The notes under the pieces: model-generated
Told to the model about the DNA's origin: nothing
Seen by the model: the letters and a program-made list of their open reading frames with translations, nothing else
The model's database searches: none
Translations under genes and position numbers: made by a program
Shown here: positions 1-64,000 of the stretch, in pieces
How the letters are laid out: every line of letters starts with the position of its first letter
How positions within the stretch are numbered: position 1 is the first letter of the stretch
DNA from: Escherichia coli
GTDB lineage: Bacteria > Pseudomonadota > Gammaproteobacteria > Enterobacterales > Enterobacteriaceae
Assembly (NCBI RefSeq): GCF_041248615.1
Contig: NZ_CP158426.1
Direction: 5' to 3' (one strand)
DNA: 64,000 bases

Positions 1-77
1 GCATGGCTATGGATTGATAAATGATATCAAAACGTATCAGCTAGTTTCCACGGTTAGAGAAGATGGCTATTATACTT

Positions 78-107
78 CAGAAACGGAACAACAGCGTTCC
101 GTTTCTG
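78..107. repeat. Perfect 12-bp inverted repeat with 6-nt loop (CAGAAACGGAAC-N6-GTTCCGTTTCTG)
   Basis: Read directly from sequence; lies upstream of the first operon; no clear T-run so not a classical terminator. Confidence 0.5.
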
Positions 108-389
108 ACGGACTGATTCTTCCGTAAATTCAGGTGTAAATCGTGGTGTGCCCATACGCTCCTCCTATGCTCAAACTATAGGGCAGGATCGTCTACCGGG
201 GTGGGGTCAGTCCACCAATGACTGAGAGGTGTCTGTTAAACCCGTGGCGATTCAGACATTACTCTTCCTATGTACACTGGAGTAGATTGAATAATCATAT
301 AATAATCAATCGGTTGAAATCATTTAGGGCTTTTGTATTAATAGTATTGAGATGGTTTGGTCATGGTTCCAGTTCATAAGGAAATAGTT

Positions 390-1442
390 ATGGGAATTAG
401 TGTTCGAGTCTTGCAAGCAAATCATGGTGATTGTTTCTTAGTTAGTTATAAGAGCTCAGATAGTGTTTACAACTTGCTAATTGATGGTGGTAATAGCGCC
501 ACATTTATGTTTGGGGCTCAAGGGCGCTACAGTGGTGAGCTTAAATGTGTACTCGATGATTTGAAAAAAGAAGGTCAGAAAATTGACTTGGTTATCTTAA
601 CCCATATAGATGATGATCATATCGGTGGTTTGCTTAGGGCTTTTGAAACACCAGGTTATCTATGCCAAATGGCTTCTTCTATCTGGTTTAATTCTTCAAG
701 ATTTATCACCAAACATTTTAAGGTTGATGAAATTTCAGACAATGATGTCTGTCTTCAAAGTAACTCAACGCAGACAAGTGCTAGGCAAGGGAAGAAACTG
801 GAAAACTTACTTGATGAAATCAATTGCGAACGGCAACCCATAGTTATTGCGGGGCAGAAGTTTACAAGGGGTCCGTTCACATTCACGATCTTATCCCCTG
901 AAGAAGATAATCTACGTAGCCTTCTTCATAAGTGGCCAGATGAGCCAGATCCGGTTACGACATCCGGTGCTTCAAGGGATTATGGAATGAAATTTGAGGA
1001 TATTTTGTCTAATGATAAATTCCAGAGTGATCAATCTGTTTATAATGGTAGCTCAATTGCTTTCATCCTTGAAGCTGATGGTAAGGCTATGCTCTTTTTG
1101 GGCGATTCACATGATGAAAATATTGTCCGTAATTTACGATCTCTTGGTTTTAATGAAGGTAACAAGCTCAAACTCGACCTCGTGAAAATTTCTCATCATG
1201 GTAGCCAGTATAATACTAGCCCTGAATTTTTGTCGCTCATAGATGCGCAAAACTTCATTATATCCACTAATGGGAGTAAGCACGGACTTCCTGATAAGAG
1301 AACTATTGCACGGATTTTATCTTCAGGAGAAGGCAAAATCGGCTTCAATTATTCGCACATTATCCAGGAGATGCTTCACGAAAATGAGGTTCCATTGTAC
1401 TCTTCTCGCCTGGTAGCATTAAATGGAGAAATTAGGCTATAA
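390..1442 (+). CDS. Metallo-beta-lactamase-fold hydrolase (ComEC/Rec2-like MBL family)
   Basis: ORF track 357..1442; ATG at 390 preceded by AGGAAA; motifs LVILTHIDDDHIGG (variant of HxHxDH) and KISHHGSQYNTS typical of MBL-fold enzymes; AT-rich. Confidence 0.7.
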   Translation: MGISVRVLQANHGDCFLVSYKSSDSVYNLLIDGGNSATFMFGAQGRYSGELKCVLDDLKKEGQKIDLVILTHIDDDHIGGLLRAFETPGYLCQMASSIWFNSSRFITKHFKVDEISDNDVCLQSNSTQTSARQGKKLENLLDEINCERQPIVIAGQKFTRGPFTFTILSPEEDNLRSLLHKWPDEPDPVTTSGASRDYGMKFEDILSNDKFQSDQSVYNGSSIAFILEADGKAMLFLGDSHDENIVRNLRSLGFNEGNKLKLDLVKISHHGSQYNTSPEFLSLIDAQNFIISTNGSKHGLPDKRTIARILSSGEGKIGFNYSHIIQEMLHENEVPLYSSRLVALNGEIRL

Positions 1443-1443
1443 A

Positions 1444-2727
1444 ATGACCGCTTCAAATTTGATGGCTTCTAACGCAGTGATCGTGAACGAGGGCAGTGGT
1501 GTTCTTGTTAATGCGATGACTCAAGATTATTCATACGTACTCACAGCAAAACATGTGTTAGCGAAATCAGGTAGTCAAAATATCGTTACTAATCAATATG
1601 GTAACAGTCTTAGAGTGCTTGATGTATTGGTGGGTCAGGAAGAGCATTGCGACTGTGCTGTAATCAAAATTGAATATGTACCAACTGTTGCTCAGCAGTC
1701 CTTCCCTGCAATAGCATTACCCAATTCGGCTTTGCTAAAGTTTGTTGGTTTTCCGGGAACCGAGAGACTAAGCGCTACCCCGCTGAAAATCTATGATGGG
1801 CATGTAACAGATGTAAGGGAGGGGCTGATTAGCTTCACGATAGAAGGCAGTCCCTCAAAAACCGCAATCGATGGAATGTCTGGCGGTGGAATGTATTACA
1901 TAGTTAATGAACATCCCCTCCTTGTTGGTGTAGAATTTGGGATGGACAGTATTCGTCAAGATCTACAATATGGACGTATACAATGTAAAAGTTTAATTGT
2001 TTTTGAAGAGATAATTAATTTAAACAGTGCTGCTCCAATGGTTCCCGCTTATTTGGAGTGTTTTTCACGCTTAAAAGAATATATCTTCGATTTTAATGTT
2101 GTTGATAAAAATAGAGTTCTGAATCTGAAAAACGCATTAAATATTTTTGCAGATGAACTTATAGACAAAGGTATGCCACCACCATTTGAATTAATGTCCA
2201 AATACAAAACTGATTTGTTAGTAGGTCCATATCAAGTTGACGATGTTAAAAATAAAGAATTATGGGTTGCATATTTTGAATTTCTGATAATTTGCGCAAT
2301 TCTTGATAATGTAAGTATTGCCAATAGTTCTTATATAGAAAGTTTAGAGCGGCGTAGGAGAATTCTTTATACTCCGGATGGAAGTAATTGGGTCGGAAAG
2401 CTTGATGTAATCTTAAAAGTTGCTCGAAAGTTATTAGATAAAGATGGCATAGTAATTGTGGCATCTCCAGAAAATGGAGCCGAATTATTACCGGATGATT
2501 TTGAAGTCGATAGGGTTATAAGGAATATTGCGCGAATCGCTAATTCAGGTCCACTTGCTCCTATCGATCAAGTTGAAAAAGAGATGTATAAGAGTTTTGT
2601 ATTAACGCATCTTGAAGGGCTGAGAAAAAAATGTGTTATAAACAAAGAGAGAATGTATGCAGAAGTTGAAGCTGGCTTAGACCAACTTCAGACGTTTAAG
2701 GAAAGCTTTAATGAATTTATTAAATAA
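1444..2727 (+). CDS. Trypsin-like serine peptidase with uncharacterised C-terminal domain
   Basis: ORF track 1423..2727; ATG at 1444 directly after upstream stop (TAA 1440-1442); candidate triad His (LTAKHV), Asp (CDCAVIKI), Ser (GMSGGGMYY); about 240 aa C-terminal extension of unknown fold. Confidence 0.7.
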   Translation: MTASNLMASNAVIVNEGSGVLVNAMTQDYSYVLTAKHVLAKSGSQNIVTNQYGNSLRVLDVLVGQEEHCDCAVIKIEYVPTVAQQSFPAIALPNSALLKFVGFPGTERLSATPLKIYDGHVTDVREGLISFTIEGSPSKTAIDGMSGGGMYYIVNEHPLLVGVEFGMDSIRQDLQYGRIQCKSLIVFEEIINLNSAAPMVPAYLECFSRLKEYIFDFNVVDKNRVLNLKNALNIFADELIDKGMPPPFELMSKYKTDLLVGPYQVDDVKNKELWVAYFEFLIICAILDNVSIANSSYIESLERRRRILYTPDGSNWVGKLDVILKVARKLLDKDGIVIVASPENGAELLPDDFEVDRVIRNIARIANSGPLAPIDQVEKEMYKSFVLTHLEGLRKKCVINKERMYAEVEAGLDQLQTFKESFNEFIK

Positions 2728-3262
2728 AGAATTTGATTTGGAATTTCTTAAATCTAGATTTTCTGATGCAGATTTCTATTTTTTTGTTTCTAATGATGAC
2801 TCATCTTATATTTCATGCGTAGCATGCTATTGTGAGAGCGCTAATTACGTGGTTGCGAATTGGACAGCGATTCAGAATTATTTATCTGCTTACTACCAAC
2901 CGAAGGATGAATTAGCTCTTTGGAATATATATTTAGTTTTCTTTTGTTCCGAAAAATTACCGATTTGGGATAAGTACCTTATAGATAATGATAAGTATTC
3001 TGTCAGAAAATTAATTATTGACGGGTTAACTACTCTGCCAAGTATTTCCGAAACTGTAACTTTTCTGAACAATCATCTGCTAGGCGCAGACCTAGAATTA
3101 ACTGAAATAGAGGAGAAGAAGGAGATAGAGTTATCATTAATTGAGTATATAAGTGGAACTCCTTTAGATTCAAAGGTTGAGTCGAGAGATGAGCGTATGA
3201 GCAGAATTGATAAAATTATTAATCTAGTGAGTTCAAATAAAAATGAAAATAAAAAAAGTTGA
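2711..3262 (+). CDS. Hypothetical protein, 183 aa, middle gene of candidate operon
   Basis: ORF overlaps upstream gene by 17 nt and downstream gene by 20 nt (translational coupling); no recognisable motif. Confidence 0.5.
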   Translation: MNLLNKEFDLEFLKSRFSDADFYFFVSNDDSSYISCVACYCESANYVVANWTAIQNYLSAYYQPKDELALWNIYLVFFCSEKLPIWDKYLIDNDKYSVRKLIIDGLTTLPSISETVTFLNNHLLGADLELTEIEEKKEIELSLIEYISGTPLDSKVESRDERMSRIDKIINLVSSNKNENKKS

Positions 3263-6200
3263 AATAGAAGGCTTTCGAGCATACAGATTCAAGGAAGATG
3301 GTACTTTCGATTTTACAAATAAAGATGATACGCCATCCAATTTTGTAGCGATCTATGCACCCAATGGCTTTGGAAAAAGTTCATTCTATGATGCGGTTGA
3401 ATGGGCTATTACTCATAATTTAGATAGATTTGCGGGTGAATATAATAAAAAAAATTATGAGCAAGCTGCCAGGAGCACGAAAGAGGACGGTGTTGCACAA
3501 AAAATACTACGTAATAAAGATGTACCAGACAATATTCCTACTCGTGTAACAGTTTTCACTACTTTACCAACTCCATTCGAACAAAGTTTAGGAACAGTTC
3601 GTTCTGATTCTAGAGATATAAGAATCGGCGAGAATAAAAATAAAATCAATGGCTATTTTAGAAAAGTGGTTCTTAGTCAAGATGAAATAGACCGTTTTTT
3701 AAAAGAAGCAAAGCCGCAAGATCGTTATAAGATGTTTATGGAGAGTTTTGGAGGTGAATGGGAAAAGGCGAGACAAGAGCTAACTATACTATTGAATGAC
3801 AATAAGGCGGTTTTGTTAAATCTCGAAAAAAACAAAAATGAACTTCAGGAACAACTAGATCAGCCTGTTGATGCGTCAACATTCATACAATTTAATAAAA
3901 TAGCATCTGAACTTGTAGCAGAAGGTGAAAGTTTACCATTAGTAGATGAAACAACTATAGTTAATACACAGCATGAGCTTTTGGAAAAAATAATCACAAG
4001 AAGTCACGAAATAAATTTTTCCTTAAACAAGAAAAAAATATTGAGAGATTCGATTTCTGAGTATATTTTAAAATTTCCTGATATCAGTTTTCGTACAACC
4101 CAGATTATCGAGAAAAAGAATAGACTAGAAAAAATAAATAAAGGGATAGAAGATGTCGGTCGTTATAAGACATTTCAGTCTACTCTTGAAAAACTGACTA
4201 TCGAAAAGAAAAAGATAAGTCAGAGCTTAAATTTTATAGAAGAATTAGATGGTTTATCCCAAGAGTTTTTAAGCTTGGAATTTAACTTGGAATCAGCTCG
4301 AAAGAAACATAGAGAGATTTCATATAATTATGAAAATGAAAAAACTCTCCTTGATAATTTATTCCAAACAAGAAACCAAAATGATGCTGATTTATCTTCA
4401 ATTGACAAGCGATGCTTATCTATACGTTCTACGTTAGAAAACGCTACGGTTACTTATTCTAATATATCTAATATACAAAATAAAATTTTAAATATAGTTT
4501 CTACGCAAACAGAATTAGAGCACAAACTTAATCAAGTTAGATCCGAATACCAAAAAAACAAATCCGAATTAAACAAAGTATCAGATTTAACAATAACCGC
4601 CAAATCATTACTTTCATCAGACTTAAGTCTAATTGATTTATCTTCAGATTTATTAAAAGAACTAAACAACTTATCGCAAGAACTAAATATATTGGTCCTA
4701 CATGATCAATCAATTCATAACACACAAGAATCTCTTTCTGCACAAATGGGAGTTCACGAACGTCTAATTGCATCGGGCCTTGAGTACTTAAGTTTATGGC
4801 CGACTAATATATGTCCTTTATGTCACAAGCCGCATGACTCTGAGTCCTCTCTTAGAGAACAAGTAACAAATACTGACGTAATATCCATGCTTAGTAAAGA
4901 GAATGCAGCTAAGCTCGAGATATCCTCAAAACGGCGGTCAGAGTTAAATGGCAAGATAGAATCCATCGTACAGAAAGCCCTTGAAATTAAAATGAGTAAA
5001 CTTGAGGTATTAAGTAAAAAGGTCAATCAACAAGGAAATGAGATACATCGAGAAGAACAGCACTATACAGCTCTTTTAGCAGAAAAACAGTCTGTCCAAA
5101 ATCAGTTAAACGAGTTGCAGAAGGCTGTAGCTGGACTAACTAAAGATGAATTATTAGCTCGCTTAGATGCTGAACTTAAAGAATTAGAGGCCAAGAAAAA
5201 TGAAGTGATAAAAAACAAGCTGACCTTGACGAAAAATATTAACGTTAAAAGAACGTTGATTACAGAGTTAAGTGGGGCGATCAATTTACTTAATACGCAA
5301 ATTCATGAAATGATGTCATCATCTAACTATTTAAAAACAAAAGCTTACTCTGAAGAAAATGGCTTGTCATCGGAGTTTTTGAAAGAACATTATGATGATA
5401 AACGCCATTTTTACCTTAAAAATATAAATGGACTCAATTTTGAGATTAATAATATTACCAGCCAATTAAATGATCTTCAGAAAGCTATGATAGCCGATGA
5501 AATGTGGCTGGATTATGAAGAAATGATTTCTGAAAAAGAGAATTTCGAGGATTATATTTCTAAATCAGAAGCGGTTTTACAATCTTATTCATCATTATTA
5601 AAGCAGCATTTTGAACTACCAAAATATGAATCTTTAGTTGAATTGAAAGATTTCCTGATAAGCTCACTTGATAAAGAAACTAGGCTTTATAATGGTCTAG
5701 AGGAACGGCTTGGAAAATATAATTTATTATCAGAACTTTTGAAAACAGCAGAGTCGTTTGTAAAAAGTATTAAGTTGCAGAATGATATTAATGAAACCTT
5801 AGGTCTTATAGAAATAAGAAAAGAAGTTGATTTAGCTCTGACTAAGGAACGAAATCAAGTAATAGAGGAACTTAGAAACTTGATAAAATCTTTCTTTTAT
5901 GAGGAACTCATTAATTCTATTTATAAGAGAATAGATCCACATCCATCACTTAAGAAAGTGGTGTTTCGCCCAGATTTTGACTCATCAGATAAACCTGGTC
6001 TTAATATAGTTGTCAGTGATGAAAAAGGTGATATGGTATCTCCAATATTATTCTTTAGTGCAGCGCAATTAAATATTCTAAGCCTTAGTGTCTTTTTAGC
6101 AAGTGCTTTGCATGCAAAAGATGATAATGGAAATGTAATTGATGTGATTATGATTGATGATCCAATTCAATCAATGGATTCAATTAATATCCTATCCACA

Positions 6201-6380
6201 ATTGATCTTCTTAGAAGTATTACCGTTAGATTCAACAAACAAATAATAATATCAACACATGACGACAATTTCTTTGGCTTGCTCCAACGTAAAATCCCTT
6301 CGGAAATATTGGGTGCCAAGTTTCTTAAATTGGAGAAATTTGGGGTTGTAGTGCCTGTTGATGATTTAAATAATACATGA
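3243..6380 (+). CDS. SMC/Rad50/RecF-like ABC ATPase with long coiled coil and central CxxC motif
   Basis: N-terminal Walker A YAPNGFGKSSFYDAVEWAI; long K/E/L/Q-rich coiled-coil middle; CPLCHKP near centre; C-terminal signature-like FSAAQLNILSLS, Walker B VIMIDDP, His-switch ISTHD. Confidence 0.8.
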   Translation: MKIKKVEIEGFRAYRFKEDGTFDFTNKDDTPSNFVAIYAPNGFGKSSFYDAVEWAITHNLDRFAGEYNKKNYEQAARSTKEDGVAQKILRNKDVPDNIPTRVTVFTTLPTPFEQSLGTVRSDSRDIRIGENKNKINGYFRKVVLSQDEIDRFLKEAKPQDRYKMFMESFGGEWEKARQELTILLNDNKAVLLNLEKNKNELQEQLDQPVDASTFIQFNKIASELVAEGESLPLVDETTIVNTQHELLEKIITRSHEINFSLNKKKILRDSISEYILKFPDISFRTTQIIEKKNRLEKINKGIEDVGRYKTFQSTLEKLTIEKKKISQSLNFIEELDGLSQEFLSLEFNLESARKKHREISYNYENEKTLLDNLFQTRNQNDADLSSIDKRCLSIRSTLENATVTYSNISNIQNKILNIVSTQTELEHKLNQVRSEYQKNKSELNKVSDLTITAKSLLSSDLSLIDLSSDLLKELNNLSQELNILVLHDQSIHNTQESLSAQMGVHERLIASGLEYLSLWPTNICPLCHKPHDSESSLREQVTNTDVISMLSKENAAKLEISSKRRSELNGKIESIVQKALEIKMSKLEVLSKKVNQQGNEIHREEQHYTALLAEKQSVQNQLNELQKAVAGLTKDELLARLDAELKELEAKKNEVIKNKLTLTKNINVKRTLITELSGAINLLNTQIHEMMSSSNYLKTKAYSEENGLSSEFLKEHYDDKRHFYLKNINGLNFEINNITSQLNDLQKAMIADEMWLDYEEMISEKENFEDYISKSEAVLQSYSSLLKQHFELPKYESLVELKDFLISSLDKETRLYNGLEERLGKYNLLSELLKTAESFVKSIKLQNDINETLGLIEIRKEVDLALTKERNQVIEELRNLIKSFFYEELINSIYKRIDPHPSLKKVVFRPDFDSSDKPGLNIVVSDEKGDMVSPILFFSAAQLNILSLSVFLASALHAKDDNGNVIDVIMIDDPIQSMDSINILSTIDLLRSITVRFNKQIIISTHDDNFFGLLQRKIPSEILGAKFLKLEKFGVVVPVDDLNNT

Positions 6381-6406
6381 TTTATTTAGTGTGTTAACCA
6401 TAAAAT

Positions 6407-6440
6407 AAGAACTGGGCCAGTGACGACCCAGTTCTTATTT
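6407..6440 (+). terminator. Hairpin terminator after ATPase gene
   Basis: AAGAACTGGG-N10-CCCAGTTCTT followed by ATTT, 27 nt after stop at 6380. Confidence 0.5.
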
Positions 6441-7696
6441 ATAGGGGAACCTATTTTTATCGCAATAAATTAAGAGCGAAGATATGGTGAAAATTGTTAA
6501 AATATGAATTTTTTTAATTTTTTATCTAAAGCCCCTGTTTTCATTATCGTATAAATCAATCTGGACGATTTGTTCTTCAGGTGCAAGGGTATCCGCAAAC
6601 TAGCGCAGGCTATCACCGCCTATAAGCTCCAGAATATGATCAAGTCCATGCCCTCCTGACAACCCAATCGCCTGTAATGACCATTCAGGAATGATTTGCT
6701 CTTTTGATGACTCAACCACAAATGTATCGAGCTCAGTCTTTGCTTAGAGCAGAATTTGAGCCCAAGACTTCCACTCGTATCATCGTAGGTCAGCGTTTCT
6801 CAGAAAATAACCCATGTAACCACGGCATCCGTCTCCGAATGTTATCCTAGAAACAATATTGAGGGGGGAATGTAGAATCATAACCTCTGAATTAACGTAG
6901 ATTAAATCATTCGATCTAAATCAGAGCATTCATAGTGATGGTACACTCAGCACCAGACAAAGATCTCTAGGGGTTTGTTCTAATAAACATGGCCCTCATT
7001 CCTTCTGGTGAAATTCGGAATCTGATTGCGTAGGATAATTACATCCAGGAATCGGGCTAGCATTACAGCCCCCTAAGGGTGTTGTTTGCAACGGTTCATG
7101 TTTGTCTGAGTAACTATATTCCTGAATGTGTTGCTCCGAATTTACGGATTGCCTTGCAGAAAAGGGCTGTTCTGGCGTTGTGCTTTGAAAGGCGTACACC
7201 TGAGGAGCACAGAGCCACAGGAAGGGCAGTAGGGTGCAGCGGGCGAGTACATTCATATATTCTCCAGACAGAATTCATACCAATTATATGATATGCCAGA
7301 TTGACTCAATAAAGCGTTAACGAAGAACGAAAATATAAGACCAGGTATAGAACTCGACATGCCGATAGTCGCCGGGAAATATCGTGGCCAGATTTTTTGT
7401 TAATGCTCATAGTCAGGCAACAAGGGTCGCTGCAGTAATGACTTCTGAACCTTATAACAAATTTCGGCACGACACTTTTATCATCTTTTTCATAATAAAA
7501 CCTCCGTTTTTGTTTTAATCGTCCTCCGGATGTTTCGGACATTGGATGCCCGTAACATCCGGAGGCTGCGGGTGCGGGCGGCAAAGAGCCCGTGAAGATG
7601 CCCGGAATGAATGGCAAACCCCCTCAGGAATGAAGAAAATACGCAATCAATGCTGGGGTGCTTTGTTGATCACTTTTACTGAAGTACTTTTCTATC

Positions 7697-8416
7697 TCAG
7701 AAGTAGGTTGTCCAGAAAGAGGAAACTGGCATCGCCAGTACCAATGCAGGAAGCATACTGGCTACCGGGAAGACCTTGATACCGGAAATACGCAGGCCGG
7801 TCGCCACCATTAGAACGCCACCCACAGCTGAAAAGTCGGCCTGCATGGCAGGCGTGGTCAGGGGCAATATATATATCGCGCTGTAGGCGAGTGCTAACTG
7901 AATGATAAGCTGGGGGAAAGCGACTAATGCCACGGCGTAACCCAGGGTTGTGGCAAAAATGAGGGCGGTCAGCAAATCCAGGAACGCTTTCGCGATAAGG
8001 ATACTCGAGTCCCCGGTCATGCCTTCGTGCATCGCACCAAAAATACCGGTGCCACTGGCACAAAAAAGGACGATGATCGCCACATAGTTTTGTAAAAACT
8101 GCGCCTGTGAGTCTTTGTCTCCGGGATCGCTTTTCACGACGAGCTCCACCAACCCACGGGCTTGTCCGCCCAGGTGGCTTATCCCTTTTTCCAGATAGCA
8201 GAGCTCGCCCACCAGTGTGCCGAGAAGGACCGATAGAACCATGACGGGCATATGGCTGACACTTGTCACAAGGACGATCCCCATACACAGGGAGGCAGCA
8301 CCAAAAATGAGCGGCATTGAGGTACGTAACCTTTCAGGTAGACGTGAGCTAATGATGGCTCCTGCCATCCCGCCGATCACGACGGCAGAGCCGTTGAACC
8401 ATGGGCCTGTAATCAT
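7697..8416 (-). CDS. DUF554 family inner-membrane protein (YqgA-like)
   Basis: Hydrophobic 239-aa ORF; recalled similarity to E. coli YqgA including NYVAIIVLFCASGTGIFG and ILPLTTP; overlaps UbiX-like stop by 4 nt. Confidence 0.7.
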   Translation of the reverse strand: MITGPWFNGSAVVIGGMAGAIISSRLPERLRTSMPLIFGAASLCMGIVLVTSVSHMPVMVLSVLLGTLVGELCYLEKGISHLGGQARGLVELVVKSDPGDKDSQAQFLQNYVAIIVLFCASGTGIFGAMHEGMTGDSSILIAKAFLDLLTALIFATTLGYAVALVAFPQLIIQLALAYSAIYILPLTTPAMQADFSAVGGVLMVATGLRISGIKVFPVASMLPALVLAMPVSSFWTTYF

Positions 8417-9027
8417 AGCGATTTACTCCTGTTATTCAGGTTGGGAGTTTCACCCCAGCGCGGCAATGTGTCGCAATCAAGGTCGAGTAAACTCAGCGCC
8501 CGCGCAACACTATGAGCGAAGATGTTCTCAGTACTTGCAGGGCGTGCATACCAGGCAGGTACGGGTGGAAAAATGATGCCGCCGGTTTCGGTAACCTGAA
8601 GCATGTTACGAAGGTGCCCGGTATGCAGCGGCGTTTCCCGTACCATCAGAACCAGCCTCCGGCGCTCTTTCAGGGTCACATCGGCTGCCCGCACCAGCAA
8701 ACTGTTGGTTAAGCCCGCCGCAACAGCGGCGAGGGTGTTCATAGAGCAGGGGACAATCAACATCCCGGATGCCCTGAACGAACCGCTGGCGATGTCGGCT
8801 GCAATATCATCAAAGGGATAAATTACATCAGCCAGCTTATGAACGTCGTCTTCTGACAAAGTGGTTTCCAGACTGCGGGTCAGATGAGCGGCAGGAGAAA
8901 TCACAACGTGACTTTCCACGTTAAGTTGTCGCAGATAACGCAGGGCCTGCACTCCATATAAAAAACCGGATGCACCACTGATCCCAATGATGACGCGCTT
9001 GCGAGGAGAACATTCAGATGTCGACAT
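8413..9027 (-). CDS. UbiX/Pad1-family flavin prenyltransferase
   Basis: N-terminal VIIGISGASGFLYG motif typical of UbiX; 204 aa; directly downstream of UbiD-like gene. Confidence 0.85.
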   Translation of the reverse strand: MSTSECSPRKRVIIGISGASGFLYGVQALRYLRQLNVESHVVISPAAHLTRSLETTLSEDDVHKLADVIYPFDDIAADIASGSFRASGMLIVPCSMNTLAAVAAGLTNSLLVRAADVTLKERRRLVLMVRETPLHTGHLRNMLQVTETGGIIFPPVPAWYARPASTENIFAHSVARALSLLDLDCDTLPRWGETPNLNNRSKSL

Positions 9028-9037
9028 TATGGCGTCC

Positions 9038-10522
9038 TCAGTACTTGAAGTTATCCGGGAGGAAACGACTGATCTCGACCTCCATGAATTCGCTGCGGCG
9101 AAACTGGCCTTTCATCGTGAACGGAACGGTACAGTCGAAAATAGTTTTACAGGCGATCCCGTGGTCGCGGACGGAGTAACTAAAAGCCGGGTCAGAGGAC
9201 GGATCGAGGGGATGGCACCTTACGCCGGGTATGAACACCGTGCTGATATCCCCCTGATAGCGTGTCGTCATTGCCCATATCACGTCATTGAGATCGAAAA
9301 TATCCACATCGTCATCAACCAGAATCACATGCTTGAGTTCCGAGAATGCGGAGAAGGCCAGAAGAGCCGCCTGGCGCTGACGACCTTCATCGTTTGGCAG
9401 ACGTTTTTTCACCTGCAATACGGCAAGATATTTTCCGGTCCCGGGTGACGGGCAGTGAACATTTTGCACAAAGCCGGGAAGGGCGCGCTCCACCAGTTGC
9501 AGAATACTGGCCTCGGTGGGGATCCCTGCCATATTGGTATGCTCGTCACTTGGACCAATGCAGGTCTGTAGAATTGGGTGACGGCGGTGGGTGATGGCTT
9601 TCACTTTTATCACTGGCACCATTTGCTGTGCCTGTCCGGTATAGCCGGGGAATTCCGGCATGGCTTTACCACTGTTGGTATTTTGATCCTCCCTGACCCG
9701 ATAGTTAGGAATGAGTTCCCCCTCGATAACGACTTCGGCGTTCGCAATGGCCCGGGCATTCACGGTCAGACACTGGCACAGCTCAACAGGCTGTTTACGC
9801 AAGCTCCCTGCCACTGACAGTTCGTCAAAACCAAGTGGAGTTGTGGGCGGTTCGAAGCAGGCACCGATTTCAATGGCTGGGTCAACACCAATGCTGATCG
9901 AGATGGGAAGTGGGGCCCCATCTTCCTCTGCTTTCTGACGGAACAAATCCAGATGCCGACCGGGAACGAAGTACATGGATATTTCATCCCTGTTTTGCAC
10001 GCACAGTCGGTGAATAGTGATGTCATGCTCGCCGGTATGTGGATCGGCGGCGTAGCACATACCGAGAGTGAAGTAAGGACCGGCATCCTCCGGCGTATTC
10101 GTGGGTGCTGGCAGGATATTGAGGATACTGAAATCCGGATCGGATGCCAGATGGACTACTTCCTGACAGACGGCATTTTCCTGCGGAATAACGACAGGAC
10201 TTATCGGGGTGCTTACCGCGTCTTTCAGTAAAAAGGCCAGCTTATCGGGTGTGGTATCCAGTAGCCGGGCCACGCGTTTTCGCGAGGCGAGAAGACCTAT
10301 CAGCACTCGCATATCGGTATAGCCTTTAATCCGGTTAAAGAGCATGGCTGGACCGATACGAGTCGGACGCATGACCGTACCGTGTGCCCCAATGTAGCGG
10401 TACACCCCTGACAGTTCTGCACTTGGATCAACGGGTTCATCGGTTTCGATAAGCTCATCATCAAACTTGCGCAGTACGGCCAGCGCACTGCGTAGGTCAG
10501 TCACTTTTTGTGTTTGAGACAT
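9038..10522 (-). CDS. UbiD-family (prFMN-dependent) decarboxylase
   Basis: 494-aa ORF with UbiD-like size and sequence character; paired with UbiX-like gene as in non-oxidative aromatic acid decarboxylase operons. Confidence 0.8.
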   Translation of the reverse strand: MSQTQKVTDLRSALAVLRKFDDELIETDEPVDPSAELSGVYRYIGAHGTVMRPTRIGPAMLFNRIKGYTDMRVLIGLLASRKRVARLLDTTPDKLAFLLKDAVSTPISPVVIPQENAVCQEVVHLASDPDFSILNILPAPTNTPEDAGPYFTLGMCYAADPHTGEHDITIHRLCVQNRDEISMYFVPGRHLDLFRQKAEEDGAPLPISISIGVDPAIEIGACFEPPTTPLGFDELSVAGSLRKQPVELCQCLTVNARAIANAEVVIEGELIPNYRVREDQNTNSGKAMPEFPGYTGQAQQMVPVIKVKAITHRRHPILQTCIGPSDEHTNMAGIPTEASILQLVERALPGFVQNVHCPSPGTGKYLAVLQVKKRLPNDEGRQRQAALLAFSAFSELKHVILVDDDVDIFDLNDVIWAMTTRYQGDISTVFIPGVRCHPLDPSSDPAFSYSVRDHGIACKTIFDCTVPFTMKGQFRRSEFMEVEISRFLPDNFKY

Positions 10523-10651
10523 TACGTTTTCCTCAGTAAGTCGCCGGGAGACAGCATGCCCGGTGTGCTTTTATCTTCATCCTGCAGGCAATCACAGGAC
10601 GAGCCGTTACATCACTGACAGTATGTGAGGCAACATAAATCCCCGTCTAAT

Positions 10652-10675
10652 CACATTAACGACGTTTTTAATGTG
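10652..10675. promoter_or_regulatory. Interrupted palindrome CACATTAA-N8-TTAATGTG, candidate LysR-type regulator binding site
   Basis: Located in divergent intergenic region between the UbiD-like operon and the LysR gene; dyad of the kind used by LTTRs. Confidence 0.4.
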
Positions 10676-10710
10676 GGATTGTTATCGAAAAATAGTGATT
10701 GGAGGAACGT

Positions 10711-11592
10711 GTGGACTATCGGTATTTGCATGCATTTGTGGTGCTTGCCAGAGAACTGCATTTTGGAAAAGCCGCACTGCGGCTCAACATCACGCAGCCA
10801 GCCTTAAGCCGTCAGATTAGAGTGCTGGAAGATCAGCTTGGCATGGTGCTATTTACGCGTGATCGTCGTCATGTGGCGCTGACTGTGGAAGGAACTCAGC
10901 TTGCAGCGGAGGCGCGGAGCGCCGTCAGTCATTACGAAAAAATGCTGAGCCGTGCGAGTAGCCTTCGAAAAGGCTATAAAGGACAACTCATACTGGGTTA
11001 TGTCGGATCTTCCATTCTTGATCCCGCCCTGACACGGTTAATCACCTGTTTTCGCGAGACTAAACCGGATGTTGAGATTGTTATTGAGGAGCACAACGTT
11101 GACGAACAGCTCACCCTCCTGCTCGACCATCAACTGGATATGGGGCTGCTCCGATCGCCTGTTCCGCATTTTGCCAACCTGGACTACGTGGATATCGCCA
11201 CCAGGTCACTCATCGCCGCAGTACCGCACACGCATCCGCAGGCAGGAGTCGGTAAAATAGAGCTGGAGACGTTGTCCGGGGATACATTTATGATCCAGAA
11301 AGATCCGCCCGGGGTCGGGCTAGGCTGGTCTGCATTACATGCCTGTGAGATGGCCAGTTTTGTCCCACCCAAAATCTATTTTACTCGCGATGTTGCGGTG
11401 GCTATTGGCATGGTGTCGATGGGAATAGGAGTTACGCTGGTGCCAGAAACCCAGCGTTCTGTAACGTTGCCTAATGTCTGCTACTGCCTGCTGCACGATC
11501 CCGAGGTCACAACGACCTTAACGCTTTGCTGGCCGAAATTCAGGAAAAGCAGGGAATTGATAGAGTTTGTACGCTCTTTAACGCTTGGTTGA
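10711..11592 (+). CDS. LysR-family transcriptional regulator
   Basis: N-terminal HTH LHFGKAALRLNITQPALSRQIRVLEDQLG; GTG at 10711 with GGAGG 5 nt upstream (ORF track starts at TTG 10699); divergent from decarboxylase operon. Confidence 0.85.
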   Translation: MDYRYLHAFVVLARELHFGKAALRLNITQPALSRQIRVLEDQLGMVLFTRDRRHVALTVEGTQLAAEARSAVSHYEKMLSRASSLRKGYKGQLILGYVGSSILDPALTRLITCFRETKPDVEIVIEEHNVDEQLTLLLDHQLDMGLLRSPVPHFANLDYVDIATRSLIAAVPHTHPQAGVGKIELETLSGDTFMIQKDPPGVGLGWSALHACEMASFVPPKIYFTRDVAVAIGMVSMGIGVTLVPETQRSVTLPNVCYCLLHDPEVTTTLTLCWPKFRKSRELIEFVRSLTLG

Positions 11593-12133
11593 ATCTTAAG
11601 AAGCTGCAGTTGAGTCATAGCCAGCGATCAAAATTGAGAAGACAAAACCGGGGAGAGGTGCCCGCAGTTTCTGCCCCAGCTCCCATCTTCAGGAAGATGT
11701 GTTTCAGGAATGCATTCGTGATGCTGGGGATAGCGGCAAGACGATTTTCTCATCGGGTAACTCTGCGGTATCGGAACAGTTGACGACGGCAGGGTGGTGA
11801 ATGGGAACCTCAGGATGAAGCGCTCGGGCAAGAGGGATGGACTGTGCTGAAGAGAACACTGACAGAACGAGCATGATGCTTGCAAAAAGGGGACTCTGGA
11901 TATTCATTGTTTATCTCCTGATGATATTCATCGCTCCAGAGAATACGCTTGCCACTCTTTTTATTTGTTTTCCTGAATTAAAAATGCCCGGTTTTATGTG
12001 GTTCTTCCGTAAACGTTATTACATTAATTAACATCTAGTTTCTATCTCCGAAATGAGGTAAAAAAATAATTGTCGTGGTTTTTATCAAACAAATTTACCG
12101 GCAGCTCAGATCCGAACTAATACCTGGAAATTC

Positions 12134-12182
12134 AAACCCCAAACCCCAAACCCCAAACCCCAAACACCAAACCCCAAACACC
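12134..12182. repeat. Tandem heptanucleotide repeat (AAACCCC/AAACACC) x7
   Basis: Read directly: four AAACCCC, then AAACACC, AAACCCC, AAACACC; complementary strand is (GGGGTTT)n. Confidence 0.9.
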
Positions 12183-12412
12183 ATTTCACCGCTGGCGTGT
12201 AAGGGGCTCTATATCTGTTTATTCAGGGATAGTTTTTTCTCCCGTGTGATTTCCGTTCATGTATCTGCTTCCGGTTAATCGTTTCCCAGCACAACCCGTC
12301 CCGCAAGGGTAAATGGCACGCCTGCTGCGCCCTTGCGGGATGGAACGATGCCGGGAAAGCGAACCGTCAGGCGATACGAAGACGAAAATCACACCACTGA
12401 CGGAGAAAAAAA

Positions 12413-13357
12413 ATGACTATGTCCCTGCATACCAAGATAAGTGCCCCTAACACGACAGCGGCGACCAGCGTATCCTCGCTGGATCTGTCAGGCTCCTCAA
12501 AAACGAAATGTTCAACAGCCAGAACCGATATTTATCAGACTGTTACCGACAGCATAATTGCGGCGCTGGAAACCGGAGTAAAACCTTGGGTGTGTCCTTG
12601 GCAGCGAGCTCCCGGTATGTCCGGTTTACCGTCCAATTACGCCACTGGTAAGGCTTACAGCGGAATGAATATCATGTTGCTTTGGTGCAGCGCGTCAAAA
12701 CAGGGATTCTGTGATTCACGCTGGATGACCTACAAACAGGCAAAAGCGGTAGGTGGGCAGGTGCGCAAGGGAGAACACGGCACTACCGCGATTTTCTATA
12801 CCACGCTGGAAAAGGAAAATGATAACGGAGAAACTGACTATATTCCTATGCTGAAAGCATTCACTGTGTTTAATGTTGAACAAATTGACGGTTTACTCCT
12901 GAGTGATGATGCCGTTTTTCCGGCAGAGATCTTTGAGCCATTACCACGTGCAGAAGCACTTTTTCGTAGTAGCGGTGCAACCATTATTGAAAAAGGACAG
13001 AATGCTTTTTTTACACCATCAACCGACGAAATTCGCTTACCTGAACGGTATCTTTTTATTGATGCTGCTAATTTCTACGCAACCGGCCTGCATGAGCTCG
13101 TTCACTGGAGTGGGGCAAAAAGTCGGCTGAACCGTGAAATGAAAGGGAAATTTGGCAGCGAGGGGTATGCGTTTGAAGAGTTGATCGCTGAGCTGGGGAG
13201 CGCATTCCTGATGGCGGATCTGGGGATAGTTGGAGAAGTTCTGCATGACAGTTATATCGCTTCCTGGCTTAAAGCACTGAGGAATGATAAACGCTATATT
13301 TTCAAGGCCGCCAGCGCGGCATCGAAAGCACATCGCTATTTGATGGATAAAAGCTGA
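12413..13357 (+). CDS. ardC: ArdC-like antirestriction protein (ssDNA-binding N-domain plus zincin-like metallopeptidase C-domain)
   Basis: DIYQTVTDSIIAALETGVKPW N-terminal ArdC-type motif; HExxH motif GLHELVHWSG in C-terminal half; hairpin after stop. Confidence 0.75.
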   Translation: MTMSLHTKISAPNTTAATSVSSLDLSGSSKTKCSTARTDIYQTVTDSIIAALETGVKPWVCPWQRAPGMSGLPSNYATGKAYSGMNIMLLWCSASKQGFCDSRWMTYKQAKAVGGQVRKGEHGTTAIFYTTLEKENDNGETDYIPMLKAFTVFNVEQIDGLLLSDDAVFPAEIFEPLPRAEALFRSSGATIIEKGQNAFFTPSTDEIRLPERYLFIDAANFYATGLHELVHWSGAKSRLNREMKGKFGSEGYAFEELIAELGSAFLMADLGIVGEVLHDSYIASWLKALRNDKRYIFKAASAASKAHRYLMDKS

Positions 13358-13651
13358 GTAGCAAAAAGCCGCAAAGGAATGCGGCTTAATGGGCTGGGGG
13401 TACTAAACCAGTAAAGGTTTAGTCAGTAATATTAGTGAAGCAGAGCAAGTATCGAACAGTCATATTCCTGTAGTGGTATTAAGACAACCTTAAGAAGGGA
13501 CTGATGTATAGCTACTCTTGTATACCCATCCATGGAAAATTCGGTTGTATTGCCGGGTTGATATGTGCAGGTTGGTCCCGACCCAAGAAGTTTTTACTGT
13601 GAAAATTGTCAAACTATATCAATGTGGTAACAGCTTCTCTTGTCCCTTTGG

Positions 13652-14002
13652 TTATTTCAAATTGGACCGGGCTATCTGTTGCAACACGGTTGCTCTGCTT
13701 GAAACAGAGTTAACATATGCAACATCAGATACTTTGAGTTTGATCAGATCATAGCCTCGTAGCTTACTGTCCAAGGTCATATTGAACAGAGTTAAATCGC
13801 GCATTTTACCTTCCATTTCAAGCCTGATTCGGATCCCCCCTGATATGAGATATCTGAAGTGGTCTTTTTGGTCAGTGATACTTACAATACGGTCTTTGTC
13901 CCACGGTGACGTGTTCATACTCAAAGCTCCTGTAATGTTGGAGATTTGAGCATGGTTATCCCTCATGAGCGAGGAACGGACAATGTCCCTTGCGCGATCC
14001 AA
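13652..14002 (-). CDS. Hypothetical protein, possible recombinase-like remnant
   Basis: 116-aa ORF; weak resemblance (LRGYDLIKLKVSDV) to tyrosine recombinase core motif; no clear start context. Confidence 0.25.
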   Translation of the reverse strand: MDRARDIVRSSLMRDNHAQISNITGALSMNTSPWDKDRIVSITDQKDHFRYLISGGIRIRLEMEGKMRDLTLFNMTLDSKLRGYDLIKLKVSDVAYVNSVSSRATVLQQIARSNLK

Positions 14003-14200
14003 GATTGATTTTTCTTATTAAATTAAGCTATGGCTGACCTACGAACGATAGGCAAAATGCTCCTAAAGCTACGGCTTATGACAGTAAAAAACATATTGAT
14101 AAAAATCTGAGCTGGTTTAGAATGCTATAATGGAATAATTATTTATTTTCGGCCTTCAGTTTGATCATTTTTAGAAATCACCCTTTTGAAGGAATCTACA

Positions 14201-14995
14201 ATGGAATCAGAAGAAACGAAAGAAGAGAGTTATCAACAGCGTTCGGAGTTTATCAGAAAAATAATTCAACAGCCTGTTGAGGGTGTCATATCTTCATGCA
14301 CTATACCAAAAAAAATAATTCAATTTTGGGATTCATCCAATACTATCCCTAATGATGTCAGACATTGCATGAAATCATGGCGTATCTTAGAACCTTTTGG
14401 GTATGAGTATTTACTATATGATTTCGTTAGCGCCCAAGAATTTATTAAACATAATTTGGGTGAAACATACAGTGAAGCTTTTGCCAAGTGTACTCATCCT
14501 GCTATGCAATCAGATTATTTCCGATTATGTTATATCTCGGTAAACGGGGGATTTTATGTTGACACTGATGATGTTTATCTGGGTAGTGAGATAAGTAGTT
14601 TTTTCACGGATGATAAGTTAAAAATACAACCTTTATGCTACGATATTTCCACCGATTCTATGATTCCACCAGAAATTTTTACAAAGGAAAATACTTATGA
14701 AGAATCTTGGATTTTTTATTTCAACAACAACCCGTTAATTGCTCCGCCTCATCATGTTATCATTGATAAGGCACTAGAGCAATCCACATACTTACTTAAT
14801 AAATCAAGCTATCCTCTCACAGATATTCAGTCAACAACTGGTCCTGGTAATCTATCTAAATCTATTTTCTCGTGTCGCGAGGAAATAGATTTATTATCCC
14901 AGATTACGGTAGTATCAAACTGGCAAGATATTGCAGAAACTAAGTGGGATTTAGAATACAGAGCTGATTCTAGAAATTGGCGCTTGATGAATTAA
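14201..14995 (+). CDS. Glycosyltransferase with DXD motif (Gly_transf_sug-like)
   Basis: IIQFWDSSN...CMKSW and GGFYVDTDDVY motifs; ATG 14201 with GAAGGA upstream (track start is TTG 14186); AT-rich. Confidence 0.65.
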   Translation: MESEETKEESYQQRSEFIRKIIQQPVEGVISSCTIPKKIIQFWDSSNTIPNDVRHCMKSWRILEPFGYEYLLYDFVSAQEFIKHNLGETYSEAFAKCTHPAMQSDYFRLCYISVNGGFYVDTDDVYLGSEISSFFTDDKLKIQPLCYDISTDSMIPPEIFTKENTYEESWIFYFNNNPLIAPPHHVIIDKALEQSTYLLNKSSYPLTDIQSTTGPGNLSKSIFSCREEIDLLSQITVVSNWQDIAETKWDLEYRADSRNWRLMN

Positions 14996-15010
14996 CATGG
15001 ATTTTTAATA

Positions 15011-17212
15011 ATGAACATTAAAAATAATTTGAAAGGTATTAGCCGTTTTTTTTATTCTTTTTACTTACGCTCTCGGTTACTTCTCCCAGCGCAAAAATCA
15101 TCGACCTTTAATACATTAAATCAGAATGAAGGCGTTATTAGCAGGATTTACGCTATAAACTTAGAACGGGAAGCGATTAGATGGGCAGATTTAAATAAAG
15201 AACTGGGTAAAATACTAGATAAATCTAATAAAAAATTAACGAGCCAATTAACCAGATTCTCTGCTATAAACGCCAAAGAAATGTCAGACATTCTCAATGA
15301 GGAAGAGGTTATTCCTTATTATACTTTAGCAGACCAGTTGTACGTTGACCCTCAACCAAAAATCTTACCCGATAAATTTGATCTCGATGTCCCTATAAAA
15401 ATGAGTAAAGCGGAAATTGCTGTAGCATTATCGCATCTAAATGTTATTAGGCTTGTTGCAGAAGGTTCTGATGCATATGCTTTAGTGCTTGAGGATGACG
15501 TGTATTTTGAAAGAGATTTTGCCAAAACCTTAGATGCTGCTTGGTCTGAAATGATTCAAGCTGACAGATCTTCACCTGGTTTTGATATCTTATATTTGTC
15601 ATTTAAAGAGGTTATGAATGGCGCGAAAAAGAAAATTATTTCGAAAAGCATATTTAAACCAGAGCGAGGGTTATGGTATTTTTCAGGATATGTATTATCT
15701 AAGAAAGGAGCAAATAAAATCCTCTCACTCCTCCCAACTTATGGACCAATTGACTTATGGATAAATCATCAATTTGAGAAACTCGATGTGAGGGCAGTAT
15801 ATAAGTCGATCATTTCTCAGAGGTTGGATTTTAACTCTTCAAATTCCTATTCAATATTACCTACCTTAGTGAAGATTGGTATTATTGACAATGAAAAAGC
15901 TTCCAGTTTTAATGAACTTCCAAATTATTGGCCTGTTTTTGCATTTGGTGTAAGTGGTTCGGGTATTTCTTCTTTGGGTATGGCACTATCAATGCTTGGC
16001 TATAAGTGTTGTAGTGATATTGATAGACTTCCCAATGCAGACTTAAAAAATCTATTAAGTAATTCAGAGCAGAATGAATTCAATGCTTATGTAAATGTTG
16101 GCTGTCTCAGTAAGTATATCGGCATATTAAAAAAACAATATCCAAAAGCAAAATTTATAATTACCACGAGTGAATCAAAAGAAATCGAAGATGTTATTTT
16201 TAATATAATTGAGGAGATCGTTGATACTGACTATGTTGTATTGCATTCAGATGAAAAAAACAAATGGAAGGTTATATGTGAATACCTTCAATGCCCACCA
16301 CCTATTTCAGCGTACCCAGAAATGGCTGACATTATTCCTAGGCAGATTATAGATATCACCAGTGCAGCACAAATCAATAATTCAGAAATTAACATGATAC
16401 ATGACATTTCCCCTTGGATATTAGAAAGAAAGAATTTTTCAGGAAATGGTTTTTTTATAAAAGATAATCCGAAGAGAATTGAAAAAGAGCTTGCTGATTT
16501 CTTCATTAATGATTCACTACAAAATATTAATAATAACTATTGGGAAATTCGCGATGATACTTTCCCTGGAAATCTTGGACTGTTTCGACCTCAAAATGTG
16601 ATTCAAAATGATATTAGTGGTTTAGGTCTTGTAGTTAAGGAGGAACAGTTAGGCGTTAGAGAGTTTAGTGCTGCTGCGATTTCAAGTAGAATGAAGTTCC
16701 TATATGGCCGATTTGAAGTGTCCCTACGAGCGGCAAATGTTGCAGGGATAGTAACCGGCTTCTTTTTACATAGAGATTCGCCTCGTCAAGAAATCGATAT
16801 TGAGTTTGTTGGAAATCGATCTGATCATATGTTGATCAATGTTTTTTATAATCCTGGTGATGAAGGTGCAAAGTTTGATTATGGATATCGTGGTACACCA
16901 ACTCTTATTCCTTTAGGTTTTGATGCTTCTGAAGAGTTTCATGATTACATGATTGAATGGAGTCCTGATGAGATAAAATGGTTTGTGGATGGAGTTATGG
17001 TTTATCGTAGAGGAGTTTGGGGGCCTACACCTATACCTCATTTACCCATGACCCTTCATGCTAACACTTGGCCAACCCGTTCCAAGGAACTGGCGGGACG
17101 TCTCCACACGCGTTCCTTACCCTGTATCACTTATATTAGGAAAATATGTATTGATGCAACAATGGATGTTAATAATCCAAAATTAAATGACCAGACAGTA
17201 GTGGCTGGTTAA
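15011..17212 (+). CDS. Multidomain protein: GT25-like glycosyltransferase N-domain, central region, GH16-like C-terminal domain
   Basis: N-terminal RIYAINLEREAIRW and LVLEDDVYFE resemble family 25 glycosyltransferases; C-terminal EIDIEF matches the GH16 ExDxxE catalytic motif; 733 aa; AT-rich. Confidence 0.65.
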   Translation: MNIKNNLKGISRFFYSFYLRSRLLLPAQKSSTFNTLNQNEGVISRIYAINLEREAIRWADLNKELGKILDKSNKKLTSQLTRFSAINAKEMSDILNEEEVIPYYTLADQLYVDPQPKILPDKFDLDVPIKMSKAEIAVALSHLNVIRLVAEGSDAYALVLEDDVYFERDFAKTLDAAWSEMIQADRSSPGFDILYLSFKEVMNGAKKKIISKSIFKPERGLWYFSGYVLSKKGANKILSLLPTYGPIDLWINHQFEKLDVRAVYKSIISQRLDFNSSNSYSILPTLVKIGIIDNEKASSFNELPNYWPVFAFGVSGSGISSLGMALSMLGYKCCSDIDRLPNADLKNLLSNSEQNEFNAYVNVGCLSKYIGILKKQYPKAKFIITTSESKEIEDVIFNIIEEIVDTDYVVLHSDEKNKWKVICEYLQCPPPISAYPEMADIIPRQIIDITSAAQINNSEINMIHDISPWILERKNFSGNGFFIKDNPKRIEKELADFFINDSLQNINNNYWEIRDDTFPGNLGLFRPQNVIQNDISGLGLVVKEEQLGVREFSAAAISSRMKFLYGRFEVSLRAANVAGIVTGFFLHRDSPRQEIDIEFVGNRSDHMLINVFYNPGDEGAKFDYGYRGTPTLIPLGFDASEEFHDYMIEWSPDEIKWFVDGVMVYRRGVWGPTPIPHLPMTLHANTWPTRSKELAGRLHTRSLPCITYIRKICIDATMDVNNPKLNDQTVVAG

Positions 17213-17490
17213 TCATTAGAGTGAAAAGTAAATATTAGTAAGGCACTGGTAAAAATGTAGACACTATCAGTGCCTTAGTAGTTATCCCTCTGGATGGTTT
17301 TTTGACAATAATTTCCGTTTCTGGCACGGAACGGACAGAAAGCAGGGCCACCAAATCTCTCACGAGCCAAAAACCTAAATTATGATCTGACAGATACATG
17401 TATCAATGAAACTGTCGCTGTCAGATCAATTACGCCTTACTATCTGAAAATTATTTGATTTTCTGCATCGTGCATTCAAATTAACAATGT

Positions 17491-18342
17491 TCAGGAGGCA
17501 TAAACTGAAAGGAGTTCTTTAGCTGCCAATTGACCAAGTGCGTTGGCTGCAAAAGGACTGTCACCTGTCAGTACCTTACGATCTTTGTATACGCTTCCTT
17601 TAATATCATCATTAACAATATTCATCCCCATTTGCTTAAGTGCATCGCCAAAATACCATGTGAGATGGCCCGGCATATAACCAATGTCAGGCGTCTGCTT
17701 ATCAGCTGAATCAGGGAAAGCGCAAATAGAATACTCTTTTAGAGGGTTTTCACCATTGCGCAGCGAAAGGAATGCTGCTGGGCCATGGCAAAGGGATATG
17801 ACGAAGCGGTCATTGTCCATGAACCAGCGAAGAGTATCGGCTACTGCGCTGCTTTCTGGCAGCCCAATCAGTGCGCCGTGGCCACCAGGAATAAACACGG
17901 CAGCATATTCACTTTGCTTGTTCAGGCTATTCAATACATCAGACAATTTTTCAGGATTTTGGAACTTGTCTCTATACCGGCTGAAAAATGGCATAACTTT
18001 CTCATCCTTGTGCGGCATGGCCCAGTATTCGAACTTTGTCATGTAACCTGAGATTGTCGCAATGTCAAAATCAAAACCAGCAGCATGCAGGTGATACATT
18101 GGAATAAGCGTTTCAACAGGATGGTTTCCCGTTGAGAACAGAGCCCCGCTATCAGTCATCAGGTAACGCTCATCCGCAGCGATGACCAGCACCTTCTTCC
18201 CTCCCATGCACTGTTTGGGATAGTCGTAGTCACTAAGGTCAGATACGGGGCTGGTAAACTGACTAAGGGAATAGTCAGAGGGGAAAAATGCGTTTTCTTC
18301 AGCATGATCCACTTTCGGATGTTTACTTTTATCATTTGTCAT
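17491..18342 (-). CDS. hchA: Hsp31 / glyoxalase III (DJ-1/PfpI family), divergent HchA homologue
   Basis: 283-aa product from MTNDKSKHPKVDHAEENAFFPSDYSLSQ; strong but not identical similarity to recalled E. coli HchA (KFEYWAMPHKDEKVMPFF, FVISLCHGPAAFL, TGDSPFAANALG); track ORF 17491..18504 extends upstream into the IS2 flank. Confidence 0.85.
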   Translation of the reverse strand: MTNDKSKHPKVDHAEENAFFPSDYSLSQFTSPVSDLSDYDYPKQCMGGKKVLVIAADERYLMTDSGALFSTGNHPVETLIPMYHLHAAGFDFDIATISGYMTKFEYWAMPHKDEKVMPFFSRYRDKFQNPEKLSDVLNSLNKQSEYAAVFIPGGHGALIGLPESSAVADTLRWFMDNDRFVISLCHGPAAFLSLRNGENPLKEYSICAFPDSADKQTPDIGYMPGHLTWYFGDALKQMGMNIVNDDIKGSVYKDRKVLTGDSPFAANALGQLAAKELLSVYAS

Positions 18343-18514
18343 TACGTATTCCTCGTTGATTGGTGTTAACTCTCTTTCTCGGGCCTGAATTCGCCTGTTA
18401 TATGGGCGACCAGGATAGCCTGATAGACTGGCCCCATGAATCTCCAGACAACCAATATCACTTAAATAAGTGATAGTCTTAATACTAGTTTTTAGACTAG
18501 TCATTGGAGAGCAG

Positions 18515-18880
18515 ATGATTGATGTCTTAGGACCGGAGAAACGCAGACGGCGTACTACACAGGAAAAGATCGCTATTGTTCAGCAGAGTTTTGAACCGGG
18601 AATGAAGGTCTCCCTTGTTGCCCGGCAACACGGTGTGGCAGCCAGCCAGTTATTTCTCTGGCGCAAGCAATACCAGGAGGGAAGTCTTACTGCTGTGGCC
18701 GCAGGAGAGCAGGTCGTTCCTGCCTCTGAACTTGCTGCTGCCATGAAGCAGATTAAAGAACTCCAGCGCCTGCTCGGCAAAAAAACGATGGAAAATGAAC
18801 TCCTTAAAGAAGCCGTTGAATACGGGCGTGCAAAAAAGTGGATAGCGCACGCGCCCTTATTGCCCGGGGATGGGGAGTAA
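18515..18880 (+). CDS. insC: IS2 transposase OrfA (InsC)
   Basis: [29 protein letters not shown]... matches recalled IS2 InsC; ATG at 18515 inside track ORF 18470..18880. Confidence 0.9.
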
Positions 18881-19743
18881 GCTTAGTCAGCCGTTGTCTC
18901 CGGGTGTCGCGTGCGCAGTTGCACGTAATTCTCAGACGAACCGATGACTGGAAAGATGGTCGCCGCAGCCGTCACTCAGATGATACGGATGTGCTTCTCC
19001 GTATACACCATGTTATCGGAGAGCTGCCCACGTATGGTTATCGTCGGGTATGGGCGCTGCTTCGCAGACAGGCCGAACTTGATGGTACGCCTGCGATCAA
19101 TGCCAAACGTGTTTACCGGATCATGCGCCAGAATGCGCTGTTGCTTGAGCGAAAAACCGCTGTACCGCCATCGAAACGGGCACATACTGGCAAAGTGGCC
19201 GTGAAAGAAAGCAATCAACGATGGTGCTCTGACGGGTTCGAGTTCCGCTGTGATAACGGAGAAAAACTGCGAGTCACGTTCGCGCTGGACTGCTGTGACC
19301 GTGAGGCACTGCACTGGGCAGTCACTACGGGCGGCTTCGACAGTGAAACAGTACAGGACGTCATGCTGGGAGCGGTGGAACGCCGCTTCGGCAACGAGCT
19401 TCCGGCGTCTCCAGTAGAGTGGCTGACGGATAATGGTTCATGCTACCGGGCTAATGAAACACGGCAGTTTGCCCGGATATTGGGGCTTGAACCGAAGAAC
19501 ACGGCGGTGCGGAGTCCGGAGAGTAACGGCATAGCAGAGAGCTTCGTGAAAACGATAAAGCGTGACTACATCAGTATCATGCCTAAACCAGACGGGTTAA
19601 CGGCAGCAAAGAACCTTGCAGAGGCGTTCGAGCATTATAACGAATGGCATCCGCATAGTGCACTGGGTTATCGCTCGCCACGGGAATATCTGCGGCAGCA
19701 GGCCAGTAATGGGTTAAGTGATAACAGGTGTCTGGAAATATAG
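18838..19743 (+). CDS. insD: IS2 transposase OrfB (InsD), DDE integrase domain
   Basis: Overlaps insC 3' end in a different frame as expected for IS3-family frameshifting; sequence matches recalled IS2 OrfB. Confidence 0.9.
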
Positions 19744-20342
19744 GGGCAAATCCACCTGAGTAGTGGTAGTCTCTTCCATACGGTTGCGTACGTATCTCAG
19801 GTGGTTTGCTACAGCATGCGGAGATAGTCCCAGTAAACCAAGAACCACTTTAGCTTTTGATGACTCATACCCCCAATCTGAACACTCCTTTAATACCCAT
19901 ATTGCCGAATACAGGAATCATAATGTCGTGCAAAATACCACTAACAAAATTATGACAATTTAATAACTTTGAACGTGGCTTTGTGTTCCAGTTTTATGCC
20001 AGGAGAAATCATTCGATATCTTTATAAAATATCGTTCTAACTGTAAGTAATTAATATGATTTTTCTCATAAAAAAACTTAAAATCAGTTAACTTCAGCCC
20101 GGAATATGCGTTCACTGAGCGGCCTCTTCATGAACGAAACCGAGAAAAAATAGGCTACAGTCACAACCACACTGTAGAGCAACTTCTCTCACGTGCTGTT
20201 TCAGAGAATAGATCTTCTTGCATCTGAAGAATGGTATCCAGAGCTATCCTGATCACCCCTGAATGCAATAGTTGCGTATACTAGGCGCATGACAGAATCA
20301 TAAAATGAGAGCTATCCCTTATTATCATGACTTCAGTAAAAT

Positions 20343-21098
20343 TTAAATTTGCATTGAGGTAGCGATATCGAGACGTTGCAGTTCGTCAATCGTGTAGATG
20401 CGGAACACATTCCTGTGGCGGGTTTCCAGTGGGATGTGTTGATGATTCACGATGACGTACTGGATGCTGTCAAACAGCCGTTCAAGACCGAGTTTTTTTT
20501 GCGGGTCTGGCACAATATAAAAAACGTAGATCCAGTCTTTACGCGTTCGGGCCAGTAAATGACTGGCTATGATCGACTGGTAACGGGCTTTGGTTTTCAG
20601 ATGGCGCTCGGTCTCGATGGCGATCACCGTGCCGCTGGGGAGGGCAATTAGCCCGTCCGGGCGGTGACTGACCTGATAACGACTCAGGAAAGTTGTGCGA
20701 TCGCCATGTATCCAGCCGCATGCGCCTTTTTTTTCGAGGATGATCCGCGCCATCTGATTATCAAGGTGATGTTCCAGCGTCCAGCCTGTGAGTTTTGAAG
20801 GCTCAAACCGGGCCGGGAAAATTTCATCATCAGGCTGTATTACGACCGCCAGCCCGTCGTTGGTTATTCCCCACAATGAAATTTTCTTCGTACGTGATAC
20901 CAGGACGTGTTTTTGTATTAACCCCATTCCCTCAACTTTTGAAAGCAGGGAATACAGTGATTTATGATCCCTGAAGCCGAACAGCAGCATCAGTGTTGTA
21001 AAATCACTGTACGTTTCTTCTTTCAGGAAATTCAGCAGTCGTATTATCTTCTCGCGATGTCGGGTCTGGCGCTCGCGGTATGCGGTGATAAGCATCAT
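20343..21098 (-). CDS. Hypothetical mobilization protein, possible MobC-like small relaxase
   Basis: 251-aa ORF 8 nt downstream of coupling-protein gene; function inferred from position only. Confidence 0.35.
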   Translation of the reverse strand: MMLITAYRERQTRHREKIIRLLNFLKEETYSDFTTLMLLFGFRDHKSLYSLLSKVEGMGLIQKHVLVSRTKKISLWGITNDGLAVVIQPDDEIFPARFEPSKLTGWTLEHHLDNQMARIILEKKGACGWIHGDRTTFLSRYQVSHRPDGLIALPSGTVIAIETERHLKTKARYQSIIASHLLARTRKDWIYVFYIVPDPQKKLGLERLFDSIQYVIVNHQHIPLETRHRNVFRIYTIDELQRLDIATSMQI

Positions 21099-21106
21099 TT
21101 CCCCTT

Positions 21107-23032
21107 CTAAAAGTTCAGTAACGAGGGATGATCCTCTTTACCTGCACCTGCACCTGCACCTGCACCTGCACTTGTTGTTGTGTGTTTCTCGTCCGGCTTG
21201 TCAAAAAAGAGATCGGGTTGTGTTGTCGTGATAACTGATGTTGATGACGGTCCGGATGACATTTCTTCCTCGTCAAAATTCAGGGCAATGTTGACTCTTG
21301 CGGCGGTGGCGGCAACAGCGGGCGATACGGCACAGATCGCCAGTTCCCTTTTTTTAACCCTGATGGGAGAAATTAGTGAAGCAGAGGGGAGGGCTTTGGT
21401 GGTGAATATAAAACTGACAAAATCAGGCAGGTTCAGCACCATATTACTGTCGATAAAGAAACGCTCGGCCTGCCTGATGGTGCGTTCACTATCGATAGTC
21501 TCTGTCAGCACCGCATCTGTTTTGGCTTTGCGGACTTCGTCATCGACTAATATGGTGCCTGACATTCTTGCCACCCAGTCAGCGGTATCAGGGTCCATGA
21601 CACGATAAACCAGCTTGAATTTGGCATTCTCCACAACTGCACCCACCACGGCATCGCTTTTCAAATCCGCCGGGCAATCTTTTAAATCGGCAATGGATTG
21701 GTGGTCCATAATAATGTGTACACCTTTATCCCGTGCCGCACCTAAGCCTTCCAGCGCAGGCTTGGATAAATGGTATTTCAGTTCGGAAAGGTAAATAGCA
21801 ATAGGGCGGGGTGTGTGGTTTACCCGATCGCGCCTTTCTGCCAGCTGGTACAGGCGAACCAGCAGCATGCGCTGAGCGGTAATAATTTTGCTGTTGCGCA
21901 TCGAGCCAATCACATAGCAGCAACCACCGTTATCAAATATTGTATTGAGGGAAAATCCTGCCGGTGCATTGATGGCATTGAGTAAGGCCAGCTCCTCAAT
22001 TTTCCCGAAAAAGGCTTTTATCTTATCAGCGATACTTTGGACGTATTCCCCGTTATACACATCCCGAATGGTTGAGGTCGTATTACGGGCGACAAATTGT
22101 GCAGCTATTCGGGCTGCTTTGCGATCGTCAATGCGATAAAAGTCAGACTCTTGTCCTTTCTCTGCCAGACTGAAACCCGCGACAAAAAGTTCTTCCAGTT
22201 CATCAGCGGTGATATCGTTAATCAGGTTTAGCTGGTATGCCTGTTTCCTCAGGTCAATTAGGGCAAAGGATTTCCCTGCATCCTCGCAGGCTTTCCGGTA
22301 AAGGTGTGGGGCCCACTCATCATCTTTGGGGTCCATAACAAATACGCCTTCACCGGCCAAAATACTCTGATAAAGTAATATCCCGGTGGCCACCCCTTTA
22401 CCGGCCCCCGTGGTCCCGATGATATCGGCATGTTGTTTTTGCCAGTCTTTTAACGGCAGGTACATCGGCTGTTTCATTCTGTTCATGCCGATAAAAATAC
22501 CTTTACTCAGGTTAATATAATCCTCCGGGTTATAGTGCAATGTTTCCGGTAGCAGCGATTTCACCGTTCGGACATCAGTACGTAATTCCCTTTCCAGAGT
22601 GGTTTTTCTGACGAACCGACTTTTTACTTTATCGAGTTCAGGTGTTAACACCCTGCGCAGAAGAATATGGAAAACAAAACCGGCTGCGGTAGAGGTAATC
22701 AGTATCAGCCAGGAGAGGACAGTATTGCTGGTGGCTATCTTTATTCGGTATATCCATTGAAATAATTCGTTCACCACGGGCGCTATTGTGCCAAACAAAA
22801 AGCACAGTATGGAAAAAACTATCACCAGCTTTTTCCATAAAGGGGCTTTGAGTCGTTCATCGCTTTTCATCGACGCGAAGAATGGCATGGTCAGCCCTGA
22901 GAATAGCGCCAAAATAGGTTGATGCTGGTGCATAAAAACGAGCAGTCCCAGCATGCCGTCCACTATCGGTGATAGTGAAACGATCAGCTTATTTAACACC
23001 ATAATGCTTCCTTTATCGGCCATTCGCCCCAC
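21107..23032 (-). CDS. Type IV coupling protein (VirD4/TraD/MobB-like)
   Basis: N-terminal TM helices; Walker A GTTGAGKGVATG; 641 aa; C-terminal Gly-Ala repeat. Confidence 0.85.
   Translation of the reverse strand: MGRMADKGSIMVLNKLIVSLSPIVDGMLGLLVFMHQHQPILALFSGLTMPFFASMKSDERLKAPLWKKLVIVFSILCFLFGTIAPVVNELFQWIYRIKIATSNTVLSWLILITSTAAGFVFHILLRRVLTPELDKVKSRFVRKTTLERELRTDVRTVKSLLPETLHYNPEDYINLSKGIFIGMNRMKQPMYLPLKDWQKQHADIIGTTGAGKGVATGILLYQSILAGEGVFVMDPKDDEWAPHLYRKACEDAGKSFALIDLRKQAYQLNLINDITADELEELFVAGFSLAEKGQESDFYRIDDRKAARIAAQFVARNTTSTIRDVYNGEYVQSIADKIKAFFGKIEELALLNAINAPAGFSLNTIFDNGGCCYVIGSMRNSKIITAQRMLLVRLYQLAERRDRVNHTPRPIAIYLSELKYHLSKPALEGLGAARDKGVHIIMDHQSIADLKDCPADLKSDAVVGAVVENAKFKLVYRVMDPDTADWVARMSGTILVDDEVRKAKTDAVLTETIDSERTIRQAERFFIDSNMVLNLPDFVSFIFTTKALPSASLISPIRVKKRELAICAVSPAVAATAARVNIALNFDEEEMSSGPSSTSVITTTQPDLFFDKPDEKHTTTSAGAGAGAGAGKEDHPSLLNF
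21137..21166. repeat. Hexanucleotide tandem repeat (CACCTG)x5 within coupling protein C-terminus
   Basis: Read directly; encodes (Ala-Gly)n on the minus strand; in-frame repeat. Confidence 0.85.
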
Positions 23033-23270
23033 GACATCGCCCCCTCAATTCGCCCCACGGTGTTGGGCGAAAAGCTGGGGTGAAAGCAGGGGCAAACAGA
23101 GGTGGCTGCGGTGCAGCCATGTGCCGGTAGATAGACTTTCCGGCCCGAAACGACGTGCACCAGTTCATGCGGGCTGGACGCCCTTATTGCCTGGCGCATG
23201 GGGGTAATGGCGTGGCTGTACGCCGCGCCAAAACCCCCAGGGTCAACGGCGGCACACCGTCGCCCGCTAC

Positions 23271-23633
23271 GCGCGACCAACCCCTTTAAGACGCGCGTTT
23301 CGCCTGTTTTTTTCTCGCAAGCTCCAAAAAACGGGAACGCTGCTTTAAAGGGGTTGGTCGCGCCTGATTGGTAATATCCCCGCTGGGGCGGGAAATATTA
23401 CCTGGCTTGACGGTGTGCGGGGCAAGCCCCCCACAAAAAACGGCACGTGGGCGTGCCTTTTTGCTCGCTGGGGCGGCAAAATTTTTGCGGCTCCCCCGGC
23501 CTGCTTAATTCGCTGTGGGCGAATGTGCGCAGATGGATGCGGTACCTGAAAATTAACAATTTCTGCGAAATTGAATTTTCTGTCCGCGTTCCACTGGCTT
23601 ATTTCACGGCTTAACAATTTCTCCGAAATTGAA
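23271..23633. other. Candidate oriT / relaxosome assembly region with inverted and direct repeats
   Basis: 20-bp near-perfect inverted repeat (23271-23290 vs 23344-23363); two copies of TTAACAATTTCNCGAAATTGAA (23553-23575, 23611-23633), each containing dyad CAATTTC-N3-GAAATTG; lies between coupling protein gene and T4SS genes. Confidence 0.5.
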
Positions 23634-23709
23634 GCCAGAAATTAGCCAGCCTCAACCCCGCCGTCTGTCAGTCTGTGGCGCTGTGAGGCATAGTGTAATG
23701 TCCGGTGGT

Positions 23710-24015
23710 TCACACCTGTTCGCGATATATTTCAGCCCGGCATTCCTGTTCAGCCTTTAATACCTCCCGGTAGGTTTCATCATCGACTTTCGTTCCCTGA
23801 TTTTCGGCGTATCGTCTGAGTTTGTCAGCATCCTGTTCATTAAGACGCGAAAGATGATGTCGCAATAAACTGATCAGTCTACTTTCATAGATCTCATAGT
23901 AAAGGCCGCATCCCTGATTCGCTTCCTCAGAGAACTTTCTGTACACGGCTCCGACCGATATTCTGTCATGATGCATTGAGTGGATGTTGGAAATAAAAAG
24001 GTTTTCTTTATCCAT
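23710..24015 (-). CDS. Hypothetical protein, 101 aa
   Basis: ORF only; charged and helical in character. Confidence 0.45.
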   Translation of the reverse strand: MDKENLFISNIHSMHHDRISVGAVYRKFSEEANQGCGLYYEIYESRLISLLRHHLSRLNEQDADKLRRYAENQGTKVDDETYREVLKAEQECRAEIYREQV

Positions 24016-24063
24016 ATTTATTTCTCCCCAAAAAAAGGTACTAACATAATGGCCGGGGGGTTA

Positions 24064-24366
24064 TTATCCTCTGAGCCTACCAAATCTGGACAGGATTTTA
24101 TTCACCGCCTCTGGGTCGGCACTGGCACATTCTCCGAGGAAAGCTTTTCTGGCATTCAGTGTATGACCGGGTAAAAATCCGTGTTTATTCTTTTTGACGA
24201 TATTAAAGAAAGTTTTTTCAGCTGAATGGCACTCACTCCCTCCACTGTTTCCGGTCGCTTTCCCGTACATACAAAGCACGACTTCGCATGGGTCAGAGGC
24301 GAAGCAATAAACAGGGAGCACAATGGCAATGCACAGCATTACCGTCGCAATGGAGGCGTATTTCAT
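24064..24366 (-). CDS. Small secreted Cys-containing protein (T4SS-associated)
   Basis: N-terminal signal-peptide-like hydrophobic segment MKYASIATVMLCIAIVLPVYCFA. Confidence 0.5.
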   Translation of the reverse strand: MKYASIATVMLCIAIVLPVYCFASDPCEVVLCMYGKATGNSGGSECHSAEKTFFNIVKKNKHGFLPGHTLNARKAFLGECASADPEAVNKILSRFGRLRG

Positions 24367-24410
24367 GATGAAGTCCTTACCATAATTTCTGTACCAGGAT
24401 ATCGGTATAT

Positions 24411-24806
24411 TTAATGTGAAAAATAAATATAGGTATCGCTACACGTCAGGCACTGAGTTGCAGGTTGATATTCAATAACACCATTTGCGCCATGCTGGCG
24501 AAGCCAGCTTGTTGCAGTAAAGAATGCTGTGCCTGATGGTGCAGCAACAACAATACGCGTCGAATGCGCAACTGCGTAAAATACGTCGGGGGTCCAAAGT
24601 GTCTCGTTAAACTGCGTTGAGTGAACGGACAATAACCACTTCCCATTAACGATTGGGGAAGGATTAATAACGGGGGTGTCATTCCATTGCGATAAATTGA
24701 TATTCACTGACTCGCCCGATTTATCCCATTCAACAGATACCGGTGGGGGTGGTGACGAACAGCCGGTAAGCACCATTAAAAATAACAGTATATTGATGGT
24801 TTTCAT
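24411..24806 (-). CDS. Lipoprotein, 131 aa
   Basis: Signal peptide with lipobox LTGCSS; start overlaps virB11 stop by 1 nt. Confidence 0.6.
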   Translation of the reverse strand: MKTINILLFLMVLTGCSSPPPPVSVEWDKSGESVNINLSQWNDTPVINPSPIVNGKWLLSVHSTQFNETLWTPDVFYAVAHSTRIVVAAPSGTAFFTATSWLRQHGANGVIEYQPATQCLTCSDTYIYFSH

Positions 24807-25849
24807 TATGCTTTCATCTCCTCGAAGAAGGCATTACGGTGCAGTGGCCGGAAATAGATATCATTCATTCGGCGCACGTTGCCGTCTAAATCAATACTGA
24901 CAATAACATCCAGACTGTCCAGCACTTTGCGTAACATAAACGTGTAGGGCAGCCGGGCGCATTGTGGGTTTTCATAACAGCGAGTAATAAAACCGTCTAC
25001 CGCTTCTATTGCTGAACCCGCATGCAGGGAAGTCATACTGCCTTCATGGCCGGAGCCGGTTATTTTGAGAAAATCCCAGGCTTCACCACCGCGCACTTCG
25101 GTTAACAATATACGGTCGGGGTTCATGCGATAATTCCAGCGCAGAAGACTGGCTGGCGTCACAATCGAGCCTTTTTCATCTGCTGATTCGGACGGATAGA
25201 AGAGGTGGACATAGTTTTTATGAACAAAAAAGGTGATTTCCGGATTATCTTCAATGGTCGTAATACGCAAATGGCGAGGAATAAAACCAATCAGCATCTT
25301 CATGTAGGTTGTTTTCCCGGTACCGGTTTCCCCGGCCACCGCGATAGTTTTACCGTACTCCACGCACTTCTCCATAAAGCGCGGGATATCTTTGGCGGTA
25401 TACAGGCTCAACAATTCCTGATCGTGCGTCTGGGTGGTTTCTGAGCCCGTCACCCTGTTATAAAAACCGGCGTCGATATAGCTCTGGTGGGGAATTTGTA
25501 CCTGTGACGGCTTTCGGATAGTAATGGAGACGGTGTTGCGCTCACAGGCCGGAGGGACAATAACCTGACAACGTTCACCGGATTCCAGCGTGGCTGACAG
25601 CCCCGGTTTGATATCTTCAATATTGTCGCAGTGATGCTTTGCCAGGCATCTGGCGAAGTTGTAGCACCCCTCATAATCCAGCGAAACACTGTGCAGCTCC
25701 CAGATACCATTAATTTTGGTAAATAGCTCGCCCGGGCGGTTGACGGCGATTTCTGTTAGTCCAGGATGAGCAATAAAATCGCCAAAAAATCGCTGTGTAT
25801 AGCGATCGAGAGAGATGTTTTTCATGTGATATCCTTGTATCGGATACAT
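24806..25849 (-). CDS. virB11: VirB11-family T4SS ATPase
   Basis: Walker A VAGETGTGKTT; size and position at end of virB operon. Confidence 0.9.
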   Translation of the reverse strand: MYPIQGYHMKNISLDRYTQRFFGDFIAHPGLTEIAVNRPGELFTKINGIWELHSVSLDYEGCYNFARCLAKHHCDNIEDIKPGLSATLESGERCQVIVPPACERNTVSITIRKPSQVQIPHQSYIDAGFYNRVTGSETTQTHDQELLSLYTAKDIPRFMEKCVEYGKTIAVAGETGTGKTTYMKMLIGFIPRHLRITTIEDNPEITFFVHKNYVHLFYPSESADEKGSIVTPASLLRWNYRMNPDRILLTEVRGGEAWDFLKITGSGHEGSMTSLHAGSAIEAVDGFITRCYENPQCARLPYTFMLRKVLDSLDVIVSIDLDGNVRRMNDIYFRPLHRNAFFEEMKA

Positions 25850-25862
25850 TTGTGGAGGGAGT

Positions 25863-26870
25863 ATGTCGAAGACGAAAGTACTGTTCGCTTATTGCCATGA
25901 ACTCGGGCGCTGTTTGTCCATTGATGAAGCGCGAATGGAATTTTTTTCCAGAAAGCCGGAAGAAAGGAAGCGGTTCACTTTTTCATGTAGCGATCGCAAC
26001 TGTGATGTCACCATTAGCGGTGTTAACTATCACGTCAAAGCTGAAGATGGTGAGAAATTCAAGGCTGCGCACTTCCGTTCACCTCATCCTCACAAGTTCG
26101 GATGTGAATGGCTCGAATTCACCGAGGATGCGGATCAGGACCGGCGTCCAGACGAGTCAGAGGCTGATTTCACAGAACGAAAAGCAAAGCAAAAGCTGAC
26201 GGACTATATCAACTGCTTTGACCCTTCAATAGATGATCCTGATGGCGAACCATCCGATCCCGTGAAGCTTGTTACGCCTGTTCACACAAGAAAAACTGTC
26301 GGGGATGATGATAAAACGGGTACAAATGAAGAGCCCCGCTGGAGTCGCTACACGCGAACCAACCAGCTTCAGCGACTTATCGACACATGGCAGGAAGCGA
26401 AAGAAACGCTGCCTCAGGATGAGTTCCGGGCGTTGAGACTCAGGATCATGCACCATGATCAGGTCTATCTACATGAATATATAACGCATATACAGCGTGG
26501 ATTGGCTAATCCGTATTCGGGCGTCATCTATGGTGGTGGGACCCTAATGCATCGGTATGGTCGGGGTTTTCTGATTAATTTCTTTGATAAACATGAGGGG
26601 AAGCCTGTTCGCCTGTATGTCAGTAAAGATCTGATGGCGAAAGGACGGTTTGGTCATTATATCGATGAGATTCTGGACACTAAAAACGTCAGATATTTCC
26701 GTATATTTTTACTCAATCCGGTTGTTTCCGAACGGGAAAACAGCACAGGAAAAAGCGTTATCAACCTTGAAATATCAAAGCTGCGTCAACTGGCTATTTA
26801 CTACGAACTGAACTCCAGCAGAGAAGATGAATCTTCATCGGTGGAGACGGAGGGGGAAAGTCCGGCGTAG
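25863..26870 (+). CDS. Hypothetical protein, 335 aa, Cys/His-rich N-terminus, antisense to T4SS operon
   Basis: Long ORF on opposite strand between virB11 and virB10; N-terminal Cys/His cluster (CHELGRC, CSDRNC, HPHKFGC); acidic C-terminus. Confidence 0.5.
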   Translation: MSKTKVLFAYCHELGRCLSIDEARMEFFSRKPEERKRFTFSCSDRNCDVTISGVNYHVKAEDGEKFKAAHFRSPHPHKFGCEWLEFTEDADQDRRPDESEADFTERKAKQKLTDYINCFDPSIDDPDGEPSDPVKLVTPVHTRKTVGDDDKTGTNEEPRWSRYTRTNQLQRLIDTWQEAKETLPQDEFRALRLRIMHHDQVYLHEYITHIQRGLANPYSGVIYGGGTLMHRYGRGFLINFFDKHEGKPVRLYVSKDLMAKGRFGHYIDEILDTKNVRYFRIFLLNPVVSERENSTGKSVINLEISKLRQLAIYYELNSSREDESSSVETEGESPA

Positions 26871-27187
26871 CGGGCTAATGTTGTCACAAGAATGAGTATA
26901 TCGGTGACGTCAGGCAGCGATATCTGCTTATGTGCCAGCCGGATATCGTCCGGGGAAAAAGGCGGTGCATCCAAAGGGCCTTCACTGATGGTGATACAGA
27001 ACGGTTGCTCTTCTCCTGAGTCAATACTGAGTTCTATCAATGCGCCCCCGGCACGATAGCATGTCATGACTATTCTTCTGATTCCGGTAAGGTGTGACAG
27101 TAAGTCGTTGACGACAGCGTTGCTGAAATCGTCCCTTACGATGACGTCTGTCGCCGTAACACCAAACAAAAACTTTCGATTACTCAC
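26801..27187 (-). CDS. Hypothetical protein, 128 aa, coupled to virB10
   Basis: Start overlaps virB10 stop by 8 nt; 3' end overlaps the convergent 335-aa ORF by 70 nt, so one of the two calls may be wrong. Confidence 0.35.
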   Translation of the reverse strand: MSNRKFLFGVTATDVIVRDDFSNAVVNDLLSHLTGIRRIVMTCYRAGGALIELSIDSGEEQPFCITISEGPLDAPPFSPDDIRLAHKQISLPDVTDILILVTTLARYAGLSPSVSTDEDSSSLLEFSS

Positions 27188-28430
27188 TCTTCATCCTCAG
27201 CGTGTAGATGCCTGAAAAATCAATATCCTGCCCTGTGACCAGGTTGATGATTTCACCCTGATTTTTGTAGAGCGTCGGTGGGATATTAATGCTGTTTTCC
27301 AGCGTGGTACGTGCCATATCCGCCATAGCCTGACGGCTGTTTTCTGTATAGTCGGTATTCCGATCTTTCTGACCGGCGCTGTTGGATGCCCATGCCCCAA
27401 TATCAGGGATCATACCGACCAGTAATGCACCTCCAAATCGCTCCCTGAAATGCGAGTCTATCCAGCCATCAACGCCAGCCTCGCCCAGTTCTCCGGCAGC
27501 ATTCGTATCGACCAGCGGAATATCAAGGAAAGGGGGCTGGCGGGTACGCAGTTTCGTGATGATGATGAATGCGCGTCCCTGTCCATGCGTCATTCCTGTT
27601 TCTGCACCAGTCTGGTACATCCCCGTGGCGGTGGTCCCTTTTTCTATCAGCTTTGTATTACCGCTGGCGCTCCAGATGTCTTCGGCGATCGTGCAGCGGA
27701 TTTTTCCAGCCCGATCTGAGACAAAACGGTAATCCAGTGAGCAGGGAATAGCGGTATTTTCCGGCACGTACAGATCGGGATTATAAGGAATTCGCCGGAC
27801 CGCTGTCGGGGACTGTTCCGGCTGTGGCGACGAGGTGTTTAGCGGCTGACCGGTATCAGAATATTGTGTCTCTGACGGCTGTCTGGCTGAGGATGCCTGC
27901 GTCATTTCCTGATACCGGGTCCGTACCGGATTTCGTACCGCTGAACCTGAACCCTCCCGGCGCACCAGAAAACGGGCTTTATCTAAGTCGGGCAGAGCCT
28001 CCGATCCGTTGGGTGTCGTACTACCAGGGTTGTTGTCCGCCGGTTCTGGTGTTTTCGCGTCGATATAGTGCGTACCCAGATCGGTACGCTGTCGAGAATC
28101 GGTCCGATCTGTCGGGGCCACAGTTTCCTGAGGCTTTTCTTTACCTGGCTGCCAAAGAAGATTGTGGTATATCCAGTTACCCCCCCACGCCAGTGCAATC
28201 AGGGCAACGGCAGCGAATGCCAGAAAAGCGGTGGCTTTCCCCTGCTGGCGCTTTTTCAGTTTATTGACAGCCGGCTGTATTGGATCGTTATTGTCATCAT
28301 CCTGCCAGGTGTGAAGCACAGCTTCACGCTTTGCGCGGGCCTCGCGCTCAAGCGCAGCAATATCATCATCCTTCTGTGTCGGACAGGACCTGGATTCATC
28401 TGGCACAGGATGCAGATGTTCGTCATTCAT
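27180..28430 (-). CDS. virB10: VirB10/TrbI-family T4SS protein
   Basis: N-terminal TM anchor, Pro-rich linker, conserved C-terminal domain; position in operon. Confidence 0.85.
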   Translation of the reverse strand: MNDEHLHPVPDESRSCPTQKDDDIAALEREARAKREAVLHTWQDDDNNDPIQPAVNKLKKRQQGKATAFLAFAAVALIALAWGGNWIYHNLLWQPGKEKPQETVAPTDRTDSRQRTDLGTHYIDAKTPEPADNNPGSTTPNGSEALPDLDKARFLVRREGSGSAVRNPVRTRYQEMTQASSARQPSETQYSDTGQPLNTSSPQPEQSPTAVRRIPYNPDLYVPENTAIPCSLDYRFVSDRAGKIRCTIAEDIWSASGNTKLIEKGTTATGMYQTGAETGMTHGQGRAFIIITKLRTRQPPFLDIPLVDTNAAGELGEAGVDGWIDSHFRERFGGALLVGMIPDIGAWASNSAGQKDRNTDYTENSRQAMADMARTTLENSINIPPTLYKNQGEIINLVTGQDIDFSGIYTLRMKSE

Positions 28431-28449
28431 GTGTACAGTTCCTCAGCTG

Positions 28450-29349
28450 TTAATTGGTTGCGGTTTTTACCACTCGCTCAACTTGCGGGGAGACTGTGGC
28501 ACCATCTGCGACCTGAACCCTGCCGAAACCACGATTTTCCAGGCCGACCACAGCGCCACCGGAACGGAGGACCAGACGGGGGGTAACTTCCTGAATAACC
28601 AGTACGGTGAAGTTGCCTTTCCTGCGGACACTGCTGTTAACCACATGCTCCTGGCCGTTTAGCTCTTTTGTCAAAGAGGGAATGGATTTGGCTGGGGAGA
28701 AGCCCACGAACGTAAAGCGACCATCGTCATAGGCGAAGTCCGGAACGATACGTGTGCTATTGCTCCCCGGATATTTGAGATAGTCCCAGTTTCGTGGCGT
28801 CTGCGCGGCGTTAAGAGCCTGCTGGATATCGGCCTGCTGTTGTTTCTGCTCCCGTTCCCGCGCTTTGGTTGTGACTTCACGGCCCGATTTTTCGTGTGCT
28901 TCATCGGGATAGCGATAACTCACCTGAAAAGCAGGCTGCTGCGATGATTTTTCATCGATGACGTTTAGCTCGACGTTATACAGCCGCCGAGTGGTAACGA
29001 TTAGCATGTTGGTATGCCAGTCGTGACTGTTGGGAGGAATGACCACCTGCGCTGTATTACCGTCCACTCCGGGGGCACCCTGAATCAGGGCTACCGGGCG
29101 GATACTGACCCGGTTTGCGTCTGTTGTGGCTTCCCATGCGTCCTCAAAACCTGGTTTAGCACTGATAACCGCTTCGTCATTGTCAAAGATGAGCGTGGTT
29201 ACGAAACCGGGTCGGGTATTGACGACAGTGACGTTAAACGGGTTATAGACAACCTGCTGGAGACGGGCGTCGTAGCGGCTTGCTTGTGGTATTGCAGCAC
29301 CCCAGGCTATACCGCACATCGCCAGTGCGAAAAGGATGATAATTTTCAT
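28450..29349 (-). CDS. virB9: VirB9/TrbG-family T4SS protein
   Basis: Signal peptide; size and synteny; 1-nt overlap with virB8. Confidence 0.85.
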   Translation of the reverse strand: MKIIILFALAMCGIAWGAAIPQASRYDARLQQVVYNPFNVTVVNTRPGFVTTLIFDNDEAVISAKPGFEDAWEATTDANRVSIRPVALIQGAPGVDGNTAQVVIPPNSHDWHTNMLIVTTRRLYNVELNVIDEKSSQQPAFQVSYRYPDEAHEKSGREVTTKAREREQKQQQADIQQALNAAQTPRNWDYLKYPGSNSTRIVPDFAYDDGRFTFVGFSPAKSIPSLTKELNGQEHVVNSSVRRKGNFTVLVIQEVTPRLVLRSGGAVVGLENRGFGRVQVADGATVSPQVERVVKTATN

Positions 29350-30032
29350 TATTCAACTCCTCTGATTTCACGATCTGCCTGCCAACTTGTCACCGTAAAA
29401 CCGAACGGGTTAACTTCCCGCTCTGTATCGCTCATTTCCTTACTTGGGTCGGAGTGGAATGTCAGGTGGGCATCCCAGTATTCTGTACGCGTACTGCTAT
29501 CAGCGAGGCGGCGGATAGTTTTTTTGTAACGGAGGGTGGCGACTTTATCGGGGGCAGTGCCTTCGGTGATCTGATTAGACAGGATGTCGATATGTACGGT
29601 GTGGGCCTCATTCTGGTACACCTTATCCGGGGCGTCTTTTCCTGAATAAAGTGCCAGATAATCATCATTAACCTGAGGGCTGTTATAGACCTGTACCGTT
29701 GAATAATCGTCCTGTAGGGCAGGGTAAATGTAACGTTCACGCACTCTGACGTAACTTGAGGTCATCGCCTTCTGATAAGCTTCTTCCGCTGTCAGACTCG
29801 TTTGTGACGCTCGGGTGACGTGTTCCAACCGTCCGGTATGATTATCAACAGCATACAGCTCAATAACTGTCTGTTTCAGCGGTAATATCAGCACCACAGT
29901 GGTGAGTGCCAGTATGGCAATGAGTAAGCCCGCGCCACCAACCATAAATCCCGCCTTCGTGGCGCGTTTGTCCCGCTCAATCATTTTCTGCTCAAAGGTG
30001 CGGGAATCAGCAATGATTGACTGTTCACTCAT
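29349..30032 (-). CDS. virB8: VirB8-family T4SS protein
   Basis: Single N-terminal TM segment; size and synteny. Confidence 0.8.
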   Translation of the reverse strand: MSEQSIIADSRTFEQKMIERDKRATKAGFMVGGAGLLIAILALTTVVLILPLKQTVIELYAVDNHTGRLEHVTRASQTSLTAEEAYQKAMTSSYVRVRERYIYPALQDDYSTVQVYNSPQVNDDYLALYSGKDAPDKVYQNEAHTVHIDILSNQITEGTAPDKVATLRYKKTIRRLADSSTRTEYWDAHLTFHSDPSKEMSDTEREVNPFGFTVTSWQADREIRGVE

Positions 30033-30162
30033 GATTGTTTAACTCCGCCATCATCTGAGGCGTGTTTACCGGGATGCCATTCCCACTAAAGGCCAGGGGA
30101 TGGGGTGACTGTGCACAGCCGTAAAGCGCGCACAGTAAAATCAGCGCAATCAAGCGTTTCAT
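30025..30162 (-). CDS. virB7: VirB7-like small lipoprotein, 45 aa (not in ORF track)
   Basis: Hand-translated MKRLIALILLCALYGCAQSPHPLAFSGNGIPVNTPQMMAELNNHE; lipobox LYGC; stop overlaps virB8 start. Confidence 0.5.
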   Translation of the reverse strand: MKRLIALILLCALYGCAQSPHPLAFSGNGIPVNTPQMMAELNNHE

Positions 30163-30245
30163 GGGATGTTTCCTCAGTGGGTTGGATAGAGGGTAGTGTT
30201 AGCGCCGGGGGGATTGACGGAAATAGTATGCAAGGGATGACAAGT

Positions 30246-31310
30246 TTAACGATGAAATTTCTGAACGGTTGTTTCTCTTGATTTTGCCAGCCGTCGGGCC
30301 TCGTTCCTGGCGATCATTTGCTCAATGGCATACTTACGTGCCTGAGCAGCTCTGTATCCCGGGCCGCTGCCGGGTTTATCTGTACTGGCATCTCTCCATC
30401 CCTGAAGATTGTCCTGAATTGCGCGGTTTGTCTGCTTCCCGGCTCCTGCGGCTAATTTCCCTGCACCAAACGCCGCTGCGCCTATACCCACGGCGGACAG
30501 TCCCTGCATGGAGACAGTCGCTCCCGCCCCGGCTAGTGCTCCGGCCAGTTTTGCGGAAAGGTATACCATTATTGCCGCGCAGACCCCGGCGAGACAGACC
30601 TGAGCGCCTAGCTCCACAATATTAGATTGTGCAGATATTTGTGTGGCAATATCTAAGCGGGAGTTTAAATAATTAACGACCACTCGTAGCGACAATGCAG
30701 AAAACAGAACCGTTAATATGGCTGCGAAAATATTTTGCAGCCAGTTGTTAAACATGGGACGTAAAAAGCCATACATGAGACAAAAGATGAAAACGGGGGC
30801 TGTGATGCTGAGCAGCAAAACCATGACCTCTGCGATCATTGCAACAAAGGCTGTAATAGTCATTAAAACGAATATCCCAAGCCACACATAAAATTGAGCT
30901 GTGATGCCCTCGTCTTTTATGTACGTTGAATTATCCATGTCGTGTAACGTTTTGCCTAATACCTTCGCTTTATCCCATAAGCTATCCAGTAGTTGCCATA
31001 TATTATCGTTGCCGGAAAAGCCGTCTTTTAAGCCATTGATAGCGTCAATGACCCCGTCGAGATAACCGCTGACATTGGCCACAAAGGACAGGATGATGGC
31101 CATTCTTATGATGTCCCACATGACGTCCTCCATGGGTGCGGACAACTTACCTGCCAGGCTCTGGTATCCACGCCACATGATATAAAGTGTCGCTGACGTT
31201 GCCGCCAGTCCCAGCATCATGGCGGAGTATGACATCATCAGTCCCTTTGTTGCGTCGGTGACTCCCCCTATCAGGTGTTTTTCAACACCGATAAATACAC
31301 CACCAGGCAT
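30246..31310 (-). CDS. virB6: VirB6/TrbL-family polytopic membrane protein
   Basis: Multiple hydrophobic helices; Gly/Ala-rich C-terminal region; synteny. Confidence 0.8.
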   Translation of the reverse strand: MPGGVFIGVEKHLIGGVTDATKGLMMSYSAMMLGLAATSATLYIMWRGYQSLAGKLSAPMEDVMWDIIRMAIILSFVANVSGYLDGVIDAINGLKDGFSGNDNIWQLLDSLWDKAKVLGKTLHDMDNSTYIKDEGITAQFYVWLGIFVLMTITAFVAMIAEVMVLLLSITAPVFIFCLMYGFLRPMFNNWLQNIFAAILTVLFSALSLRVVVNYLNSRLDIATQISAQSNIVELGAQVCLAGVCAAIMVYLSAKLAGALAGAGATVSMQGLSAVGIGAAAFGAGKLAAGAGKQTNRAIQDNLQGWRDASTDKPGSGPGYRAAQARKYAIEQMIARNEARRLAKSRETTVQKFHR

Positions 31311-31320
31311 ATTAACCTCA

Positions 31321-31548
31321 CTATGAATTCAGGTTGGGAGTGGGGGCATTTAACTGTTGAATCTGAAAATGAGCTTCATTGGCATTTTTACAGTTTTCAG
31401 AGGCATCGCCGGTTTTCAGGCATTTTTCATATACTGTTTTCAGCTCATCGGGATGATCTTTGTACCACTGGGTAGTTTTGGTTTCGTCTCTGCAGCCGCA
31501 AATGATGAGGAATAAAATGGACAGGAACGAAAGGGTTAATAAACGCAT
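31321..31548 (-). CDS. Small lipoprotein, possible entry-exclusion protein
   Basis: MRLLTLSFLSILFLIICGC signal/lipobox; located between virB5 and virB6; internal start of track ORF 31321..31608. Confidence 0.5.
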   Translation of the reverse strand: MRLLTLSFLSILFLIICGCRDETKTTQWYKDHPDELKTVYEKCLKTGDASENCKNANEAHFQIQQLNAPTPNLNS

Positions 31549-31559
31549 GTGAAACTCCT

Positions 31560-32267
31560 TTAACGGTTTAAATCGGAGGTTGGTGCAGTTAACTGCTGCT
31601 GGTTCCACTGTTTGAGACGCTCATCCTCCAGCACTTTCCCGCGTTTTTCTGCCGCCTTCACACTCATTTCCCATTGATCAGTGAGCGTGTTCAGCATCAC
31701 TGATTTCAACTGAATACTGTTGGCAAGGTCCAGCGACTCCTTTGAGTCTTTAGAGAGTGCAATCCGGTTTGAAAGATTATTGATCTCACCCAATGTTTGG
31801 CTGACCTGATCCTGGATCTCGTCAGTCTGCTCAAACTGAATTGCCTTATTGATAACCTGTTGTTTGCAGATATCGGCATAGCTTCCGGACTGCGCCGCGT
31901 TGCACGTATCGAAAACCCGGTACTTTGCGTATAGCGCATCGAACTGCCCGGCGATGCCACCAGAAAGTAGCAGGTCGTTGAGTGTCTGGCCCGGCTTACG
32001 CAGTTTTTCCAGATCTGATTTAAGACTCTTCGCCTGATCAACGAAATCAACAATATTCCGTACACCGGTGGCCGTTGCTAACTGGTCTTTATATGCCTGA
32101 ATTTGGCTCTCATAATGCTGCGCTGTTTGTATCCAGCGTTGTGCCTCTTTCAGCCATTCGAGCTCACGTAGTGGGTCAGCATCCACCAGAACAGGGATAC
32201 CTGCGTGTGCCATCGGGCTGATGATCACACACGCAATAATTAATGCATGAAAACGCCGTTTCATCAT
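31560..32267 (-). CDS. virB5: VirB5/TrbJ-family minor pilus protein
   Basis: Signal peptide MKRRFHALIIACVIISPMAHA; coiled-coil content; synteny; start chosen downstream of virB4 stop. Confidence 0.7.
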   Translation of the reverse strand: MMKRRFHALIIACVIISPMAHAGIPVLVDADPLRELEWLKEAQRWIQTAQHYESQIQAYKDQLATATGVRNIVDFVDQAKSLKSDLEKLRKPGQTLNDLLLSGGIAGQFDALYAKYRVFDTCNAAQSGSYADICKQQVINKAIQFEQTDEIQDQVSQTLGEINNLSNRIALSKDSKESLDLANSIQLKSVMLNTLTDQWEMSVKAAEKRGKVLEDERLKQWNQQQLTAPTSDLNR

Positions 32268-32284
32268 GAATCTCCTGTGGATTT

Positions 32285-35029
32285 TCAGAGTGCCTGAGCC
32301 AGGTAAGTATCCAGCCATTCATGGGGCTGCATTCCTTCCCGGTAGAGAGAGTCGAAGATTTCCAGGTTGTCGGCGCTGCCGCTCATGACTTTTGTGTACC
32401 TGCCGATCCCGGAAAGATCGAGCGTCACACGTGCAGCAAAACGCTTTATGTCGCCACGTCTAAATTGATTTTTTACCACTACGTACTGACGGGCCTGAGG
32501 ATCCAGGGCTTTCACGACGTCGAACACTTCCGGCTCAAACTTCATTCCGTCGACATAGTGTTCCCTGTCAGCACTGGGGTTGGCTGCCAGGATCTGCGTG
32601 CCGCACTGCTCAATCACGGCAGGCGCAATTTCATCCCTGATGATCTCCGCCGGGGACTGTGTTCCAACAACCAGCATCCCGTTTAGCTTGCGGATAGTTT
32701 TCAGTCGGTTATAGGCGAAATCCTTAAAAACCGGATCCCGTAGCCATTTCCAGAACTCATCCATGAAGATAACCAGTCGACGTCCGTCGAGTAGGCTGGT
32801 AATGCGGTACAGCAGATAAAAGGAGATCGGTGCGCAGATATTCGTATCGTCAAGAAACTCTGTGCCGTCAATGCCAAAGTTATCGCAGCGACTGATATCG
32901 AAGGTGTCTGATGCGTTATCAAACACCCAGCCAAACTCGCCACCCTGCGCCCACTGTGACAGGCGAATACTCAGGCCATTCTCCTGGGCTTCTCGGGTCG
33001 CAGGCTCCGGAAGATTCTCCAGTAAACGGGTGATCCCATGAATACGGTACTGTGGTTCATTACCGATCACCGCCAGTATGGCATCATTTAGACGTCGTTC
33101 ATTGCGGGGCGTGATGGTCGCACCGTTACGCGTACACAGCAGTTTCATCAGCTGACTGATAAAACTGATATTGCGTTTCGTGGGCGATAGCGAAAATGGG
33201 TTCCACCCGGTGGGCTCTCCATGTGTAATACGGTAATAACGGCCTTGCAATGCCCGGATATTCATTTCAGCGCCACGATCCTTATCCAGATAAACGGTTG
33301 TCAGTCGTTTGGTTTTTGCGTCGGGAGAAAAACTCTCCGTACGGCTATATTTCTGCTGCATGTTTTCCAGAAACGTCATGAGCATGGTTTTACCCGAACC
33401 GTTGGTACCGAGAATGCAGGTACTGGCTGGATTCTTCTCGTTGAATTCATCCTTATCCGCCAGCGTATTGTGAAGGTTCAGATAGTATCCATCCCCTGAT
33501 GGGGCACGCAGTAAGGCCATCGCATCCCCCCAGGGCGCATTATCGCGCTTGCCGGGATAGAAATTGTGTAGCGAAGCCAGCTCGACAAAATTCTGACTGC
33601 TCAGCTCACCCTTGCGGGGCCGCAAATGATAATTGCCAGGCAGTTGCGCCATATACCCGGCTGAAAGAGAAAGCGCGGCGGGAACCGATATAATGCCGAG
33701 GTTGTTCAGGGCATTGCTGATTTCGCTGGTATCGGCTACCAGACTATCCAGCGTCTGGGAAAACACCATGATGGAAAAATGGTGTTTTCCATACGCAATT
33801 TTTCCCGATGTCAGCAGGTCAAGCGCCACATCCAGATCCAGCCGCTGAGACACCGCATCATCATCTGAACTCATTAACAGACGTCGGGTGCGTTTGATGG
33901 CCTTCCGGGCTTCTTCCCGTGACATGCAGGTGTAGGACTGTGTGATGACATAATCACAGGGGGCATAAAGCAGAGAATCCATCATTCCAGTTGCTGTTTC
34001 TTCAGGGAACTCTTTAACTTCCAGACCCCGGAAATACTGGGTGCCGCCGGTATGGTTTATCTGTCCAGACTCCCCGGAGAAAAACAGCGCCGCCGATCCC
34101 ATGACGGAATATGCAGGAGCACGGGTGACGCGGATCCTGCGCCATTGGTGCGTCAAGAGATACTCGTAAAAGGATAACTGGGAGGAGAATACCGCCTGTT
34201 CTTCGCTGAAAGTACCAAGAGAGTGTGCGGCGTAGCGTGACAGAGCGGTATCGAGGGTACCTTTAATTTCCAGCATCCCCTGCAACACACCGTCAAGCTC
34301 TTTCAGTTTCTGGCCGTCTTTCATACGCCGGTGTCCGGCTTTTTCCAGACTGGCAAAAGGGCGGTAGCAGGCAGTCAGGAACAAGCGGTTACGGCGAAAC
34401 GGGTTAGCCTCCAGCGAGGCATAATACAGACGGCTGACTTCATCAGCGTAAGGGTTGCCGGATACCTTATGTAGCGAATCGGTAAATGGCTCCCTTACGT
34501 TATGGATATAGAAGGTGACCGGCATCCCCTCGAAAGAGCGGATAATTCCGTGCAACTGGTTACGGTCAATATTGAGCGTTTCTTCTGATTCACAATCGAA
34601 CGGAGTGCCCGTCAGTTCCCAGGTACAGTAGAGGTCACTATTGGGTGAGCGGACGACATGTTGATGAATATGCGATGAATACGGAATGTATTTCCTGAGC
34701 GTGGCACTCTGATTCAATTTCATGACGTTGAGAAACTCCGTGATATCAACAGCATCATGCTCAATGGGCATAAATGCTGTTGCGCCAAATAGACGGTTTG
34801 CCGCAGGTTTTCCTCTTGCCCTGAGCCAGACGGCTATCAGGCTGAACCGCATGGGTTCATTCTTGGTAAGCGATTTCATCAGCAGAAATTCAATCGGGAG
34901 TAGGGCGAGGAAAGCGACGGAGGTCCAGACAGCAATGATGATGGTGATACCCGTGACAGCCAGTAGAGGCACCATCGGCACTCCCCATAGTGCCGCCGGA
35001 CGTCTCATTGCCTTAAGCAGCTTTGCCAT
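32285..35029 (-). CDS. virB4: VirB3-VirB4 fusion T4SS ATPase
   Basis: 914 aa; N-terminal TM VirB3-like segment; large ATPase body; synteny. Confidence 0.9.
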   Translation of the reverse strand: MAKLLKAMRRPAALWGVPMVPLLAVTGITIIIAVWTSVAFLALLPIEFLLMKSLTKNEPMRFSLIAVWLRARGKPAANRLFGATAFMPIEHDAVDITEFLNVMKLNQSATLRKYIPYSSHIHQHVVRSPNSDLYCTWELTGTPFDCESEETLNIDRNQLHGIIRSFEGMPVTFYIHNVREPFTDSLHKVSGNPYADEVSRLYYASLEANPFRRNRLFLTACYRPFASLEKAGHRRMKDGQKLKELDGVLQGMLEIKGTLDTALSRYAAHSLGTFSEEQAVFSSQLSFYEYLLTHQWRRIRVTRAPAYSVMGSAALFFSGESGQINHTGGTQYFRGLEVKEFPEETATGMMDSLLYAPCDYVITQSYTCMSREEARKAIKRTRRLLMSSDDDAVSQRLDLDVALDLLTSGKIAYGKHHFSIMVFSQTLDSLVADTSEISNALNNLGIISVPAALSLSAGYMAQLPGNYHLRPRKGELSSQNFVELASLHNFYPGKRDNAPWGDAMALLRAPSGDGYYLNLHNTLADKDEFNEKNPASTCILGTNGSGKTMLMTFLENMQQKYSRTESFSPDAKTKRLTTVYLDKDRGAEMNIRALQGRYYRITHGEPTGWNPFSLSPTKRNISFISQLMKLLCTRNGATITPRNERRLNDAILAVIGNEPQYRIHGITRLLENLPEPATREAQENGLSIRLSQWAQGGEFGWVFDNASDTFDISRCDNFGIDGTEFLDDTNICAPISFYLLYRITSLLDGRRLVIFMDEFWKWLRDPVFKDFAYNRLKTIRKLNGMLVVGTQSPAEIIRDEIAPAVIEQCGTQILAANPSADREHYVDGMKFEPEVFDVVKALDPQARQYVVVKNQFRRGDIKRFAARVTLDLSGIGRYTKVMSGSADNLEIFDSLYREGMQPHEWLDTYLAQAL

Positions 35030-35039
35030 AGATAACCTC

Positions 35040-35333
35040 TCAGCTCATCAGCAGTGCGCCGATTTCACTGCCTCCACCAATCAGGATGCCGCCAATGATG
35101 ATGTAGGCGCACTGGGACAGGCTTTCGCCTTTCCAGAGTGTCTTGTAACCTACCCAGATCACGGCCACGGTAATGGTGATGGCCGCCAGGCCATTAAGGC
35201 CGGTGGCGACTTTTTCCATCACGGTATTTGCGCGTTGAAAGCCATCGGCAAAAACCGGAGGTACAGAACAAACGATGAGTGCAAATGCGGAAACATGACT
35301 GAAAGCGGCCTTAAGTTTGCAGCAAAGTGTCAT
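35040..35333 (-). CDS. virB2: VirB2-family pilin
   Basis: 97 aa with two hydrophobic segments; position after virB1. Confidence 0.7.
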   Translation of the reverse strand: MTLCCKLKAAFSHVSAFALIVCSVPPVFADGFQRANTVMEKVATGLNGLAAITITVAVIWVGYKTLWKGESLSQCAYIIIGGILIGGGSEIGALLMS

Positions 35334-36088
35334 TATTCTTTCTCCTCACGGGGTGACAGGGAGAGGCTCCGGCGCAATGACGGCGTAGAGATCTTTTCTA
35401 TGGCAATTTTCTTCTGGCGGAATTTTGAGGGGACGCCACGAACCACGCCCTTCGGCCAGATCACGCAGGGACGTAACTGGTCACCTGCAGGCGTAGGCTT
35501 CAGGAACGGCGGGGGTGTCAATTTATCCTCGTGGGTTCCGGGTACGGCATAGTGGGGAGCAGCAGCGTAACCGATTCGTTGCACATAGCTGGTTCCGGAA
35601 AAAGCCGCTTCCGGCTGTTCTCCGGTACGGAAATTGCCGGAGTAGTAGCAACTCAGTGCTCTTTTCAGCGAGCCGCCGCGTCGGTAACAGTCGTTGAGGA
35701 TGTGTTCGAAAACAGACAAATTGGTACAGGGATCAAGCAGCTCAGAGGCTGTCACACCGTAATGATGGAAATTGGTGCTGGTAATTTGCATCAGCCCCAC
35801 AGAATAACGGCGGCTCTGCGCCATAAGGCGACCTATGATTCGCTCGGCTCTTTCCCGGCTGGTGGGCTGATGAGAAATGATTTTATTGTGACCGAAGGTG
35901 CCTGAGCCCTTTGGGATAATTTCGGCGATCGCATAAGGGTTAAAATTGGACTCCACCCTTACGACGTCGAGTGCTGTGGACGGATGAATGCTGGTGGCAC
36001 ACTGCATGGCCACCGCCAGAAAGGCAGATGTGGAAAGCATAGTAGCCTCGGGAATGCGGGCAGCGTACATAGCCAAAGAACCATGCAT
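35333..36088 (-). CDS. virB1: VirB1-family lytic transglycosylase (SLT domain)
   Basis: SLT motifs VESNFNPYA and GLMQIT; first gene of operon; exact start uncertain. Confidence 0.8.
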   Translation of the reverse strand: MHGSLAMYAARIPEATMLSTSAFLAVAMQCATSIHPSTALDVVRVESNFNPYAIAEIIPKGSGTFGHNKIISHQPTSRERAERIIGRLMAQSRRYSVGLMQITSTNFHHYGVTASELLDPCTNLSVFEHILNDCYRRGGSLKRALSCYYSGNFRTGEQPEAAFSGTSYVQRIGYAAAPHYAVPGTHEDKLTPPPFLKPTPAGDQLRPCVIWPKGVVRGVPSKFRQKKIAIEKISTPSLRRSLSLSPREEKE

Positions 36089-36677
36089 GCTGAGGGAAAC
36101 TTGAAGGGGTAATGTGTGGTTTCGAGATTGTGAGCACTTTGCGCCGGATTTCCGAAGCCATAATAAAGGGTTTCATGAGATATTCTTTACAGGGCTTTTG
36201 ATTCGGGTAAATGCGGCACTAATGTTTTTGAAGTAGATGTTTTATTTCAGCGTGTCTGTTGAAAATTCAAGACCGACAAAATGATGTCACTTGGTTTTAT
36301 CTGGATAGTCTCTAATCAAAATAATAATTAATGGGTCACATCCCAATTCTGCATTCCGATTTCAACGGGTCAGCGAGAACATTCAGCGGCACACTGAATT
36401 AAGGTTGTGTGATAGCCTGATATAAATTATTAAAGAACGGTGCTCGACCAGGCTGAATAAATGCCTAACTGTCAGGTCGATGAGCAGAAACACTATCAGG
36501 ATGGATTTAATTAATATAAATTGGAATGATAAAGTGAAAATGAAATGATAAGAGTTTTTCGGGGATGAATTTTAGTAGTGTAAGGGGAGGGGGATATAAT
36601 CGATGATTGTGTTTGTACTAATAGTGAAATATAAAGACGTGCGGGGTTTTAATTCCCTGCACGCCTTACTGTTAACA

Positions 36678-36887
36678 TTAGCGTTTACGTCGTTCAAGCA
36701 TTTCCTGGCATTCTCTACACGTTGTTACTCCTGGCAGAGTGTGCCTCCGCTTTTCAGGAATTGGTCTACCGCAGAACTGACAGTGATACAGGGAAGGTGT
36801 TGCTGCTGGTTTGAAACGGCTTTGTTCAATCATTTCCTCCAGACGTTGCTCATTGAATTCCTGGTCGCGATCAACTTCGTCAGGCAT
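36678..36887 (-). CDS. TraR/DksA-family C4 zinc-finger protein
   Basis: CQFCGRPIPEKRR...CRECQ four-Cys motif; start at internal ATG of track ORF 36678..36944. Confidence 0.6.
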   Translation of the reverse strand: MPDEVDRDQEFNEQRLEEMIEQSRFKPAATPSLYHCQFCGRPIPEKRRHTLPGVTTCRECQEMLERRKR

Positions 36888-36888
36888 A

Positions 36889-37461
36889 TCATGTCCTCCT
36901 GTCTGTCCTTCCCTGCTCGCAAAATGTGATTCGGTTACACACAACAGTGAGTGAGGGGGGATTGGGCTCTGAGGCTAACTCTTCGGTGATCTGCATCATG
37001 ATGTTAATTGCTTCATTAGCATCAGGACTTTTCCCTTTTAACGCCTTCCATCGGCACCATATTGTGGCATCCATGGTTTCATCAGGAAGAGGTGAGCGTC
37101 CATACGGTACAGAGATGCCCTGTAATCTGCGGTTGAAACAGACATCGTTGGAAGTAAGACCAAAATAATGCTTTAGTAAGGCTATAGATCCACCTAACCG
37201 GATCGCCCGATTAATTTGCTGATGATGCTGGGTTTCAGTACGTGCTCTTTCCAGCTGTTTGCGTAAAATGTCATGGTGAATTTTGACTGTAATAAATGAT
37301 GCGGGAGAGTGGCAGATGTTCAATAATACATCAAGTGGTAACTGACTGATTTCGTTTATTTCTTCAAGAGTAAATCCAAGTGTTTCACCATAAGATAAGT
37401 CACCATCCTTCAATGCATAAATTACATCCGTGAGTACGTAATAATTCAGCAAGGGAAACAT
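36889..37461 (-). CDS. Hypothetical protein, 190 aa
   Basis: ORF only; between alpA-like gene and traR-like gene. Confidence 0.45.
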   Translation of the reverse strand: MFPLLNYYVLTDVIYALKDGDLSYGETLGFTLEEINEISQLPLDVLLNICHSPASFITVKIHHDILRKQLERARTETQHHQQINRAIRLGGSIALLKHYFGLTSNDVCFNRRLQGISVPYGRSPLPDETMDATIWCRWKALKGKSPDANEAINIMMQITEELASEPNPPSLTVVCNRITFCEQGRTDRRT

Positions 37462-37478
37462 AAGTTATCTCTCTTATC

Positions 37479-37664
37479 TTAGCGGTTAGCTAATTTACAA
37501 TTAATCCATTCGTCAATCTCCGACTCGAGCCAGGCTACGCTGGCTGGGCCGATTTTTATTGAGAGTGGGAAACGCTTGTCTTTCATATACAGATAGATTT
37601 GTGAGCGTTTAAGACCTGTTTTTTGCTCGACCTGTCTGAGGCGTAATAATTGATGAGATGGCAT
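37479..37664 (-). CDS. alpA: AlpA-family phage/ICE regulatory protein (excisionase-like HTH)
   Basis: 61-aa product with LRLRQVEQKTGLKRSQIYLYMKDKRFP typical of AlpA family. Confidence 0.8.
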   Translation of the reverse strand: MPSHQLLRLRQVEQKTGLKRSQIYLYMKDKRFPLSIKIGPASVAWLESEIDEWINCKLANR

Positions 37665-37798
37665 TTGTTCCTCCAGGGGCTTATGGCATTGCTATCATAA
37701 AGGAACACAGAATGATGTTTAGATAAAGACAGTGAACCCGTATTACGACATTATTCACCCGTAATACGGATCTCAGAGCTATATACACGAAGGATGTA

Positions 37799-38752
37799 CT
37801 ACTTCACCGTAGTTTTAAACGATAAAGGGGAGCCACGCTCCAGCGCCGTTTTTAGCGTATCACCGCTGAGATGATCGGTGATACCATCAGAGATTGCCCA
37901 TTCCTCAAATATAGACAAGAGTTTGTAGGGTTGTTTCACCAGAGGGCGTATATCATCATTATGATAACAGGCTAGCCAGAACAGCCGGGATAAGGGCGTA
38001 GATATTCTCGTCGGAGATAACTTGGGGTTTTTGTCACTGGTTAGCTTTTCTATCAATCTCTCAATTTCAACACATTTGATAACGAAAAAAGCATCTTGTG
38101 GCAAGTCATGCATTGGGAAGTAGCATGGATCCGCATAGTCCCGCTTTTCATTCCGCAAGGAAGACTCTTTTATTATAGAGGTGGTTTCATTCGATAAGTA
38201 TTTTATCTTGCTCTGAATTTGTTCTTTCCATGATATTTTATTGAAAAGTAAGAAAAGTTCATTTCCACTCGTAACAGTGATGCCAAAATTAATGGTGTCA
38301 GGATTATCAATAGGTAGTGGCATGCTGAGCGAGTCTGCTAGATATCTTTGTATGATAATGTATTCAAATCCAAATAGGTTTGTGTCCAAAATATTCCTGC
38401 GAGATGAAAAGTAATCTCCTTCAGTAGATATGATAAGGTTCCTATTATTTTTGAAACAATGTTTATCAAGAAAGCAGAGTCTCTTTAGCTCTGAATTGTC
38501 CAAGGTAGATATTTTTACTTTTTCTCCATTTTTAGTTATTTTTCGTAATGTCACCGGAGACTGGAAGTAAATGGATAGATTGATTTGCCCATACAGTGCA
38601 CAGCGATATATTGTACTTTCTGTAATTGAAGTATCGAATGTCTCATTAATCACTTGCACAGCTTCGTGTATTGTTAACCAGTTTTTTGCCATAAGCTTGA
38701 GATTGCTATTCCAGGACATAAGTGATTTTCCTTCATTTATTTTCTTTGGCAA
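37799..38752 (-). CDS. Hypothetical protein, 317 aa, AT-rich cargo
   Basis: ORF only; very AT-rich codon usage distinct from flanking T4SS genes. Confidence 0.5.
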   Translation of the reverse strand: MPKKINEGKSLMSWNSNLKLMAKNWLTIHEAVQVINETFDTSITESTIYRCALYGQINLSIYFQSPVTLRKITKNGEKVKISTLDNSELKRLCFLDKHCFKNNRNLIISTEGDYFSSRRNILDTNLFGFEYIIIQRYLADSLSMPLPIDNPDTINFGITVTSGNELFLLFNKISWKEQIQSKIKYLSNETTSIIKESSLRNEKRDYADPCYFPMHDLPQDAFFVIKCVEIERLIEKLTSDKNPKLSPTRISTPLSRLFWLACYHNDDIRPLVKQPYKLLSIFEEWAISDGITDHLSGDTLKTALERGSPLSFKTTVK

Positions 38753-38987
38753 TTATCTGATGCCATAAGTTAATTGATTGCTATCAATGTGAGAAATACC
38801 TCAGCGTTTATAGACATGCGAGGTTCAGAAAAATAAATTATCTTATTGATATTTCTTCTTTATAGCTTGTAAGTGGTAGTCGCCAATGATGCAAGGGAAA
38901 GGGTCTTTATGGGCATATATCCTATCCGTTAATTTCAACCATGTTCTGTTGTCCAGAGTCAGAATACATCTAACTCTGGATACGTTT

Positions 38988-40037
38988 TCACCAGTGATAA
39001 CTTATCCCTGTATCAAGTTTATCTGCACAGTCAATCCCTGCAGGGCTATTTCTGACGTTATTAAATTTATAATCTAAAAATATCTGCATATTTTTGTTGA
39101 AGTAGTAGCTAAAGCCTATTTCTTCATAATCCAGCACTCGGGTTCGTTGGCCAGCGATTGTTTGCGTCAGGTGAGTGTAACCAATGTTGGGCTGAAATCT
39201 GTCGGTCAGCATATACTTAGCCAGGGCTTCATAGCTGAAGGAGTTGGTATTATTGTTGCGAGGTTGGGGGTTGATAGCATTATTACTCTGCGTGAAAACA
39301 GTGGCCAGATAAAGTTTTTTGCTCTGGTACTTGACCCCCTCTGCGAAAGTTCGAATATTTTTTTTGTAACCGGCATTTTGTTGCTGTGAAAATGTGGTCT
39401 CGGAAGATGACGCAGCAAAAATTGCACTGAGCTTTGGCGTAAAGAACCAGGACAGCGAAGTACCAATACCATTGCCGTTCTGTTGTCTTAAGGTACGATT
39501 CTCGTTGTTACTTTTGAACTGGTATTGCATCGCTAATTTCACTGTCTGTTGAAAGACCGAAAATTTTTTTCGCCACGTAATAAGATCAAGGGCTCGGCCA
39601 CGCATGAAGTTGTCAATGTAGTTATAGGACATTTCCCTGAATAAGGGAGAGCGGTCTGTTATTGAGGTAACGTCGTACAGTACCCCCCAGTTCCGACCGA
39701 TATCAAGGCTTCCCCAGTACGGGTTGTCTACACCCAGAAACGCTAGCCGGGTTGCATTTCTGCTGGCATCTGATGCACTAACCGTATATTCCCAATGAGC
39801 GTAGGTTTGCCAGTTGTGGGTAAGTTCATGCTTCCCAATCAACCCAAAATAGAGATAGCTACGATCGCCATCATCTTTTATGTTATTACTGGTAAAACGT
39901 CTCGCAATAATAGTGCCATAAAAATCGAGACTTTTACCGTCCTGGTTCAGAACGTTGACCGCAAAAGAGTAGGGTGAGAAGAGTAGTGTGATTGATATAA
40001 AATAATAGCGTAAGTAATGCAATGTCATGATAAACAT
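38988..40037 (-). CDS. Outer-membrane beta-barrel porin-like protein
   Basis: N-terminal signal peptide; alternating beta-strand pattern; aromatic C-terminus. Confidence 0.55.
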   Translation of the reverse strand: MFIMTLHYLRYYFISITLLFSPYSFAVNVLNQDGKSLDFYGTIIARRFTSNNIKDDGDRSYLYFGLIGKHELTHNWQTYAHWEYTVSASDASRNATRLAFLGVDNPYWGSLDIGRNWGVLYDVTSITDRSPLFREMSYNYIDNFMRGRALDLITWRKKFSVFQQTVKLAMQYQFKSNNENRTLRQQNGNGIGTSLSWFFTPKLSAIFAASSSETTFSQQQNAGYKKNIRTFAEGVKYQSKKLYLATVFTQSNNAINPQPRNNNTNSFSYEALAKYMLTDRFQPNIGYTHLTQTIAGQRTRVLDYEEIGFSYYFNKNMQIFLDYKFNNVRNSPAGIDCADKLDTGISYHW

Positions 40038-40133
40038 CCCTAAAGATGGCTCAGCATCTGAATGGTGGCAGGGTGGACAATTTACCGCGACATATGCTCA
40101 TTGCTTAAATCCAATGGAATGAGATTATTATCG

Positions 40134-40970
40134 TTATGCTGAAGCGTTTTGTTTATGGCTAAAATAACTGATGATGCCATTAGAAATGGCGGATGCAATT
40201 TTGTTGCGGAATGCTGTTGTGCCTAATAATTTCTCCTCCTGTGGGTTGGTGATAAAAGAGGTTTCAATCAGGACAGATGGGATATAGGGTGATTTAAGTA
40301 CGGCAAAAGCTGCCTGTTCTGTATGGTTTGAATGCATATGGTGGACAGGAGAAATATGGTGAACTATATGTGATCCCAGTAAAAGACTTTCCCTGATGGT
40401 TTCAGTCTGTTCAAGATCGAAGATGATTTTGTCGAGATACTTGTCTCTGTGAATGATTCGTTTTCCTGCAATATTATCAGCAGCATTCTCACTTTTAGAT
40501 AGATACCTTGCCATAGCGCTGCTGGCTCCCCGTGTTGAAAGTGCAAAAACGGAAGCGCCATGGGCTGCAGGACTTGCGAAACCATCGGCGTGAATGGACA
40601 TAAATAGATCGGCTTTGTGTGCGTGAGCAATCTGTACGCGATCGTATAGTGGAATAAATGTGTCATCCGATCGCGTCTGGAGTGCATTAATACCGTGGCT
40701 ATTGAGAATGGCTTTTATCTTAGAGGTAATATCCAGTACTACATGTTTTTCCAGCGATCCTTCACAACCCACTGCGCCGGAATCAATACCCCCGTGTCCA
40801 GGATCTAGCATTATCGTAAATTTGCTACGCCCATTTGTTGGGAGGGAGGAATGCTTATGACTTAGCTGAGGTCGCATATGTGCATATGTCAGCGGTATAG
40901 CCAGTGTATTGGCTGCGAGGGCCGCTAAACCAGTAAGAATAAGTTTTCGCCGGGTAATGTTGGTGTTCAA
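40134..40970 (-). CDS. N-acetylmuramoyl-L-alanine amidase (Amidase_3 family) with Tat-like signal
   Basis: RRKLILTGLAALAA twin-arginine signal; FTIMLDPGHGGIDSGAVG and SIHADG motifs. Confidence 0.85.
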   Translation of the reverse strand: MNTNITRRKLILTGLAALAANTLAIPLTYAHMRPQLSHKHSSLPTNGRSKFTIMLDPGHGGIDSGAVGCEGSLEKHVVLDITSKIKAILNSHGINALQTRSDDTFIPLYDRVQIAHAHKADLFMSIHADGFASPAAHGASVFALSTRGASSAMARYLSKSENAADNIAGKRIIHRDKYLDKIIFDLEQTETIRESLLLGSHIVHHISPVHHMHSNHTEQAAFAVLKSPYIPSVLIETSFITNPQEEKLLGTTAFRNKIASAISNGIISYFSHKQNASA

Positions 40971-41412
40971 TGTTGACGCCTCATGCTGAATGATTTGTTA
41001 TGTTATAACGTTATGAATTATTTAAGGTCGAGGACTTGAATGTTATTTTTTGTTGCTTCGGGTTACTTAATATTAATCATTGGAAAATCACGAGGCTCCC
41101 AATGTATTGATAAATTGGATTTTTAATACCCATCACTACCTCTCATCGCTTGAATCATGATGACATCAGGCGTCCAGGTATGATCGTAATCTGCAAGAGC
41201 ACTGCTGATTAGCCTTTGTCCCATCTGTTTACTTTAAATCCTGAATTATCAAACAGGACAATGGAGTCCTGCTGGAAACATATTGATATAGATCCTTTCA
41301 AAAGATAATTATTCTCATTATTATTGGTTATGTTATAACGTAACAATTGAGGGTGTGCCGAGATTTAGAATGAGTCTATCCATTATTCGATGACTTATTC
41401 TGGGGAGGAATT

Positions 41413-42795
41413 ATGTCAACTGAACATATCAAAGAAGAAAAACTCAACATTGGTGCTGTGCTGGCTGTATCACTTAGTACAGTGATTGCGATGCTGGACA
41501 GCACTATCGCAAATGTTGCCTTACCTGTTATTGGCAAAGATTTTGCCGTCTCAGAAGCTGCATCCATCATGATAATCAATGCTTACCAGTTTGCTGTGGT
41601 CGCTTCATTGCTGGTATTCGCTGCATTGGGAGGCAAAATAGGTAACAAACGTATTTTTATTCTTGGAGTGATTTTTTTTGCGCTTTCCTCGTTAGGATGT
41701 GCACTTTCTGAAACACTGATGATGCTGACGGCTTTTCGCGTCATTCAGGGCTTTGGGGCTGCGGCCATTCTAAGTGTGAATGCGGTGTTGATTAAAGAGA
41801 TCTATCCTGCCCGGTTGTTAGGTCGTGGATTGGGGATTAATGTAATGGTGGTCTCTGTTTCCGCAGCGGCGGGCCCGTCAATTGCTTCAGCTATTATGTC
41901 AGTTGCGAACTGGAACTGGTTGTTTTCTATTAATGTACCGATCGCTTGTATTTCATTGCTGCTCTGTATTGTATCGTTCAAATCGACGCAACGTACCGAA
42001 AACCGGTTTGATAAAGCGGGTGCGTTGCTGGTTTTCCTGACGTTCGCTTCGTTTTCAACGATGATGCTGGGTCTGGCGAGGAACAACGTGTTAGACGTTA
42101 TCCCAAGCTCGATTATTCTTGTCGTGCTGGCAATCACTTTGTATCTGAATCAAAAAAGAAAGATTACTGATGCTTTGATCCCGGTTGCGATATTTCGCAA
42201 CAGGACATTTTCTCTGTCGTTATTAATGTCTTTGTTATCATATAGTACGCAGTTACTGGCATATGTCTCCTTACCATTTTATTTTCATAATGTATTAAAC
42301 CGCAATGTCGTTGAAATTGGCATGCTGTTAACGGCATGGCCGCTGGCGACAATGTTGACGTCATTGGTCGCGGGTGAACTAATCAAAAAGTTCGAGCCCA
42401 ACCTGGTAGCATTTACCGGACTATTACTACTTTTGATAGGCACTCTTTTAATGACATGGCTGCCCGTACAACCCTCGAATCTGCAGATCCTCTGGCGGAT
42501 CGCTATTTGTGGTTTTGGTTTTGGACTATTCCAGTCCCCTAATAATTTTCTCATTATGACTTCGGTCCCACATGAAAATAGCGGTATTGCCAGCGGATTA
42601 TTAGGCAGTTCACGTCTGATTGGGCAGATTATTGGTTCTGTGCTGGTGGCGTTTTTCTTTAATAACTTTGGGCGTAATGTAACAAATATTAGTCTTTTTG
42701 CCGGAGCATTGTTCTCATTTATGTCTCTGGCGGTGAGTTATCTCCGCTATAAATCTGCTTCTCATGACGTTGGTTTTGTTAAGAAAGTAATATAA
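41413..42795 (+). CDS. MFS transporter (DHA2-like, 14-TMS type)
   Basis: 460 aa; multiple TM helices; MFS motifs around LDSTIANVALPVIGKDF. Confidence 0.85.
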   Translation: MSTEHIKEEKLNIGAVLAVSLSTVIAMLDSTIANVALPVIGKDFAVSEAASIMIINAYQFAVVASLLVFAALGGKIGNKRIFILGVIFFALSSLGCALSETLMMLTAFRVIQGFGAAAILSVNAVLIKEIYPARLLGRGLGINVMVVSVSAAAGPSIASAIMSVANWNWLFSINVPIACISLLLCIVSFKSTQRTENRFDKAGALLVFLTFASFSTMMLGLARNNVLDVIPSSIILVVLAITLYLNQKRKITDALIPVAIFRNRTFSLSLLMSLLSYSTQLLAYVSLPFYFHNVLNRNVVEIGMLLTAWPLATMLTSLVAGELIKKFEPNLVAFTGLLLLLIGTLLMTWLPVQPSNLQILWRIAICGFGFGLFQSPNNFLIMTSVPHENSGIASGLLGSSRLIGQIIGSVLVAFFFNNFGRNVTNISLFAGALFSFMSLAVSYLRYKSASHDVGFVKKVI

Positions 42796-42854
42796 GTCTT
42801 TCAATAAAATAATCATGTGATGCTATTAAATTACAATTCATTTAACTCATTGAG

Positions 42855-43943
42855 GTGCTAAGTATGCTTAATGGAAAAATATTATTCTCATTATTCATAT
42901 CATCGATAATATTATTATCAACGGCAAGCTATGCCAATAGTAGTGAGGTGAGTAAGACGATAAATGACCAAAATATGAAAAATACTGAAGAAATACCCAT
43001 AAAATTCAACCGTATTATTATCACCGGCAATTGCCCCTTTGGTGTAATTATGGCAAATGATTTGGCATATAAACATGTTGTGGGCGTAGGACCTTGGGCT
43101 TTTCTGCATTCAAACATGAAACTTCTCAAGGATATGAAGCCAGATATCGACCGTATCACTACTGACTTTATTAATAAAGACTATGTTGTAAATATGGAAT
43201 CCTTACTAAATTTACAACCAGATATTATTTACTATTATGGTAAAAGTCAGAATGATAATCTGCAGCGGGCAGGGATCCCAACTATTAATCTTGATGCTGG
43301 TGGTGACACGAAATTTGAGCCAGTAGTAACGCAAACGTATTGGGAAAACGAATTTAACCAGACGCTTGGTTTACCTCACAGTCACAAATTTTCGGATGCA
43401 TGGAAGAGAAGCCTCAATGAGGCAAAACCATATGCCGAGAAGATCAAATCACAACATATTCGGGCATTATATCTTGAGCAGAGTGATGGGAAAGAGCTCA
43501 AGGTGAGTGGGCCGAAAACATATGGTGATACCTATCTTAAGATGGCGGGGATGGAAAATGTAGCAAGTGATCTGGTGGTAAAAGGGGATGCTGGCAGGTA
43601 CATTAATGTTTCAATGGAGCAAATAATTCAGTGGGATCCCGATGTTGTATTTGTGGTCTTTGGTAGCGCGAAGGATATTCTTAATAATAAAAATCCCGGG
43701 CAAGATTGGCATAATGTTAAAGCATTCAAAGATGGGAAAATATTTTCTACACCCGTAGGACTACATAATTGGGGAGGATTGTCTGCTGAGACTTCGCTAT
43801 TACCATTGTTTATGATTAATAAATTTAACCCTGACTATATAACAGATGCAGAATTGAAAGTTGCAACGCGGTTACACTATAAAAAAGTGTTTGATTATGA
43901 AATTCCGGACGCGCTATTAACCGATGAGTTAAGACAGCGGTAA
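42855..43943 (+). CDS. ABC transporter periplasmic substrate-binding protein (iron-siderophore / B12 / heme type)
   Basis: Signal peptide; followed by FecCD-type permease and ATPase genes. Confidence 0.75.
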   Translation: MLSMLNGKILFSLFISSIILLSTASYANSSEVSKTINDQNMKNTEEIPIKFNRIIITGNCPFGVIMANDLAYKHVVGVGPWAFLHSNMKLLKDMKPDIDRITTDFINKDYVVNMESLLNLQPDIIYYYGKSQNDNLQRAGIPTINLDAGGDTKFEPVVTQTYWENEFNQTLGLPHSHKFSDAWKRSLNEAKPYAEKIKSQHIRALYLEQSDGKELKVSGPKTYGDTYLKMAGMENVASDLVVKGDAGRYINVSMEQIIQWDPDVVFVVFGSAKDILNNKNPGQDWHNVKAFKDGKIFSTPVGLHNWGGLSAETSLLPLFMINKFNPDYITDAELKVATRLHYKKVFDYEIPDALLTDELRQR

Positions 43944-43986
43944 TAAAGTAATTCGGCGAATAGGTTTTTATTTTTAAAGGTTAGTT

Positions 43987-45000
43987 ATGCAGGAAAGACA
44001 AAAATACCGCATGCTGATGTGGATTTCAATCGTATTGTTACTGATTGTGGCTATGATTTCTTTGTTCATAGGTCGCTATACATTATCTATCCCCGAAATA
44101 ATGACGGAGGTATTACATGATAATGGTCACCGTTGTTTGAGCGCAGGATTCTCGGTTATATGCAATCTACGGTTGCCAAGGATTATTGCCGTCATGATGG
44201 TAGGGGCAGGGCTATCAGTAGCAGGCGTGACGTATCAAGCGGTGTTGCGAAATGCACTGGCTAGCCCGGATGTGCTCGGTACATCTTCCGCCGCAGCGTT
44301 CGGCGCAGCACTTGGGATACTGCTAGGTTTTCCACTACAACTCAGCGCTTTTTCCTCTTTCTTCTTTGGCATTGTCAGCCTTTTATGCGTGATGGGACTT
44401 TGCCATTTCAAGAAAAACAATGGGGAGCTCACGACTATCCTGTCGGGCATCATAGTGGCTTCGGTGTTTATGTCTTTTGTATCAATCATTAAATATGTTG
44501 CCGATCCACAGGACGAACTCCCGGCTATCGTCTTCTGGCTTATGGGGAGTTTCGCTTCTCTGGTCAAAGAGCAGGTTTATGGACTCATCCCGCTATACAT
44601 CATTTGTTATCTGGCTATTTACAAACTTCGATGGAAAATCAATGTGTTGTCTTTGGGAAATGATGAGGCCAAAATTGCTGGAATGAACCCACAATTGTTG
44701 AATACAGTTTTGCTAATCACAGCCTCAATTTTGGTGGCAGCATCAGTCACCATCGCTGGCGTGGTGGGCTGGGTTGGTCTGGTTATCCCGCATCTGGTTA
44801 GAACGCTGGTCGGGTACAACCATAGCAAGCTGATCCCGGCTTCGGCTGTATGTGGTGCGTTGTTTTTATTGGTCATCGACAACATTGCCAGGACCCTGAC
44901 TTACGCAGAGATCCCCATTGGAATACTTACTGCTCTGGTTGGTGCGCCTTTATTTGCTGTACTGTTCATCATGAGTAACCGATATGATCGAAGTGAATAA
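43987..45000 (+). CDS. ABC transporter permease, FecCD family
   Basis: 337 aa polytopic; FecCD-like conserved region; overlaps ATPase gene start. Confidence 0.85.
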   Translation: MQERQKYRMLMWISIVLLLIVAMISLFIGRYTLSIPEIMTEVLHDNGHRCLSAGFSVICNLRLPRIIAVMMVGAGLSVAGVTYQAVLRNALASPDVLGTSSAAAFGAALGILLGFPLQLSAFSSFFFGIVSLLCVMGLCHFKKNNGELTTILSGIIVASVFMSFVSIIKYVADPQDELPAIVFWLMGSFASLVKEQVYGLIPLYIICYLAIYKLRWKINVLSLGNDEAKIAGMNPQLLNTVLLITASILVAASVTIAGVVGWVGLVIPHLVRTLVGYNHSKLIPASAVCGALFLLVIDNIARTLTYAEIPIGILTALVGAPLFAVLFIMSNRYDRSE

Positions 45001-45739
45001 TCTGACGTTCGCATTCAAAAAGAGTAAAACTGCCTTTAACAATATCAGCTTCTCCATTGATGAAGGTGAGGTACTGTGCGTATTAGGACCGAATGGTGTT
45101 GGCAAAACAACATTGCTTAAAACGGTTACCGGTCTGTATCAACCGGTTAGTGGCTCATGTCATATTGGCCGAGTGGGAAACCGGAAAGCTCGTATGGCGT
45201 ATGTCCCGCAGGCCAAACGTGTTCACTTTTCTTACAATGTACTCGATTTCATCTCCTTTGGGTGCCCATTACGGGGCGGAATGCTGGCATCTCCTGGGGC
45301 GAGGGACATCGAAAAAGCGGCGCGAATATTGTCGGGACTTGGCGCTTCATATCTTGCAACCAAAGACGTTAACCAGATAAGTGGAGGTGAACTACAGATG
45401 TGCTACATCGCGAAGGCGCTGGTCTCAGAGCCGGACATCCTTGTGCTTGATGAACCTGAATCAAATCTTGATTTTAATAATCAGTCTCTCATTATCAATT
45501 GGTTGCACACGTTGTCGCGAGAGAAAAAAGTTACTATTATCCTGAATACGCACTTCATCAATCATGCAAATAACATTGCAGATAAATGTTTGCTAATGGG
45601 AAAAGATAGTTACTGTTTTGGAACAACACAGAGTGTCTTACAAGAGTCTCTCCTCGCCGATTATTTCCATGTTCCCGTTAAACGCTGTCATTTTGAACAC
45701 AAAGGAATACAGAAAGAATCATTTATTGTTGCAGTGTGA
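44984..45739 (+). CDS. ABC transporter ATP-binding protein
   Basis: Walker A GPNGVGKTT; signature ISGGELQM; Walker B ILVLDEP. Confidence 0.9.
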   Translation: MIEVNNLTFAFKKSKTAFNNISFSIDEGEVLCVLGPNGVGKTTLLKTVTGLYQPVSGSCHIGRVGNRKARMAYVPQAKRVHFSYNVLDFISFGCPLRGGMLASPGARDIEKAARILSGLGASYLATKDVNQISGGELQMCYIAKALVSEPDILVLDEPESNLDFNNQSLIINWLHTLSREKKVTIILNTHFINHANNIADKCLLMGKDSYCFGTTQSVLQESLLADYFHVPVKRCHFEHKGIQKESFIVAV

Positions 45740-45934
45740 TAGGTAGCCAATATCGCAGAGAAAATAAGAATTGAGGAATTGTTTATTGCGAAACCGTGCG
45801 AGTAGATGGTAATTCTGGTAGGAATATCATTTACGATTGATCAATTTTCCCACGGACTATATGCGATAAAATAACTTTGTCGATGCATGAAATAGCAGCT
45901 TCATTTTGTTAAAAGTAATAATAAAGGTGTAATT

Positions 45935-46552
45935 ATGATTAAAAAATTCGTTGAAGAATATCTTAATCAGATCTACATAAAAAAATACTCAATTATTACT
46001 ATTAATTCTCTTGATGAAGCTTCAATTATATCTAATATGCCTCATTGTTGGGAGCGTGATTTTCTGAAAAGAGAGCTGCATCTTCGAAGTGATATTGTAT
46101 TGAAAGCTAGAAGTAAAATAACCCCCTTCAAATGGTCTTCTGTAAATGGTAATAATGAAGATCTTAAGGCTTTATCCAATAGGTATAATATTAGCAATGG
46201 GGTGACTTTTGTTATAAAAATAAAACATGATGTCGTGATCTTCACGATGTACTACAATGAGGATGATGAGGATTTCATAAGATACTACTCTAGAAAGAAA
46301 CATAAAATATTGTATGATGTTATGAGTCTTTTTGAATCCCATTATGAACAAACACCCAAACATGTATTCACTGTACGAGAAAAGGAAGTTATGAATTTGC
46401 TGAAGTTTGGAAAAACTTATATTGAAATAGCATTTATTCTTGGTGTAAGTGAAAGGACCGTCAGATTTCATATCAATAATATTCTTGATAAATTGAATGT
46501 GACATCAGTTCGTTATGCGATCTTTAAAGCAGCTTCCGAAGGTTTGATCTGA
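45935..46552 (+). CDS. LuxR/FixJ-family HTH transcriptional regulator
   Basis: C-terminal LuxR-type HTH REKEVMNLLKFGKTYIEIAFILGVSERTVRFHINNILDKL; AT-rich. Confidence 0.75.
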   Translation: MIKKFVEEYLNQIYIKKYSIITINSLDEASIISNMPHCWERDFLKRELHLRSDIVLKARSKITPFKWSSVNGNNEDLKALSNRYNISNGVTFVIKIKHDVVIFTMYYNEDDEDFIRYYSRKKHKILYDVMSLFESHYEQTPKHVFTVREKEVMNLLKFGKTYIEIAFILGVSERTVRFHINNILDKLNVTSVRYAIFKAASEGLI

Positions 46553-46572
46553 CAAGGTTTTCCTTGTCAGAT
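46545..46572. terminator. Perfect hairpin GATCTGACAAGG-TTTT-CCTTGTCAGATC at luxR-type gene 3' end
   Basis: 12-bp stem, 4-nt loop overlapping the stop codon. Confidence 0.6.
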
Positions 46573-46578
46573 CATCTA

Positions 46579-46836
46579 TCAATGACGATAGAATTCTGAA
46601 AGGCGTAATCTCAAGCCATCGGTATCAAATCCATGCGCCCGAATGTGTTCTTCTGGGGTCCAAAATTGTCTGAGCTCCTTTGGTTTTGCACCAATGGACA
46701 AGATTCTGTGAGGTATATCGGACAATGCCTCACCTATAGCATGAATTGTCGTTCCTTCTAGGTATGGTTAACCTAGCCGGTTTATTACTACATGTCGTGG
46801 CAACTCCAGCGGAGTACATAATAGTCCATTCAGCAT
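46579..46836 (-). pseudogene. Short interrupted ORF (about 85 codons with one in-frame TAA), possible gene remnant
   Basis: Hand translation MLNGLLCTPLELPRHVVINRLG*PYLEGTTIHAIGEALSDIPHRILSIGAKPKELRQFWTPEEHIRAHGFDTDGLRLRLSEFYRH; protein-like but interrupted. Confidence 0.3.
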
Positions 46837-46883
46837 TGTTACTTTTTGTGAACTAGACTGGAAAAGAACTGGGTCAAATCACA

Positions 46884-48158
46884 TTAAATGAAGATACGTA
46901 GGCCGACCGCCGCCAGATGATCTGATACATTATATGACGCATCAGTGTTACCGCTTGCTTTCTCATAACCGTATTCAATATAGGTCACTGCGTTTTTCCC
47001 CAGCCAGTAATCGGTACCCAGCGTGGTGGACTGGAAGTGTTGACCGTCCATCGCATCACCGCCTTCGGTCCAGTCAAAGTTGGCATAGACGCTCCACTCA
47101 GGGGTAATTTTGAACTGTGAGGCATATTCCAGACCCAGAATCGTTTCTTGGTCGTTAGTCTGTTTGCTGGCGCCGCTGGTTGCTGCCTGAACGTCATCAA
47201 CTTTGTTGATATAGTAAGTCGCTTGCGCGCCGTTATACCAGGTGAAACTATCAAAGCTGGTTGTGTACTTAGCGTTCATCCCCATCGAATAGGTATTACC
47301 GTCATATGAAGGGCCGGTCACCGTTGTAACTGGAACAGTACCACCGTGCGGACCTATGGGCACATCCGTGGTTATGGTACCCTGATTGACAGAATAGTTG
47401 TTATAAGCTGCCGTACCGGAAAGTGAGAAACCATTATCGAAGCGATATTGTGCTGCTAACGCAGCGCCGCCGTGAACAGTCGCGGAACCATCGTGGTACG
47501 CATCATGCATATCCGGTCCGTTGCCGTAACCGCTGCCAAAACCAATTTTATCGACATCGTCATTCCCTTGGCCCATTACACCCACCGTGAAGGCCTTGGT
47601 GTTGTAATAATAAATAACAGCCGAGTTAATAATATCGGTCGACATACCAGTGGTATCATGTTTGGCTTTGCCACCGTATGCATAGGTGGTATCAATTCCC
47701 AGCCCCCAGTCGGTTGGGGAATATTGCTTACCGAAAGTCACCACCCCATATTCATCATTACCTATCCCCGCATACGCCTGACGGGTATAAACATCGTTAC
47801 CCTGATTATCAGTTGCGGAATCCAGACCGTGTATGCCAGTTTCATAATAACCTGCTGCGTAATAGCCTTTGTCATTAATATTGTGTCGTAGTGCGACACC
47901 CAGACGTGAGTCGTTGTTTTGTATATTATGTTCTACACTGTGCGCTGAATCGTTCTTTGCCATGAGACGTAAGGATCCCATAACTGAAATGGCTGTATCA
48001 TCATTTTGATAAATCATCTCCCCCTTGGTCTGTGTAGCAGTATATGCTGGAGCCGTATGTTCCCCGCTACTCACCTGTGCACAGGCAGGTGCGACTATTG
48101 CTGCAGTAATAAGCGGAGCAACAATAAATGGTTTAAGTCTTATATATTTTACGTGCAT
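46884..48158 (-). CDS. Outer-membrane porin-like beta-barrel protein
   Basis: Signal peptide MHVKYIRLKPFIVAPLITAAIVAPACAQ; Gly/Tyr/Asn/Thr-rich barrel-like composition; start at internal ATG of track ORF. Confidence 0.7.
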   Translation of the reverse strand: MHVKYIRLKPFIVAPLITAAIVAPACAQVSSGEHTAPAYTATQTKGEMIYQNDDTAISVMGSLRLMAKNDSAHSVEHNIQNNDSRLGVALRHNINDKGYYAAGYYETGIHGLDSATDNQGNDVYTRQAYAGIGNDEYGVVTFGKQYSPTDWGLGIDTTYAYGGKAKHDTTGMSTDIINSAVIYYYNTKAFTVGVMGQGNDDVDKIGFGSGYGNGPDMHDAYHDGSATVHGGAALAAQYRFDNGFSLSGTAAYNNYSVNQGTITTDVPIGPHGGTVPVTTVTGPSYDGNTYSMGMNAKYTTSFDSFTWYNGAQATYYINKVDDVQAATSGASKQTNDQETILGLEYASQFKITPEWSVYANFDWTEGGDAMDGQHFQSTTLGTDYWLGKNAVTYIEYGYEKASGNTDASYNVSDHLAAVGLRIFI

Positions 48159-48422
48159 AGAAACCCCATGATCATTGTTTAAGTTCATTTTTAGAGTGTT
48201 TTTTAAATATGGAGAGTCTATTAAAAGCTTTTGAATATAAAATAAAACTGTCAGTTCTGACAGGAGTGTTTTTTATTTTCAATTAAATTATTAAGCATTT
48301 TTTCGGAGATGTGGGTTTTTTACACGGTATTAGCGAAACGGTTTGCCATGTAGTTTGGACAAAGTAAAAAGCCGCATCAGTCTGCACTGATGCGGCTTTG
48401 ATTTGTCAGGGTGACTAAATCA

Positions 48423-49694
48423 CTAGCCAGCTTGAAGCGTCGTTTTTCCTCTCCCCAGTATGTAGGGCGGTACATAGGATTTGCGGCAAGTATCCAGATA
48501 ATCCGACCACCACTGCATCATTGCCTTTCTTGCTTCCAGATGCTCTGCTCTGTGAATATATGCCTGGCGTACGGAGTTACGTTCCTGGTGGCTCATTTGC
48601 CGTTCAACAGCATCCTGTGACCATATACTGGATTCCATAAGGGCACTGCATGCCATTGTCCTGAAACCGTGACCACAGATTTCCATTTTCGTATCCCAGC
48701 CCATCAGGCGTAGCGCCTTGTTCACCGTATTTTCACACATGGGTTTATACGGATTATGGTCCCCGGGGAACACGAGTGCATTATCTCCTGAGATATCCTT
48801 AATCTTTTTCAAGATCGCGATCGACTGTTGTGAGAGGGGTACGATATGAGGCCTGCGCATTTTGGCACCACGACCAGAGTAACGCACGCCTTCAATAGCT
48901 TCGCGCGTGGCGGGTATTGTCCAGACCTGGTTTCCGAAATCAATTTCATGCCAGCGGGCAAAACGCAATTCACTCGAGCGAATGAACAGATGCAGTGTTA
49001 GCAGGATGGCAAGGCGAGTGAGTTCACGGCACTGCTGAAAACTCTCAATGCTCTCAAGCAGTTCTGGAAGACGCTCCAGTGGTAGAGCGGGGTAGTGTCG
49101 TTTTACTGGTGGAGCCGTCACTCCGTCAAGGTTTGCTGCCGGATTAAAATCGATTAATCCATGATGCACGGCGTAGCGCATGATATTCCGGAGGTGCTGG
49201 CGTGTACGGGATGCAACTTCCAGGAGACCCTTTTCCTCAATTCCTTTTAATAAAGTGATGAAATGGCGGGGTTTCAGTTCTGAAACTGACATGGTGCCAA
49301 TGACTGGGAAGATATGATTATTCATGCTGGCGAGCAAACGGTCGGCGGTGTTCTCTGACCATTTTTTATTGCTCTTGTGCCATGCAAGTGCAACGTTTCT
49401 AAACACTTTCTTTGGCATGCGAGAACTGCGTTCGGCTGCTCGCTGCTCTGCTGGATTGATGTTCAGTACCAGCATTTTGCGAATACCTTCACGTTGACTA
49501 CGGGCGTCTGAGAGGGAGATGACTGGGTAGGCACCGAGTGCAATACGTGATTCTTTACCCTTAATACGGTACTTGAGATACCAGTGACGTGAACCGCCAG
49601 GTTTGACCAAGAGATACAGACCGTGGGAATCGGAAACTTTAAAGGGTTTATCAGATGGTTTGAGACTGCGGATTTTGGTGTCGGTAAGAGACAT
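48423..49694 (-). CDS. int: P4-type tyrosine integrase (tRNA-adjacent)
   Basis: 423 aa; N-terminal arm-binding-like region, C-terminal catalytic domain; 161 nt from tRNA-Asn 3' end. Confidence 0.9.
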   Translation of the reverse strand: MSLTDTKIRSLKPSDKPFKVSDSHGLYLLVKPGGSRHWYLKYRIKGKESRIALGAYPVISLSDARSQREGIRKMLVLNINPAEQRAAERSSRMPKKVFRNVALAWHKSNKKWSENTADRLLASMNNHIFPVIGTMSVSELKPRHFITLLKGIEEKGLLEVASRTRQHLRNIMRYAVHHGLIDFNPAANLDGVTAPPVKRHYPALPLERLPELLESIESFQQCRELTRLAILLTLHLFIRSSELRFARWHEIDFGNQVWTIPATREAIEGVRYSGRGAKMRRPHIVPLSQQSIAILKKIKDISGDNALVFPGDHNPYKPMCENTVNKALRLMGWDTKMEICGHGFRTMACSALMESSIWSQDAVERQMSHQERNSVRQAYIHRAEHLEARKAMMQWWSDYLDTCRKSYVPPYILGRGKTTLQAG

Positions 49695-49855
49695 ATGGGG
49701 TCACTCCATAATAGAACGAACCGGACCCCAGATTTGACCACCAATTTTTCCCGATGCGGAGGATAAAATCAAAATGCATCAGGAGAAGTTTTCACGCTAA
49801 GCTGTTGTATTAAAACCATAGAGGCATTAATGAATGCTGCACGAAAACAAGAATT

Positions 49856-49931
49856 TGGCTCCTCTGACTGGACTCGAACCAGTGACATACGGATTAACAG
49901 TCCGCCGTTCTACCGACTGAACTACAGAGGA
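49856..49931 (-). tRNA. asnT: tRNA-Asn (anticodon GUU)
   Basis: Reverse complement reads TCCTCTGTAGTTCAGTCGGTAGAACGGCGGACTGTTAATCCGTATGTCACTGGTTCGAGTCCAGTCAGAGGAGCCA; matches recalled E. coli tRNA-Asn; next to mtfA as at the E. coli asnT locus. Confidence 0.95.
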
Positions 49932-50031
49932 ATCGTGTGAACGGGGCGCATATTACTTAGCGGTACCTTGTCTGTCAACACTAAATTTCATAAGCCATTT
50001 CAATTGGTTAATTAATCTGCAAAGTTGTTAA

Positions 50032-50829
50032 TTAATGAACATTCGTCGCCGAAAACGAGTCTGTATCATTAGCGTGATGCAGTCTCTGCAAAGGATCTTG
50101 TTGATAAAATTGGCAGAAACGTTGCCACAATGAAGGGAAACGAGGAGCAAAAAGTTCTGGGGCGCTAAAGAAATATTCAGAAAGTACGGCAAAACACTCA
50201 GCAGGATCACTGGCAGCATAAGCATCGATGCTCGCCGCATTCTCGCCAACTAATTCGATTTCTTCCTGAATGTTGTTCATTGCAGCATGAAGATCGTGTT
50301 CCCAGCTAGCAACCTCACGCAACGGAATAAAGGGAACTCCGCTGGCGCGATCGCCGTTACGGGTGTCCAGCTTATGAGCGACTTCATGAATAATCAGGTT
50401 AAAACCAGAAGCATCAAAAGAATCTTGTATATCCAACCAGTTCAAAACGATAGGCCCTTGCTGCCAGCTCTGACCTGACTGAACAATACGTTGGTTATGC
50501 ACCAGACCGATATCGTCTTCCCATTCGTCATCGACCACAAATGGCGCAGGATAAATTAAGACTTCATGAAAACCATCCAGCCATTCCAGTCCTAACTCCA
50601 GAACGGGCAGGCAAAATAGAAGTGCTATCCGGCAGCTTCTTAATGAATCCAGTTCAAAGCCCTGTAAAGGAACAAGCCGCTTTTGCTGTAAAAAACGTTC
50701 GGCAAGAGTGACTAATTTGCTTTGTTCCTGTTCCGTCAGACACGTTAAAAGGGGGATCGATAGTGCTTCCTGCCAGGGAAGGGCAGTTTGATGTGCTGAT
50801 TCTTGTACTTTCCAGGGCCACTTAATCAT
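50032..50829 (-). CDS. mtfA: Mlc titration factor A (zinc-dependent peptidase MtfA)
   Basis: 265 aa from [13 protein letters not shown]; HEVAH zinc-binding motif; conserved position between serU and asnT. Confidence 0.9.
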
Positions 50830-50922
50830 CGTTTTGCTCGCAAACTCGTCACTTGAACAAAATTGCACGGACAGGGACTGTTAAAATGCCAAATTTCCTG
50901 GCATCATGGCAACCATCTGAAC

Positions 50923-51012
50923 GGAGAGATGCCGGAGCGGCTGAACGGACCGGTCTCGAAAACCGGAGTGGGGGCAACTCCACCGGGGGTTCAAATCCCC
51001 CTCTCTCCGCCA
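50923..51012 (+). tRNA. serU: tRNA-Ser (anticodon CGA)
   Basis: 90-nt GGAGAGATGCCGGAGCGGCTGAACGGACCGGTCTCGAAAACCGG...CCCCCTCTCTCCGCCA with long variable arm. Confidence 0.9.
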
Positions 51013-51064
51013 AAATTCAATCACTTACACATCATTAAGTCAGTGACAAAAATCACACTTGGAA

Positions 51065-52090
51065 TTACTTGGAATATTTTCTTGGAATATTTTCAGGTAA
51101 CGGGACATCAAGTGTTGGTGAAACTTTAACCTTCCTGTCATAGATTAGCACTTGCCCTTCGGTTTTGTGACCAGAGAAAAGTTGCTTATCCCGGCTGCTT
51201 CCTTCATAGTCTGAAATTCCTTTCGCCTTCAGATCATGAAAGGTGAAGTCGGTTAAAATACCTGAAATTTTTCCAGCACGATTTCTTGCATCTACCCACA
51301 TTTCGTTAAAGCCTTTGTACATATATCGGTTGCCGTATTGATTGCTGATCACATAGGCAGATTTTGGTAACTGTTTTGCTTTTTCGATCGCTGCCTGTAA
51401 TCGTGGACTCCATGCTTTTATCTGTTTTTTTCCGGTTTTCCCTTGCTGGATGAATATCCCGTCGTTTCCAATCTGTTCCCATTTCAGCGATAACACATCG
51501 GAAACCCTCGCTGCACACAGATAGGCAATTTCCATTGCGATAAAAACAGGAAGAGGTGCAACGCTTAATACTGCCTGGTATTCTTTGTCGGTTACATATC
51601 GTTCGCGGTTTTTGGCCTTGAATTTACTTACACCTGCACATGGGTTAGCCTTCACGTACCCTCGCTCATACCCCCAACTGTAAACACGGGACATACTGCT
51701 TTTTTCATGGTTGGCTTGCGTTTTACTCTGCTCCCCTCTTTTGTCCATGTATCGACGGATGTGTTCTGGTTTTATGGAATCCGCTGGTACCTTACCGAAT
51801 ACGGCAAGCAACTTTTTTTGATGTTGCAGATAATCTTTTTGTGTTCTTGGACTAAGGTCACTGTAATAGGCGCTGGCGAGGAATTTTTCCCACAAGCGAC
51901 CGAATGTCATTGCACGATCGCGATTATTTACAGTTTCCTCATACTTTTTCCATAAAGCAGCTAAACCATCCTTGATGGCGGTTAGTGTGACAGATTCTCT
52001 GGATGTTGGTTTCCATACATAACTATATTTATTTGGGTATACATTTGGAGGTAATTTTTCGTGTTCAGGATTTTTCCTTCGTCTTCCCAT
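51065..52090 (-). CDS. int: Phage tyrosine integrase (lambdoid prophage, serU-adjacent)
   Basis: 341 aa; 52 nt downstream of serU 3' end; followed by excisionase. Confidence 0.9.
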   Translation of the reverse strand: MGRRRKNPEHEKLPPNVYPNKYSYVWKPTSRESVTLTAIKDGLAALWKKYEETVNNRDRAMTFGRLWEKFLASAYYSDLSPRTQKDYLQHQKKLLAVFGKVPADSIKPEHIRRYMDKRGEQSKTQANHEKSSMSRVYSWGYERGYVKANPCAGVSKFKAKNRERYVTDKEYQAVLSVAPLPVFIAMEIAYLCAARVSDVLSLKWEQIGNDGIFIQQGKTGKKQIKAWSPRLQAAIEKAKQLPKSAYVISNQYGNRYMYKGFNEMWVDARNRAGKISGILTDFTFHDLKAKGISDYEGSSRDKQLFSGHKTEGQVLIYDRKVKVSPTLDVPLPENIPRKYSK

Positions 52091-52293
52091 CAGATCGCAC
52101 CAAAATTCGGCTCTACCTCGCGTGGTGGTAAAGTTTTATTGCAGGTAAATAGATCCCGGCTGACAATCGGTTTGCCACTACGATTGGTATAGAACGGAAG
52201 CCCGTTTTCCATTAACCATTTTCGCTGGTGGCTTGCATATTTGCAGCCCGTTAATATTAGCAATTCATCTTCGGTTAAAAATAAGCTGCTCAT
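52090..52293 (-). CDS. xis: Excisionase-like protein
   Basis: 67 aa; immediately upstream of integrase with 1-nt overlap. Confidence 0.65.
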   Translation of the reverse strand: MSSLFLTEDELLILTGCKYASHQRKWLMENGLPFYTNRSGKPIVSRDLFTCNKTLPPREVEPNFGAI

Positions 52294-52351
52294 AGCTATA
52301 TCTCATAACCGCCGCTAACTATATACGGTTAGCGGCAATTAGGGTTGAACA

Positions 52352-54793
52352 TTAAAAATCAGCCTGACTCGGGATCAGTTTTTGCCAGATAGCTGAAACG
52401 TATTTTGCCTGGTAACGAGCGTCATCAAGTGCATTATGGCGCTCACCTTCGAATGGAATAGCCGTTCTGGCATCGAAGTCTATGGCTTTCCCCAGCTCAA
52501 CGATTGTGCGTACATCGCGATCGTTGTAGTAACGCCACGGGCAGGGGATCCCCTGCCGTTCGTATGAACGGCGCAAAATCGTGTTGTCGAAGTTGGCTCC
52601 ATTTCCCCAAACCTGAACAAAAAATTCACCGGAGTTTTCGTCGATAAATTCCCGCAATTGTAACAGTGCATCATCTAACGGGATTTCATCGGTCATAATG
52701 GCAGATTGCGCTTCGCGTGATTGCTTAAGCCACCATTTAATGGTGTCCCGATCAATGACTCCGCCAGCAGTTTCCAGATCGATAGTCTTACTAAATTCCG
52801 GTCCCATATCTCCGGTTTGCGGATCGAAAAATATTGCACCTATTGAGATGATCGGGGCATCAGGATTTTTTCCCATGGTTTCAAGGTCGATCATTAGATG
52901 GTCACACGTCCTGCTGGTGGATGTGATTTCGTGATGACCGTTCACCTTAATTGGGTGATCTGCCGTCTCGCCAGTTTTATTATCGCTGGCGTGATGCTGA
53001 TTGCCGCCAGGGTTCTCCTTGTGTGGATGTTCAGCGCCTTCCATTTCCTCCGGATCATTTTCCTGAACTTCAACCTGATTCTCTTCATCGAATGTTTCCT
53101 GGTATGTTGCGTCGCCCATCACCGCGCCACAATCAGGGCAGTTGCCGCCACCGCTCTGACCGCAGGCGGTGCAGACTTTTTCCGGTTCCTGTTGCGCTAC
53201 TGGTTCGGATTGTTTCGTTTCTGGCTCGTTTTGTAACGCATTTGGGCTGTTTTGTTCCGCTTTTTGGTCGTTCCGTTCCGATTCATGCTGGTTCTGGTTC
53301 ACAGAATCGCGAGTCTGGATCCCCTTGACCCATTTCGGATCATTAGGGTCGCTAATCCCCTCAACAAATTCACCACGCGATACAGCAAGTAACTTATCGG
53401 CGTCAGGCTGGCTGATATTGGCTGCCTGCATAATTTTGTTTACTTCGTCAGCGGTGACTTTTACTTGGTTAGCGGAACTCACCTGCGACTGAGCATCCAG
53501 CGACTGCGCGTTCTGGCCATGTTCAGTTGTATCCGGTTCCATTGTTTCAGTTGTTGCCTGTTCACCTGCCATTGCGTCAGATGGTTGTGGTTTTTCTTCT
53601 TCTGTTTCACGCTCAGTAACCACCTCGCGGTTAATTTCTTCCAGGATATCTTTTTCCGGCGTATGCCGGGCAGCTGTGAGAGTTTCCTTGCTGGGGTTCT
53701 CGTGATCAGTTTCCGTCAAATAGGCGTTGATATACCCCTGAAGGCGTCCCGGGTAGTGATAAAATTCAGGGTGTGCGCTTCGGATAAGTGCAAAAATAGC
53801 GGCGCGGGAATAGTCCAGAATACCCGGGGTTGCACGAAGTGCTGCGGACCATTCTTTGAACGGACTTTCTTTGTTCAGGACTACTTCTTTTGCGCGACGA
53901 TAAACGCTGCCCGGAATTTCATAAATATTAAAATCCATCGGAAGTGTGGCTGCTGCAATCTCCACATCCAGTGTGTCGAGGGTGTGTACTAAATTCGGAT
54001 TGCGATCGGTTTTGTTCCCACCGCCAGCATTAGCACCGGAAGCCGTGCGGGTGATGCGTGAAACACGATTTCCTTTCATCCACTCTTTTGTCAGCAGACC
54101 CCGATCAGTGTAGTCAGCGTCCAGGTATGCTTCGAAAAAAGCAGTTATTAGTCCCAGGTCTGAATTACCAGGATTAGGGAAAACTTTGTCAGTGTCACGA
54201 ACCAGTTTGTGGAGGTCGCGAATCTCCAGCGAGTCGAGCAGACTGGTTTTATGCGAAATAGCCAGGGCAGTAACAGCCGGTAGTTCTTCAGCCCGTGCAA
54301 TGTGTAATGCCTGGAGTTCGTCGCGTGAAACGTGCGTTACTGGTTTTTCGCTGCCGTGTTGAGCAAGCCAACGAATGGGCAGTTCCTGACCGGAGACAGG
54401 CAGAAGCATGCTCTCCTCAATCTCAGTCATGTCTTCGCCGTTGATGTTGGTATTGTCAGTGCTGGCTGGTTTGTCCTGAACAGAGGGGGAAGGGCCGATA
54501 AATGTCATTGTGATGCCATCTTTCCCGCCTTTTTCATAGCGGTTGCAGAATTCAGTATCAAACACGCCTTCTGGCGGAAGGTCGTCAACAACGGGCAAAT
54601 TGACGCGGACGGGTTTTTTAAAGTCGTCTTCATCATAATCGTTGTCATCCATTGCGGTAATGCAGCGGGAGATTGCAACAGATAATTTTTTTGCTGTAGT
54701 CCAGTAAAAACCACCTTTAATTCCCAGGCGTTTTCTTACTTTGTCATTTTTTGCTTCGCAATATAGTGCAAATTCTTCTTTATCAGTGCTCAT
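52352..54793 (-). CDS. Prophage exonuclease with C-terminal DEDD-type 3'-5' exonuclease domain
   Basis: C-terminal motifs [32 protein letters not shown] (DnaQ-like Exo I-III); central zinc-ribbon CTACGQ...CPDCG; 813 aa. Confidence 0.65.
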
Positions 54794-54886
54794 TATTGGT
54801 AAACCTCATCACAGATTTAAGGGTGAACAAATCTCTGCCATTGCTGACATATAAGAATGAAACTGGATATTTATTACGGTGCTGTT

Positions 54887-55078
54887 TTAAAATCCTGCCG
54901 GGATTTCGTTATTATCCTGGTGAATAACTTTATCGACCGGATAACAGTTGCCTGGAATTTTCTGTTCGGTTGCTGCTGCCATACATTCCTGCTTTGTTCT
55001 GTGAACACTGACTGCAATATCAACTGGCCCTCCGGAAACAAGAAAAACCGTCAGAATAAGTGCAAATACTGGATTCAT
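54887..55078 (-). CDS. ydfD: YdfD-like small prophage protein
   Basis: 63-aa product from MNPVFALILTVFLVSGG; ATGA overlap with dicB stop. Confidence 0.6.
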   Translation of the reverse strand: MNPVFALILTVFLVSGGPVDIAVSVHRTKQECMAAATEQKIPGNCYPVDKVIHQDNNEIPAGF

Positions 55079-55263
55079 TGTGCACATCCTTTTGGCATCA
55101 GACGTAAACGGGCCAGCATTGAAACAATGCATACTTTATTTAATAACTCCCGTTCGTGTTTTCTTTTGTTAATGGCATCTTCAGTAAATACAGGATTACT
55201 GATAGTGACACCAATTTCAAAACAACCTTCAGACGTATTAACGTTTGGTAATAACGTTTTCAT
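55075..55263 (-). CDS. dicB: Cell division inhibitor DicB
   Basis: 62-aa product MKTLLPNVNTSEGCFEIGVTISNPVFTEDAINKRK...MLARLRLMPKGCAQ matching recalled DicB. Confidence 0.8.
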   Translation of the reverse strand: MKTLLPNVNTSEGCFEIGVTISNPVFTEDAINKRKHERELLNKVCIVSMLARLRLMPKGCAQ

Positions 55264-55437
55264 TATCGCGCCCTCAACAATGAGTTTTGTGATGCGGTGC
55301 CTGGTGCCTCCAGGTGACGTTAACCAGTTAACAATTAACGCCGGATACAGAGAATCCACCCATAACACTGTTTTTGGTTTTAACTGTTCCGCGTGCGCTT
55401 AGCCGCATTCACCGCATCACAAAATTCACTTTAAAAA

Positions 55438-55490
55438 GGGCGGCAGAGCAGTCACGGAGTAAAACTGATACCGCCAAACGTCACCAGAAA
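55438..55490 (-). ncRNA. dicF: DicF small regulatory RNA
   Basis: Minus-strand sequence TTTCTGGTGACGTTTGGCGGTATCAGTTTTACTCCGTGACTGCTCTGCCGCCC followed by a T-run; matches recalled DicF; lies between ydfC and dicB. Confidence 0.8.
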
Positions 55491-55830
55491 ATTGATAACA
55501 GAGGGCGTTGCAGCGGGGTTGTCACTTAAGCGTATGGTCAACCTGACAACCCGGTGTCCTCAACGGGGAAGGAATAACCCCGCCATACTTACCGCCGCGC
55601 CATTTCGCGGAGTGCCACAACCGGAAGCGCACGGTCGACGAAAATTTAACGACAGGCTATCTATGAACCAGCTACCTCGCCGTGCGCTTTCGCGTTATGG
55701 TCTGACTTTTCAGGGAAATATCCTTTCAGTAAACTGTCAGTGCCGGATGCTCACCCGTGTCCGGCGCACGCACTCCACCTCACCCGTGGAGAACTCCTTA
55801 ATTACCAACCTTAGCTTCGTTGGTTAGCTA

Positions 55831-56049
55831 TTAACGCGGGTATGTAATCATTCTGGCAATGCTTAATGCCGCTGCTTTTTCCAGATTGGTGATATCCTGC
55901 TCCAGAGCGGACAGATTTTCAGCCTGCTTAGCCCTGGCTTCATTAGCCCATTTCAGATCCTGCGCTGCATTAATTTTCTGGCGCATCCACTCATAAAGTT
56001 CATCATCGGTATAGTCTGGCGCGATTATGACGGGTTCTCGTTTCTGCAT
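55831..56049 (-). CDS. ydfC: YdfC-like prophage protein
   Basis: 72-aa ORF upstream of dicF in the dicB operon. Confidence 0.6.
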   Translation of the reverse strand: MQKREPVIIAPDYTDDELYEWMRQKINAAQDLKWANEARAKQAENLSALEQDITNLEKAAALSIARMITYPR

Positions 56050-56078
56050 ACTGATTCCTCGCGGTGCTACTTCGCTTA

Positions 56079-56207
56079 TCAGCCGTTAGATTTTGCCGAG
56101 CTGGAAAGCGCCTGTTTAAACTCACTGAAGCTGAGAGCTTCTTCGCCTTCGGCAAGGTCTTCGAAGTATTCTTCGTAAGCCTTTTCCATGATTGTGTCGA
56201 AATCCAT
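56079..56207 (-). CDS. ydfB: YdfB-like small protein, 42 aa (not in ORF track)
   Basis: Hand-translated MDFDTIMEKAYEEYFEDLAEGEEALSFSEFKQALSSSAKSNG. Confidence 0.5.
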   Translation of the reverse strand: MDFDTIMEKAYEEYFEDLAEGEEALSFSEFKQALSSSAKSNG

Positions 56208-56208
56208 A

Positions 56209-56364
56209 TCACTCACCTGAGTTTCTTTCCAGCCAGCGACGGGCACCATTTTCGGTTTTAAACGTTTTGCTTTTGGTATACGTCATCGCGGTGAACGTGC
56301 CGTCCTGGTTGGGAAACACGCCGTACACCAGAGATTCGTTGTTGCCAAGATCGATAGTATCCAT
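56209..56364 (-). CDS. ydfA: YdfA-like small protein, 51 aa
   Basis: Internal start MDTIDLGNNESLVYGVFPNQDG within track ORF 56209..56445; start choice uncertain. Confidence 0.45.
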   Translation of the reverse strand: MDTIDLGNNESLVYGVFPNQDGTFTAMTYTKSKTFKTENGARRWLERNSGE

Positions 56365-56629
56365 GCTGACCTCATTTCCCCTTAACGCCGGGGTAGCGGA
56401 ACAAAAACCTGCTGCATAGTTATTAAAGTTGAACCCTGCCGTCATGTTCTTACGCCTCGGGCTGGCTACTTAACCCCTGACCACTGCCTGGTAACTCGAA
56501 GTATTGCCCTGCATTCTGTGGGGCGGGGTGGGTTGGTATGAAAAGAAGGATACCCATAGGTATTTAAAAAGTAAATACCCATGGGTAACTTTTTGCGGTG
56601 TCTTAACTGGTGACTAGTTGTTTGGTGAG

Positions 56630-57049
56630 CTATGATGCGTTTTGTGCTTTCTTTTTACGGATTTCTTCGTAGATCATATTGTAATACTGTTTTTTCTCTT
56701 CAAGAGTTTTTAATAAGTTATCCGCTTCACTTTCTGGCAGTTCGTCTAAGAGATCTAAAAAAATACGTTGTCGTGGCGTTAGAACCCTTGTTTCATAACT
56801 GGAGGCTGTGTTCGTTGATGATGAAACGATACCATCCATCCATCCCCGGGGTAACCCAAAGGACTCTTCGATAATCTCCACCATATCATCAGCGATCCGT
56901 TTTTTTCCCTTTTTCCCCTCTGGGTACAACATTCTTGATACATAAGAAGGCTCGCGCCCGATCTTTCTGGCCACGTTAACCGCTTTACCATCGCATTTCT
57001 CATCACGAATTTTGATGAGTTGCTGTCGTCTAAATTCATATTTGTCCAT
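56630..57049 (-). CDS. Prophage repressor-like HTH protein (XRE/CI-like)
   Basis: 139 aa; HTH-like NVARKIGREPSYVSRML; divergent from Cro-like gene. Confidence 0.6.
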   Translation of the reverse strand: MDKYEFRRQQLIKIRDEKCDGKAVNVARKIGREPSYVSRMLYPEGKKGKKRIADDMVEIIEESFGLPRGWMDGIVSSSTNTASSYETRVLTPRQRIFLDLLDELPESEADNLLKTLEEKKQYYNMIYEEIRKKKAQNAS

Positions 57050-57149
57050 AGGTAAATAATAGATGCGATTACCGCAAGGTAAACAACCTGTGGGTATTGA
57101 CTTTTGTTTACCTGCGGGTATTCTTTACTGTGTTTACTAAGGAGTAGCT

Positions 57150-57431
57150 ATGGAAGAATTAAGAATATTTCTCAATTCTCTTTCGTCAGATGAACAGCGT
57201 ATGTTTGCATGCGAGTGTGGTACCAGCATCGGTTATCTAAGAAAGGCATTGAGTAAAGGTCAAGTGTTAGGGGCATCGTTATGTGTCCTTATTGAGCGAG
57301 CCAGTAATGGTGAAGTTACACGTCAGCAACTAAGGCCTTTTGATTGGATGAATATTTGGCCCGAGCTGGAAGATACCAAAACGTTAACACAACCACTTTC
57401 TAGGAGCTTGATTCATGAAAATCAAGCATGA
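57150..57431 (+). CDS. Cro-like / YdaS-family small regulator
   Basis: 93 aa; divergent from repressor; followed by YdaT-like gene, as in Rac-type immunity regions. Confidence 0.55.
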   Translation: MEELRIFLNSLSSDEQRMFACECGTSIGYLRKALSKGQVLGASLCVLIERASNGEVTRQQLRPFDWMNIWPELEDTKTLTQPLSRSLIHENQA

Positions 57432-57840
57432 ACACATCCGCATGGCGATGAATGCCTGGGCGCATCCGGACGGTGAAAAAGTTCCGGCAGCTGAAATAAC
57501 CAGGGCTTATTTTGAACTGGGTATGACGTTCCCAGAACTGTATGACGACAGCCATCCGGAAGCCCTGGCTCGCAATACCCAGAAAATTTTCCGCTGGGTA
57601 GAGAAAGACACCCCTGATGCAGTTGAAAAAATTCAGGCGTTGTTACCAGCGATCGAAAAGGCAATGCCACCTTTGCTGGTGGCCAGAATGCGCAGCCACA
57701 GTTCAGCTTATTTTCGGGAACTGGTGGAGACGCGGGAGCGACTGGTGAGAGACGCTGATGATTTTGTCGCAGTGGCAATCGCCGGTTTCAATCAGATGAA
57801 CCGTGGTGGCCCGGCAGGAAATGCTGTGGCAGTACATTGA
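57415..57840 (+). CDS. YdaT-family prophage protein
   Basis: N-terminus MKIKHEHI resembles recalled YdaT; 141 aa. Confidence 0.6.
   Translation: MKIKHEHIRMAMNAWAHPDGEKVPAAEITRAYFELGMTFPELYDDSHPEALARNTQKIFRWVEKDTPDAVEKIQALLPAIEKAMPPLLVARMRSHSSAYFRELVETRERLVRDADDFVAVAIAGFNQMNRGGPAGNAVAVH

Positions 57841-64000: not shown

Follow-up and report, generated by a model that had tools for sequence, protein, structure and literature searches.

A pair of convergent, overlapping genes inserted between virB10 and virB11 in the type IV secretion operon of an Escherichia coli ICE

Comparison of related operons places a two-gene cassette of 1.36 kb in the type IV secretion operon of an E. coli integrative conjugative element (ICE), exactly where virB10 meets virB11, and the tail-to-tail genes that it carries, here called A and B, constitute a widely conserved pair that is without a name. 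This convergent A-B pair is an old, mobile unit present in many Proteobacteria, and codon-level comparisons indicate that both of its genes are under purifying selection. The window, that is the whole stretch of 64,000 nucleotides that was analysed, represents an ICE at tRNA-Asn of E. coli NRZ14408, and the features of the locus, in coordinates of the window, are as follows.

24806 to 25825, minus strand: virB11 (TIGR02788, E 7e-88), downstream of the cassette in the operon direction
25826 to 27187, no strand: cassette with A and B, about 1.36 kb, from just past the start codon of virB11 to that of B
25826 to 25862, no strand: divergent spacer of 37 nt from the virB11 start to the A start, with both ribosome-binding sites inside
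25863 to 26870, plus strand: gene A, 335 aa, ATG start, GGAGGG ribosome-binding site, antisense to the virB operon; hypothetical protein WP_057067601.1 in RefSeq
25863 to 26126, plus strand: A residues 1-88, N-terminal Cys/His module, predicted zinc site with invariant ligands
25986-25988 (C42), 26001-26003 (C47), 26091-26093 (H77) and 26103-26105 (C81), plus strand: codons of the predicted zinc ligands of A
26127 to 26357, plus strand: A residues 89-165, variable, largely disordered linker, acidic in this protein
26358 to 26807, plus strand: A residues 166-315, helical lead-in and basic OB-fold domain (beta1-beta2-beta3-alpha-beta4-beta5)
26801 to 26870, no strand: convergent 3'-3' overlap of A and B, 70 nt, third codon positions common to both frames
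26801 to 27187, minus strand: gene B, 128 aa, GTG start, sense with the virB operon; small acidic alpha/beta protein
27180 to 27187, minus strand: overlap of the virB10 stop and the B start, 8 nt (AAG AGT GAG TAA / GTG AGT), translational-coupling junction
27180 to 28430, minus strand: virB10, 416 aa (NF041422, E 4e-170; RefSeq annotation), upstream of the cassette in the operon direction

The insertion was revealed by comparing the junctions of the uninserted sister operons L004 and L006, which are 77% identical, with that of the inserted locus L005. This comparison of related virB operons, proposed in an earlier note on this DNA, showed that virB10 and virB11 of L004 and L006 overlap by 11 nt with no gene in between, and that these operons have neither A nor B. 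Homology to the uninserted operon ends at the B start codon, which occupies the exact former position of the virB11 start (AAA AAT GAC CGC TAA / ATG ACC when uninserted), and returns at virB11 codon 2-3 (AAR AAY ATY TCY CTC GAY CGC TAT). The virB11 gene of the inserted operon has a new start and a new ribosome-binding site, AAGGAtatcacATG on the minus strand, which shares the spacer 25826 to 25862 with the ribosome-binding site of A, and this spacer is conserved in L005, in L017 and in the remnant at L021. The virB11 start at 25825 follows from RefSeq and from alignment with the VirB11 N-termini of uninserted operons, neither of which supports a longer virB11 reading frame extending up to 25849. 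The GC content of the cassette is 0.46-0.49 as compared to 0.53-0.57 for virB10-virB9. Thus, the description of an inserted cargo gene in the earlier note holds as to the insertion, given that L004 and L006 lack it, but the cargo comprises two genes and not one. Nor is B, described there as coupled to virB10, an ordinary operon gene, as it belongs to the cassette and uses the old coupled start of virB11. Because B took over this translationally coupled start, it is expected to be produced each time the operon is translated.

No terminal inverted repeats were found at the cassette and none flank it beyond chance, and neither A nor B matched transposase families in NCBIfam or Pfam, which led to the rejection of the cassette as an insertion sequence or transposon. 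Among about 347 E. coli genomes that have a T4SS region related to this one, 8 carry it, and ICEs from nine genera have it at the virB10|virB11 site. L024 has an A of 59% and a VirB10 of 61% identity, which indicates co-divergence of the cassette with the operon. A role of A or B as a core VirB/MPF_T component was rejected in view of their absence from L004 and L006 and of matches to 0 NCBIfam families, as compared to E values of 1e-88 to 1e-170 for VirB10/VirB11.

The antisense gene of 335 aa between virB11 and virB10 and its 70-nt convergent overlap with an ORF of 128 aa, pointed out in the earlier note, were confirmed in the ORF listing, with ORF A on the plus and ORF B on the minus strand. 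Another antisense ORF of the operon, of 276 aa at 34722..35552, is interrupted by stops in related operons, and hence ORF length alone is insufficient evidence for A. Both A and B are, however, open at full length and conserved to below 30% identity in many genera, with full-length homologues of A in 59 close clusters (262 clusters at 50% identity) and of B in 33 clusters. Against ICE orthologues, A has a dN/dS of about 0.12 and B one of about 0.25, and the least variable codon position is position 2 of A in the A-only region, switching to position 2 of B in the B-only region. AT and GC skew change sign over A. Long chance antisense ORFs like that of 276 aa do exist here, but conservation, dN/dS well below 1 and variability that follows each gene's own frame refute the alternative, allowed in the earlier note, that one of the two overlapping ORFs is spurious.

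Within the overlap, variable sites amount to 79% at the shared third positions versus 26-35% at other positions, and across loci the overlap spans 13-73 nt, with a length of 1 mod 3 in 14 of 15 cases. The tail of A (residues 316-335) is modelled with a pLDDT of about 31 and is short or missing in those homologues that have no B, and the C-terminus of B is conserved and has a pLDDT of about 80-85. No terminator-like site was found to separate A from B, nor was one detected on the operon strand, and Rfam gave no match in 24500-28500. A consensus scan upstream of A detected no sigma-70 promoter in the window and three other contexts, a result that says little either way.

Protein A contains 6 Cys and 13 His in 335 aa, five of each in the first 90 residues, and its earlier description as Cys/His-rich is modestly borne out by composition. 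More telling is the alignment of 87 homologues down to 21% identity, in which C42, C47, H77 and C81 are invariant and C11 is nearly so. On the strength of this invariant Cx4C...Hx3C motif A probably binds zinc at the predicted site, as had been suggested, its four conserved Cys/His ligands being spaced as in a metal site. The N-terminal motif, F-x-C-x4-C ... HF-x ... H-x3-C, may resemble the N-terminal zinc ribbon of CoiA-type proteins. In the AF2 model, residues 1-88 have a pLDDT of 46-83; the linker is poorly conserved in the alignment, contains 20 D+E versus 13 K+R and has a pLDDT of about 30 at residues 127-166. The confident part of the model is the OB domain, a five-stranded beta-barrel (beta1-3, helix, beta4-5) that is structurally similar to solved OB folds and carries a net positive charge in 94% of 87 members. 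On this modelled architecture, in which a CCHC zinc module is combined with a basic OB fold, A is probably a non-enzymatic nucleic-acid binder, with single-stranded DNA as its probable ligand. T4 gp32 is a DNA-binding protein with an OB fold and a zinc module. The internal domain of MCM10, RPA70 and Pot1 are only 4-18% identical to A, with no sequence-profile match; the zinc module of MCM10 directly follows the OB fold, whereas that of A forms a separate N-terminal domain joined to the OB fold by a disordered linker of about 75 residues.

No Pfam match was obtained for A at E<=10 or for its 87 homologues at E<=0.1, and assignment to the bacterial SSB family (Pfam SSB) was rejected as neither A nor the 87 homologues matched that profile. 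Among PDB sequences, A had only a low-complexity eIF5 match, whether searched by sequence or by profile. It is very improbable that A, as a lone cargo gene, encodes a zinc-dependent nuclease: the conserved Cys/His motif within the N-terminal 90 residues would fit, and a small GIY-YIG gene after one solo A homologue shows that nuclease partners exist nearby, but the search for nuclease families and folds (HNH / His-Me finger etc.) was negative, invariance is limited to the four presumed metal ligands, with N55 and H70, the candidate catalytic residues, not conserved across the wider family, and the confident domain is an OB fold. The term nuclease-like of the earlier note is accordingly abandoned, also for lack of a Pfam, NCBIfam or PDB sequence match. 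The UniProt names 'ATPase' and 'chromosome segregation ATPase' of A homologues were likewise rejected because there is no Walker [AG]x4GK[ST] motif and no Pfam domain. Longer A homologues of 400-464 aa are not domain fusions, as their extensions are only low-complexity or due to a frameshift.

Protein B has a pI of 4.4. RefSeq annotates only 88 aa of it, from an internal ATG; the 128-aa form is supported by conservation of the first 40 residues, and L005 has an ATG at the same start position. The convergent partners of A homologues at 26-39% identity align with B and share YR..DxxD, and Y44, R45, D93 and D96 are invariant across the partners of distant A homologues. The partner in L045, which was outside the profile-building set, matches the B profile with E 6e-14. 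From genetic linkage and opposite charge, we infer for B the role of an acidic partner, one that would bind A or antagonise it. Fold-search matches of its low-confidence model were generic alpha/beta only (e.g. enolase capping domains) and were not accepted. Identification of B as Imm10, the UniRef name of homologue P0062, was rejected because 22 B homologues including P0062 have no Pfam match at E<=0.1. Weak matches to a second B antisense to the A 5' end were due to the chimeric metagenomic P0091 in the first B profile, and the 68-aa genes that precede B in L001 and in L036 proved unrelated.

Neither protein matched NCBIfam, Pfam, PADLOC or PHROGs, with Pfam searched for the single sequences and for every member of alignments A2 and A3. 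In PADLOC-DB v2, 0 families were found for A and B at E<=1, and on this basis neither is a catalogued anti-phage component, although neighbours of their homologues do match. Megablast of the interval against 72,556 plasmids returned no match, relatives being found by protein-level searches only, and the related-locus search with alignment A1 retrieved close relatives only. A is absent from 50,697 phage records searched by tblastn. Literature searches by accession, PADLOC candidate name and keyword found no description of the A-B pair.

The pair occurs at six transfer-cluster junctions, in clusters of MPF_T and MPF_F type, namely virB10|virB11, traF|trbB, traI|traX, after a VirB11/TadA-like ATPase, in a Vibrio pVA1-type cluster and upstream of topB-T4CP-mobC. 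At all six, B lies on the strand of the transfer genes and A is antisense (P about 0.02-0.03). An arrangement of the same kind exists between traF and traQ of the F plasmid, where a small sense gene, trbA, is followed by a convergent anti-tra gene, artA, with no spacer. The slot is the same, traF-B-A(antisense)-orf99-trbB in Providencia and metagenomic F-type plasmids as compared to traF-trbA-artA(antisense)-traQ-trbB in F. Kathir and Ippen-Ihler reportedly found in 1991 that trbA/artA insertion mutants have no transfer defect. ArtA is of 104 aa, as compared to 311-335 aa for A. Homology of TrbA to B and of ArtA to A was rejected (hhalign probability 0.2-0.4%, BLASTP E 6.3), and only position and orientation are held in common. 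trbA and artA co-occur and are confined to a subset of F-like plasmids (PMC5102898).

Away from transfer genes, defence systems recognised by PADLOC or annotated lie within about 7 kb of the A homologue in 5 of 11 non-conjugative contexts examined. These are Gabija, Lamassu and Mokosh in L011, PDC-S21 in Tn7-like cargo in L033, Upx in L034, BREX-1 with PDC-M14A-like and PDC-S57-like genes in L043, and SspB with PD-Lambda-2_B in L045. PADLOC matches among the neighbours include GajA, LmuABC, MkoA, Upx, SspB, PD-Lambda-2_B, PDC-S21 and others. In two further contexts of the 11, L029 and L036, A homologues directly follow VapBC and TacAT pairs. Within these 11 contexts, the family recurs beside defence systems and by association counts as a resident of defence islands. 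No defence genes were found in the A contexts L009 and L031. Several A homologues are without B, one of them 70% identical and present in 26 E. coli genomes, and hence A can be tolerated in its absence. B was never encountered alone.

The defence neighbours, the occurrence in two unrelated T4SS types, and the fixed orientation with a conserved overlap phase make A-B a candidate for defence or exclusion. Our best explanation, which we put forward tentatively, is that the pair may be a cargo-borne conflict module, acting in defence against phages and other mobile DNA or in their exclusion, with reciprocal expression of its two genes. Because the genes are not separated by a terminator and A runs antisense to the transfer genes in every case, transcription reading through from the transfer operon, once induced, should raise B and depress A, the latter by convergent transcription and antisense RNA. 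A would then be active as long as the element rests, and would be silenced or neutralised during production and export of the element's own single strand. Against this explanation speak the lack of a recognisable enzymatic effector domain and of a PADLOC match in A or B, the lack of a consensus A promoter in four contexts, the solo A homologues, the contexts devoid of defence genes, and the fixed orientation, which could also reflect selection against polar effects. A more specific version is rather doubtful: A-B would be an unrecognised immune or exclusion system in which A, as sensor-effector, seizes single-stranded DNA, incoming or replicating, of conjugative plasmids, of ssDNA phages or of replication intermediates, and the overlap would act as a switch by which read-through makes B, the antagonist, and antisense transcription silences A during the element's own transfer, thereby sparing its own transferred strand.

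A precedent for such cargo may be seen in SXT/R391 ICEs, whose hotspots between transfer genes are said by LeGault et al. to hold phage-defence cargo. In both cases accessory conflict genes (putative ones for A/B) lie between conjugation genes, the operon is kept, and presence or absence varies among elements that are syntenic in other respects. However, what occupies the SXT/R391 hotspots are recognised systems several kb long (BREX, restriction-modification, Abi), set in intergenic gaps, whereas A/B is an unrecognised pair of 1.36 kb in a translationally coupled junction and has co-diverged with the operon.

Among alternatives to the conflict module, an improbable one is a conjugation accessory similar to VirE2/VirE1 of Agrobacterium, in which A would coat or protect the transferred strand in donor or recipient and B would be its acidic chaperone. 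VirE2 is a single-stranded DNA-binding T4SS substrate and VirE1 an acidic chaperone, so that both pairs combine a nucleic-acid binder (predicted for A) and a small acidic partner with linkage to VirB-type secretion. The basic OB fold with an acidic partner, the co-orientation of B in all six transfer-gene clusters (MPF_T and MPF_F) and the long-term retention at virB10|virB11 are consistent with such a role. Yet, close T4SS operons such as those of L004 and L006 work without the pair, which only 8 of some 347 E. coli genomes carry, and many homologues lie alone or in non-conjugative defence islands, far from any T4SS. Moreover, virE1 and virE2 are co-directional and translationally coupled, whereas A and B are convergent and A, being antisense, is not co-expressed with the operon. 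No Pfam VirE2 or SSB match was found, and the C-terminus of A is acidic as opposed to the positively charged signals of VirB/D4 substrates.

An addiction module akin to toxin-antitoxin systems, stabilising the ICE or plasmid through one toxic protein and another that neutralises it, with the antisense overlap tuning the ratio of the two, is equally improbable. The compact two-gene unit on plasmids and ICEs, its position next to VapBC and TacAT pairs, the opposite protein charges and the conserved 3' overlap, a possible means of control by convergent transcription, would suit it. However, type II pairs are co-transcribed and A and B are convergent; intact solo A is common and conserved, in 26 E. 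coli genomes and elsewhere, therefore A is not a toxin that needs B, and A/B was rejected as a type II system. In the convergent type I loci, par of pAD1 and txpA/RatA, one partner is an RNA, whereas A and B are both conserved proteins and A often occurs without B. Neither matched a known toxin or antitoxin family. As a variant, B could be the toxin and A the antidote, in which case orphan antidotes would be tolerated.

More doubtful still is a regulatory insert, in which antisense transcription of A, or A as a repressor, would throttle the distal transfer genes virB11, T4CP and mobC, with B as an anti-repressor. The constant antisense placement of A in transfer operons, the lack of a terminator in the cassette and a zinc and OB architecture compatible with DNA binding would agree with it. 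Against it, the pair also occurs outside transfer operons, in defence islands that offer no operon to throttle, neither a helix-turn-helix nor any other regulator domain is recognised in A, and a search for a conserved operator-like repeat was negative.

With the tentative conflict module as the preferred reading, A-B is a concrete candidate for a new system of defence or exclusion, and at 1.36 kb it can be cloned. The family is large, with 262 clusters for A, and has no Pfam, NCBIfam, PADLOC or PHROG model; the public names 'ATPase' and 'Immunity protein 10' are misleading, and B is mis-annotated by truncation in RefSeq records. The pair is also the positional counterpart of the long-unexplained trbA/artA of the F plasmid, and could model convergent overlapping protein genes as a regulatory device in mobile elements. 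For the biology of conjugative elements, the locus means that a tightly coupled T4SS operon can accept foreign genes at a point where two of its genes are translationally coupled, and can retain them over long periods.

Within the virB-type (MPF_T) T4SS operon that an ICE of the window carries on its minus strand, two convergent genes, designated A and B, are located between virB11 and virB10.

24806..25825, minus strand, VirB11 (TIGR02788, E 7e-88)
25826..27187, inserted cassette of about 1.36 kb, from the junction comparison
25863..26870, plus strand, A, 335 aa, ATG start preceded by a GGAGGG ribosome-binding site
26801..26870, convergent overlap of A and B, 70 nt
26801..27187, minus strand, B, 128 aa, GTG start
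27180..28430, minus strand, VirB10 (NF041422, E 4e-170)
about 48423..49694, ICE integrase
about 49856..49931, tRNA-Asn

The long plus-strand ORF between virB11 and virB10, its 70-nt overlap with the 128-aa ORF and the coupling of the latter to virB10, as described in the earlier note, were all recovered, with an 8-nt overlap between the B start and the stop of virB10, the adjacent minus-strand ORF. AT and GC skew flip sign across A, as expected of a gene on the opposite strand, and its GC content is slightly below that of virB10-virB9 (0.46-0.49 vs 0.53-0.57). The window matches the E. coli NRZ14408 chromosome (NZ_LT599825.1) at 100% identity, in whose annotated record the ICE adjoins tRNA-Asn, contains an integrase and has the gene order mobC, T4CP, trbM, cag12, virB11, A, B, virB10 ... 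virB1. RefSeq lists A as a hypothetical protein and B as only 88 aa from an internal ATG (WP_239693076.1; 26801..27067, minus strand, vs 26801..27187). As mapped from locus L003, the ICE extends over about 5500-49931, with further cargo comprising ArdC, a UbiD/UbiX decarboxylase pair, hchA, glycosyl-transferase and glycosyl-hydrolase genes, an integrase fragment and one copy of IS3; past the adjacent tRNA-Ser there is another integrase, frameshifted and accompanied by phage-like genes.

Comparison with related virB operons revealed how the pair is accommodated. In an E. coli ICE (L004) and a Klebsiella plasmid (L006), whose operons are both about 77% identical to that of the window, virB10 and virB11 overlap by 11 nt with nothing between, whereas the 84% identical operon of locus L005 has A and B at the same site. 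The uninserted junction reads ...AGG TTG AAA AAT GAC CGC TAA with the virB11 ATG embedded, and that of the window ...AGG ATG AAG AGT GAG TAA, placing the GTG of B exactly where uninserted operons have the virB11 ATG. On the far side, virB11 picks up at codon 2-3 after a new ribosome-binding site and start (AAGGATATCAC ATG AAA AAC ATC TCT CTC GAT CGC TAT). Thus, alignments on both sides define an insertion of about 1.36 kb (25826..27187), spliced into the translational-coupling junction, with the coupled start taken over by B. The proposal of an inserted cargo gene hence holds as to the insertion, which comprises two genes rather than one. Neither flanking inverted repeats nor a transposase were found around the cassette. 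The insertion is old, and the same site is filled in elements of Citrobacter, Pectobacterium, Erwinia, Pantoea, Symbiopectobacterium, Winslowiella, Kosakonia and an unclassified enterobacterium, the most distant being L024 (identity of A 59%, VirB10 61%, VirB11 81%). Few complete E. coli genomes carry the cassette (8, vs about 347 with a related T4SS region). In Pantoea sp. Mb-10 (L021 5880-6990), a solo A adjoining mtfA in a tRNA-Asn neighbourhood retains the ICE-type upstream spacer, lacks virB11, virB10 and B, and is apparently what is left of a decayed ICE, with only A intact. In a Vibrio plasmid (L002 5895-5923, minus strand), the spacer upstream of A contains a good promoter-like site, TTCACA-17-AATAAT (10/12), pointing away from A toward downstream transfer-strand genes, which hints that the cassette region may give displaced genes an outward promoter.

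Length of an ORF alone is no proof of a gene, since a 276-aa ORF at 34722..35552 (plus strand), antisense to virB3/4, virB2 and virB1 and serving as negative control for A, is broken by stops in four related operons (L004, L005, L006 and L044) and is a chance ORF. A and B are both genes. Homologues of A form 59 clusters by word-indexed search and 262 clusters at 50% identity by exhaustive search, mostly full length (305-335 aa), and those of B form 33 clusters with conservation across all 128 residues. Many database entries for B homologues are also 88 aa. The 128-aa form is favoured, because the 40 residues omitted by RefSeq are conserved and L005 has an ATG at the position equivalent to 27187. 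Against ICE orthologues, A has a dN/dS of about 0.12 and B one of about 0.25. Site variability in each region tracks the frame of the gene owning it: position 2 of A is least variable in the A-only region (19% of sites), position 2 of B in the B-only region (28%, vs 44% at position 1), and third positions, common to both frames, vary most everywhere (79% in the overlap). With homologues, dN/dS and frame-specific variability for both, the alternative that one of the overlapping ORFs is spurious is rejected, its probability being negligible.

The pairing itself is conserved. In A homologues of 26-39% identity from an F-type plasmid, metagenomic contigs and defence islands, a small convergent ORF likewise overlaps the 3' end, and these partners align with B, with Y44, R45, D93 and D96 invariant. 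The F-type partner matches B at an hhalign probability of 97%, a profile of all partners retrieves each at E 1e-21 to 1e-50, and the L045 partner, left out of the profile, scores E 6e-14. Judged from these alignments, the A-B pair is an ancient unit. Overlaps range from 13 to 73 nt and are 1 mod 3, the phase in which both genes share wobble positions, in 14 of 15 loci; counted by distinct lengths, 7 of 8 are 1 mod 3 (P about 0.003 under one-in-three chance). The overlapping tail of A is disordered, variable and shorter where B is absent, and the C-terminus of B is structured and conserved, the simplest reading being that the frame of A extends into the 3' end of B. The genes are kept tail-to-tail without room for a terminator, and none was predicted between them.

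Searches of Pfam, NCBIfam, PADLOC, PHROGs and PDB sequences gave no match for protein A. Across 87 aligned homologues, reaching down to 21% identity, C42, C47, H77 and C81 are invariant and C11 nearly so, a Cx4C...Hx3C pattern consistent with a structural zinc site. In the AF2 model (mean pLDDT 72.7), the N-terminal module is of moderate confidence, residues 127-166 and 319-335 are disordered, and about 170-315 make up a confident domain (pLDDT about 90), whose strand-strand-strand-helix-strand-strand order is that of an OB fold. Fold matches are the MCM10 internal domain (7.4 and 7.0), TTC5 OB domain (6.5), AIM2 HIN (6.2) and, lower, RPA70, Pot1, SSB-like and tRNA-synthetase anticodon-binding domains; A resembles eukaryotic/archaeal OB-plus-zinc DNA binders at the fold level, with sequence relationship absent. 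The OB domain is basic (pI 9.3 in the window protein) and has a net positive charge in 94% of the 87 homologues, and the linker and tail of the window protein are acidic. Of the earlier suggestion of a nuclease-like, zinc-binding protein, the second half survives as a predicted site. That A is a zinc nuclease is very improbable: N55 and H70 look catalytic in close relatives and are not kept across the family, and no nuclease fold or motif was found. The UniProt names "ATPase" and "Chromosome segregation ATPase" are unsupported by any Walker A motif or domain and are probably legacy annotations set off by the charged low-complexity linker.

For B, no family match was obtained in NCBIfam, PADLOC, PHROGs or Pfam, the last of which does not reproduce the UniRef label "Immunity protein 10" of one homologue. 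Its model is weak (pLDDT 65.6) with fold matches to generic alpha/beta domains; it is acidic (pI 4.4), with net negative charge in 13 of 13 partners examined. Protein P0091, from an 836-bp metagenome contig, joins B residues 1-65 to the N-terminal region of A translated in antisense, so that most of A and the C-terminus of B are missing in what amounts to a natural deletion; its presence in the initial B profile caused false "second B" matches. In Aliivibrio sp. S3MY1, a further B-like ORF (L028 5522-5941, minus strand), divergent and matching the partner profile at E 6e-6, lies across A from the first, so that A has a B-like gene on either side.

The pair occupies six different junctions of conjugation gene clusters.

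virB10/virB11, MPF_T ICEs
traF/orf99-trbB, F-type plasmids of Providencia and a metagenome
traI-orf68/traX, Serratia F-like plasmids
after a VirB11/TadA-like ATPase, Aliivibrio
within the transfer cluster, Vibrio pVA1-type plasmids
upstream of topB...T4CP-mobC, Pantoea stewartii

In 6 of 6, B is on the transfer-gene strand and A antisense (P about 0.02-0.03 by coin flip). Other A homologues lie between Gabija, three-gene Lamassu and Mokosh (L011), adjoin PDC-S21 in Tn7-like cargo (L033), Upx (L034) or SspB and PD-Lambda-2_B (L045), or are directly 3' of VapBC and TacAT pairs (L029, L036); some contexts (L009, L031) have nothing suggestive nearby, and none of 50,697 phage records contains A. 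A solo A without B, 70% identical, is found beside BREX-1 in 26 complete E. coli genomes (e.g., 2014C-3338, L043 8171-10316), with the same gene set in Rahnella victoriana (L022 5162-6966). Upstream are a conserved 90-aa CxxC...CxxC protein (PADLOC PDC-M14A-like, E 1e-8) and a glycine-zipper-tail protein (180-aa ORF in L022, split into 70 + 75 aa in L043), and downstream in E. coli a 97-aa GIY-YIG gene (PDC-S57-like). This arrangement may represent another system centred on the same A protein.

We tentatively propose, at somewhat less than even probability, that A would be a non-enzymatic nucleic-acid binder, most plausibly of single-stranded DNA, B its acidic partner or antagonist, and the pair a cargo module for conflicts with phages or competing mobile DNA. 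Transcripts of the transfer operon can reach virB11, T4CP and mobC only through B in the sense and A in the antisense orientation; induction of the operon should therefore push B up and A down, and such a reciprocal switch would spare the transferred strand of the element itself. Bolder, and unlikely, is the reading that the pair is a new immunity or exclusion system aimed at ssDNA, whose antisense switch spares the element itself. A strand-coating protein with its chaperone, like VirE2/VirE1, is improbable, and absence of the pair from sister operons argues that conjugation does not need it; equally improbable is an addiction module, the frequent solo A genes arguing against A as a toxin needing B. 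A regulator of distal transfer genes is given a slightly lower probability.

Hotspots between the transfer genes of SXT/R391 elements reportedly hold defence genes, to which the A-B cargo may be likened. The nearest architectural parallel is the F plasmid pair of trbA (sense) and artA (anti-tra strand), located between traF and traQ/trbB (L042 3858-4521, NC_002483.1), the slot of B and A in a Providencia plasmid (L040 5995-7310); the orientation logic is alike, with no detectable homology. trbA/artA is restricted to a subset of plasmids (PMC5102898). The A-B pair is likewise limited to a subset of elements, and, when tested for membership, it fits none of the catalogued defence systems, toxin-antitoxin families, T4SS components or insertion sequences. 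It represents a widespread, hitherto unrecognised two-gene module with an unusual and conserved convergent overlap, rated as a putative member of the cargo conflict modules of mobile elements, and the copy in the window is a long-retained insertion inside a T4SS operon.

Follow-up and report, generated by a model that had tools for sequence, protein, structure and literature searches.

A 45-codon open reading frame in the virB6-virB8 slot of an Escherichia coli virB operon probably encodes a VirB7-type lipoprotein

A small open reading frame in a complete virB operon

Examination of a stretch of 64,000 nucleotides of Escherichia coli DNA (contig NZ_CP158426.1; hereafter the window) revealed a complete virB operon of the IncX/pCRY/ICEKp type on the minus strand, with a small open reading frame (ORF) between virB6 and virB8 (Table 1). 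The genes follow each other in the order VirB1, VirB2, VirB3-VirB4, VirB5, EexN, VirB6, small ORF, VirB8, VirB9, VirB10, VirB11, Cag12-family protein, TrbM/KikA and coupling protein. Between virB10 and virB11 this co-linear arrangement is broken by an oppositely oriented ORF of 335 aa (25863-26870, +), which gave no Pfam or PADLOC match, is named hypothetical in RefSeq and has a counterpart in an 85%-identical ICE. Three lipoproteins are encoded by the operon, namely EexN, the 45-aa product of the small ORF and the Cag12-family protein.

The product of the small ORF is MKRLIALILLCALYGCAQSPHPLAFSGNGIPVNTPQMMAELNNHE, and no in-frame start was found upstream of the ATG at 30162. An earlier note on this DNA had described a 45-aa minus-strand ORF with a signal peptide and an LYGC lipobox whose stop overlaps the virB8 start, and both the ORF and the overlap, of 8 nt, are present as it had described them. 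It had also called the ORF unlisted, which holds for the ORF track supplied to its author but not for RefSeq, where the exact ORF is annotated as WP_172408797.1 under the name 'hypothetical protein'. From the overlap (ATGAGTGA) we infer that translation of the small ORF is coupled to that of virB8; the same start/stop layout is seen in traN/traE of R46 and in related loci. The 83-nt gap that follows virB6 contains no minus-strand promoter-like or terminator-like site, which fits co-transcription of the small ORF with the operon.

Since a tRNA-Asn gene lies beside a P4-type integrase, the region is apparently an integrative conjugative element. Genes for two porin-like proteins and an MFS transporter are carried as cargo near these two features, and no ORFs of yersiniabactin size were found within the 64-kb window. 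A four-gene Lamassu-type anti-phage defence locus at 357-6380 (+), recognised by PADLOC (LmuA 7.6e-125, a second LmuA model 1.2e-122, LmuC 1.8e-44, LmuB 1.6e-269), is possibly carried by the same mobile element as cargo. E. coli NRZ14408 has the region on its chromosome at 100% identity, and among 5426 complete E. coli genomes the region occurs in only 8.

Table 1. Positions of the small ORF, its predicted elements and the surrounding genes in the window
Feature	Position	Strand	Remarks
coupling protein	21107-23032	-	
TrbM/KikA	24064-24366	-	
Cag12-family protein, signal peptide and LTGC lipobox	24411-24806	-	PF13117, 5.7e-19
virB11	24806-25849	-	PF00437, 1.4e-20
virB10	27180-28430	-	PF03743, 2.3e-41
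virB9, predicted partner of the lipoprotein via its C-terminal beta-sandwich	28450-29349	-	PF03524, 1.3e-43
virB8	29349-30032	-	PF04335, 2.1e-55
45-aa prolipoprotein gene, probable VirB7/TraN/PilX7-type subunit	30025-30162	-	ATG start, 45 codons and TGA
Overlap of small ORF and virB8, 8 nt (ATGAGTGA)	30025-30032	-	virB8 start codon inside the end of the small ORF
P31-V32-N33-T34, counterpart of TraN PVNK and predicted to bind VirB9	30061-30072	-	P and N invariant; V or I
Signal peptide, codons 1-15 (MKRLIALILLCALYG); lipobox L13-Y14-G15 before Cys16	30118-30162	-	PS51257 rule passed; L13 and C16 invariant
Shine-Dalgarno GAGGAA	30170-30175	-	7 nt 5' of the small-ORF ATG, read from the sequence
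virB6	30246-31310	-	PF04610, 1.2e-45
EexN-family entry-exclusion lipoprotein	31321-31548	-	NF033894, 2.6e-21
virB5	31560-32318 (ORF)	-	Pfam, RefSeq
fused virB3-virB4	32285-35029	-	
virB2	35040-35333	-	
virB1	35333-36088	-	
P4-type integrase	48423-49694	-	adjoins tRNA-Asn
tRNA-Asn	49856-49931	-	likely attachment end of the element

Occurrence and selection in related operons

The slot between virB6 and virB8 was inspected in 12 related loci: the 85%-identical E. coli ICE, pCRY of Yersinia pestis, a plasmid of a Plautia symbiont, pYAC_2 of Y. pseudotuberculosis, MOBC/MOBP plasmids of Klebsiella, E. coli and Citrobacter, IncX2, IncX3 and IncX6 plasmids, and the IncN plasmid R46, parent of pKM101. 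An ORF of 42-48 aa with a lipobox was found there in all 12, usually overlapping the virB8 start, so that every related operon examined has a small lipoprotein ORF at the equivalent position, including R46, whose operon has the same gene order and whose slot ORF is the annotated TraN. The ORFs of pCRY and pMET1 (the ORF9 family of pMET1, pCRY, HPI-ECOR31 and ICEKp1) belong to the same family and are 77.8% identical to the 45-aa protein, as do the slot ORFs of IncX2, IncX3 and IncX6 at 33-49% identity. Compared with the ORF9 family, the copy studied here is a divergent allele, with Tyr at position -2 of the lipobox, and lies in the chromosome on a tRNA-Asn element.

A megablast search of plasmids with the region returned only two records; its DNA is thus not close to any plasmid, and a search at the protein level was needed. 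Tblastn with the 45-aa peptide recovered homologues in 317 plasmid records, and seven clusters of a protein collection matched it at 73-93% identity, the nearest at 93%. A codon comparison with three homologues of equal length gave dN/dS of 0.09-0.28, and the substitutions pile up at third positions of the minus-strand frame (e.g. 3/4/11). On these grounds, and because homologues occupy the same slot of every related operon inspected, the 45-codon ORF is a real gene under purifying selection. Two antisense ORFs, 29899-30042 (+) and 30105-30281 (+), were rejected as candidates, the substitutions being concentrated at the third positions of the minus-strand frame.

That the ORF arose by chance in the virB6-virB8 spacer and is untranslated is scarcely credible in view of this selection, of a good Shine-Dalgarno sequence combined with the start/stop overlap, and of IncX plasmids retaining the frame, the Cys and PVN at an identity as low as 33-38%. 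What speaks for such an origin is that the ORF is very short, that several public annotations omit it, and that a permissive lipobox rule (PROSITE PS51257) is passed, at some start, by 17 of the 603 window ORFs of at least 30 aa (about 3%), which makes the rule weak evidence when taken alone.

Annotation of the family is uneven. One relative of the 45-aa protein is annotated as 'putative periplasmic lipoprotein', and the small ORF is intact yet unannotated in E. coli A38 (NZ_CP028738; L014, 1438-1576), in pCRY (L005, 2501-2638) and in the IncX6, IncX2 and IncX3 loci (L009, L012 and L013, respectively), the status of plasmids being taken from the PLSDB gene table, which is known to be incomplete and from which the original records may differ. 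As the ORF is annotated in some records and omitted in others, the corresponding type IV secretion systems (T4SSs) look as if they were without VirB7.

Two of the inspected loci showed irregularities. In the C. freundii plasmid CP068026 (L010, 2501-3028) the VirB7-like ORF and virB8 are joined in one fused reading frame, reflecting either a frameshift or a sequencing error of that record. In the Plautia stali symbiont plasmid AP012552 (L006, 3318-4204) two ORFs annotated as hypothetical share virB9 between them, and virB10 and virB11 are apparently absent ahead of mobC, which points to a T4SS in decay with its small lipoprotein ORF still intact.

Lipobox, PVN motif and predicted contact with VirB9

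The N-terminus of the 45-aa protein consists of K2/R3, an uncharged hydrophobic core and the lipobox L13-Y14-G15-C16, the codon of Cys16 being 30115-30117 (-); the predicted mature form of the 45-aa precursor is a 30-aa lipopeptide beginning with this Cys. The lipobox was compared with three patterns: as coded here, it satisfies PS51257 and fails the stricter G+LPPv2 and DOLOP patterns, owing to Tyr at -2. By the PS51257 rule a site of the signal-peptidase-II type is present, the Cys of which does not vary within the family. Most homologues have the canonical L-[SAT]-G-C, the Tyr at -2 of this allele being unusual. Such a residue could disable the lipobox and leave the product unlipidated, mis-processed and possibly defective, a reading with which the failure of the two stricter patterns, the predominance of Ser, Ala or Thr at -2 in homologues and the rarity of the region among complete E. 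coli genomes would agree. We regard it as very unlikely, as PS51257 as coded allows Tyr at -2, other intact homologues have Phe or Asn there, strain A38 has the same Tyr allele in a copy that diverged independently and is 97% identical, and the rest of the small ORF is under purifying selection.

Alignment of 17 homologous sequences showed Met1, Lys2, Leu13 (lipobox -3), Cys16, Pro31 and Asn33 to be invariant, Gly15 to be conserved in at least 90% and position 32 to be Val or Ile. VirB7 precursors are 45-65 aa long and have both signal peptide and lipobox Cys, processing removes 15-20 residues, and a short extended region of the protein binds the C-terminal domain of VirB9; conservation is very poor save for a PVNK motif, in which Val and Asn are the most conserved residues (Souza et al. 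2011, PMC3093366). The 45-aa protein agrees with this description (PMC3093366) in its size, its lipobox Cys, the position of its gene between virB6 and virB8 and its PVNK-type motif.

Among the closest known counterparts is TraN, the VirB7 homologue of IncN pKM101/R46 (2OFQ, 3JQO; PF20898), which is encoded in the same slot (eex-virB6-[small ORF]-virB8) and likewise overlaps virB8. Its precursor has 48 aa against 45, with 34 aa against 30 from the Cys onwards, and in both proteins the lipobox Cys is followed by 14-16 residues of Pro-rich linker and then by P-V-N-[T/K]. MAFFT placed Cys on Cys and PVNT on the PVNK of TraN, the motif starting 15 residues past the Cys in the 45-aa protein and 17 in TraN. 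The two differ in the fourth residue of the motif, which is Lys in TraN and Thr or Ser in the 45-aa family, and in the C-terminal tail PQ[IM]MAELNxHE, which the pCRY/ICE clade conserves and TraN does not have. Within that clade the tail, PQ[IM]MAELN[NS]HE (codons 35-45; 30025-30060, -), is more conserved than the linker, with dN of 0.05-0.12 versus 0.22-0.47.

Profile and sequence searches gave a faint link to characterised VirB7 proteins. Phmmer with the single 45-aa protein against PDB sequences returned nothing, and Pfam and NCBIfam contained no significant match at E values up to 10: the NCBIfam model LvhB7 (NF041529) reached 14.4 bits against a cut-off of 70 bits, over residues 1-20 only, that is, the signal peptide. 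Pfam PF20898 (P_T4SS_TraN, gathering threshold 27 bits) did not match the 45-aa protein at E values up to 10, and 2 of 17 relatives reached only E 0.048, TraN itself scoring 33.4 bits; the protein is not filed in this family because it falls below the family threshold. The best match of the family profile in the PDB was TrwH, the VirB7 of IncW R388 (7o3j_C, E 0.0026; cryo-EM structures 7O3J and 8RT4-8), in an alignment spanning the signal peptide, the lipobox Cys and ePVN, all other matches aligning the signal peptide only. This match is marginal and disappears with the mature part alone: a profile of the mature part found neither TrwH nor TraN in the PDB, so that the TrwH match leans partly on the signal peptide, and this shows that in sequence searches the mature region by itself carries too little signal. 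The sole return of the mature-only profile, a PINT match in an antifreeze protein, was dismissed as chance. Alignment of the family with a TraN alignment by hhalign was in register, with 65% probability and E 6e-5. The VirB7-type label thus rests on function, position and motif, the sequence link being statistically weak.

A contact with VirB9 was modelled with AlphaFold2 on an artificial fusion of the mature peptide, a (G4S)6 linker and the operon's own VirB9 C-terminal domain, cut at the equivalent of TraO residue 160, with a shallow alignment of 11 paired rows, each row joining a mature peptide to the VirB9 domain of the same operon. In the native fusion the three successive ten-residue blocks of the peptide had pLDDT values of 66, 87 and 65, the highest being that of residues 11-20 with the PVN segment; a beta-bridge formed at Ile15-Pro16 of the peptide, residues 20-30 were helical, and pLDDT was under 40 throughout the linker and close to 90 in the VirB9 domain. 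In a control in which one fixed permutation was applied to the peptide columns of all rows, the values fell to 37, 36 and 41 and secondary structure was absent. The modelled VirB9 domain matches TraO (2ofq_A, TM 0.80; 3jqo_B), TrwF, VirB9 of Xanthomonas and CagX. Judged from pLDDT and secondary structure, the model lends indirect support to a docking of the PVN segment onto VirB9 that is specific to its sequence. The tail, conserved, modelled as a helix and having no equivalent in TraN, hints at a possible extra contact.

Proposed role and implications

We propose that the 45-aa ORF supplies a conjugative T4SS of the P type (IncX/pCRY/ICEKp-like) with its VirB7-type lipoprotein, and assign a probability of roughly 0.85 to this reading together with the following mechanism. 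The small ORF would be co-transcribed with the virB operon, its translation coupled to that of virB8, and the precursor would be exported by Sec. Lgt would diacylglycerylate Cys16, signal peptidase II would cut between Gly15 and Cys16, and Lnt would N-acylate the product, which, having Ala and not Asp at +2, would be sorted by Lol to the inner leaflet of the outer membrane. The mature lipopeptide of 30 residues would present a Pro-rich linker, I-P-V-N-T and a short tail, PQMMAELNNHE, that is conserved and takes helical form in the model. Its PVN region would dock on the C-terminal beta-sandwich of VirB9, as TraN does on TraO in pKM101, where the Val inserts between the TraO sheets and the Asn hydrogen-bonds to the main chain, and the docked lipopeptide would tether and stabilise the VirB9/VirB10 outer-membrane ring. 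The identity proposed in the earlier note, a VirB7-like protein, is thus supported by the SPII-type site, the invariant Cys, the conserved slot that in R46 holds TraN, and a P-[VI]-N that matches PVNK.

The presence of a lipoprotein of the Cag12 family in the same operon means that the outer-membrane lipoprotein complement exceeds the 45-aa ORF. The Cag12 family (PF13117) includes CagT, which is regarded as the VirB7 counterpart of Helicobacter pylori. The Cag12-family protein could accordingly fill the VirB7 role, leaving the 45-aa product a genuine small lipoprotein of another kind, e.g. an accessory, exclusion or regulatory peptide; the PF13117 match with its LTGC lipobox and the want of a significant match of the 45-aa protein to curated VirB7/TraN models would be in keeping with this. 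We nevertheless find this division of roles unlikely, since the slot of the 45-aa ORF is identical to that of TraN, its PVN motif is invariant, TrwH is its best PDB match, it aligns in register with TraN and its AlphaFold confidence beside the VirB9 domain depends on the order of the peptide sequence. The Cag12-family protein is a different one: it has 131 aa and a folded domain, its gene follows virB11, and its sequence shows no relation to the 45-aa ORF.

Under the VirB7-type reading of the small ORF, two lipoproteins might go into the outer-membrane complex of pCRY/IncX/ICEKp-type machines, a minimal VirB7, whose C-terminal helix would contact a further partner, and the Cag12-family protein. 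This idea is speculative and we hold it with low confidence; if true, such a two-lipoprotein machine would correspond, in a simple conjugative form, to the multi-lipoprotein outer-membrane core of the H. pylori Cag system.

A VirB7-equivalent role for the family of the small ORF is already in the literature. According to the portion of Soler Bistué et al. 2008 (PMC2262945) considered here, pMET1, pCRY, HPI-ECOR31 and ICEKp1 have no homologue of published VirB7 proteins, and the ORF9 family was proposed as the VirB7 equivalent from synteny; neither a lipobox nor a PVN motif is mentioned for ORF9 in that portion. What is added here is the lipobox and PVN signature, the bridge to TraN and TrwH by way of the IncX slot ORFs, the selection analysis and the AlphaFold control.

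The general understanding of T4SSs is unchanged by this finding, whose value is one of annotation: for a T4SS family that is clinically widespread, that of the IncX, pCRY/pMET1 and ICEKp/HPI-type elements, which move resistance and virulence genes, many records name the ORF 'hypothetical' or omit it. Cys16, Val32 and Asn33 provide handles on the assembly of the outer-membrane complex in IncX/pCRY/ICEKp-type elements.

Follow-up and report, generated by a model that had tools for sequence, protein, structure and literature searches.

A putative zinc-starvation module with two predicted Zur operators in the cargo slot of an HPI-type ICE of Escherichia coli

Among the closest described systems is PA2911-PA2914 of Pseudomonas aeruginosa, a Zur-regulated cluster A-II ABC system for which import of chelated zinc has been proposed (PMC4542158). 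By description, it shares with the locus analysed here a FecCD/BtuC-type importer, a cluster A-II binding protein, a Zur site, and the lack of linked biosynthesis genes. In contrast, its outer-membrane entry is served by a TonB-dependent receptor, whereas our locus, which is mobile, carries a general-porin homologue and includes an MFS transporter and an amidase operon as well. The Cnt opine systems (staphylopine, pseudopaline, yersinopine), like our locus, combine an exporter and an ABC importer, and opine zincophore clusters of the Yersinia/Serratia type include FecCD-type importers as well (PMC7438024). In Staphylococcus aureus, the staphylopine cnt promoters are controlled by paired, adjacent Fur and Zur boxes (PMC7594338), an arrangement that the MFS promoter described below seems to resemble. 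Cnt clusters contain no porin or amidase, while our locus lacks CntL/CntM and has a DHA2-like exporter.

Envelope genes under zinc control also have precedents. Pseudomonas Zur regulons include AmiA paralogues (PMC2770081, PMC6103462, PMC4542158), of which PA5538 has an upstream Zur box and retains its zinc ligands (PMC2770081, PMC4542158), as does the amidase reported here. The Zur-linked cell-wall hydrolases ShyB and MepM (PMC6381278) are comparable. Unlike PA5538, however, our amidase shares an operon with a porin, diverges from a transport operon, and resides in Enterobacterales on an ICE. The porin MspD is reported to have a role in zinc homeostasis of M. smegmatis (PMC13098993). PhoE is an OmpF-family porin that, like ours, is apparently expressed under one nutrient limitation only, but it is preceded by a Pho box instead of a Zur box and differs in its L3 loop. 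Finally, V. cholerae VSP-II is mobile DNA with genes behind host-type Zur boxes (PMC8248653); its cargo comprises chemotaxis and congregation genes, whereas the conjugative element considered here brings a module of transport and envelope genes.

We analysed a 64-kb stretch of E. coli DNA, termed the window. The original prediction had placed two porins, a LuxR-type regulator, an ABC transporter, an MFS exporter, a Tat amidase, and an orphan gene in an AT-rich cargo block at 37799-48158, and all of these genes were found there (Table 1). With 41.3% GC, the block is indeed poorer in GC than the T4SS/backbone region (19300-37460, 49.3%); the chromosomal sequence right of the tRNA gene has 46.2%. 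GC content is uneven within the block, ranging over 30.9% (LuxR gene), 37.8% (binding-protein gene), and 47.4% (424-aa porin gene), and two further AT-rich cargo blocks lie at ~2000-7000 and ~14000-17000 of the window. As anticipated, NRPS/PKS-sized ORFs are absent from the block, whose other ORFs are all short and either overlapping or antisense. Of 5426 complete E. coli assemblies, five contain the full block, and one strain accounts for two of these. The earlier interpretation of the block holds in part. It had been taken as one acquisition module, but it divides into a six-gene core, an add-on of the LuxR and 424-aa-porin genes, and an ICE backbone gene, so that the LuxR-type, 424-aa-porin, and 306-aa genes lie outside the putative zinc module. 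In the core, porin and AmiA paralogue diverge from the genes for MFS transporter, binding protein, permease, and ATPase, with a promoter region of 442 bp between the amiA and MFS genes.

Table 1. Features of the cargo block and its integrase-proximal border (window coordinates)
Feature	Position	Strand	Remarks
ICE backbone gene, 306 aa (annotated ATG)	37799-38719	-	317 aa from upstream TTG at 38752
Core module	38988-45739		porin, AmiA paralogue; divergent MFS, binding protein, permease, ATPase
Module porin, 346/349 aa	38988-40028/40037	-	PhoE/OmpC/OmpF-family matches
AmiA paralogue	40134-40970	-	Tat-exported N-acetylmuramoyl-L-alanine amidase; NCBIfam NF007652
Zur box 1 (TGTTATGTTATAACGTTATG)	40996-41015	.	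predicted operator, amiA-porin promoter
Fur-like box (GATAATTATTCTCATTATT)	41304-41322	.	overlaps MFS promoter spacer and -10
Zur box 2 (GGTTATGTTATAACGTAACA)	41326-41345	.	predicted operator, MFS-ABC operon
MFS transporter, 460 aa	41413-42795	+	DHA2/EmrB-like; first gene of importer operon
Periplasmic binding protein, 359 aa	42864-43943	+	Peripla_BP_2, Pfam PF01497, E = 1e-13
FecCD/BtuC-type permease, 337 aa	43987-45000	+	
ABC ATPase, 251 aa	44984-45739	+	start overlaps permease gene end
LuxR-family regulator, 205 aa	45935-46552	+	GerE, E = 5e-15; weak Autoind_bind, E = 5.5e-5
Atypical second porin, 424 aa	46884-48158	-	weak Porin_1, E = 5e-5
P4-type tyrosine integrase	48423-49694	-	NF007246, 248 bits
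tRNA-Asn(GTT)	49856-49931	-	17-bp attR repeat TTGGCTCCTCTGACTGG at 49855-49871

The assignment as integrase-proximal ICE cargo was supported. The second 17-bp repeat, attL, lies ~1.9 kb left of the window start (2081785-2081801 in record NZ_LT599825.1, NRZ14408), and the att spacing gives an ICE length of ~51.7 kb. In line with the proposed replacement of siderophore cargo, a related tRNA-Asn ICE of E. coli carries fyuA-ybtETU-irp1-irp2 in the same slot, flanked by the same backbone gene on one side and the integrase end on the other. The T4SS of this ybt ICE is ~79% identical in nucleotide sequence to that of the window. HPI-type (ICEEc1-like) ICEs and the window ICE have the integrase site at tRNA-Asn and the cargo slot beside the integrase in common, as well as the backbone order ArdC-MobC-T4CP-VirB T4SS-SLT-TraR-DUF2857-AlpA-308-aa gene. 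While the HPI-type cargo is the ~30-kb NRPS/PKS ybt-fyuA locus, the window ICE holds a biosynthesis-free uptake module with Zur boxes. The 306/317-aa gene, originally regarded as an orphan, has more than 350 homologues (~50% identity, 300-310 aa) across Enterobacterales, none of them with a Pfam domain. In another E. coli, in Pectobacterium, and in the ybt ICE it adjoins AlpA-DUF2857-TraR-SLT-VirB2-VirB3/4. It is a widespread ICE backbone gene that delimits the cargo slot without being cargo itself.

By sequence and synteny, the six genes from porin to ATPase are a conserved unit. They recur in the same order in Yokenella, in five Serratia chromosomes (five species), and in a Klebsiella aerogenes element, with protein identities of 54-82% for Yokenella and the five Serratia. 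A near-identical ICE in Yersinia artesiana carries all six at 96-100% identity, and a similar one is probably present in Citrobacter gillenii, where the recovered part of the locus is equally close. A reduced locus in Salmonella consists of porin and importer without the amidase. All Yokenella, Serratia, and Klebsiella copies read have a small lipoprotein gene between the MFS and binding-protein genes; this gene is lost from the ICE copies, so the ICE module may be incomplete.

Both promoters of the core carry a predicted Zur operator. We searched the window with the structure-based E. coli Zur pattern TGWNAYRWTATAWYRTNWCA (Gilston pattern, PMC4219657) allowing up to two mismatches, and found only boxes 1 and 2 (two and one mismatches, respectively) against a chance expectation of 0.31 per window. 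Both are near-identical to the K-12 ykgM operator. They match the idealised ykgM palindrome at 16/20 (box 1) and 18/20 positions (box 2), compared with 19/20, 16/20, and 16/20 for the proven K-12 operators of ykgM, znuC, and zinT; shuffled sequence reaches 16/20 or more 0.07 times per window. Box 1 lies directly 3' of the predicted minus-strand -10 (promoter hexamers 41046-41017), and box 2 begins 2 nt past the predicted MFS -10 (41319-41324). In a phylogenetic footprint of eight loci, drawn from the copies in E. coli, Yersinia, Yokenella, Serratia, and Klebsiella, the core of box 1 (GTTATAAC) and box 2 (TATGTTATAACGT) are unchanged, while the rest of the intergenic DNA has diverged. All ICE, Yokenella, Serratia, and Klebsiella copies retain both boxes; a recognisable Zur box was not found at the reduced Salmonella locus. 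Predicted regulation of the module by zinc is well supported by these sites, from which we infer repression by Zur in vivo.

A single Fur-like box adjoins Zur box 2, whereas the amiA-porin promoter has its Zur box alone. With 16/19 positions of GATAATGATAATCATTATC, the Fur-like box ranks first in the window (shuffles reach 16/19 or more 0.01 times). Its counterparts in Serratia sp. PL17 and S. grimesii are palindromes with a better match, but those in the S. marcescens clade have degenerated to 12/19. Because a good Fur-like box stands beside Zur box 2, an iron or broad-spectrum metal chelate is possible as cargo.

The importer operon encodes a chelate-type binding protein of class III (cluster A-II). 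In fold (AF2 model, pLDDT 81) it most resembles binders of chelates and oxyanions; among solved structures it comes nearest to 4ovk, whose ligand is not known, H. pylori CeuE with Ni-(His)2, MolA, and YiuA, so that nickel-histidine, molybdate, and iron chelates are represented among the ligands. Against curated iron, haem, and siderophore models it scores 20-28 bits, with cut-offs of ~300, and no curated family model of any kind comes near its threshold. Close relatives (54-99% identical) are confined to Enterobacterales, and the next in the genome scan, at 37% or below, come from anaerobes. For the permease, the BtuC (186 bits), FecD (168), and FhuB (165) models all score below their cut-offs, so its substrate cannot be called. 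The MFS protein, presumably an exporter, reaches 199 bits against TIGR00711 (DHA2 efflux, cut-off 230); its counterparts from the Yokenella, Serratia, and Klebsiella modules share 70-79% identity with it. The module contains no chelator-biosynthesis genes, and neither CntL, CntM, nor another biosynthetic gene was found in it or in the chromosomal copies.

The amidase and first porin, previously listed as envelope functions, appear to form the second Zur-box operon of the module. The porin gene follows amiA after a 96-nt gap without a terminator-like site, and it is syntenic with the importer at all loci read, including the Salmonella version. It matches the NCBIfam PhoE, OmpC, and OmpF models at E values of 1e-57 to 1e-45, all far under the equivalog cut-offs, with PhoE as the top-scoring curated model (195 bits), and is 30% identical to K-12 OmpF. 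In place of the L3 'PEFGGD' it has P(L/F)FREM(S/A)YNYIDNFMRGRA, which is nearly invariant among six aligned module porins. It is a 16-strand general-porin homologue with a constriction-loop sequence of its own. The amidase exceeds the AmiA cut-off of NF007652 (413 bits versus 400) and is 57% identical to K-12 AmiA, with an invariant twin-arginine motif in the signal (TRRKLIL). Columns H65, E80, and H133, which we take to be the zinc ligands, are invariant in the alignment; the enzyme is therefore not obviously a zinc-independent substitute.

Since predicted Zur sites stand at both promoters, the core most likely serves as a transferable kit for zinc starvation, not as an iron or siderophore locus. 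On balance, we favour the reading that it is a self-contained zinc-starvation module in the host Zur regulon which has been captured by an HPI-type ICE. Under zinc-replete conditions, Zn-Zur on the two operators past the -10 hexamers would silence both divergent operons, with possible additional control by iron through the Fur-like box at the MFS promoter. Zinc scarcity would turn the two operons on. The dedicated porin could then admit small hydrophilic zinc species to the periplasm without a TonB-dependent receptor, and the binding protein would pass them, presumably as a chelate, to the FecCD-type importer. The MFS transporter might export the free ligand or a common metabolite acting as ligand; as the module has no biosynthetic genes, the ligand must come from elsewhere or from other organisms. 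The extra Tat-exported AmiA would raise the dose of zinc-dependent cell-separation amidase at low periplasmic zinc.

The original prediction of a metal-type importer without biosynthesis genes is supported as well, but the two conserved predicted Zur operators point to zinc and not primarily to iron or siderophores. Uptake of iron, siderophores, or haem under Fur, with a ferric chelate brought in and a siderophore made elsewhere leaving via the MFS transporter, would fit the classical role of FecCD/Peripla_BP_2 families in iron-chelate import, the Fur-like box with its low chance expectation, YiuA and other iron-chelate binders among the structural neighbours, and the ybt cargo of relatives in the same slot. 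It is nevertheless unlikely. The elements conserved among the ICE, Yokenella, Serratia, and Klebsiella copies are Zur operators and not Fur boxes, the Fur-like box decays in the S. marcescens clade and has no counterpart at the amiA-porin promoter, and the binding protein stays far below the curated iron models. Further, ferric siderophores and haem require a TonB-dependent receptor to cross the outer membrane, and none was found in the window or at the homologous loci that were read, where a porin is present instead. We regard it as quite unlikely that Zur controls a zinc-sparing import of another metal or cofactor, such as nickel-histidine, cobalt, or cobalamin. Such a cargo would agree with BtuC as top curated permease model and CeuE among the closest structures, and the same idea has been put forward for PA2911-14 (PMC4542158). 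However, the BtuC score barely exceeds those of FecD and FhuB, and no cobalamin or other riboswitch was detected at E <=1 between 36000 and 51500. Moreover, cobalamin enters through the TonB-dependent BtuB, not a porin.

An AmiA-type amidase sharing one operon with a porin could also suggest an envelope or muropeptide module, in which the amidase frees peptides, the fragments travel through the ABC and MFS transporters, and zinc control reflects the metal need of the amidase. Precedents for a Zur link of cell-wall enzymes exist in ShyB and MepM next to znu (PMC6381278) and in pliG. This explanation is very unlikely, given that porin and importer occur without the amidase at the reduced Salmonella locus and that a class III binding protein with a FecCD permease is not a peptide-importer type. 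Such pairs import metal chelates or cofactors, while peptides are taken up via Opp/Dpp families. Equally unlikely is the idea of the whole 10.4-kb block as one unit co-regulated by the LuxR protein. In its favour, the window has all these genes side by side, the K. aerogenes module includes a homologue of the 424-aa porin, and LuxR-family genes also follow the Serratia modules. Yet the Yersinia ICE, otherwise 96-100% identical, lacks both the LuxR gene and the second porin, no Zur box was found at either gene, and the LuxR-family proteins of Serratia are unrelated to that of the window (no tblastn match at 1e-5). In E. coli A38, the two genes flank a 5.9-kb AfsA-type signal-synthesis cluster (AfsA/ACP/KAS/HAD/MFS/transketolase, following LuxR).

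Outside the putative zinc-starvation module, the LuxR gene is a variable add-on whose product is probably the receptor of a signal cluster not present in the window; the protein combines a short autoinducer-binding-like N-terminus with a GerE HTH (Pfam). The 424-aa porin is a variable add-on too, whose link to the module is not established. It has only 16 related clusters, all from Enterobacterales except one weak match, and its homologues in Rahnella, K. oxytoca, and Edaphovirga stand by themselves.

The porin gene and the amiA paralogue of the six-gene core module diverge from the genes for an MFS protein, a binding protein, a permease and an ATPase, and the 442-bp intergenic region between the amidase and MFS genes holds a palindrome in two copies, Zur sites 1 and 2. 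Both sites are nearly identical to the K-12 ykgM (L31p) operator, cTGTTATGTTATAACATAACCa, identified by Gilston et al. as the tightest among the four E. coli Zur operators (PMC4219657). Compared with the structure-based E. coli Zur pattern for a 20-bp two-dimer operator, TGWNAYRWTATAWYRTNWCA (PMC4219657), site 2 has one mismatch and site 1 two, and they are the sole matches in the 64 kb at a chance expectation of 0.31. Against an idealised ykgM-type palindrome, site 2 scores 18/20 and site 1 scores 16/20; proven K-12 operators reach 16-19/20, and in shuffled sequences 0.07 matches per window score 16/20 or higher. A further 15/20 match in the gap between the MFS and binding-protein genes lies within chance expectation. 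Each Zur site begins no more than 2 nt from the predicted -10 hexamer of its operon, the hexamers reaching only 9/12 consensus matches. Moreover, the cores of the Zur boxes are invariant in eight aligned loci, and the DNA around them is poorly conserved. As far as operator sequence can tell, the module falls into the E. coli Zur regulon, and E. coli's own Zur should recognise its operators.

The MFS-side promoter additionally carries a Fur-like box, the best match in the window (chance expectation 0.01). In Serratia sp. PL17 this box forms a nearly perfect 7-1-7 palindrome, in the S. marcescens clade it is degenerate and matches at only 12/19 positions, and its local conservation may in part just reflect the -35 hexamer. 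An Rfam E-value search of 36000-51500 for riboswitches and cis-acting RNAs returned two tRNAs and a chance plastid match only.

Features of the cargo block, the surrounding element and the adjacent DNA (window positions)
Feature	Position	Sequence	Remark
AT-rich cargo	~2390-6380		31-34% GC
LysR-UbiD-UbiX-DUF554 cluster	~7700-11600		near left end of the ICE
AT-rich cargo	~14200-17200		34% GC
Cargo block	37799-48158		10.4 kb, integrase-proximal
306/317-aa gene	37799-38719/38752 (-)		borders the cargo slot
Six-gene core module	38988-45739
Module porin	38988-40028 (-)
Zur site 1	40996-41015	TGTTATGTTATAACGTTATG	amiA-porin side
Fur-like box	41304-41322	GATAATTATTCTCATTATT	directly upstream of Zur site 2, 16/19
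Zur site 2	41326-41345	GGTTATGTTATAACGTAACA	MFS side
Gap in place of lipoprotein gene	between 42795 and 42864		about 60 nt
Palindrome match	42816-42835		15/20
Gap between LuxR-type gene and 424-aa porin	46553-46883		5.9-kb A38 cluster absent
424-aa porin	46884-48158 (-)
P4-type integrase	48423-49694		end of element, at tRNA-Asn
17-bp repeat	49855-49871		at tRNA-Asn 3' end
tRNA-Asn	49856-49931		3' end is integration site; mtfA adjoins
Prophage	50923-64000		right of tRNA-Ser(CGA)

The importer part of the module is encoded in one operon and combines a Peripla_BP_2 binding protein (PF01497) with a signal peptide, a FecCD permease and an ABC ATPase, as in type II importers that use a class III binding protein (FecCD/BtuCD type); the genes overlap or are closely spaced, with no terminator-like sites between them. 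For the AF2 model of the binding protein (pLDDT 81), the nearest structures are 4ovk (unknown ligand), Ni-(His)2-bound H. pylori CeuE, MolA and YiuA; family and structural neighbours make it a chelate-type (cluster A-II) binder. A ZnuABC-type importer, with a cluster A-I ZnuA and a ZnuB permease, is excluded by the PF01497 binding protein and the FecCD permease, and the match of the ATPase to ZnuC is generic (96 bits, cut-off 306). Among curated iron, haem and siderophore families, the best matches of the binding protein reach 28, 20 and 20 bits at cut-offs of about 300-325, while the permease matches BtuC, FecD and FhuB about equally and always under the cut-off. We dropped a substrate call from curated families or solved structures, since the transporter matches are all below cut-off and the structural neighbours bind different ligands. 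Further relatives of the binding protein adjoin a ModA-like gene and an Opp/Nik-type system (Leclercia/Pantoea type, about 24% identity), NifH/NifE-like genes and MATE pumps (Clostridium, 28%) or an ArsR/SmtB-type regulator (Tissierellia, 37%); transfer of a substrate from any of the three was rejected because they are too distant.

The module porin shares 30% identity with OmpF and scores 154-195 bits against the OmpC, OmpF and PhoE equivalog cut-offs of 484-599, which makes it a member of the porin superfamily only and no orthologue of these three. Its L3 motif PEFGG(D) is replaced by PLFREMSYNYIDNFMRGRA, which is essentially invariant among module porins although these are only about 58-77% identical overall to the window porin, and this near-invariance points to a specific constriction. 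A TonB-dependent receptor is found neither in the block nor beside the module in the Yokenella, Serratia, Klebsiella and Salmonella loci. In addition, all that remains of the module in the reduced Salmonella locus are the porin and importer genes. This argues for the porin as the probable outer-membrane partner of the importer and for a substrate small enough to pass a porin. The amidase exceeds the NCBIfam AmiA equivalog cut-off of 400 with 413 bits, is 57% identical to K-12 AmiA, and retains the twin-arginine motif as well as columns H65, E80 and H133, which we take to be zinc ligands. The MFS protein is DHA2-like.

We consider it rather likely that the six-gene core constitutes a Zur-repressed zinc-starvation module; the facts established are those at sequence level, from which we infer in-vivo control by Zur, the nature of the substrate and the functions of the MFS protein, porin and amidase. 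Zn-Zur would repress both operons; under zinc starvation, one would supply the porin and the extra amidase, the other the MFS protein and the importer. A small zinc chelate could then enter via the porin and be imported by the ABC system, with the MFS protein exporting the ligand or the apo-chelator, while the extra amidase might compensate for poorly metallated periplasmic amidases. An iron or siderophore uptake locus appears unlikely in comparison, as it would have to manage without a TonB-dependent receptor and with an amiA-porin promoter that has a Zur site only, and the Fur-like box is decayed in one clade. Slightly less probable still is import of nickel, cobalt or B12 as a zinc-sparing measure. 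A role in muropeptide handling, to which the transporter class does not fit, seems very improbable, and we give just as little credence to the whole block acting as a single LuxR-controlled unit, which the variants in Yersinia and E. coli A38 contradict.

Few proteins are close homologues of the binding protein (54-99% identical), all of them from Enterobacterales; the next relatives in a genome scan, in Tissierellia, Clostridium and Treponema, are at most 37% identical. All six genes are kept in the same order in Yokenella, Serratia grimesii, S. marcescens, S. bockelmannii, S. ureilytica and Serratia sp. PL17 at 54-82% protein identity. A Yersinia artesiana contig has the same ICE layout at 96-100% protein identity (DUF2857, 317-aa gene, six genes, integrase, tRNA-Asn), and Citrobacter gillenii has the same genes at 96-100% over the recovered part of a locus that ends inside the ATPase gene. 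In the Yersinia ICE, the integrase directly follows the ATPase gene, so that the LuxR-type gene and the 424-aa porin represent an extra insert in the E. coli copy, and the block is a mosaic.

In Klebsiella aerogenes (locus 2989-19077), the module has both Zur boxes, a 424-aa porin homologue is inserted between the amidase and MFS genes, and the neighbouring genes are ArdC and F-type tra genes (TraM, A, L, E, K). This copy on an F-type tra element indicates that the module was mobilised at least twice, on different conjugative backbones. A reduced module in Salmonella enterica (locus 7884-11888) has the porin, binding-protein, permease and ATPase genes on one strand, without amidase gene, MFS gene or recognisable Zur box; the island around it also contains IS, PerC and autotransporter genes. 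Between its MFS and binding-protein genes, every copy read in Yokenella, Serratia and Klebsiella contains a gene of 133-134 aa (9569-9973 and 9538-9939 in two of these loci, L003 and L004), encoding a protein of no known family with a lipoprotein signal (LSGC/LCGC) and a Gly/Ala-rich hydrophobic C-terminal tail. The ICE copies have only about 60 nt in its place, and because this gene is missing, the ICE version may not be fully functional.

The 205-aa LuxR-type protein has a strong GerE match (5e-15) and a weak, partial Autoind_bind match (5.5e-5, model positions 29-123 of 149), and is 30-45 aa below the typical member length. In E. coli A38, its gene is separated from the 424-aa porin by a 5.9-kb cluster (14780-20650) encoding a split (two-gene) transketolase, an MFS protein, a HAD hydrolase, KAS, ACP and an AfsA-related hotdog protein. 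This cluster looks like a butyrolactone/butenolide-type signal synthesis set with the short LuxR protein as the likely receptor; the LuxR protein probably belongs with such a cluster, which was deleted in the window. An AfsA-type signal cluster with a LuxR receptor would be unusual for E. coli. The 424-aa porin belongs to a small family of 16 clusters, with homologues standing alone in Rahnella, K. oxytoca and Edaphovirga. No Zur box is found upstream of the LuxR gene, the 424-aa porin or its stand-alone homologues, nor in the gap upstream of the module porin itself. In Rahnella bruchi (9001-14430), a LysR-UbiD-UbiX-DUF554 cluster directly adjoins the 424-aa porin homologue, and a cluster of about 69% nucleotide identity (UbiD 81% at the protein level) lies near the left end of the ICE; two cargo pieces at opposite ends of the ICE are thus neighbours in Rahnella. 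PHROGs and PADLOC searches with the 317-aa ORF, the 424/434-aa porin, the LuxR protein and the missing lipoprotein gave nothing useful, and a defence or phage role was therefore dropped.

The 10.4-kb block has a 100% match in E. coli NRZ14408 (NZ_LT599825.1). Of 5426 complete E. coli genome assemblies, only five contain it in full, and two of these are of one strain. By annotation, it lies in a VirB-type conjugative element with MobC, T4CP, VirB2-11, SLT, TraR, DUF2857 and AlpA. The tRNA-Asn 3' end contains a 17-bp repeat, of which one further copy lies 1.9 kb left of the window start, and a search for attL within the window found none; the repeat positions give an element of ~51.7 kb. With a P4-type integrase at the tRNA-Asn 3' end, flanking direct repeats and a VirB-type T4SS backbone syntenic with a ybt-carrying ICE, the element is an HPI-type ICE. 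Every gene listed for the block in the original prediction is present, no ORF of NRPS or PKS size occurs, and the block is AT-richer as stated (41.3% GC compared with 49.3% in the T4SS backbone and 46.2% in the adjacent chromosome), with the qualification that GC is uneven inside the block, from 30.9% (LuxR gene) to 47.4% (424-aa porin), and that the ICE has two further AT-rich cargo blocks elsewhere. In the first of these, annotation lists an 'ABC-three component' system together with a large AAA ATPase and a ComEC/Rec2-like protein; the block is probably an anti-phage defence island within the ICE. The second, which has a degraded integrase fragment in front of it and an additional copy of hchA and an IS3 element behind it, contains genes for a GT32 glycosyltransferase and a glycoside hydrolase of family 16.

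The 306/317-aa gene, which had been called an orphan, has more than 350 homologues, and in the loci read these always adjoin AlpA-DUF2857-TraR and T4SS genes. Its 306-aa product has no Pfam, PHROG or PADLOC match and only a faint N-terminal HTH hint; the gene is an ICE backbone gene bordering the cargo slot. A T4SS of ~79% identity is present in about 200 E. coli genomes. One of them, SCEC020007, has the same backbone order, with fyuA-ybtE-ybtT-ybtU-irp1-irp2 directly beyond a 308-aa backbone gene, and these genes occupy the position held here by the zinc module. The two ICEs have backbone order and slot in common and differ in cargo, a Zur-box module here and fyuA-ybt-irp there. The expectation that the module replaces a siderophore locus therefore holds for the position, whereas the metal signal is that of zinc. 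Another E. coli relative has a TetR-efflux pump and cytochrome oxidase cargo in the same slot, and these differing cargoes mark it as a cargo hot spot.

Each component of the module has precedents. AmiA paralogues occur in Pseudomonas Zur regulons (PMC2770081, PMC6103462, PMC4542158), Zur-linked cell-wall hydrolases are known (PMC6381278), and chelated-zinc import has been proposed for the Zur-regulated cluster A-II ABC system PA2911-14 (PMC4542158). Opine zincophore clusters include FecCD-type importers (PMC7438024), and Fur and Zur boxes are paired in staphylopine cnt promoters (PMC7594338). Unlike these Cnt systems, the module is without CntL (nicotianamine-synthase-like) and CntM (opine dehydrogenase), neither of which is found among all block ORFs of at least 80 aa or in the chromosomal homologues. 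Further, the porin MspD has a part in mycobacterial zinc homeostasis (PMC13098993), the VSP-II island has Zur-regulated genes (PMC8248653), and yersiniabactin itself is reported to have a role in zinc uptake (as cited in PMC4542158). The literature covered, largely outside subscription papers and RegPrecise, contains no description of the module in Serratia or other Enterobacterales, of Zur-regulated Enterobacteriaceae porins, or of zinc cargo on tRNA-Asn ICEs. New here are the combination of porin-based entry, MFS protein, amidase operon and dual operators, the presence of this combination in Enterobacterales, and its location in the ybt slot of a conjugative element.

More tentatively, and with less confidence than for Zur repression of the core, we propose a previously undescribed mobile zinc-starvation system of Enterobacterales, in which a Zur-controlled specialised general porin would admit a small zinc chelate through the outer membrane instead of a TonB-dependent receptor, together with a chelate-type ABC importer, an MFS exporter that recycles or supplies the ligand, and a back-up cell-division amidase. 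Instead of yersiniabactin, HPI-type ICEs might move this kit among E. coli, Yersinia and probably Citrobacter. If so, these ICEs would swap one metal-acquisition strategy for another. The module's position in the ybt slot, together with the reported zinc role of yersiniabactin, suggests selection for metal acquisition at this site. With the module on an ICE, a portion of a zinc-starvation regulon would be able to pass by conjugation between Enterobacterales of gut and clinical origin, and the link between zinc limitation and cell-wall hydrolases would extend to an amidase in this order. For the questions of how zinc passes the enterobacterial outer membrane and what Zur-regulated chelate-type ABC importers carry, six genes and two operators, already in E. 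coli, offer a compact transferable test system.

A prophage of lambdoid or Rac-like type, whose integrase gene is frameshifted, takes up the right part of the window; besides dicB, ydfABC and hokD it contains an FRG-domain gene, a cluster of four tRNAs and lysis genes. ICE and prophage thus lie at neighbouring tRNA sites. In E. coli 300081 (locus 10808-14753), the same tRNA-Asn is followed only by the integrase and a 3'-truncated 424-aa porin gene abutting IS3, a decayed remnant of this ICE type.

Follow-up and report, generated by a model that had tools for sequence, protein, structure and literature searches.

What kind of gene, if any, was once encoded between a LuxR-type regulator gene and a porin gene in a mobile region of the Escherichia coli genome? 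The question is raised by a stretch of 64,000 nucleotides from E. coli contig NZ_CP158426.1 (hereafter the window), for which an initial annotation, made from the sequence alone, described a protein-like short ORF with one in-frame TAA lying between these two genes. It was explained there as either a recently inactivated small gene or the remnant of a longer one, and a check of related elements for an intact homologue was proposed. Translation confirms the description: read on the minus strand from 46836 to 46579, the DNA gives an ATG followed by 21 codons, then a TAA, another 62 codons and a TGA, or 86 codons in all (ATG at 46836-46834, single internal TAA at 46770-46768, terminal TGA at 46581-46579), which translate as MLNGLLCTPLELPRHVVINRLG, stop, PYLEGTTIHAIGEALSDIPHRILSIGAKPKELRQFWTPEEHIRAHGFDTDGLRLRLSEFYRH, stop. 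The plus strand of the same segment has stops throughout, and the excess over chance openness is limited to the 62 codons downstream of the TAA. Both flanking genes named by the annotation were recovered by Pfam as described, with the porin gene open in all 12 of the loci examined, and RefSeq/PGAP annotates no feature in the interval that separates them (46553-46883):

45935-46552, plus strand: LuxR-type regulator gene, intact, 205 aa (Autoind_bind and GerE domains)
46884-48188, minus strand: porin gene, intact (Porin_1), upstream of the interrupted frame and on the same strand; PGAP start at 48158

The answer comes from E. coli A38, whose corresponding locus (L001) carries seven extra genes between the LuxR and porin genes, all on the porin's strand. 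A BLAST comparison of window positions 45001-50000 with this locus returned two colinear blocks that leave L001 8371-14193, or 5,823 bp, without a counterpart in the window, and A38 is 92-93% identical to the window on both sides of the missing block. Base by base, homology switches cleanly at 46769 with one shared T (a 1-bp microhomology), and the A38 breakpoints have no repeats or mobile-element ends flanking them. The internal TAA straddles exactly this switch, and the interval is partitioned as follows:

45001-46769: left BLAST block, corresponding to L001 6601-8370
46769-48949: right BLAST block, corresponding to L001 14194-16370
46579-46767, minus strand: remnant of the 3' end of the last A38 operon gene, a transketolase family gene (TK-C), 62 codons plus TGA, matching by homology to A38 residues 248-309 of the full-length protein of 309 aa (hereafter the stump)
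46768-46770, minus strand: in-frame TAA straddling the deletion junction (junction base 46769; left homology ends at L001 8370, right homology begins at L001 14194)
46771-46836, minus strand: mini-ORF of 22 codons (ATG to GGT), spacer-derived and outside the transketolase gene, homologous in A38 to the spacer that separates the porin stop codon from the start of the AfsA-like gene
46770-46883: surviving 114 bp of the intergenic spacer between the porin gene and the AfsA operon, right of the deletion, 93% identical to L001 14194-14307

On the minus strand the window reads GGT TA/A CCA (the slash marks the junction), the A38 gene GTA GAA CCG and the A38 spacer GGT TAG GAT, so that the A38 transketolase codon at the position of the TAA is GAA. 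What is missing from the window comprises the promoter, the genes for the AfsA-like protein, acyl carrier protein (ACP), beta-ketoacyl synthase (KAS), HAD hydrolase, MFS transporter and transketolase N-terminal subunit (TK-N), and 247 codons of TK-C.

We are therefore highly confident that the feature is a non-functional TK-C stump together with a deletion scar, left by the 5.8-kb loss of a seven-gene operon within a mobile island. The ancestral island would have carried this operon between the porin and LuxR-type genes, on the strand of the porin, and a single event, likely one of illegitimate recombination at 1 bp of microhomology, would have removed the 5,823 bp. Beginning approximately 143 bp upstream of the AfsA-like start, the deletion would have taken the promoter with its palindromic box and everything as far as codon 247 of TK-C, and would have joined the remaining 62 TK-C codons by chance, and in frame, to an accidental spacer ORF of 22 codons, with the junction itself creating the stop. 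Devoid of a start codon, promoter or catalytic domain, the stump would since have been drifting.

The intact homologue whose existence the initial annotation proposed to check was found both in E. coli A38 and in other genera, as a protein of approximately 309 aa. Against the A38 protein (WP_240727287) the stump is identical at 54 of 62 amino acids (87%) and 169 of 186 nucleotides (91%), and it aligns with residues 248-309 of 19 intact homologues. The A38 protein has a Pfam Transket_pyr domain at residues 16-174 (its Transketolase_C match falls below threshold), and aligns over residues 16-295 with the C chain of 6YAJ (E = 1.8e-24), and its gene lies beside one for a Transketolase_N subunit; the stump corresponds to the end of the C-terminal domain, which includes the conserved G-V, G-T-P and G-L motifs. 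Submitted to Pfam alone, the stump matched no family and returned noise only (Chordopox_A30L, SeqA_N; E > 0.08). Being unrecognisable to a domain-library search, it was thus recognised only by direct comparison with an undeleted relative. Rfam found no family in 46400-47000, the best hit being a meaningless snoRNA at 15.7 bits against a gathering score of 75, and a 30-mer of the stump beside the junction had no exact match in the JGI metagenomes.

How far does this homology carry? The closest structural reference is the C subunit of split-chain transketolases (Carboxydothermus hydrogenoformans, PDB 6YAJ/6YAK), which combines Transket_pyr and Transketolase_C domains, and the likeness of our feature to it is that of its A38 orthologue. 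Over the region that is present the stump does show homology to transketolase. However, the window possesses only 62 of the 309 codons; the pyrimidine-binding Transket_pyr domain is absent, its codons lying within the missing 5,823 bp; no Transketolase_N partner gene is found between the LuxR and porin genes; and the stump has no complete ORF of its own, as the TAA at the junction closes the frame and the 22 codons upstream are spacer DNA. In addition, three conserved C-terminal residues have been replaced, the window reading IGA, FWTP and HGF in place of IGV, FGTP and HGL, where the V, G and L are kept in 19 of 19 homologues and in 6YAJ. The stump is a pseudogene fragment and not a member of the transketolase family, with which it shares residual homology only. 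Intact enterobacterial TK-C itself differs from the reference in its context, which is a secondary-metabolite-type operon as opposed to the pentose-phosphate pathway.

The scar is not confined to the window. Among complete E. coli genomes 5 of 5,426 contain this DNA, 4 with the short form seen here and 1 (A38) with the full form. Searches for the identical LuxR protein and for a close allele of it gave, among the matches listed, 11 further E. coli loci in which the LuxR gene is followed by the porin gene across a spacer of 331 or 330 bp with the same junction. In three of the 12 scar loci (L014, L017 and L018) the T4 run at 46684-46687 is one T shorter, which shifts the frame of the stump. The stump also carries five residues unique with respect to the 19 homologues (T8I, V27A, L29P, G36W and L47F), and the V to A, G to W and L to F changes fall in columns that do not vary from E. 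coli to Amycolatopsis and are kept in 6YAJ (kvGVn / sGTPq / yGLt), as compared with 0-3 unique residues and 0-1 invariant-column breaks in intact close relatives. Its dN/dS relative to A38 is 0.24 (17 differences), as opposed to 0.07-0.17 for the intact neighbours encoding LuxR (0.15), the ABC ATPase, the permease and the porin, a modest difference that lies in the expected direction and is on its own no proof of relaxed selection.

From these changes we infer that the stump is without function, and the explanation that survives best against this is that it has been kept for one, either as the 3' UTR or terminator region of mRNAs from the porin or LuxR gene, or in the form of a micro-protein of 48 aa translated from an internal TTG. 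A TTG-initiated 48-codon ORF (46579-46725) does persist inside the stump, transcriptional read-through from the porin gene could reach it, and the terminator scan found no obvious terminator of the porin gene's own before the stump. Moreover, the scar sequence is almost invariant among the 12 loci, and a strong, conserved hairpin lies just beyond the stump's stop:

46545-46574: perfect hairpin with a 13-bp stem (TGATCTGACAAGG-TTTT-CCTTGTCAGATCA), identified by folding, between the convergent LuxR gene and stump

This hairpin has a minimum free energy of -27.2 kcal/mol (z = -5.1; 0 of 200 shuffles as stable), overlaps the LuxR stop codon, lies 5 bp past the stop of the stump and is conserved in A38. 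The terminator scan missed it because it has no T-run on either strand. It is probably a 3'-end structure shared by two convergent transcription units, and it may now end read-through transcripts from the porin gene. The near-invariance of the scar, on the other hand, follows from the recent common ancestry of the islands, which are 99.8-100% identical over 20 kb, and retention is contradicted by the frameshift within the stump in three loci, by the replacement of otherwise invariant residues and by the absence of the exact 48-aa product from a collection of 15 billion proteins. Taken together, we consider a retained function highly unlikely.

If the stump is the tail of a lost gene, what did that gene belong to? 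The A38 operon encodes, in order, an AfsA-related hotdog protein (297 aa), an ACP (79 aa), a beta-ketoacyl synthase (410 aa), a HAD hydrolase (231 aa), an MFS transporter (386 aa), a transketolase N-terminal subunit (243 aa) and the transketolase family protein TK-C (309 aa), with Pfam matches to AfsA, PP-binding, ketoacyl-synt, MFS_1, Transketolase_N and Transket_pyr. Intact 309-aa TK-C orthologues, 69-96% identical, occur in Citrobacter, Klebsiella, Salmonella, Dickeya, Serratia and others, with more distant relatives (approximately 64% identical) in Amycolatopsis and Streptomyces; the closest relatives of TK-C outside the enterobacteria are actinobacterial. A search of genome contigs with A38 TK-C returned a single Streptomyces contig, the peptide patterns used being too strict for this result to be informative on synteny. 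The gene order AfsA-ACP-KAS-HAD-MFS-TKN-TKC with a convergent LuxR gene is conserved in the loci we examined, both on islands (L005/L006, and L021 of Salmonella) and on the chromosome (L007/L008 of Dickeya and L020 of Serratia). Together with the convergent 205-aa LuxR-type regulator this forms an eight-gene module (L001 8180-14050; also in L005, L007, L020 and L021) that is apparently uncharacterised and that occurs in several Enterobacterales, on asn-tRNA conjugative islands as well as on the chromosome.

The lost operon is a cluster of the AfsA/Spt9 type. Like the butyrolactone and butenolide clusters of this type (A-factor AfsA of Streptomyces griseus; salinipostin spt), it starts with an AfsA hotdog gene, an ACP gene and a KAS gene, and the AfsA hotdog gene (PF03756) with its acyl-carrier machinery is present in A38, L005, Dickeya, Serratia and Salmonella and deleted from the window. 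In contrast to the spt cluster, the enterobacterial operon lacks spt1, spt5, spt6 and spt7 and has instead a split transketolase, a HAD hydrolase and an MFS exporter. A further difference is that clusters of this type have a TetR/ArpA-type regulator, whereas the enterobacterial operon, itself absent from the window, is paired with a LuxR-type one. Homologues of Spt9 that adjoin spt4-like ACP genes are mentioned in passing for Citrobacter koseri and Dickeya (PMC8209734), and a quorum-sensing-regulated AfsA/HAD pair has been described in Chromobacterium (PMC12114271); beyond these two reports our literature search found no paper on the enterobacterial operon.

Could the window, then, be the ancestral form, with the seven-gene block inserted into A38-type islands to create the full-length gene? 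The short form is the one seen in 4 of the 5 complete RefSeq genomes that have the region and in all E. coli loci listed except A38, and the right breakpoint lies within approximately 4 bp of the point where A38 and L005 lose homology, hinting at a recombination-prone site. An insertion could not, however, have built a 309-codon gene upon its own pre-existing, in-frame last 62 codons. The 309-aa protein and the convergent LuxR/TK-C pair are also found at chromosomal, non-island positions in Dickeya and Serratia, and the A38 breakpoints bear no repeats or mobile-element ends. Since the intact 309-aa protein is widespread and the eight-gene arrangement is conserved in the loci examined, the full form is ancestral, and since the tail of a gene cannot precede the gene, we infer that it is the window that carries a deletion and not A38 an insertion, to which we would give only a very remote chance. 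Within this island the intact operon was found in A38 (92-93% identical) and a few Logan contigs only, and no near-identical, undeleted ancestor of the window island was found among the genomes and contigs compared. Two other lesions were observed in the operon: the MFS gene of one Logan contig (L006 5259-6418) is split into 264 and 122 aa, and in Citrobacter portucalensis protein P0046 TK-C is shortened to 199 aa. These independent lesions suggest that loss or inactivation of the operon is frequent.

The 22 codons that precede the TAA differ in origin from the 62 that follow it. The A38 spacer carries the same mini-ORF (MLNGLLCILLELSRHVVINRSG), ended there by a TAG at the same codon; six changes separate window and A38 within it (4 nonsynonymous, 2 synonymous), and the third island variant (L005/L006) lacks the segment. 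The 22 codons are of non-coding origin. The apparent 85-codon frame is accordingly a chimera of a chance spacer ORF, a deletion junction and a true gene tail, and the frame that they share is accidental. It follows that a chance ORF in AT-rich intergenic DNA, with no coding history at all, would be a correct account of the 22 upstream codons, and the failure of the stump alone to match Pfam and the empty annotation of the interval seem to extend it to the remainder. For the 62-codon part it is refuted by 87% amino acid identity to the A38 C-terminus and by alignment with 19 homologues, actinobacterial ones included, and as an account of the whole feature we give it practically no credence.

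Equally negligible is a gene of approximately 85 codons inactivated recently by one nonsense mutation: the continuous frame, leading ATG, single internal TAA and protein-like translation all invite this reading, but the transketolase homology ends exactly at the TAA, the part upstream of it matches A38 spacer 5.8 kb away, where the spacer ORF stops at the same codon, so that the two halves are of different origin. No 85-aa homologue exists, all homologues being approximately 309 aa. Between the alternatives offered by the initial annotation, the remnant of a longer gene thus holds good, at 62 of 309 codons, and the recently inactivated small gene has to be given up, as its supposed nonsense codon lies on a 5.8-kb deletion junction and nothing of its size exists among the homologues.

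Two observations concern the junction itself. The right endpoint (GGTTA/; window 46769-46773, L001 14194-14197, L005 ~4912) lies within approximately 4 bp of the site upstream of the AfsA promoter where A38 and L005 lose homology. At this site A38 has a 70-bp spacer and L005 has 1.9 kb of inserted DNA carrying an 86-aa ORF and a gene for a GNAT acetyltransferase, so that three different junctions coincide at one spot, which may be prone to recombination. The terminator scan also called a small hairpin (CTAGGTATGGTTAACCTAG) across the junction, which we regard as accidental.

The locus is embedded in the cargo of an integrative conjugative element with a VirB-type type IV secretion system (T4SS), MobC and a coupling protein, and the window matches E. 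coli NRZ14408 (NZ_LT599825.1, ~2,083,672-2,147,671) at 100% identity. Two further landmarks of the element are:

48423-49694: P4-type integrase gene
49856-49931: tRNA-Asn

Integrative conjugative elements at the asn-tRNA genes of Enterobacteriaceae are known from the HPI/ICEEc1-like family, which the present element resembles in its P4-type integrase beside tRNA-Asn, VirB-type T4SS, MobC/coupling protein and variable cargo. It differs in what it carries, namely an iron-type ABC transporter, two porins, amiA and the LuxR/AfsA module in place of the yersiniabactin genes. Other cargo includes, at window 390-6380, a ComEC/Rec2-family protein, two 'ABC-three component system' proteins and a 1,045-aa AAA ATPase (RefSeq annotation), a module that could be a candidate for defence-type cargo. 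Also inside the island are a frameshifted integrase fragment (13517-13918, annotated as a pseudogene) and an IS3-family transposase gene (18515-19743), signs of mosaic cargo and decay. A related island in E. coli 2022H047 has different cargo and is uninformative on the operon.

The island adjoins mtfA in the window and in L010-L013, L015, L016, L018 and L019, and a LysR-family gene in L002 (where it is annotated nac), L014 and L017. The scarred island was accordingly observed at two tRNA-Asn genes, one (49856-49931) by mtfA/serU in NRZ14408 and the other (L002 11456-11531) by nac/cbl in strains 2018-06-4CC and YF-1. The presence of the same scar at two chromosomal sites implies that it predates either the spread of the island or a rearrangement between the sites, i.e. 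that the element moved, or the asn-tRNA region was rearranged, after the deletion.

The deletion left the LuxR-type gene in place, and its present status deserves comment. The regulator scores 56 bits for GerE and, marginally, 23.6 bits for Autoind_bind against a cut-off of 23. Its gene is convergent with TK-C in A38, L005/L006, Dickeya, Serratia and Salmonella. No synthase genes are found between LuxR and porin in the window and none is annotated in window 1-50000, so within that range it is an Autoind_bind and GerE regulator with no cognate synthase nearby, i.e. a LuxR solo. LuxR solos, for example SdiA of E. coli, are well known, as are lux-box operators of the form CTG-N10-CAG. A palindrome of this form is present upstream of the porin gene:

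48248-48263: palindrome of 16 bp, CTGTCAGAACTGACAG (CTG-N10-CAG), found once in the window, ahead of the porin gene

Further copies, including variants of this sequence, lie at L001 14111-14126 and 15670-15685, L005 1622-1637 and 4983-4998, L007 4984-4999, L020 ~2884-2899 and L021 ~2943-2958. The motif stands 75-104 bp upstream of the AfsA-like start in five clusters (A38, L005, Dickeya, Serratia and Salmonella) that otherwise diverge in their flanks, a phylogenetic footprint which suggests an operator, in the simplest case for the LuxR-type protein encoded alongside. Approximately 85 bp around the porin palindrome are similar to DNA upstream of the AfsA-like gene of A38 and L005. Together with the operon the deletion took that operon's own box, and it spared both the regulator and the box-bearing porin gene. 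The window is like SdiA-type systems in having an intact Autoind_bind and GerE regulator with no adjacent synthase and a CTG-N10-CAG motif before a neighbouring gene, but its regulator is short (205 aa) with a marginal Autoind_bind match, and its binding of ligand and DNA is putative. Its orphan state also differs in origin, having arisen through a visible deletion and not through acquisition of a lone receptor.

For annotation, the importance of the stump itself is that interval 46553-46883 merits a note as a pseudogene and deletion scar. As a marker, the stump indicates that an asn-tRNA conjugative island once carried an AfsA-type operon, and that all short-form E. coli copies examined descend from one deletion. 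Although speculative, and in our judgement rather improbable, it is also conceivable that the scar records the conversion of a signaling unit, in which an AfsA-type operon would have been under LuxR-family autoregulation via CTG-N10-CAG, to a listen-only state, with synthesis lost and the receptor and its box-controlled porin kept. The pairing of a LuxR-family receptor with an AfsA-derived, non-AHL signal would then be one not previously described in Enterobacterales, and E. coli carrying the scarred island could respond to signals from operon-bearing Citrobacter, Klebsiella, Salmonella, Serratia and Dickeya. In A38, which has the operon, and strains of the NRZ14408 type, which do not, E. coli offers a natural pair for probing both the product of the operon and the ligand of its regulator.

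Follow-up and report, generated by a model that had tools for sequence, protein, structure and literature searches.

In this Escherichia coli chromosome, mtfA stands between two tRNA genes, each of which has an integrase gene of a different type at its 3' side. This arrangement raises the question of whether two separate mobile elements are integrated back-to-back, where they end, and whether they could still move. The window, i.e. the whole analysed stretch of 64,000 nt, has a 100% match on the chromosome of E. coli NRZ14408 (NZ_LT599825.1; window position 1 equals record position 2,083,672), and the flanks beyond the window were read on that record. In our assessment, an ICE at asnT and a lambdoid prophage at serU are probably two independent, structurally complete site-specific elements that point away from mtfA in opposite directions. 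We put the probability at roughly 0.85, a joint figure for the whole two-element explanation, including the family of the ICE, the type of the prophage and the crossover in serU.

Over the whole window, ARAGORN called exactly two tRNA genes, Asn(GTT) and Ser(CGA) (Table 1). The order in K-12 is serU-mtfA-asnT with both sites empty and, judged from this comparison, mtfA is a core chromosomal gene that is part of neither element. The gap between the ICE and the prophage is only 1.06 kb. The initial annotation had regarded both tRNA genes as intact, and the calls bear this out: asnT equals the K-12 gene, and serU takes a normal tRNA fold with two compensatory differences from K-12. It had also placed a P4-type integrase beside the 3' end of tRNA-Asn and a lambdoid integrase with an excisionase beside that of serU. 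Accordingly, a 423-aa ORF with P4-type domains was found to begin 161 nt past the tRNA-Asn 3' end on the same strand, and a 341-aa integrase 53 nt past serU, followed by an ORF matching PHROG 1266. The description of both tRNA genes as integration hotspots agrees with the presence of a serU prophage junction in 1,154 of 5,426 complete E. coli genomes (21%) and of both integrases in 9% of them.

Table 1. Features of the mtfA locus, in window coordinates unless otherwise stated
Feature	Position	Strand	Basis or remark
Distal ICE repeat	record 2,081,780-2,081,801		between yeeJ and the island
asnT ICE, in-window part	1..49871	-	distal repeat and K-12 empty-site comparison
IS3-family insertion, downstream of mobC	18427..19755	+	transposase annotated; specific to the NRZ14408 ICE copy, missing in the YF-1 copy
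MobC-family relaxase	20343-21095	-	MobC_subf NF041423, 361 bits (cut-off 200)
Coupling protein	21107-23002	-	domain-level matches only: TrwB_AAD_bind, T4SS-DNA_transf
Candidate oriT location	23003-23709		0.7-kb gap upstream of the coupling-protein gene
VirB-type T4SS module (VirB1-like transglycosylase through VirB11, Cag12, TrbM)	24064..36040	-	PGAP annotation
AlpA-family protein, candidate ICE excisionase	37479..37664	-	Pfam Phage_AlpA, E=2e-25; PHROG 2790 'excisionase and transcriptional regulator'
ICE P4-type tyrosine integrase, 423 aa	48423..49694	-	WP_172408808.1; Pfam Arm-DNA-bind_3, Phage_int_M, Phage_integrase
tRNA-to-int leader, 161 nt	49695..49855	-	three predicted stem-loops
Proximal ICE att repeat AGAATTTGGCTCCTCTGACTGG	49850..49871		16 3'-terminal nt of tRNA-Asn and 6 nt downstream
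ICE att core 17-mer TTGGCTCCTCTGACTGG	49855-49871		exact at both element ends; 22 bp identity in all
tRNA-Asn(GTT), asnT	49856-49931	-	ARAGORN; intact
Sigma-70-like promoter, TTGACA-17-TAATAT	49950..49978	-	just upstream of asnT; consensus match only
mtfA	50032-50829	-	Peptidase_M90, E=1.7e-60
tRNA-Ser(CGA), serU	50923-51012	+	ARAGORN; intact; hybrid gene (putative)
Prophage att repeat, 62 bp (tRNA positions 29-90)	50951..51012	+	distal copy at 44161-44222 of flank segment L002, K-12 allele
Lambdoid prophage, in-window part	50951..64000	+	att repeats and annotation; ends at window-equivalent 92,222
P' arm repeats, three TTGGAAT motifs	51059..51093		include a 13-nt tandem duplication that overlaps the last int codons
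Prophage tyrosine integrase, 341 aa, catalytic Tyr317	51065..52090	-	Sp14/ST64B type
Excisionase candidate, 67 aa	52090..52293	-	Pfam DUF4224; PHROG 1266 'excisionase', E=3e-21

A search of the whole window found no second copy of either tRNA 3' end. The distal att repeats had been expected outside the window, and a direct repeat was indeed found beyond it for both elements. To the left, the ICE runs on for 1.9 kb past the window edge, up to its distal repeat, and is 51.7 kb long, and the K-12 empty site rebuilds both of its junctions exactly. The prophage is 41.2 kb long; 28.2 kb past the right end of the window comes its distal 62-bp tRNA-Ser fragment, which is followed by the sequence found downstream of serU in K-12. 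The proposal that the att sites are the tRNA 3' ends holds in part: both tRNA-proximal junctions are att sites, but the prophage repeat spans tRNA positions 29-90, with the crossover probably in the anticodon stem-loop. As for the labels attR (ICE) and attL (prophage) that had been given to these junctions, they vary with orientation; under the customary naming, attL is the junction next to int, and this applies to both elements.

The name ICE, already used in the initial annotation, is justified because a full VirB-type T4SS, a coupling protein and a MobC relaxase are all there. VirB11 scored 295 bits against a cut-off of 250, and VirB4 scored 609 bits, slightly under the subfamily cut-off of 643; no gene of the conjugation module carries a PGAP pseudogene flag. 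The AlpA-family protein is 85% identical to its counterpart in strain EC-129. It would assist in excision, and the relaxase, coupling protein and T4SS would then carry out the transfer. The int-adjacent slot between int and the conjugation module (window 38988-48158) holds a 9-kb low-GC (41.6%) cargo encoding two porins, a LuxR regulator, a FecCD-type ABC importer, an MFS transporter and AmiA, and no ybt, irp or fyuA gene is annotated in it. In strain A38, a fuller variant of the ICE adds to the same slot a biosynthetic cluster of AfsA-like, ACP, ketosynthase, HAD and transketolase genes. The variable region encodes UbiD/UbiX, GH16/GT32, ArdC and an ABC-three-component defence system, and an IS3 pseudogene and an integrase remnant are also present in the ICE.

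The ICE integrase shares 82% amino acid identity with that of the EC-129 yersiniabactin ICE, and the identical protein is encoded at asnV in strains YF-1 and 2018-06-4CC. The enzyme would recombine the 17-bp core, a sequence equal to the 3' end of tRNA-Asn, with any one of the four asn genes, which are identical, and integration would keep the tRNA intact while leaving a 17-22-bp direct repeat at the far end. The leader between asnT and int has the length of the EC-129 spacer and is identical to it at 131 of 161 positions. Its predicted RNA fold has an energy of -45.8 kcal/mol (z = -2.77), and no terminator-like site was found within these 161 nt (49695..49855). In ICEKp1, the spacing between tRNA and int is likewise 161 bp, int is transcribed from the tRNA promoter, and all four asn sites are usable (PMC13023037). 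By analogy with ICEKp1, int of the asnT ICE may be read through from the asnT promoter across the structured leader, since integration removes the tRNA's own downstream sequence; the sigma-70-like site upstream of asnT is a candidate driver of this read-through.

These features place the element beside ICEEc1 (the HPI-ICE of E. coli ECOR31/ED1a) and ICEKp1/ICEKp of Klebsiella pneumoniae. Common to them are the P4-type integrase 161 bp from a co-oriented tRNA-Asn, the 17-bp direct repeat of the tRNA 3' end and the use of more than one asn gene (PMC13023037), as well as the backbone order of int, cargo slot, hypothetical protein, AlpA, DUF2857, TraR, VirB1-11, Cag12, TrbM, coupling protein, MobC and variable region. 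Compared with the ybt-carrying ICE of EC-129, the backbone is colinear at 44-88% amino acid identity, yet its proteins are clearly diverged (Int 82%, DUF2857 44%). The yersiniabactin locus characteristic of ICEEc1 and ICEKp (ybtS to fyuA, ~29 kb) is missing from the asnT ICE. Therefore, the backbone is common, but the asnT element is no 'yersiniabactin ICE'; it is a further, yersiniabactin-less member of the already known ICEEc1/ICEKp family. The non-conjugative HPI, the pks island and GIE492 likewise have asn target genes, a P4-type integrase and a short direct repeat; however, they are without a conjugation module, whereas the asnT ICE has a complete one. Several different islands are known to use the asn tDNAs as insertion hotspots (PMC4891358). 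On the NRZ14408 chromosome, a second, decayed island with flanking repeats was observed at asnW.

At the other side of mtfA, the allele pattern of serU bears on how the prophage entered. The working serU has G48/C59 in five lysogens (NRZ14408, E9, an O157:H7 strain, F1 E4 and Sakai), while K-12 serU and every displaced distal copy have A48/T59; non-lysogens overwhelmingly have the K-12 pattern. In the complete genomes of phages Chris1 and ST64B, attP consists of tRNA-Ser positions 29-90 directly downstream of int, and the anticodon stem-loop CGGTCTCGAAAACCG is the only part conserved without change in every attP and attB sequence. We infer that the crossover occurred within 50951-50969, in the anticodon stem-loop. 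The attP of the prophage would have been a 62-bp copy of tRNA-Ser positions 29-90 and, with strand exchange in the anticodon stem-loop, the 3' two-thirds of serU would have been replaced by the phage copy. With the phage copy, the compensatory variable-arm pair G48/C59 would have come in, and the original 3' part with A48/T59 would have been pushed to the far end. On this pattern, serU is evidently a hybrid gene, with positions 1-28 bacterial and positions 48-90 phage-derived (G48/C59).

The prophage integrase was flagged by PGAP as frameshifted. In the alignment with the Pfam catalytic domain, its Tyr317 falls at the domain end, and the P' arm contains a 13-nt tandem duplication, CTTGGAATATTTT, at 51068-51080 and 51081-51093; strain F1 E4 is without this duplication and its int is annotated as intact. 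The 'frameshift' thus appears to be a harmless 13-nt duplication, which changes only residues past the conserved SPTLD, in the family-variable tail. Close to the distal junction, the P arm has motifs that match those of the P' arm (positions 44050 and 44114 of flank segment L002). The annotated genes comprise a full early, lysis, HK97-type head and lambda-type tail set in which int carries the sole pseudogene flag, and the gene set looks complete from this annotation. A peptidase-domain match was sought in the repressor candidate (139 aa) and none was found, which makes SOS inducibility doubtful.

The closest comparison is Sp14 of O157:H7 Sakai (CP-933U of EDL933), which occupies the same site, yodB side / serU (PMC8190617). 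The integrases are identical at 331 of 341 residues (97%) and end in the same C-terminal tail. The two P' arms do not differ, the early regions with xis, exonuclease and dicB resemble each other, and Sp14 has the same G48/C59 hybrid serU with an A/T distal fragment. In contrast, the P arm, the cargo, the head module (HK97-type in the NRZ14408 prophage) and the immunity region differ; Sp14 has espJ and tccP beside attR, which the NRZ14408 prophage does not, and, unlike the latter, it has IS629 and split tail genes. A circular form of Sp14 was detected experimentally, with weak circularisation, and its Xis was judged probably non-functional (PMC2669165). Salmonella phage ST64B and Citrobacter phage Chris1 have an integrase of the same family (58-59% amino acid identity, conserved FHDLKAKGISDYEG...VYDRKV..SPTLD) and an att of the same extent, their attP lying 65-115 nt downstream of int; the rest of their genomes is different, and the ST64B attP is distinct in the sequence of the variable arm and the T arm.

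Among E. coli yersiniabactin islands most are fixed remnants, as are many O157 prophages, and one or both elements at mtfA could likewise be bounded but past excision or transfer. The frameshift call on the serU integrase, the extra IS3, the IS3 pseudogene and the integrase remnant of the ICE would fit such a state, as would the weak circularisation of the Sp14 relative and its Xis, judged defective (PMC2669165). However, both pairs of att repeats are intact, the 'frameshift' is confined to a non-conserved tail that is common to the integrase of the circularising Sp14, no conjugation gene is flagged as a pseudogene, and this ICE also occupies a second asn gene and recurs at ~98% identity in two other genera. 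We consider decay to this degree unlikely, and excision, conjugation and induction may still take place today. It is much less credible still that the ICE and the prophage form one composite or functionally coupled unit, such as an island mobilised by the prophage, or a pair with mtfA as shared cargo. Apart from their adjacency, 1.06 kb apart, what speaks for it is that two GenBank 'phage' records span the prophage, serU, mtfA and asnT and run into the integrase of the neighbouring island; these are over-extended prophage predictions, because they are labelled partial genomes and contain host genes. The ICE is present without the prophage at asnV in YF-1 and 2018-06-4CC, E9, an O157:H7 strain and Sakai have the prophage while their asnT is unoccupied, and in K-12 the serU-mtfA-asnT segment is core DNA in which neither site is occupied.

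A further alternative concerns serU alone: G48/C59 versus A48/T59 might be an ordinary host polymorphism, with the crossover at the extreme tRNA 3' end and the tRNA-like sequence of the P arm phage-borne and of K-12 type by chance. In strain AB56, serU is unoccupied, carries the G/C allele and has a K-12-type flank, so that the allele is imperfectly tied to current lysogeny, and 551 genomes fall into an intermediate identity class that was sampled in part. Nevertheless, AB56 could have lost a prophage by homologous recombination within the repeat's 31-bp 3' block, which would account for its allele. Moreover, all five lysogens, which belong to unrelated lineages, combine a G/C working gene with an A/T displaced copy, most non-lysogens have A/T, and in phages ev099 and mEp332 fossil attR copies are present in which an A/T fragment is joined to bacterial flank. 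The ST64B attP differs from serU throughout positions 44-90 and matches it perfectly only in the anticodon stem-loop. Host polymorphism is therefore improbable, and replacement of the 3' part of serU by the phage copy is preferred.

Two independent elements are thus the favoured reading, and for the ICE the question extends to its spread. In YF-1 and 2018-06-4CC, an ICE 99.8-99.9% identical to that of NRZ14408 lies between ldtA and asnV; the ends of the asnV copy and of the NRZ14408 asnT copy are base-for-base identical, and the chromosomal flanks are different. ICE segments of ~98% identity occur in Citrobacter gillenii and, beside tRNA-Asn, in Yersinia artesiana. Its occurrence at both asnT and asnV, together with these closely similar copies in Citrobacter and Yersinia, indicates on sequence grounds that the ICE has moved recently. 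It was present in only about 4 of the 5,426 complete E. coli genomes, and only two independent integrations in E. coli are certain, because YF-1 and 2018-06-4CC may share one ancestral asnV insertion. The arrangement at mtfA is real but ordinary, being made up of insertions at two well-known hotspots. More tentatively, and at somewhat less than even odds, the asnT ICE may represent an ICEEc1/ICEKp lineage without yersiniabactin that is undescribed and still mobile today, moving among Escherichia, Citrobacter and Yersinia, with a cargo slot encoding a new LuxR-regulated system for small-molecule uptake or signalling.

ARAGORN found two tRNA genes in the 64-kb window, and, as listed in the table below, an integrase gene lies beside the 3' end of each, with mtfA between them. 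The initial annotation had described a P4-type integrase at tRNA-Asn and an integrase with an excisionase at serU around mtfA, and this description was accurate to the base. The int gene of the asnT ICE, the conjugative element at tRNA-Asn, starts 161 nt past the tRNA 3' end, to its left and in the same orientation. In the serU prophage, the lambdoid element at tRNA-Ser, the gene for the DUF4224 protein is followed by that for a RecE-like exonuclease.

Features at the asnT-mtfA-serU locus (window positions) and gene content of the asnT ICE, the latter taken from annotation and profile searches and listed from the tRNA inwards
Feature	Position	Strand or orientation	Basis or content
ICE integrase, 423 aa	48423-49694	same strand as tRNA-Asn	Arm-DNA-bind_3 + Phage_int_M + Phage_integrase, P4-type set
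asnT, tRNA-Asn(GTT)	49856-49931	-	ARAGORN
mtfA, between both tRNAs	50032-50829	-	Peptidase_M90 match
serU, tRNA-Ser(CGA)	50923-51012	+	ARAGORN
Prophage tyrosine integrase, 341 aa	51065-52090	converging on tRNA-Ser, 53 nt past its 3' end	
DUF4224 protein, 67 aa, after prophage integrase	52090-52293		excisionase PHROG match, E=3e-21
ICE cargo block, 9 kb, after int			two porins, LuxR-type regulator, FecCD-type ABC importer, MFS transporter, AmiA
ICE, after cargo			hypothetical gene, AlpA-family protein, DUF2857, TraR
ICE T4SS			VirB1 to VirB11, plus Cag12 and TrbM
ICE mobilisation pair			coupling protein and MobC-family relaxase (NF041423, 361 bits against a cut-off of 200)
ICE variable region			hchA, GH16/GT32, integrase remnant, ArdC, LysR-UbiD-UbiX, ABC-three-component defence system, ComEC-like gene, IS3 pseudogene

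Within the window, a search allowing up to 3 mismatches found no second copy of either tRNA 3' end. The flanks were read in the annotated chromosome of E. coli NRZ14408 (NZ_LT599825.1), which is 100% identical to the window and in which window position 1 is position 2,083,672; K-12, in which serU, mtfA and asnT adjoin one another with neither site occupied, was the empty-site reference. When direct repeats of each tRNA 3' end were sought in the NRZ14408 chromosome, both distal copies were found, outside the window as the initial annotation had expected. The ICE repeat is the 17-mer TTGGCTCCTCTGACTGG, the tRNA-Asn 3' end plus one base, and its distal copy lies 1.9 kb left of the window (41786-41802 of L003, the NRZ14408 stretch to the left); the two copies are identical over 22 bp in all. 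To the left of the distal copy is K-12 asnT-downstream sequence (the yeeJ upstream region, 97% identical), and to its right the island starts. The asnT element is a bounded ICE of 51.7 kb, and the annotation holds no pseudogene flags among its conjugation genes.

The 'ABC-three component system' of the ICE variable region (window 1423-6380) is annotated as being of the defence type and comprises three genes, including one for a 1,045-aa AAA ATPase; the ComEC/Rec2-like gene lies nearby, and the ArdC anti-restriction homologue lies further inside the element (window 12413-13357). Between hchA and mobC, approximately 590 bp downstream of mobC, sits an intact IS3-family element (window 18427-19755) whose transposase has a programmed frameshift; it is present in the NRZ14408 copy of the ICE only. 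NRZ14408 also has a third element outside the window, a 10.6-kb decayed island at asnW (L003 16870-27498; record 2,056,869-2,067,497), which is flanked by the same 17-bp Asn repeat and contains a frameshifted P4-type integrase, a second integrase fragment and an RHS core protein.

The serU 3' region recurs 28.2 kb past the window, at 44161-44222 of L002, the NRZ14408 stretch to the right (window-equivalent 92161-92222), where it is followed by K-12 serU-downstream sequence. The element is 41.2 kb long with a full annotated gene set (early genes, Q, lysis, terminase, HK97-type head and lambda-type tail). It is a bounded lambdoid prophage whose att exceeds the tRNA 3' end; the proposal that the att sites are the tRNA 3' ends thus held for the ICE, and for serU it had to be enlarged to tRNA positions 29-90. 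Four tRNA genes (Ile, Lys, Thr, Gly) were observed downstream of the Q antiterminator of the serU prophage (L002 17401-17710; window-equivalent 65401-65710); in the corresponding position, Sp14, a prophage of strain Sakai, has another set (Arg, Arg, Ile). K-12 and Sakai have yodB between serU and zinT, but NRZ14408 and AB56 lack it; in NRZ14408, approximately 450 nt past the prophage attR, 222 nt stand in place of about 1 kb of K-12 sequence (L002 44669-44891; window-equivalent 92669-92891).

The 62-bp prophage repeat has mismatches at two positions, 48 and 59, which are a mutual pair in the variable arm of tRNA-Ser. In NRZ14408, the working serU carries G48/C59, and the displaced distal copy carries A48/T59, as does K-12; the same G48/C59 working and A48/T59 displaced copies were found in E9, an O157:H7 strain, F1 E4 and Sakai. 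These alleles could be read as host polymorphism, with the crossover at the tRNA 3' end, and the G/C allele at the empty serU site of strain AB56 favours such a reading. It was nevertheless contradicted by the distribution of the alleles between lysogens and non-lysogens and by the comparison of phage attP sites. The junction of the tRNA with the P' arm was present in 1,154 of the 5,426 complete genomes, and the K-12-type alignment was found in the great majority of the non-lysogens in this set. The integrases of the complete phages Chris1 and ST64B belong to the same family (58-59% aa identity), and shortly past int each of these genomes has an attP that is a tRNA-Ser copy spanning precisely positions 29-90. 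Furthermore, the anticodon stem-loop CGGTCTCGAAAACCG is the only block invariant across all attP and attB sites compared. From these alignments we concluded that the serU prophage crossover would fall within tRNA positions 29-47 and that the phage would provide the 3' two-thirds of the functional serU. At the AB56 site (NZ_OZ547614.1; L014 1501-1720), G48/C59 adjoins a downstream flank of K-12 type, which probably reflects the loss of a prophage through homologous recombination in the 3' block of the repeat; the 551 genomes of the intermediate identity class may include more such cases.

The P' arm contains three TTGGAAT motifs and the P arm two, in keeping with arm-type Int sites. The attP predicted in silico for the serU prophage was contiguous in no phage record searched, and true attP sites came only from ST64B and Chris1, which are more distant. 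Apparent attP matches in two bona fide lambdoid phages, ev099 (NC_049953.1) and mEp332 (PV340541.1), were rejected, being attR-type junctions with bacterial flank: at approximately 2500-2850 of L013 (ev099) and of L012 (mEp332), the P arm is followed by a 62-nt K-12-type tRNA-Ser fragment and serU-downstream bacterial sequence, and beyond the junction lie an AraC regulator, transposases and a different integrase that belongs to the phage itself. The junction looks like a retained fossil of imprecise excision, with capture of host DNA.

PGAP labels the serU integrase as frameshifted in three strains: NRZ14408, E9 and an O157:H7 strain. The label arises from a 13-nt tandem duplication of CTTGGAATATTTT (51068-51080 and 51081-51093) within the P'-arm repeats, and these repeats extend over the final codons of the integrase gene; in F1 E4, which does not have the duplication, the integrase is annotated as intact. 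The duplication changes the integrase end from ...PSNSKCDFCH to ...PRKYSK, and the altered tail starts 19 residues past the catalytic Tyr317, beyond SPTLD, the last conserved motif, after which family members differ. Sp14 of Sakai occupies the same site, serU, according to both the Sakai annotation and a published assignment (PMC8190617), and its integrase is 97% identical with the same tail as in NRZ14408; the P' arm and the hybrid serU are also the same. A circular form of Sp14 has been detected experimentally at a low level (PMC2669165). Since only the variable tail is altered and the same tail occurs in the circularising Sp14, the frameshift label is no evidence of inactivation of the prophage integrase, and behind the repeated annotation of a 'frameshifted integrase' at serU is a benign polymorphism of a 13-nt repeat. 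The motif HDLK, where HxxR is typical, was likewise rejected as a mark of an inactive integrase; complete phages also conserve it in their integrases, which makes it a family trait.

The backbone of the asnT ICE was colinear, gene for gene, with that of the classical yersiniabactin ICE at asnV of strain EC-129, with protein identities of 44-88% (Int 82%, AlpA 85%, VirB4 85%, VirB11 88%, coupling protein 78%). The spacer between tRNA and int is 161 nt in both and 81% identical. However, the NRZ14408 element does not have the yersiniabactin locus that defines ICEEc1/ICEKp elements. It is thus not a yersiniabactin ICE; it shares the ICEEc1/ICEKp backbone, of which it is a new yersiniabactin-less member, and very probably, by analogy, the same mechanism. 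In ICEKp1, int also lies 161 bp downstream of tRNA-Asn, any of four asn genes can be attB, and the tRNA terminator is displaced on integration, so that int is transcribed from the tRNA promoter via a structured 5' leader (PMC13023037, 2026). At asnT, a promoter-like site (TTGACA-17-TAATAT) lies upstream of the tRNA gene, no terminator-like site was found between tRNA-Asn and int, and the leader between them is predicted to fold into three stem-loops (-45.8 kcal/mol, z = -2.77). This geometry fits the ICEKp1 read-through model, under which the ICE int would be transcribed from the asnT promoter through the structured leader. A simple terminator scan gave no canonical hairpin immediately adjacent to the distal asnT repeat; the closest was about 265 nt away, so that for asnT the 'displaced terminator' of the model is not demonstrated.

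Among the 5,426 complete genomes, the conjugation module and cargo of the ICE were present at >=99.8% identity in only three other records, and at approximately 95-96% identity in strain A38. In YF-1 and 2018-06-4CC, which have an identical integrase protein, the element is inserted at asnV instead of asnT, with ldtA on its other side. Whole-element comparison gave 99.8-99.9% identity, with base-for-base identical ends and different chromosomal flanks, and the NRZ14408 copy carries one 1.3-kb IS3 more (window about 18427-19755). In an inter-genus scan of one genome per species, Citrobacter gillenii and Yersinia artesiana had the cargo MFS protein at 100% aa identity, along with segments of 10-14 kb at about 98% nt identity to the ICE; Yersinia artesiana keeps int, the spacer and the tRNA-Asn junction. 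The asnT and asnV insertions and these copies imply that the ICE, as judged from sequence, has integrated at least twice in E. coli and appears to have crossed genus boundaries recently.

The copy in Yersinia artesiana IP42281 (L022 2275-16084) is probably a decayed derivative despite its 97-98% identity, because it is rearranged, the segment with LuxR and the int-proximal porin (window 45751-48356) is missing, and most of the T4SS is non-contiguous. In the 96%-identical variant of A38 (NZ_CP028738.1; L006 15680-21550), an extra cluster absent from the NRZ14408 ICE lies between the LuxR gene and the int-proximal porin. It encodes an AfsA-related hotdog protein, an ACP, a ketosynthase, an HAD hydrolase, an MFS protein and a split transketolase, and could specify a butyrolactone-like signal or a small-molecule pathway paired with the LuxR regulator and the transporters. 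Elsewhere in A38 (L018 1780-2200), the ICE integrase is followed by a 24-nt tRNA-Asn 3'-end stub and then a DUF6387/HTH element; in SCAID URN1-2021 (L015 1591-3099), such an element, identified by annotation, stands directly after an intact K-12-type serU. These patterns suggest tandem or secondary-site integration, or rearrangement between islands.

Two other readings of the locus were weighed. That one or both elements are fixed remnants is disfavoured by the intact repeats of both, by their intact machinery, and by the second insertion site and the inter-genus copies of the ICE. A single composite element is excluded, because the ICE and the prophage each occur alone in other genomes. The observation of two elements back to back is confirmed, and its interpretation, with the serU att refined, is supported.

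Both elements are of known kinds. The 3.87-kb segment with both integrases around mtfA was covered at >=80% in 488 of the 5,426 complete genomes (9%), most of which carry at asnT an 88%-identical integrase of the type that accompanies the yersiniabactin island. The description of both tRNA genes as integration hotspots agrees with this count and with published work, in which asn tDNAs receive several islands (PMC4891358) and serU receives prophages, including Stx phages (PMC8065619, PMC7067040). The two-element arrangement is unremarkable, and rarity is limited to this particular ICE. Two 'phage' records with 100% identical integrases, ON470583.1 (vB_EcoS-689R5) and ON470580.1 (vB_EcoM-606R7), were considered as evidence of attP or induction and rejected. 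Both contain serU, mtfA, asnT and the integrase of the neighbouring island, and one of them also ybtS; they prove neither attP nor induction because they are partial prophage predictions with host and island genes. Adjoining tRNA hotspots can thus mislead the calling of prophage boundaries, with host and island genes being deposited as 'phage' sequence.

The finding that both elements of a clinical mcr-1/KPC-2 E. coli isolate have intact ends and plausible mobility machinery is of modest value. About one fifth of complete E. coli genomes would have a serU tRNA whose 3' two-thirds were supplied by a prophage. Furthermore, the ICEEc1/ICEKp backbone, best known as the yersiniabactin vehicle, also circulates among genera with an entirely different cargo.
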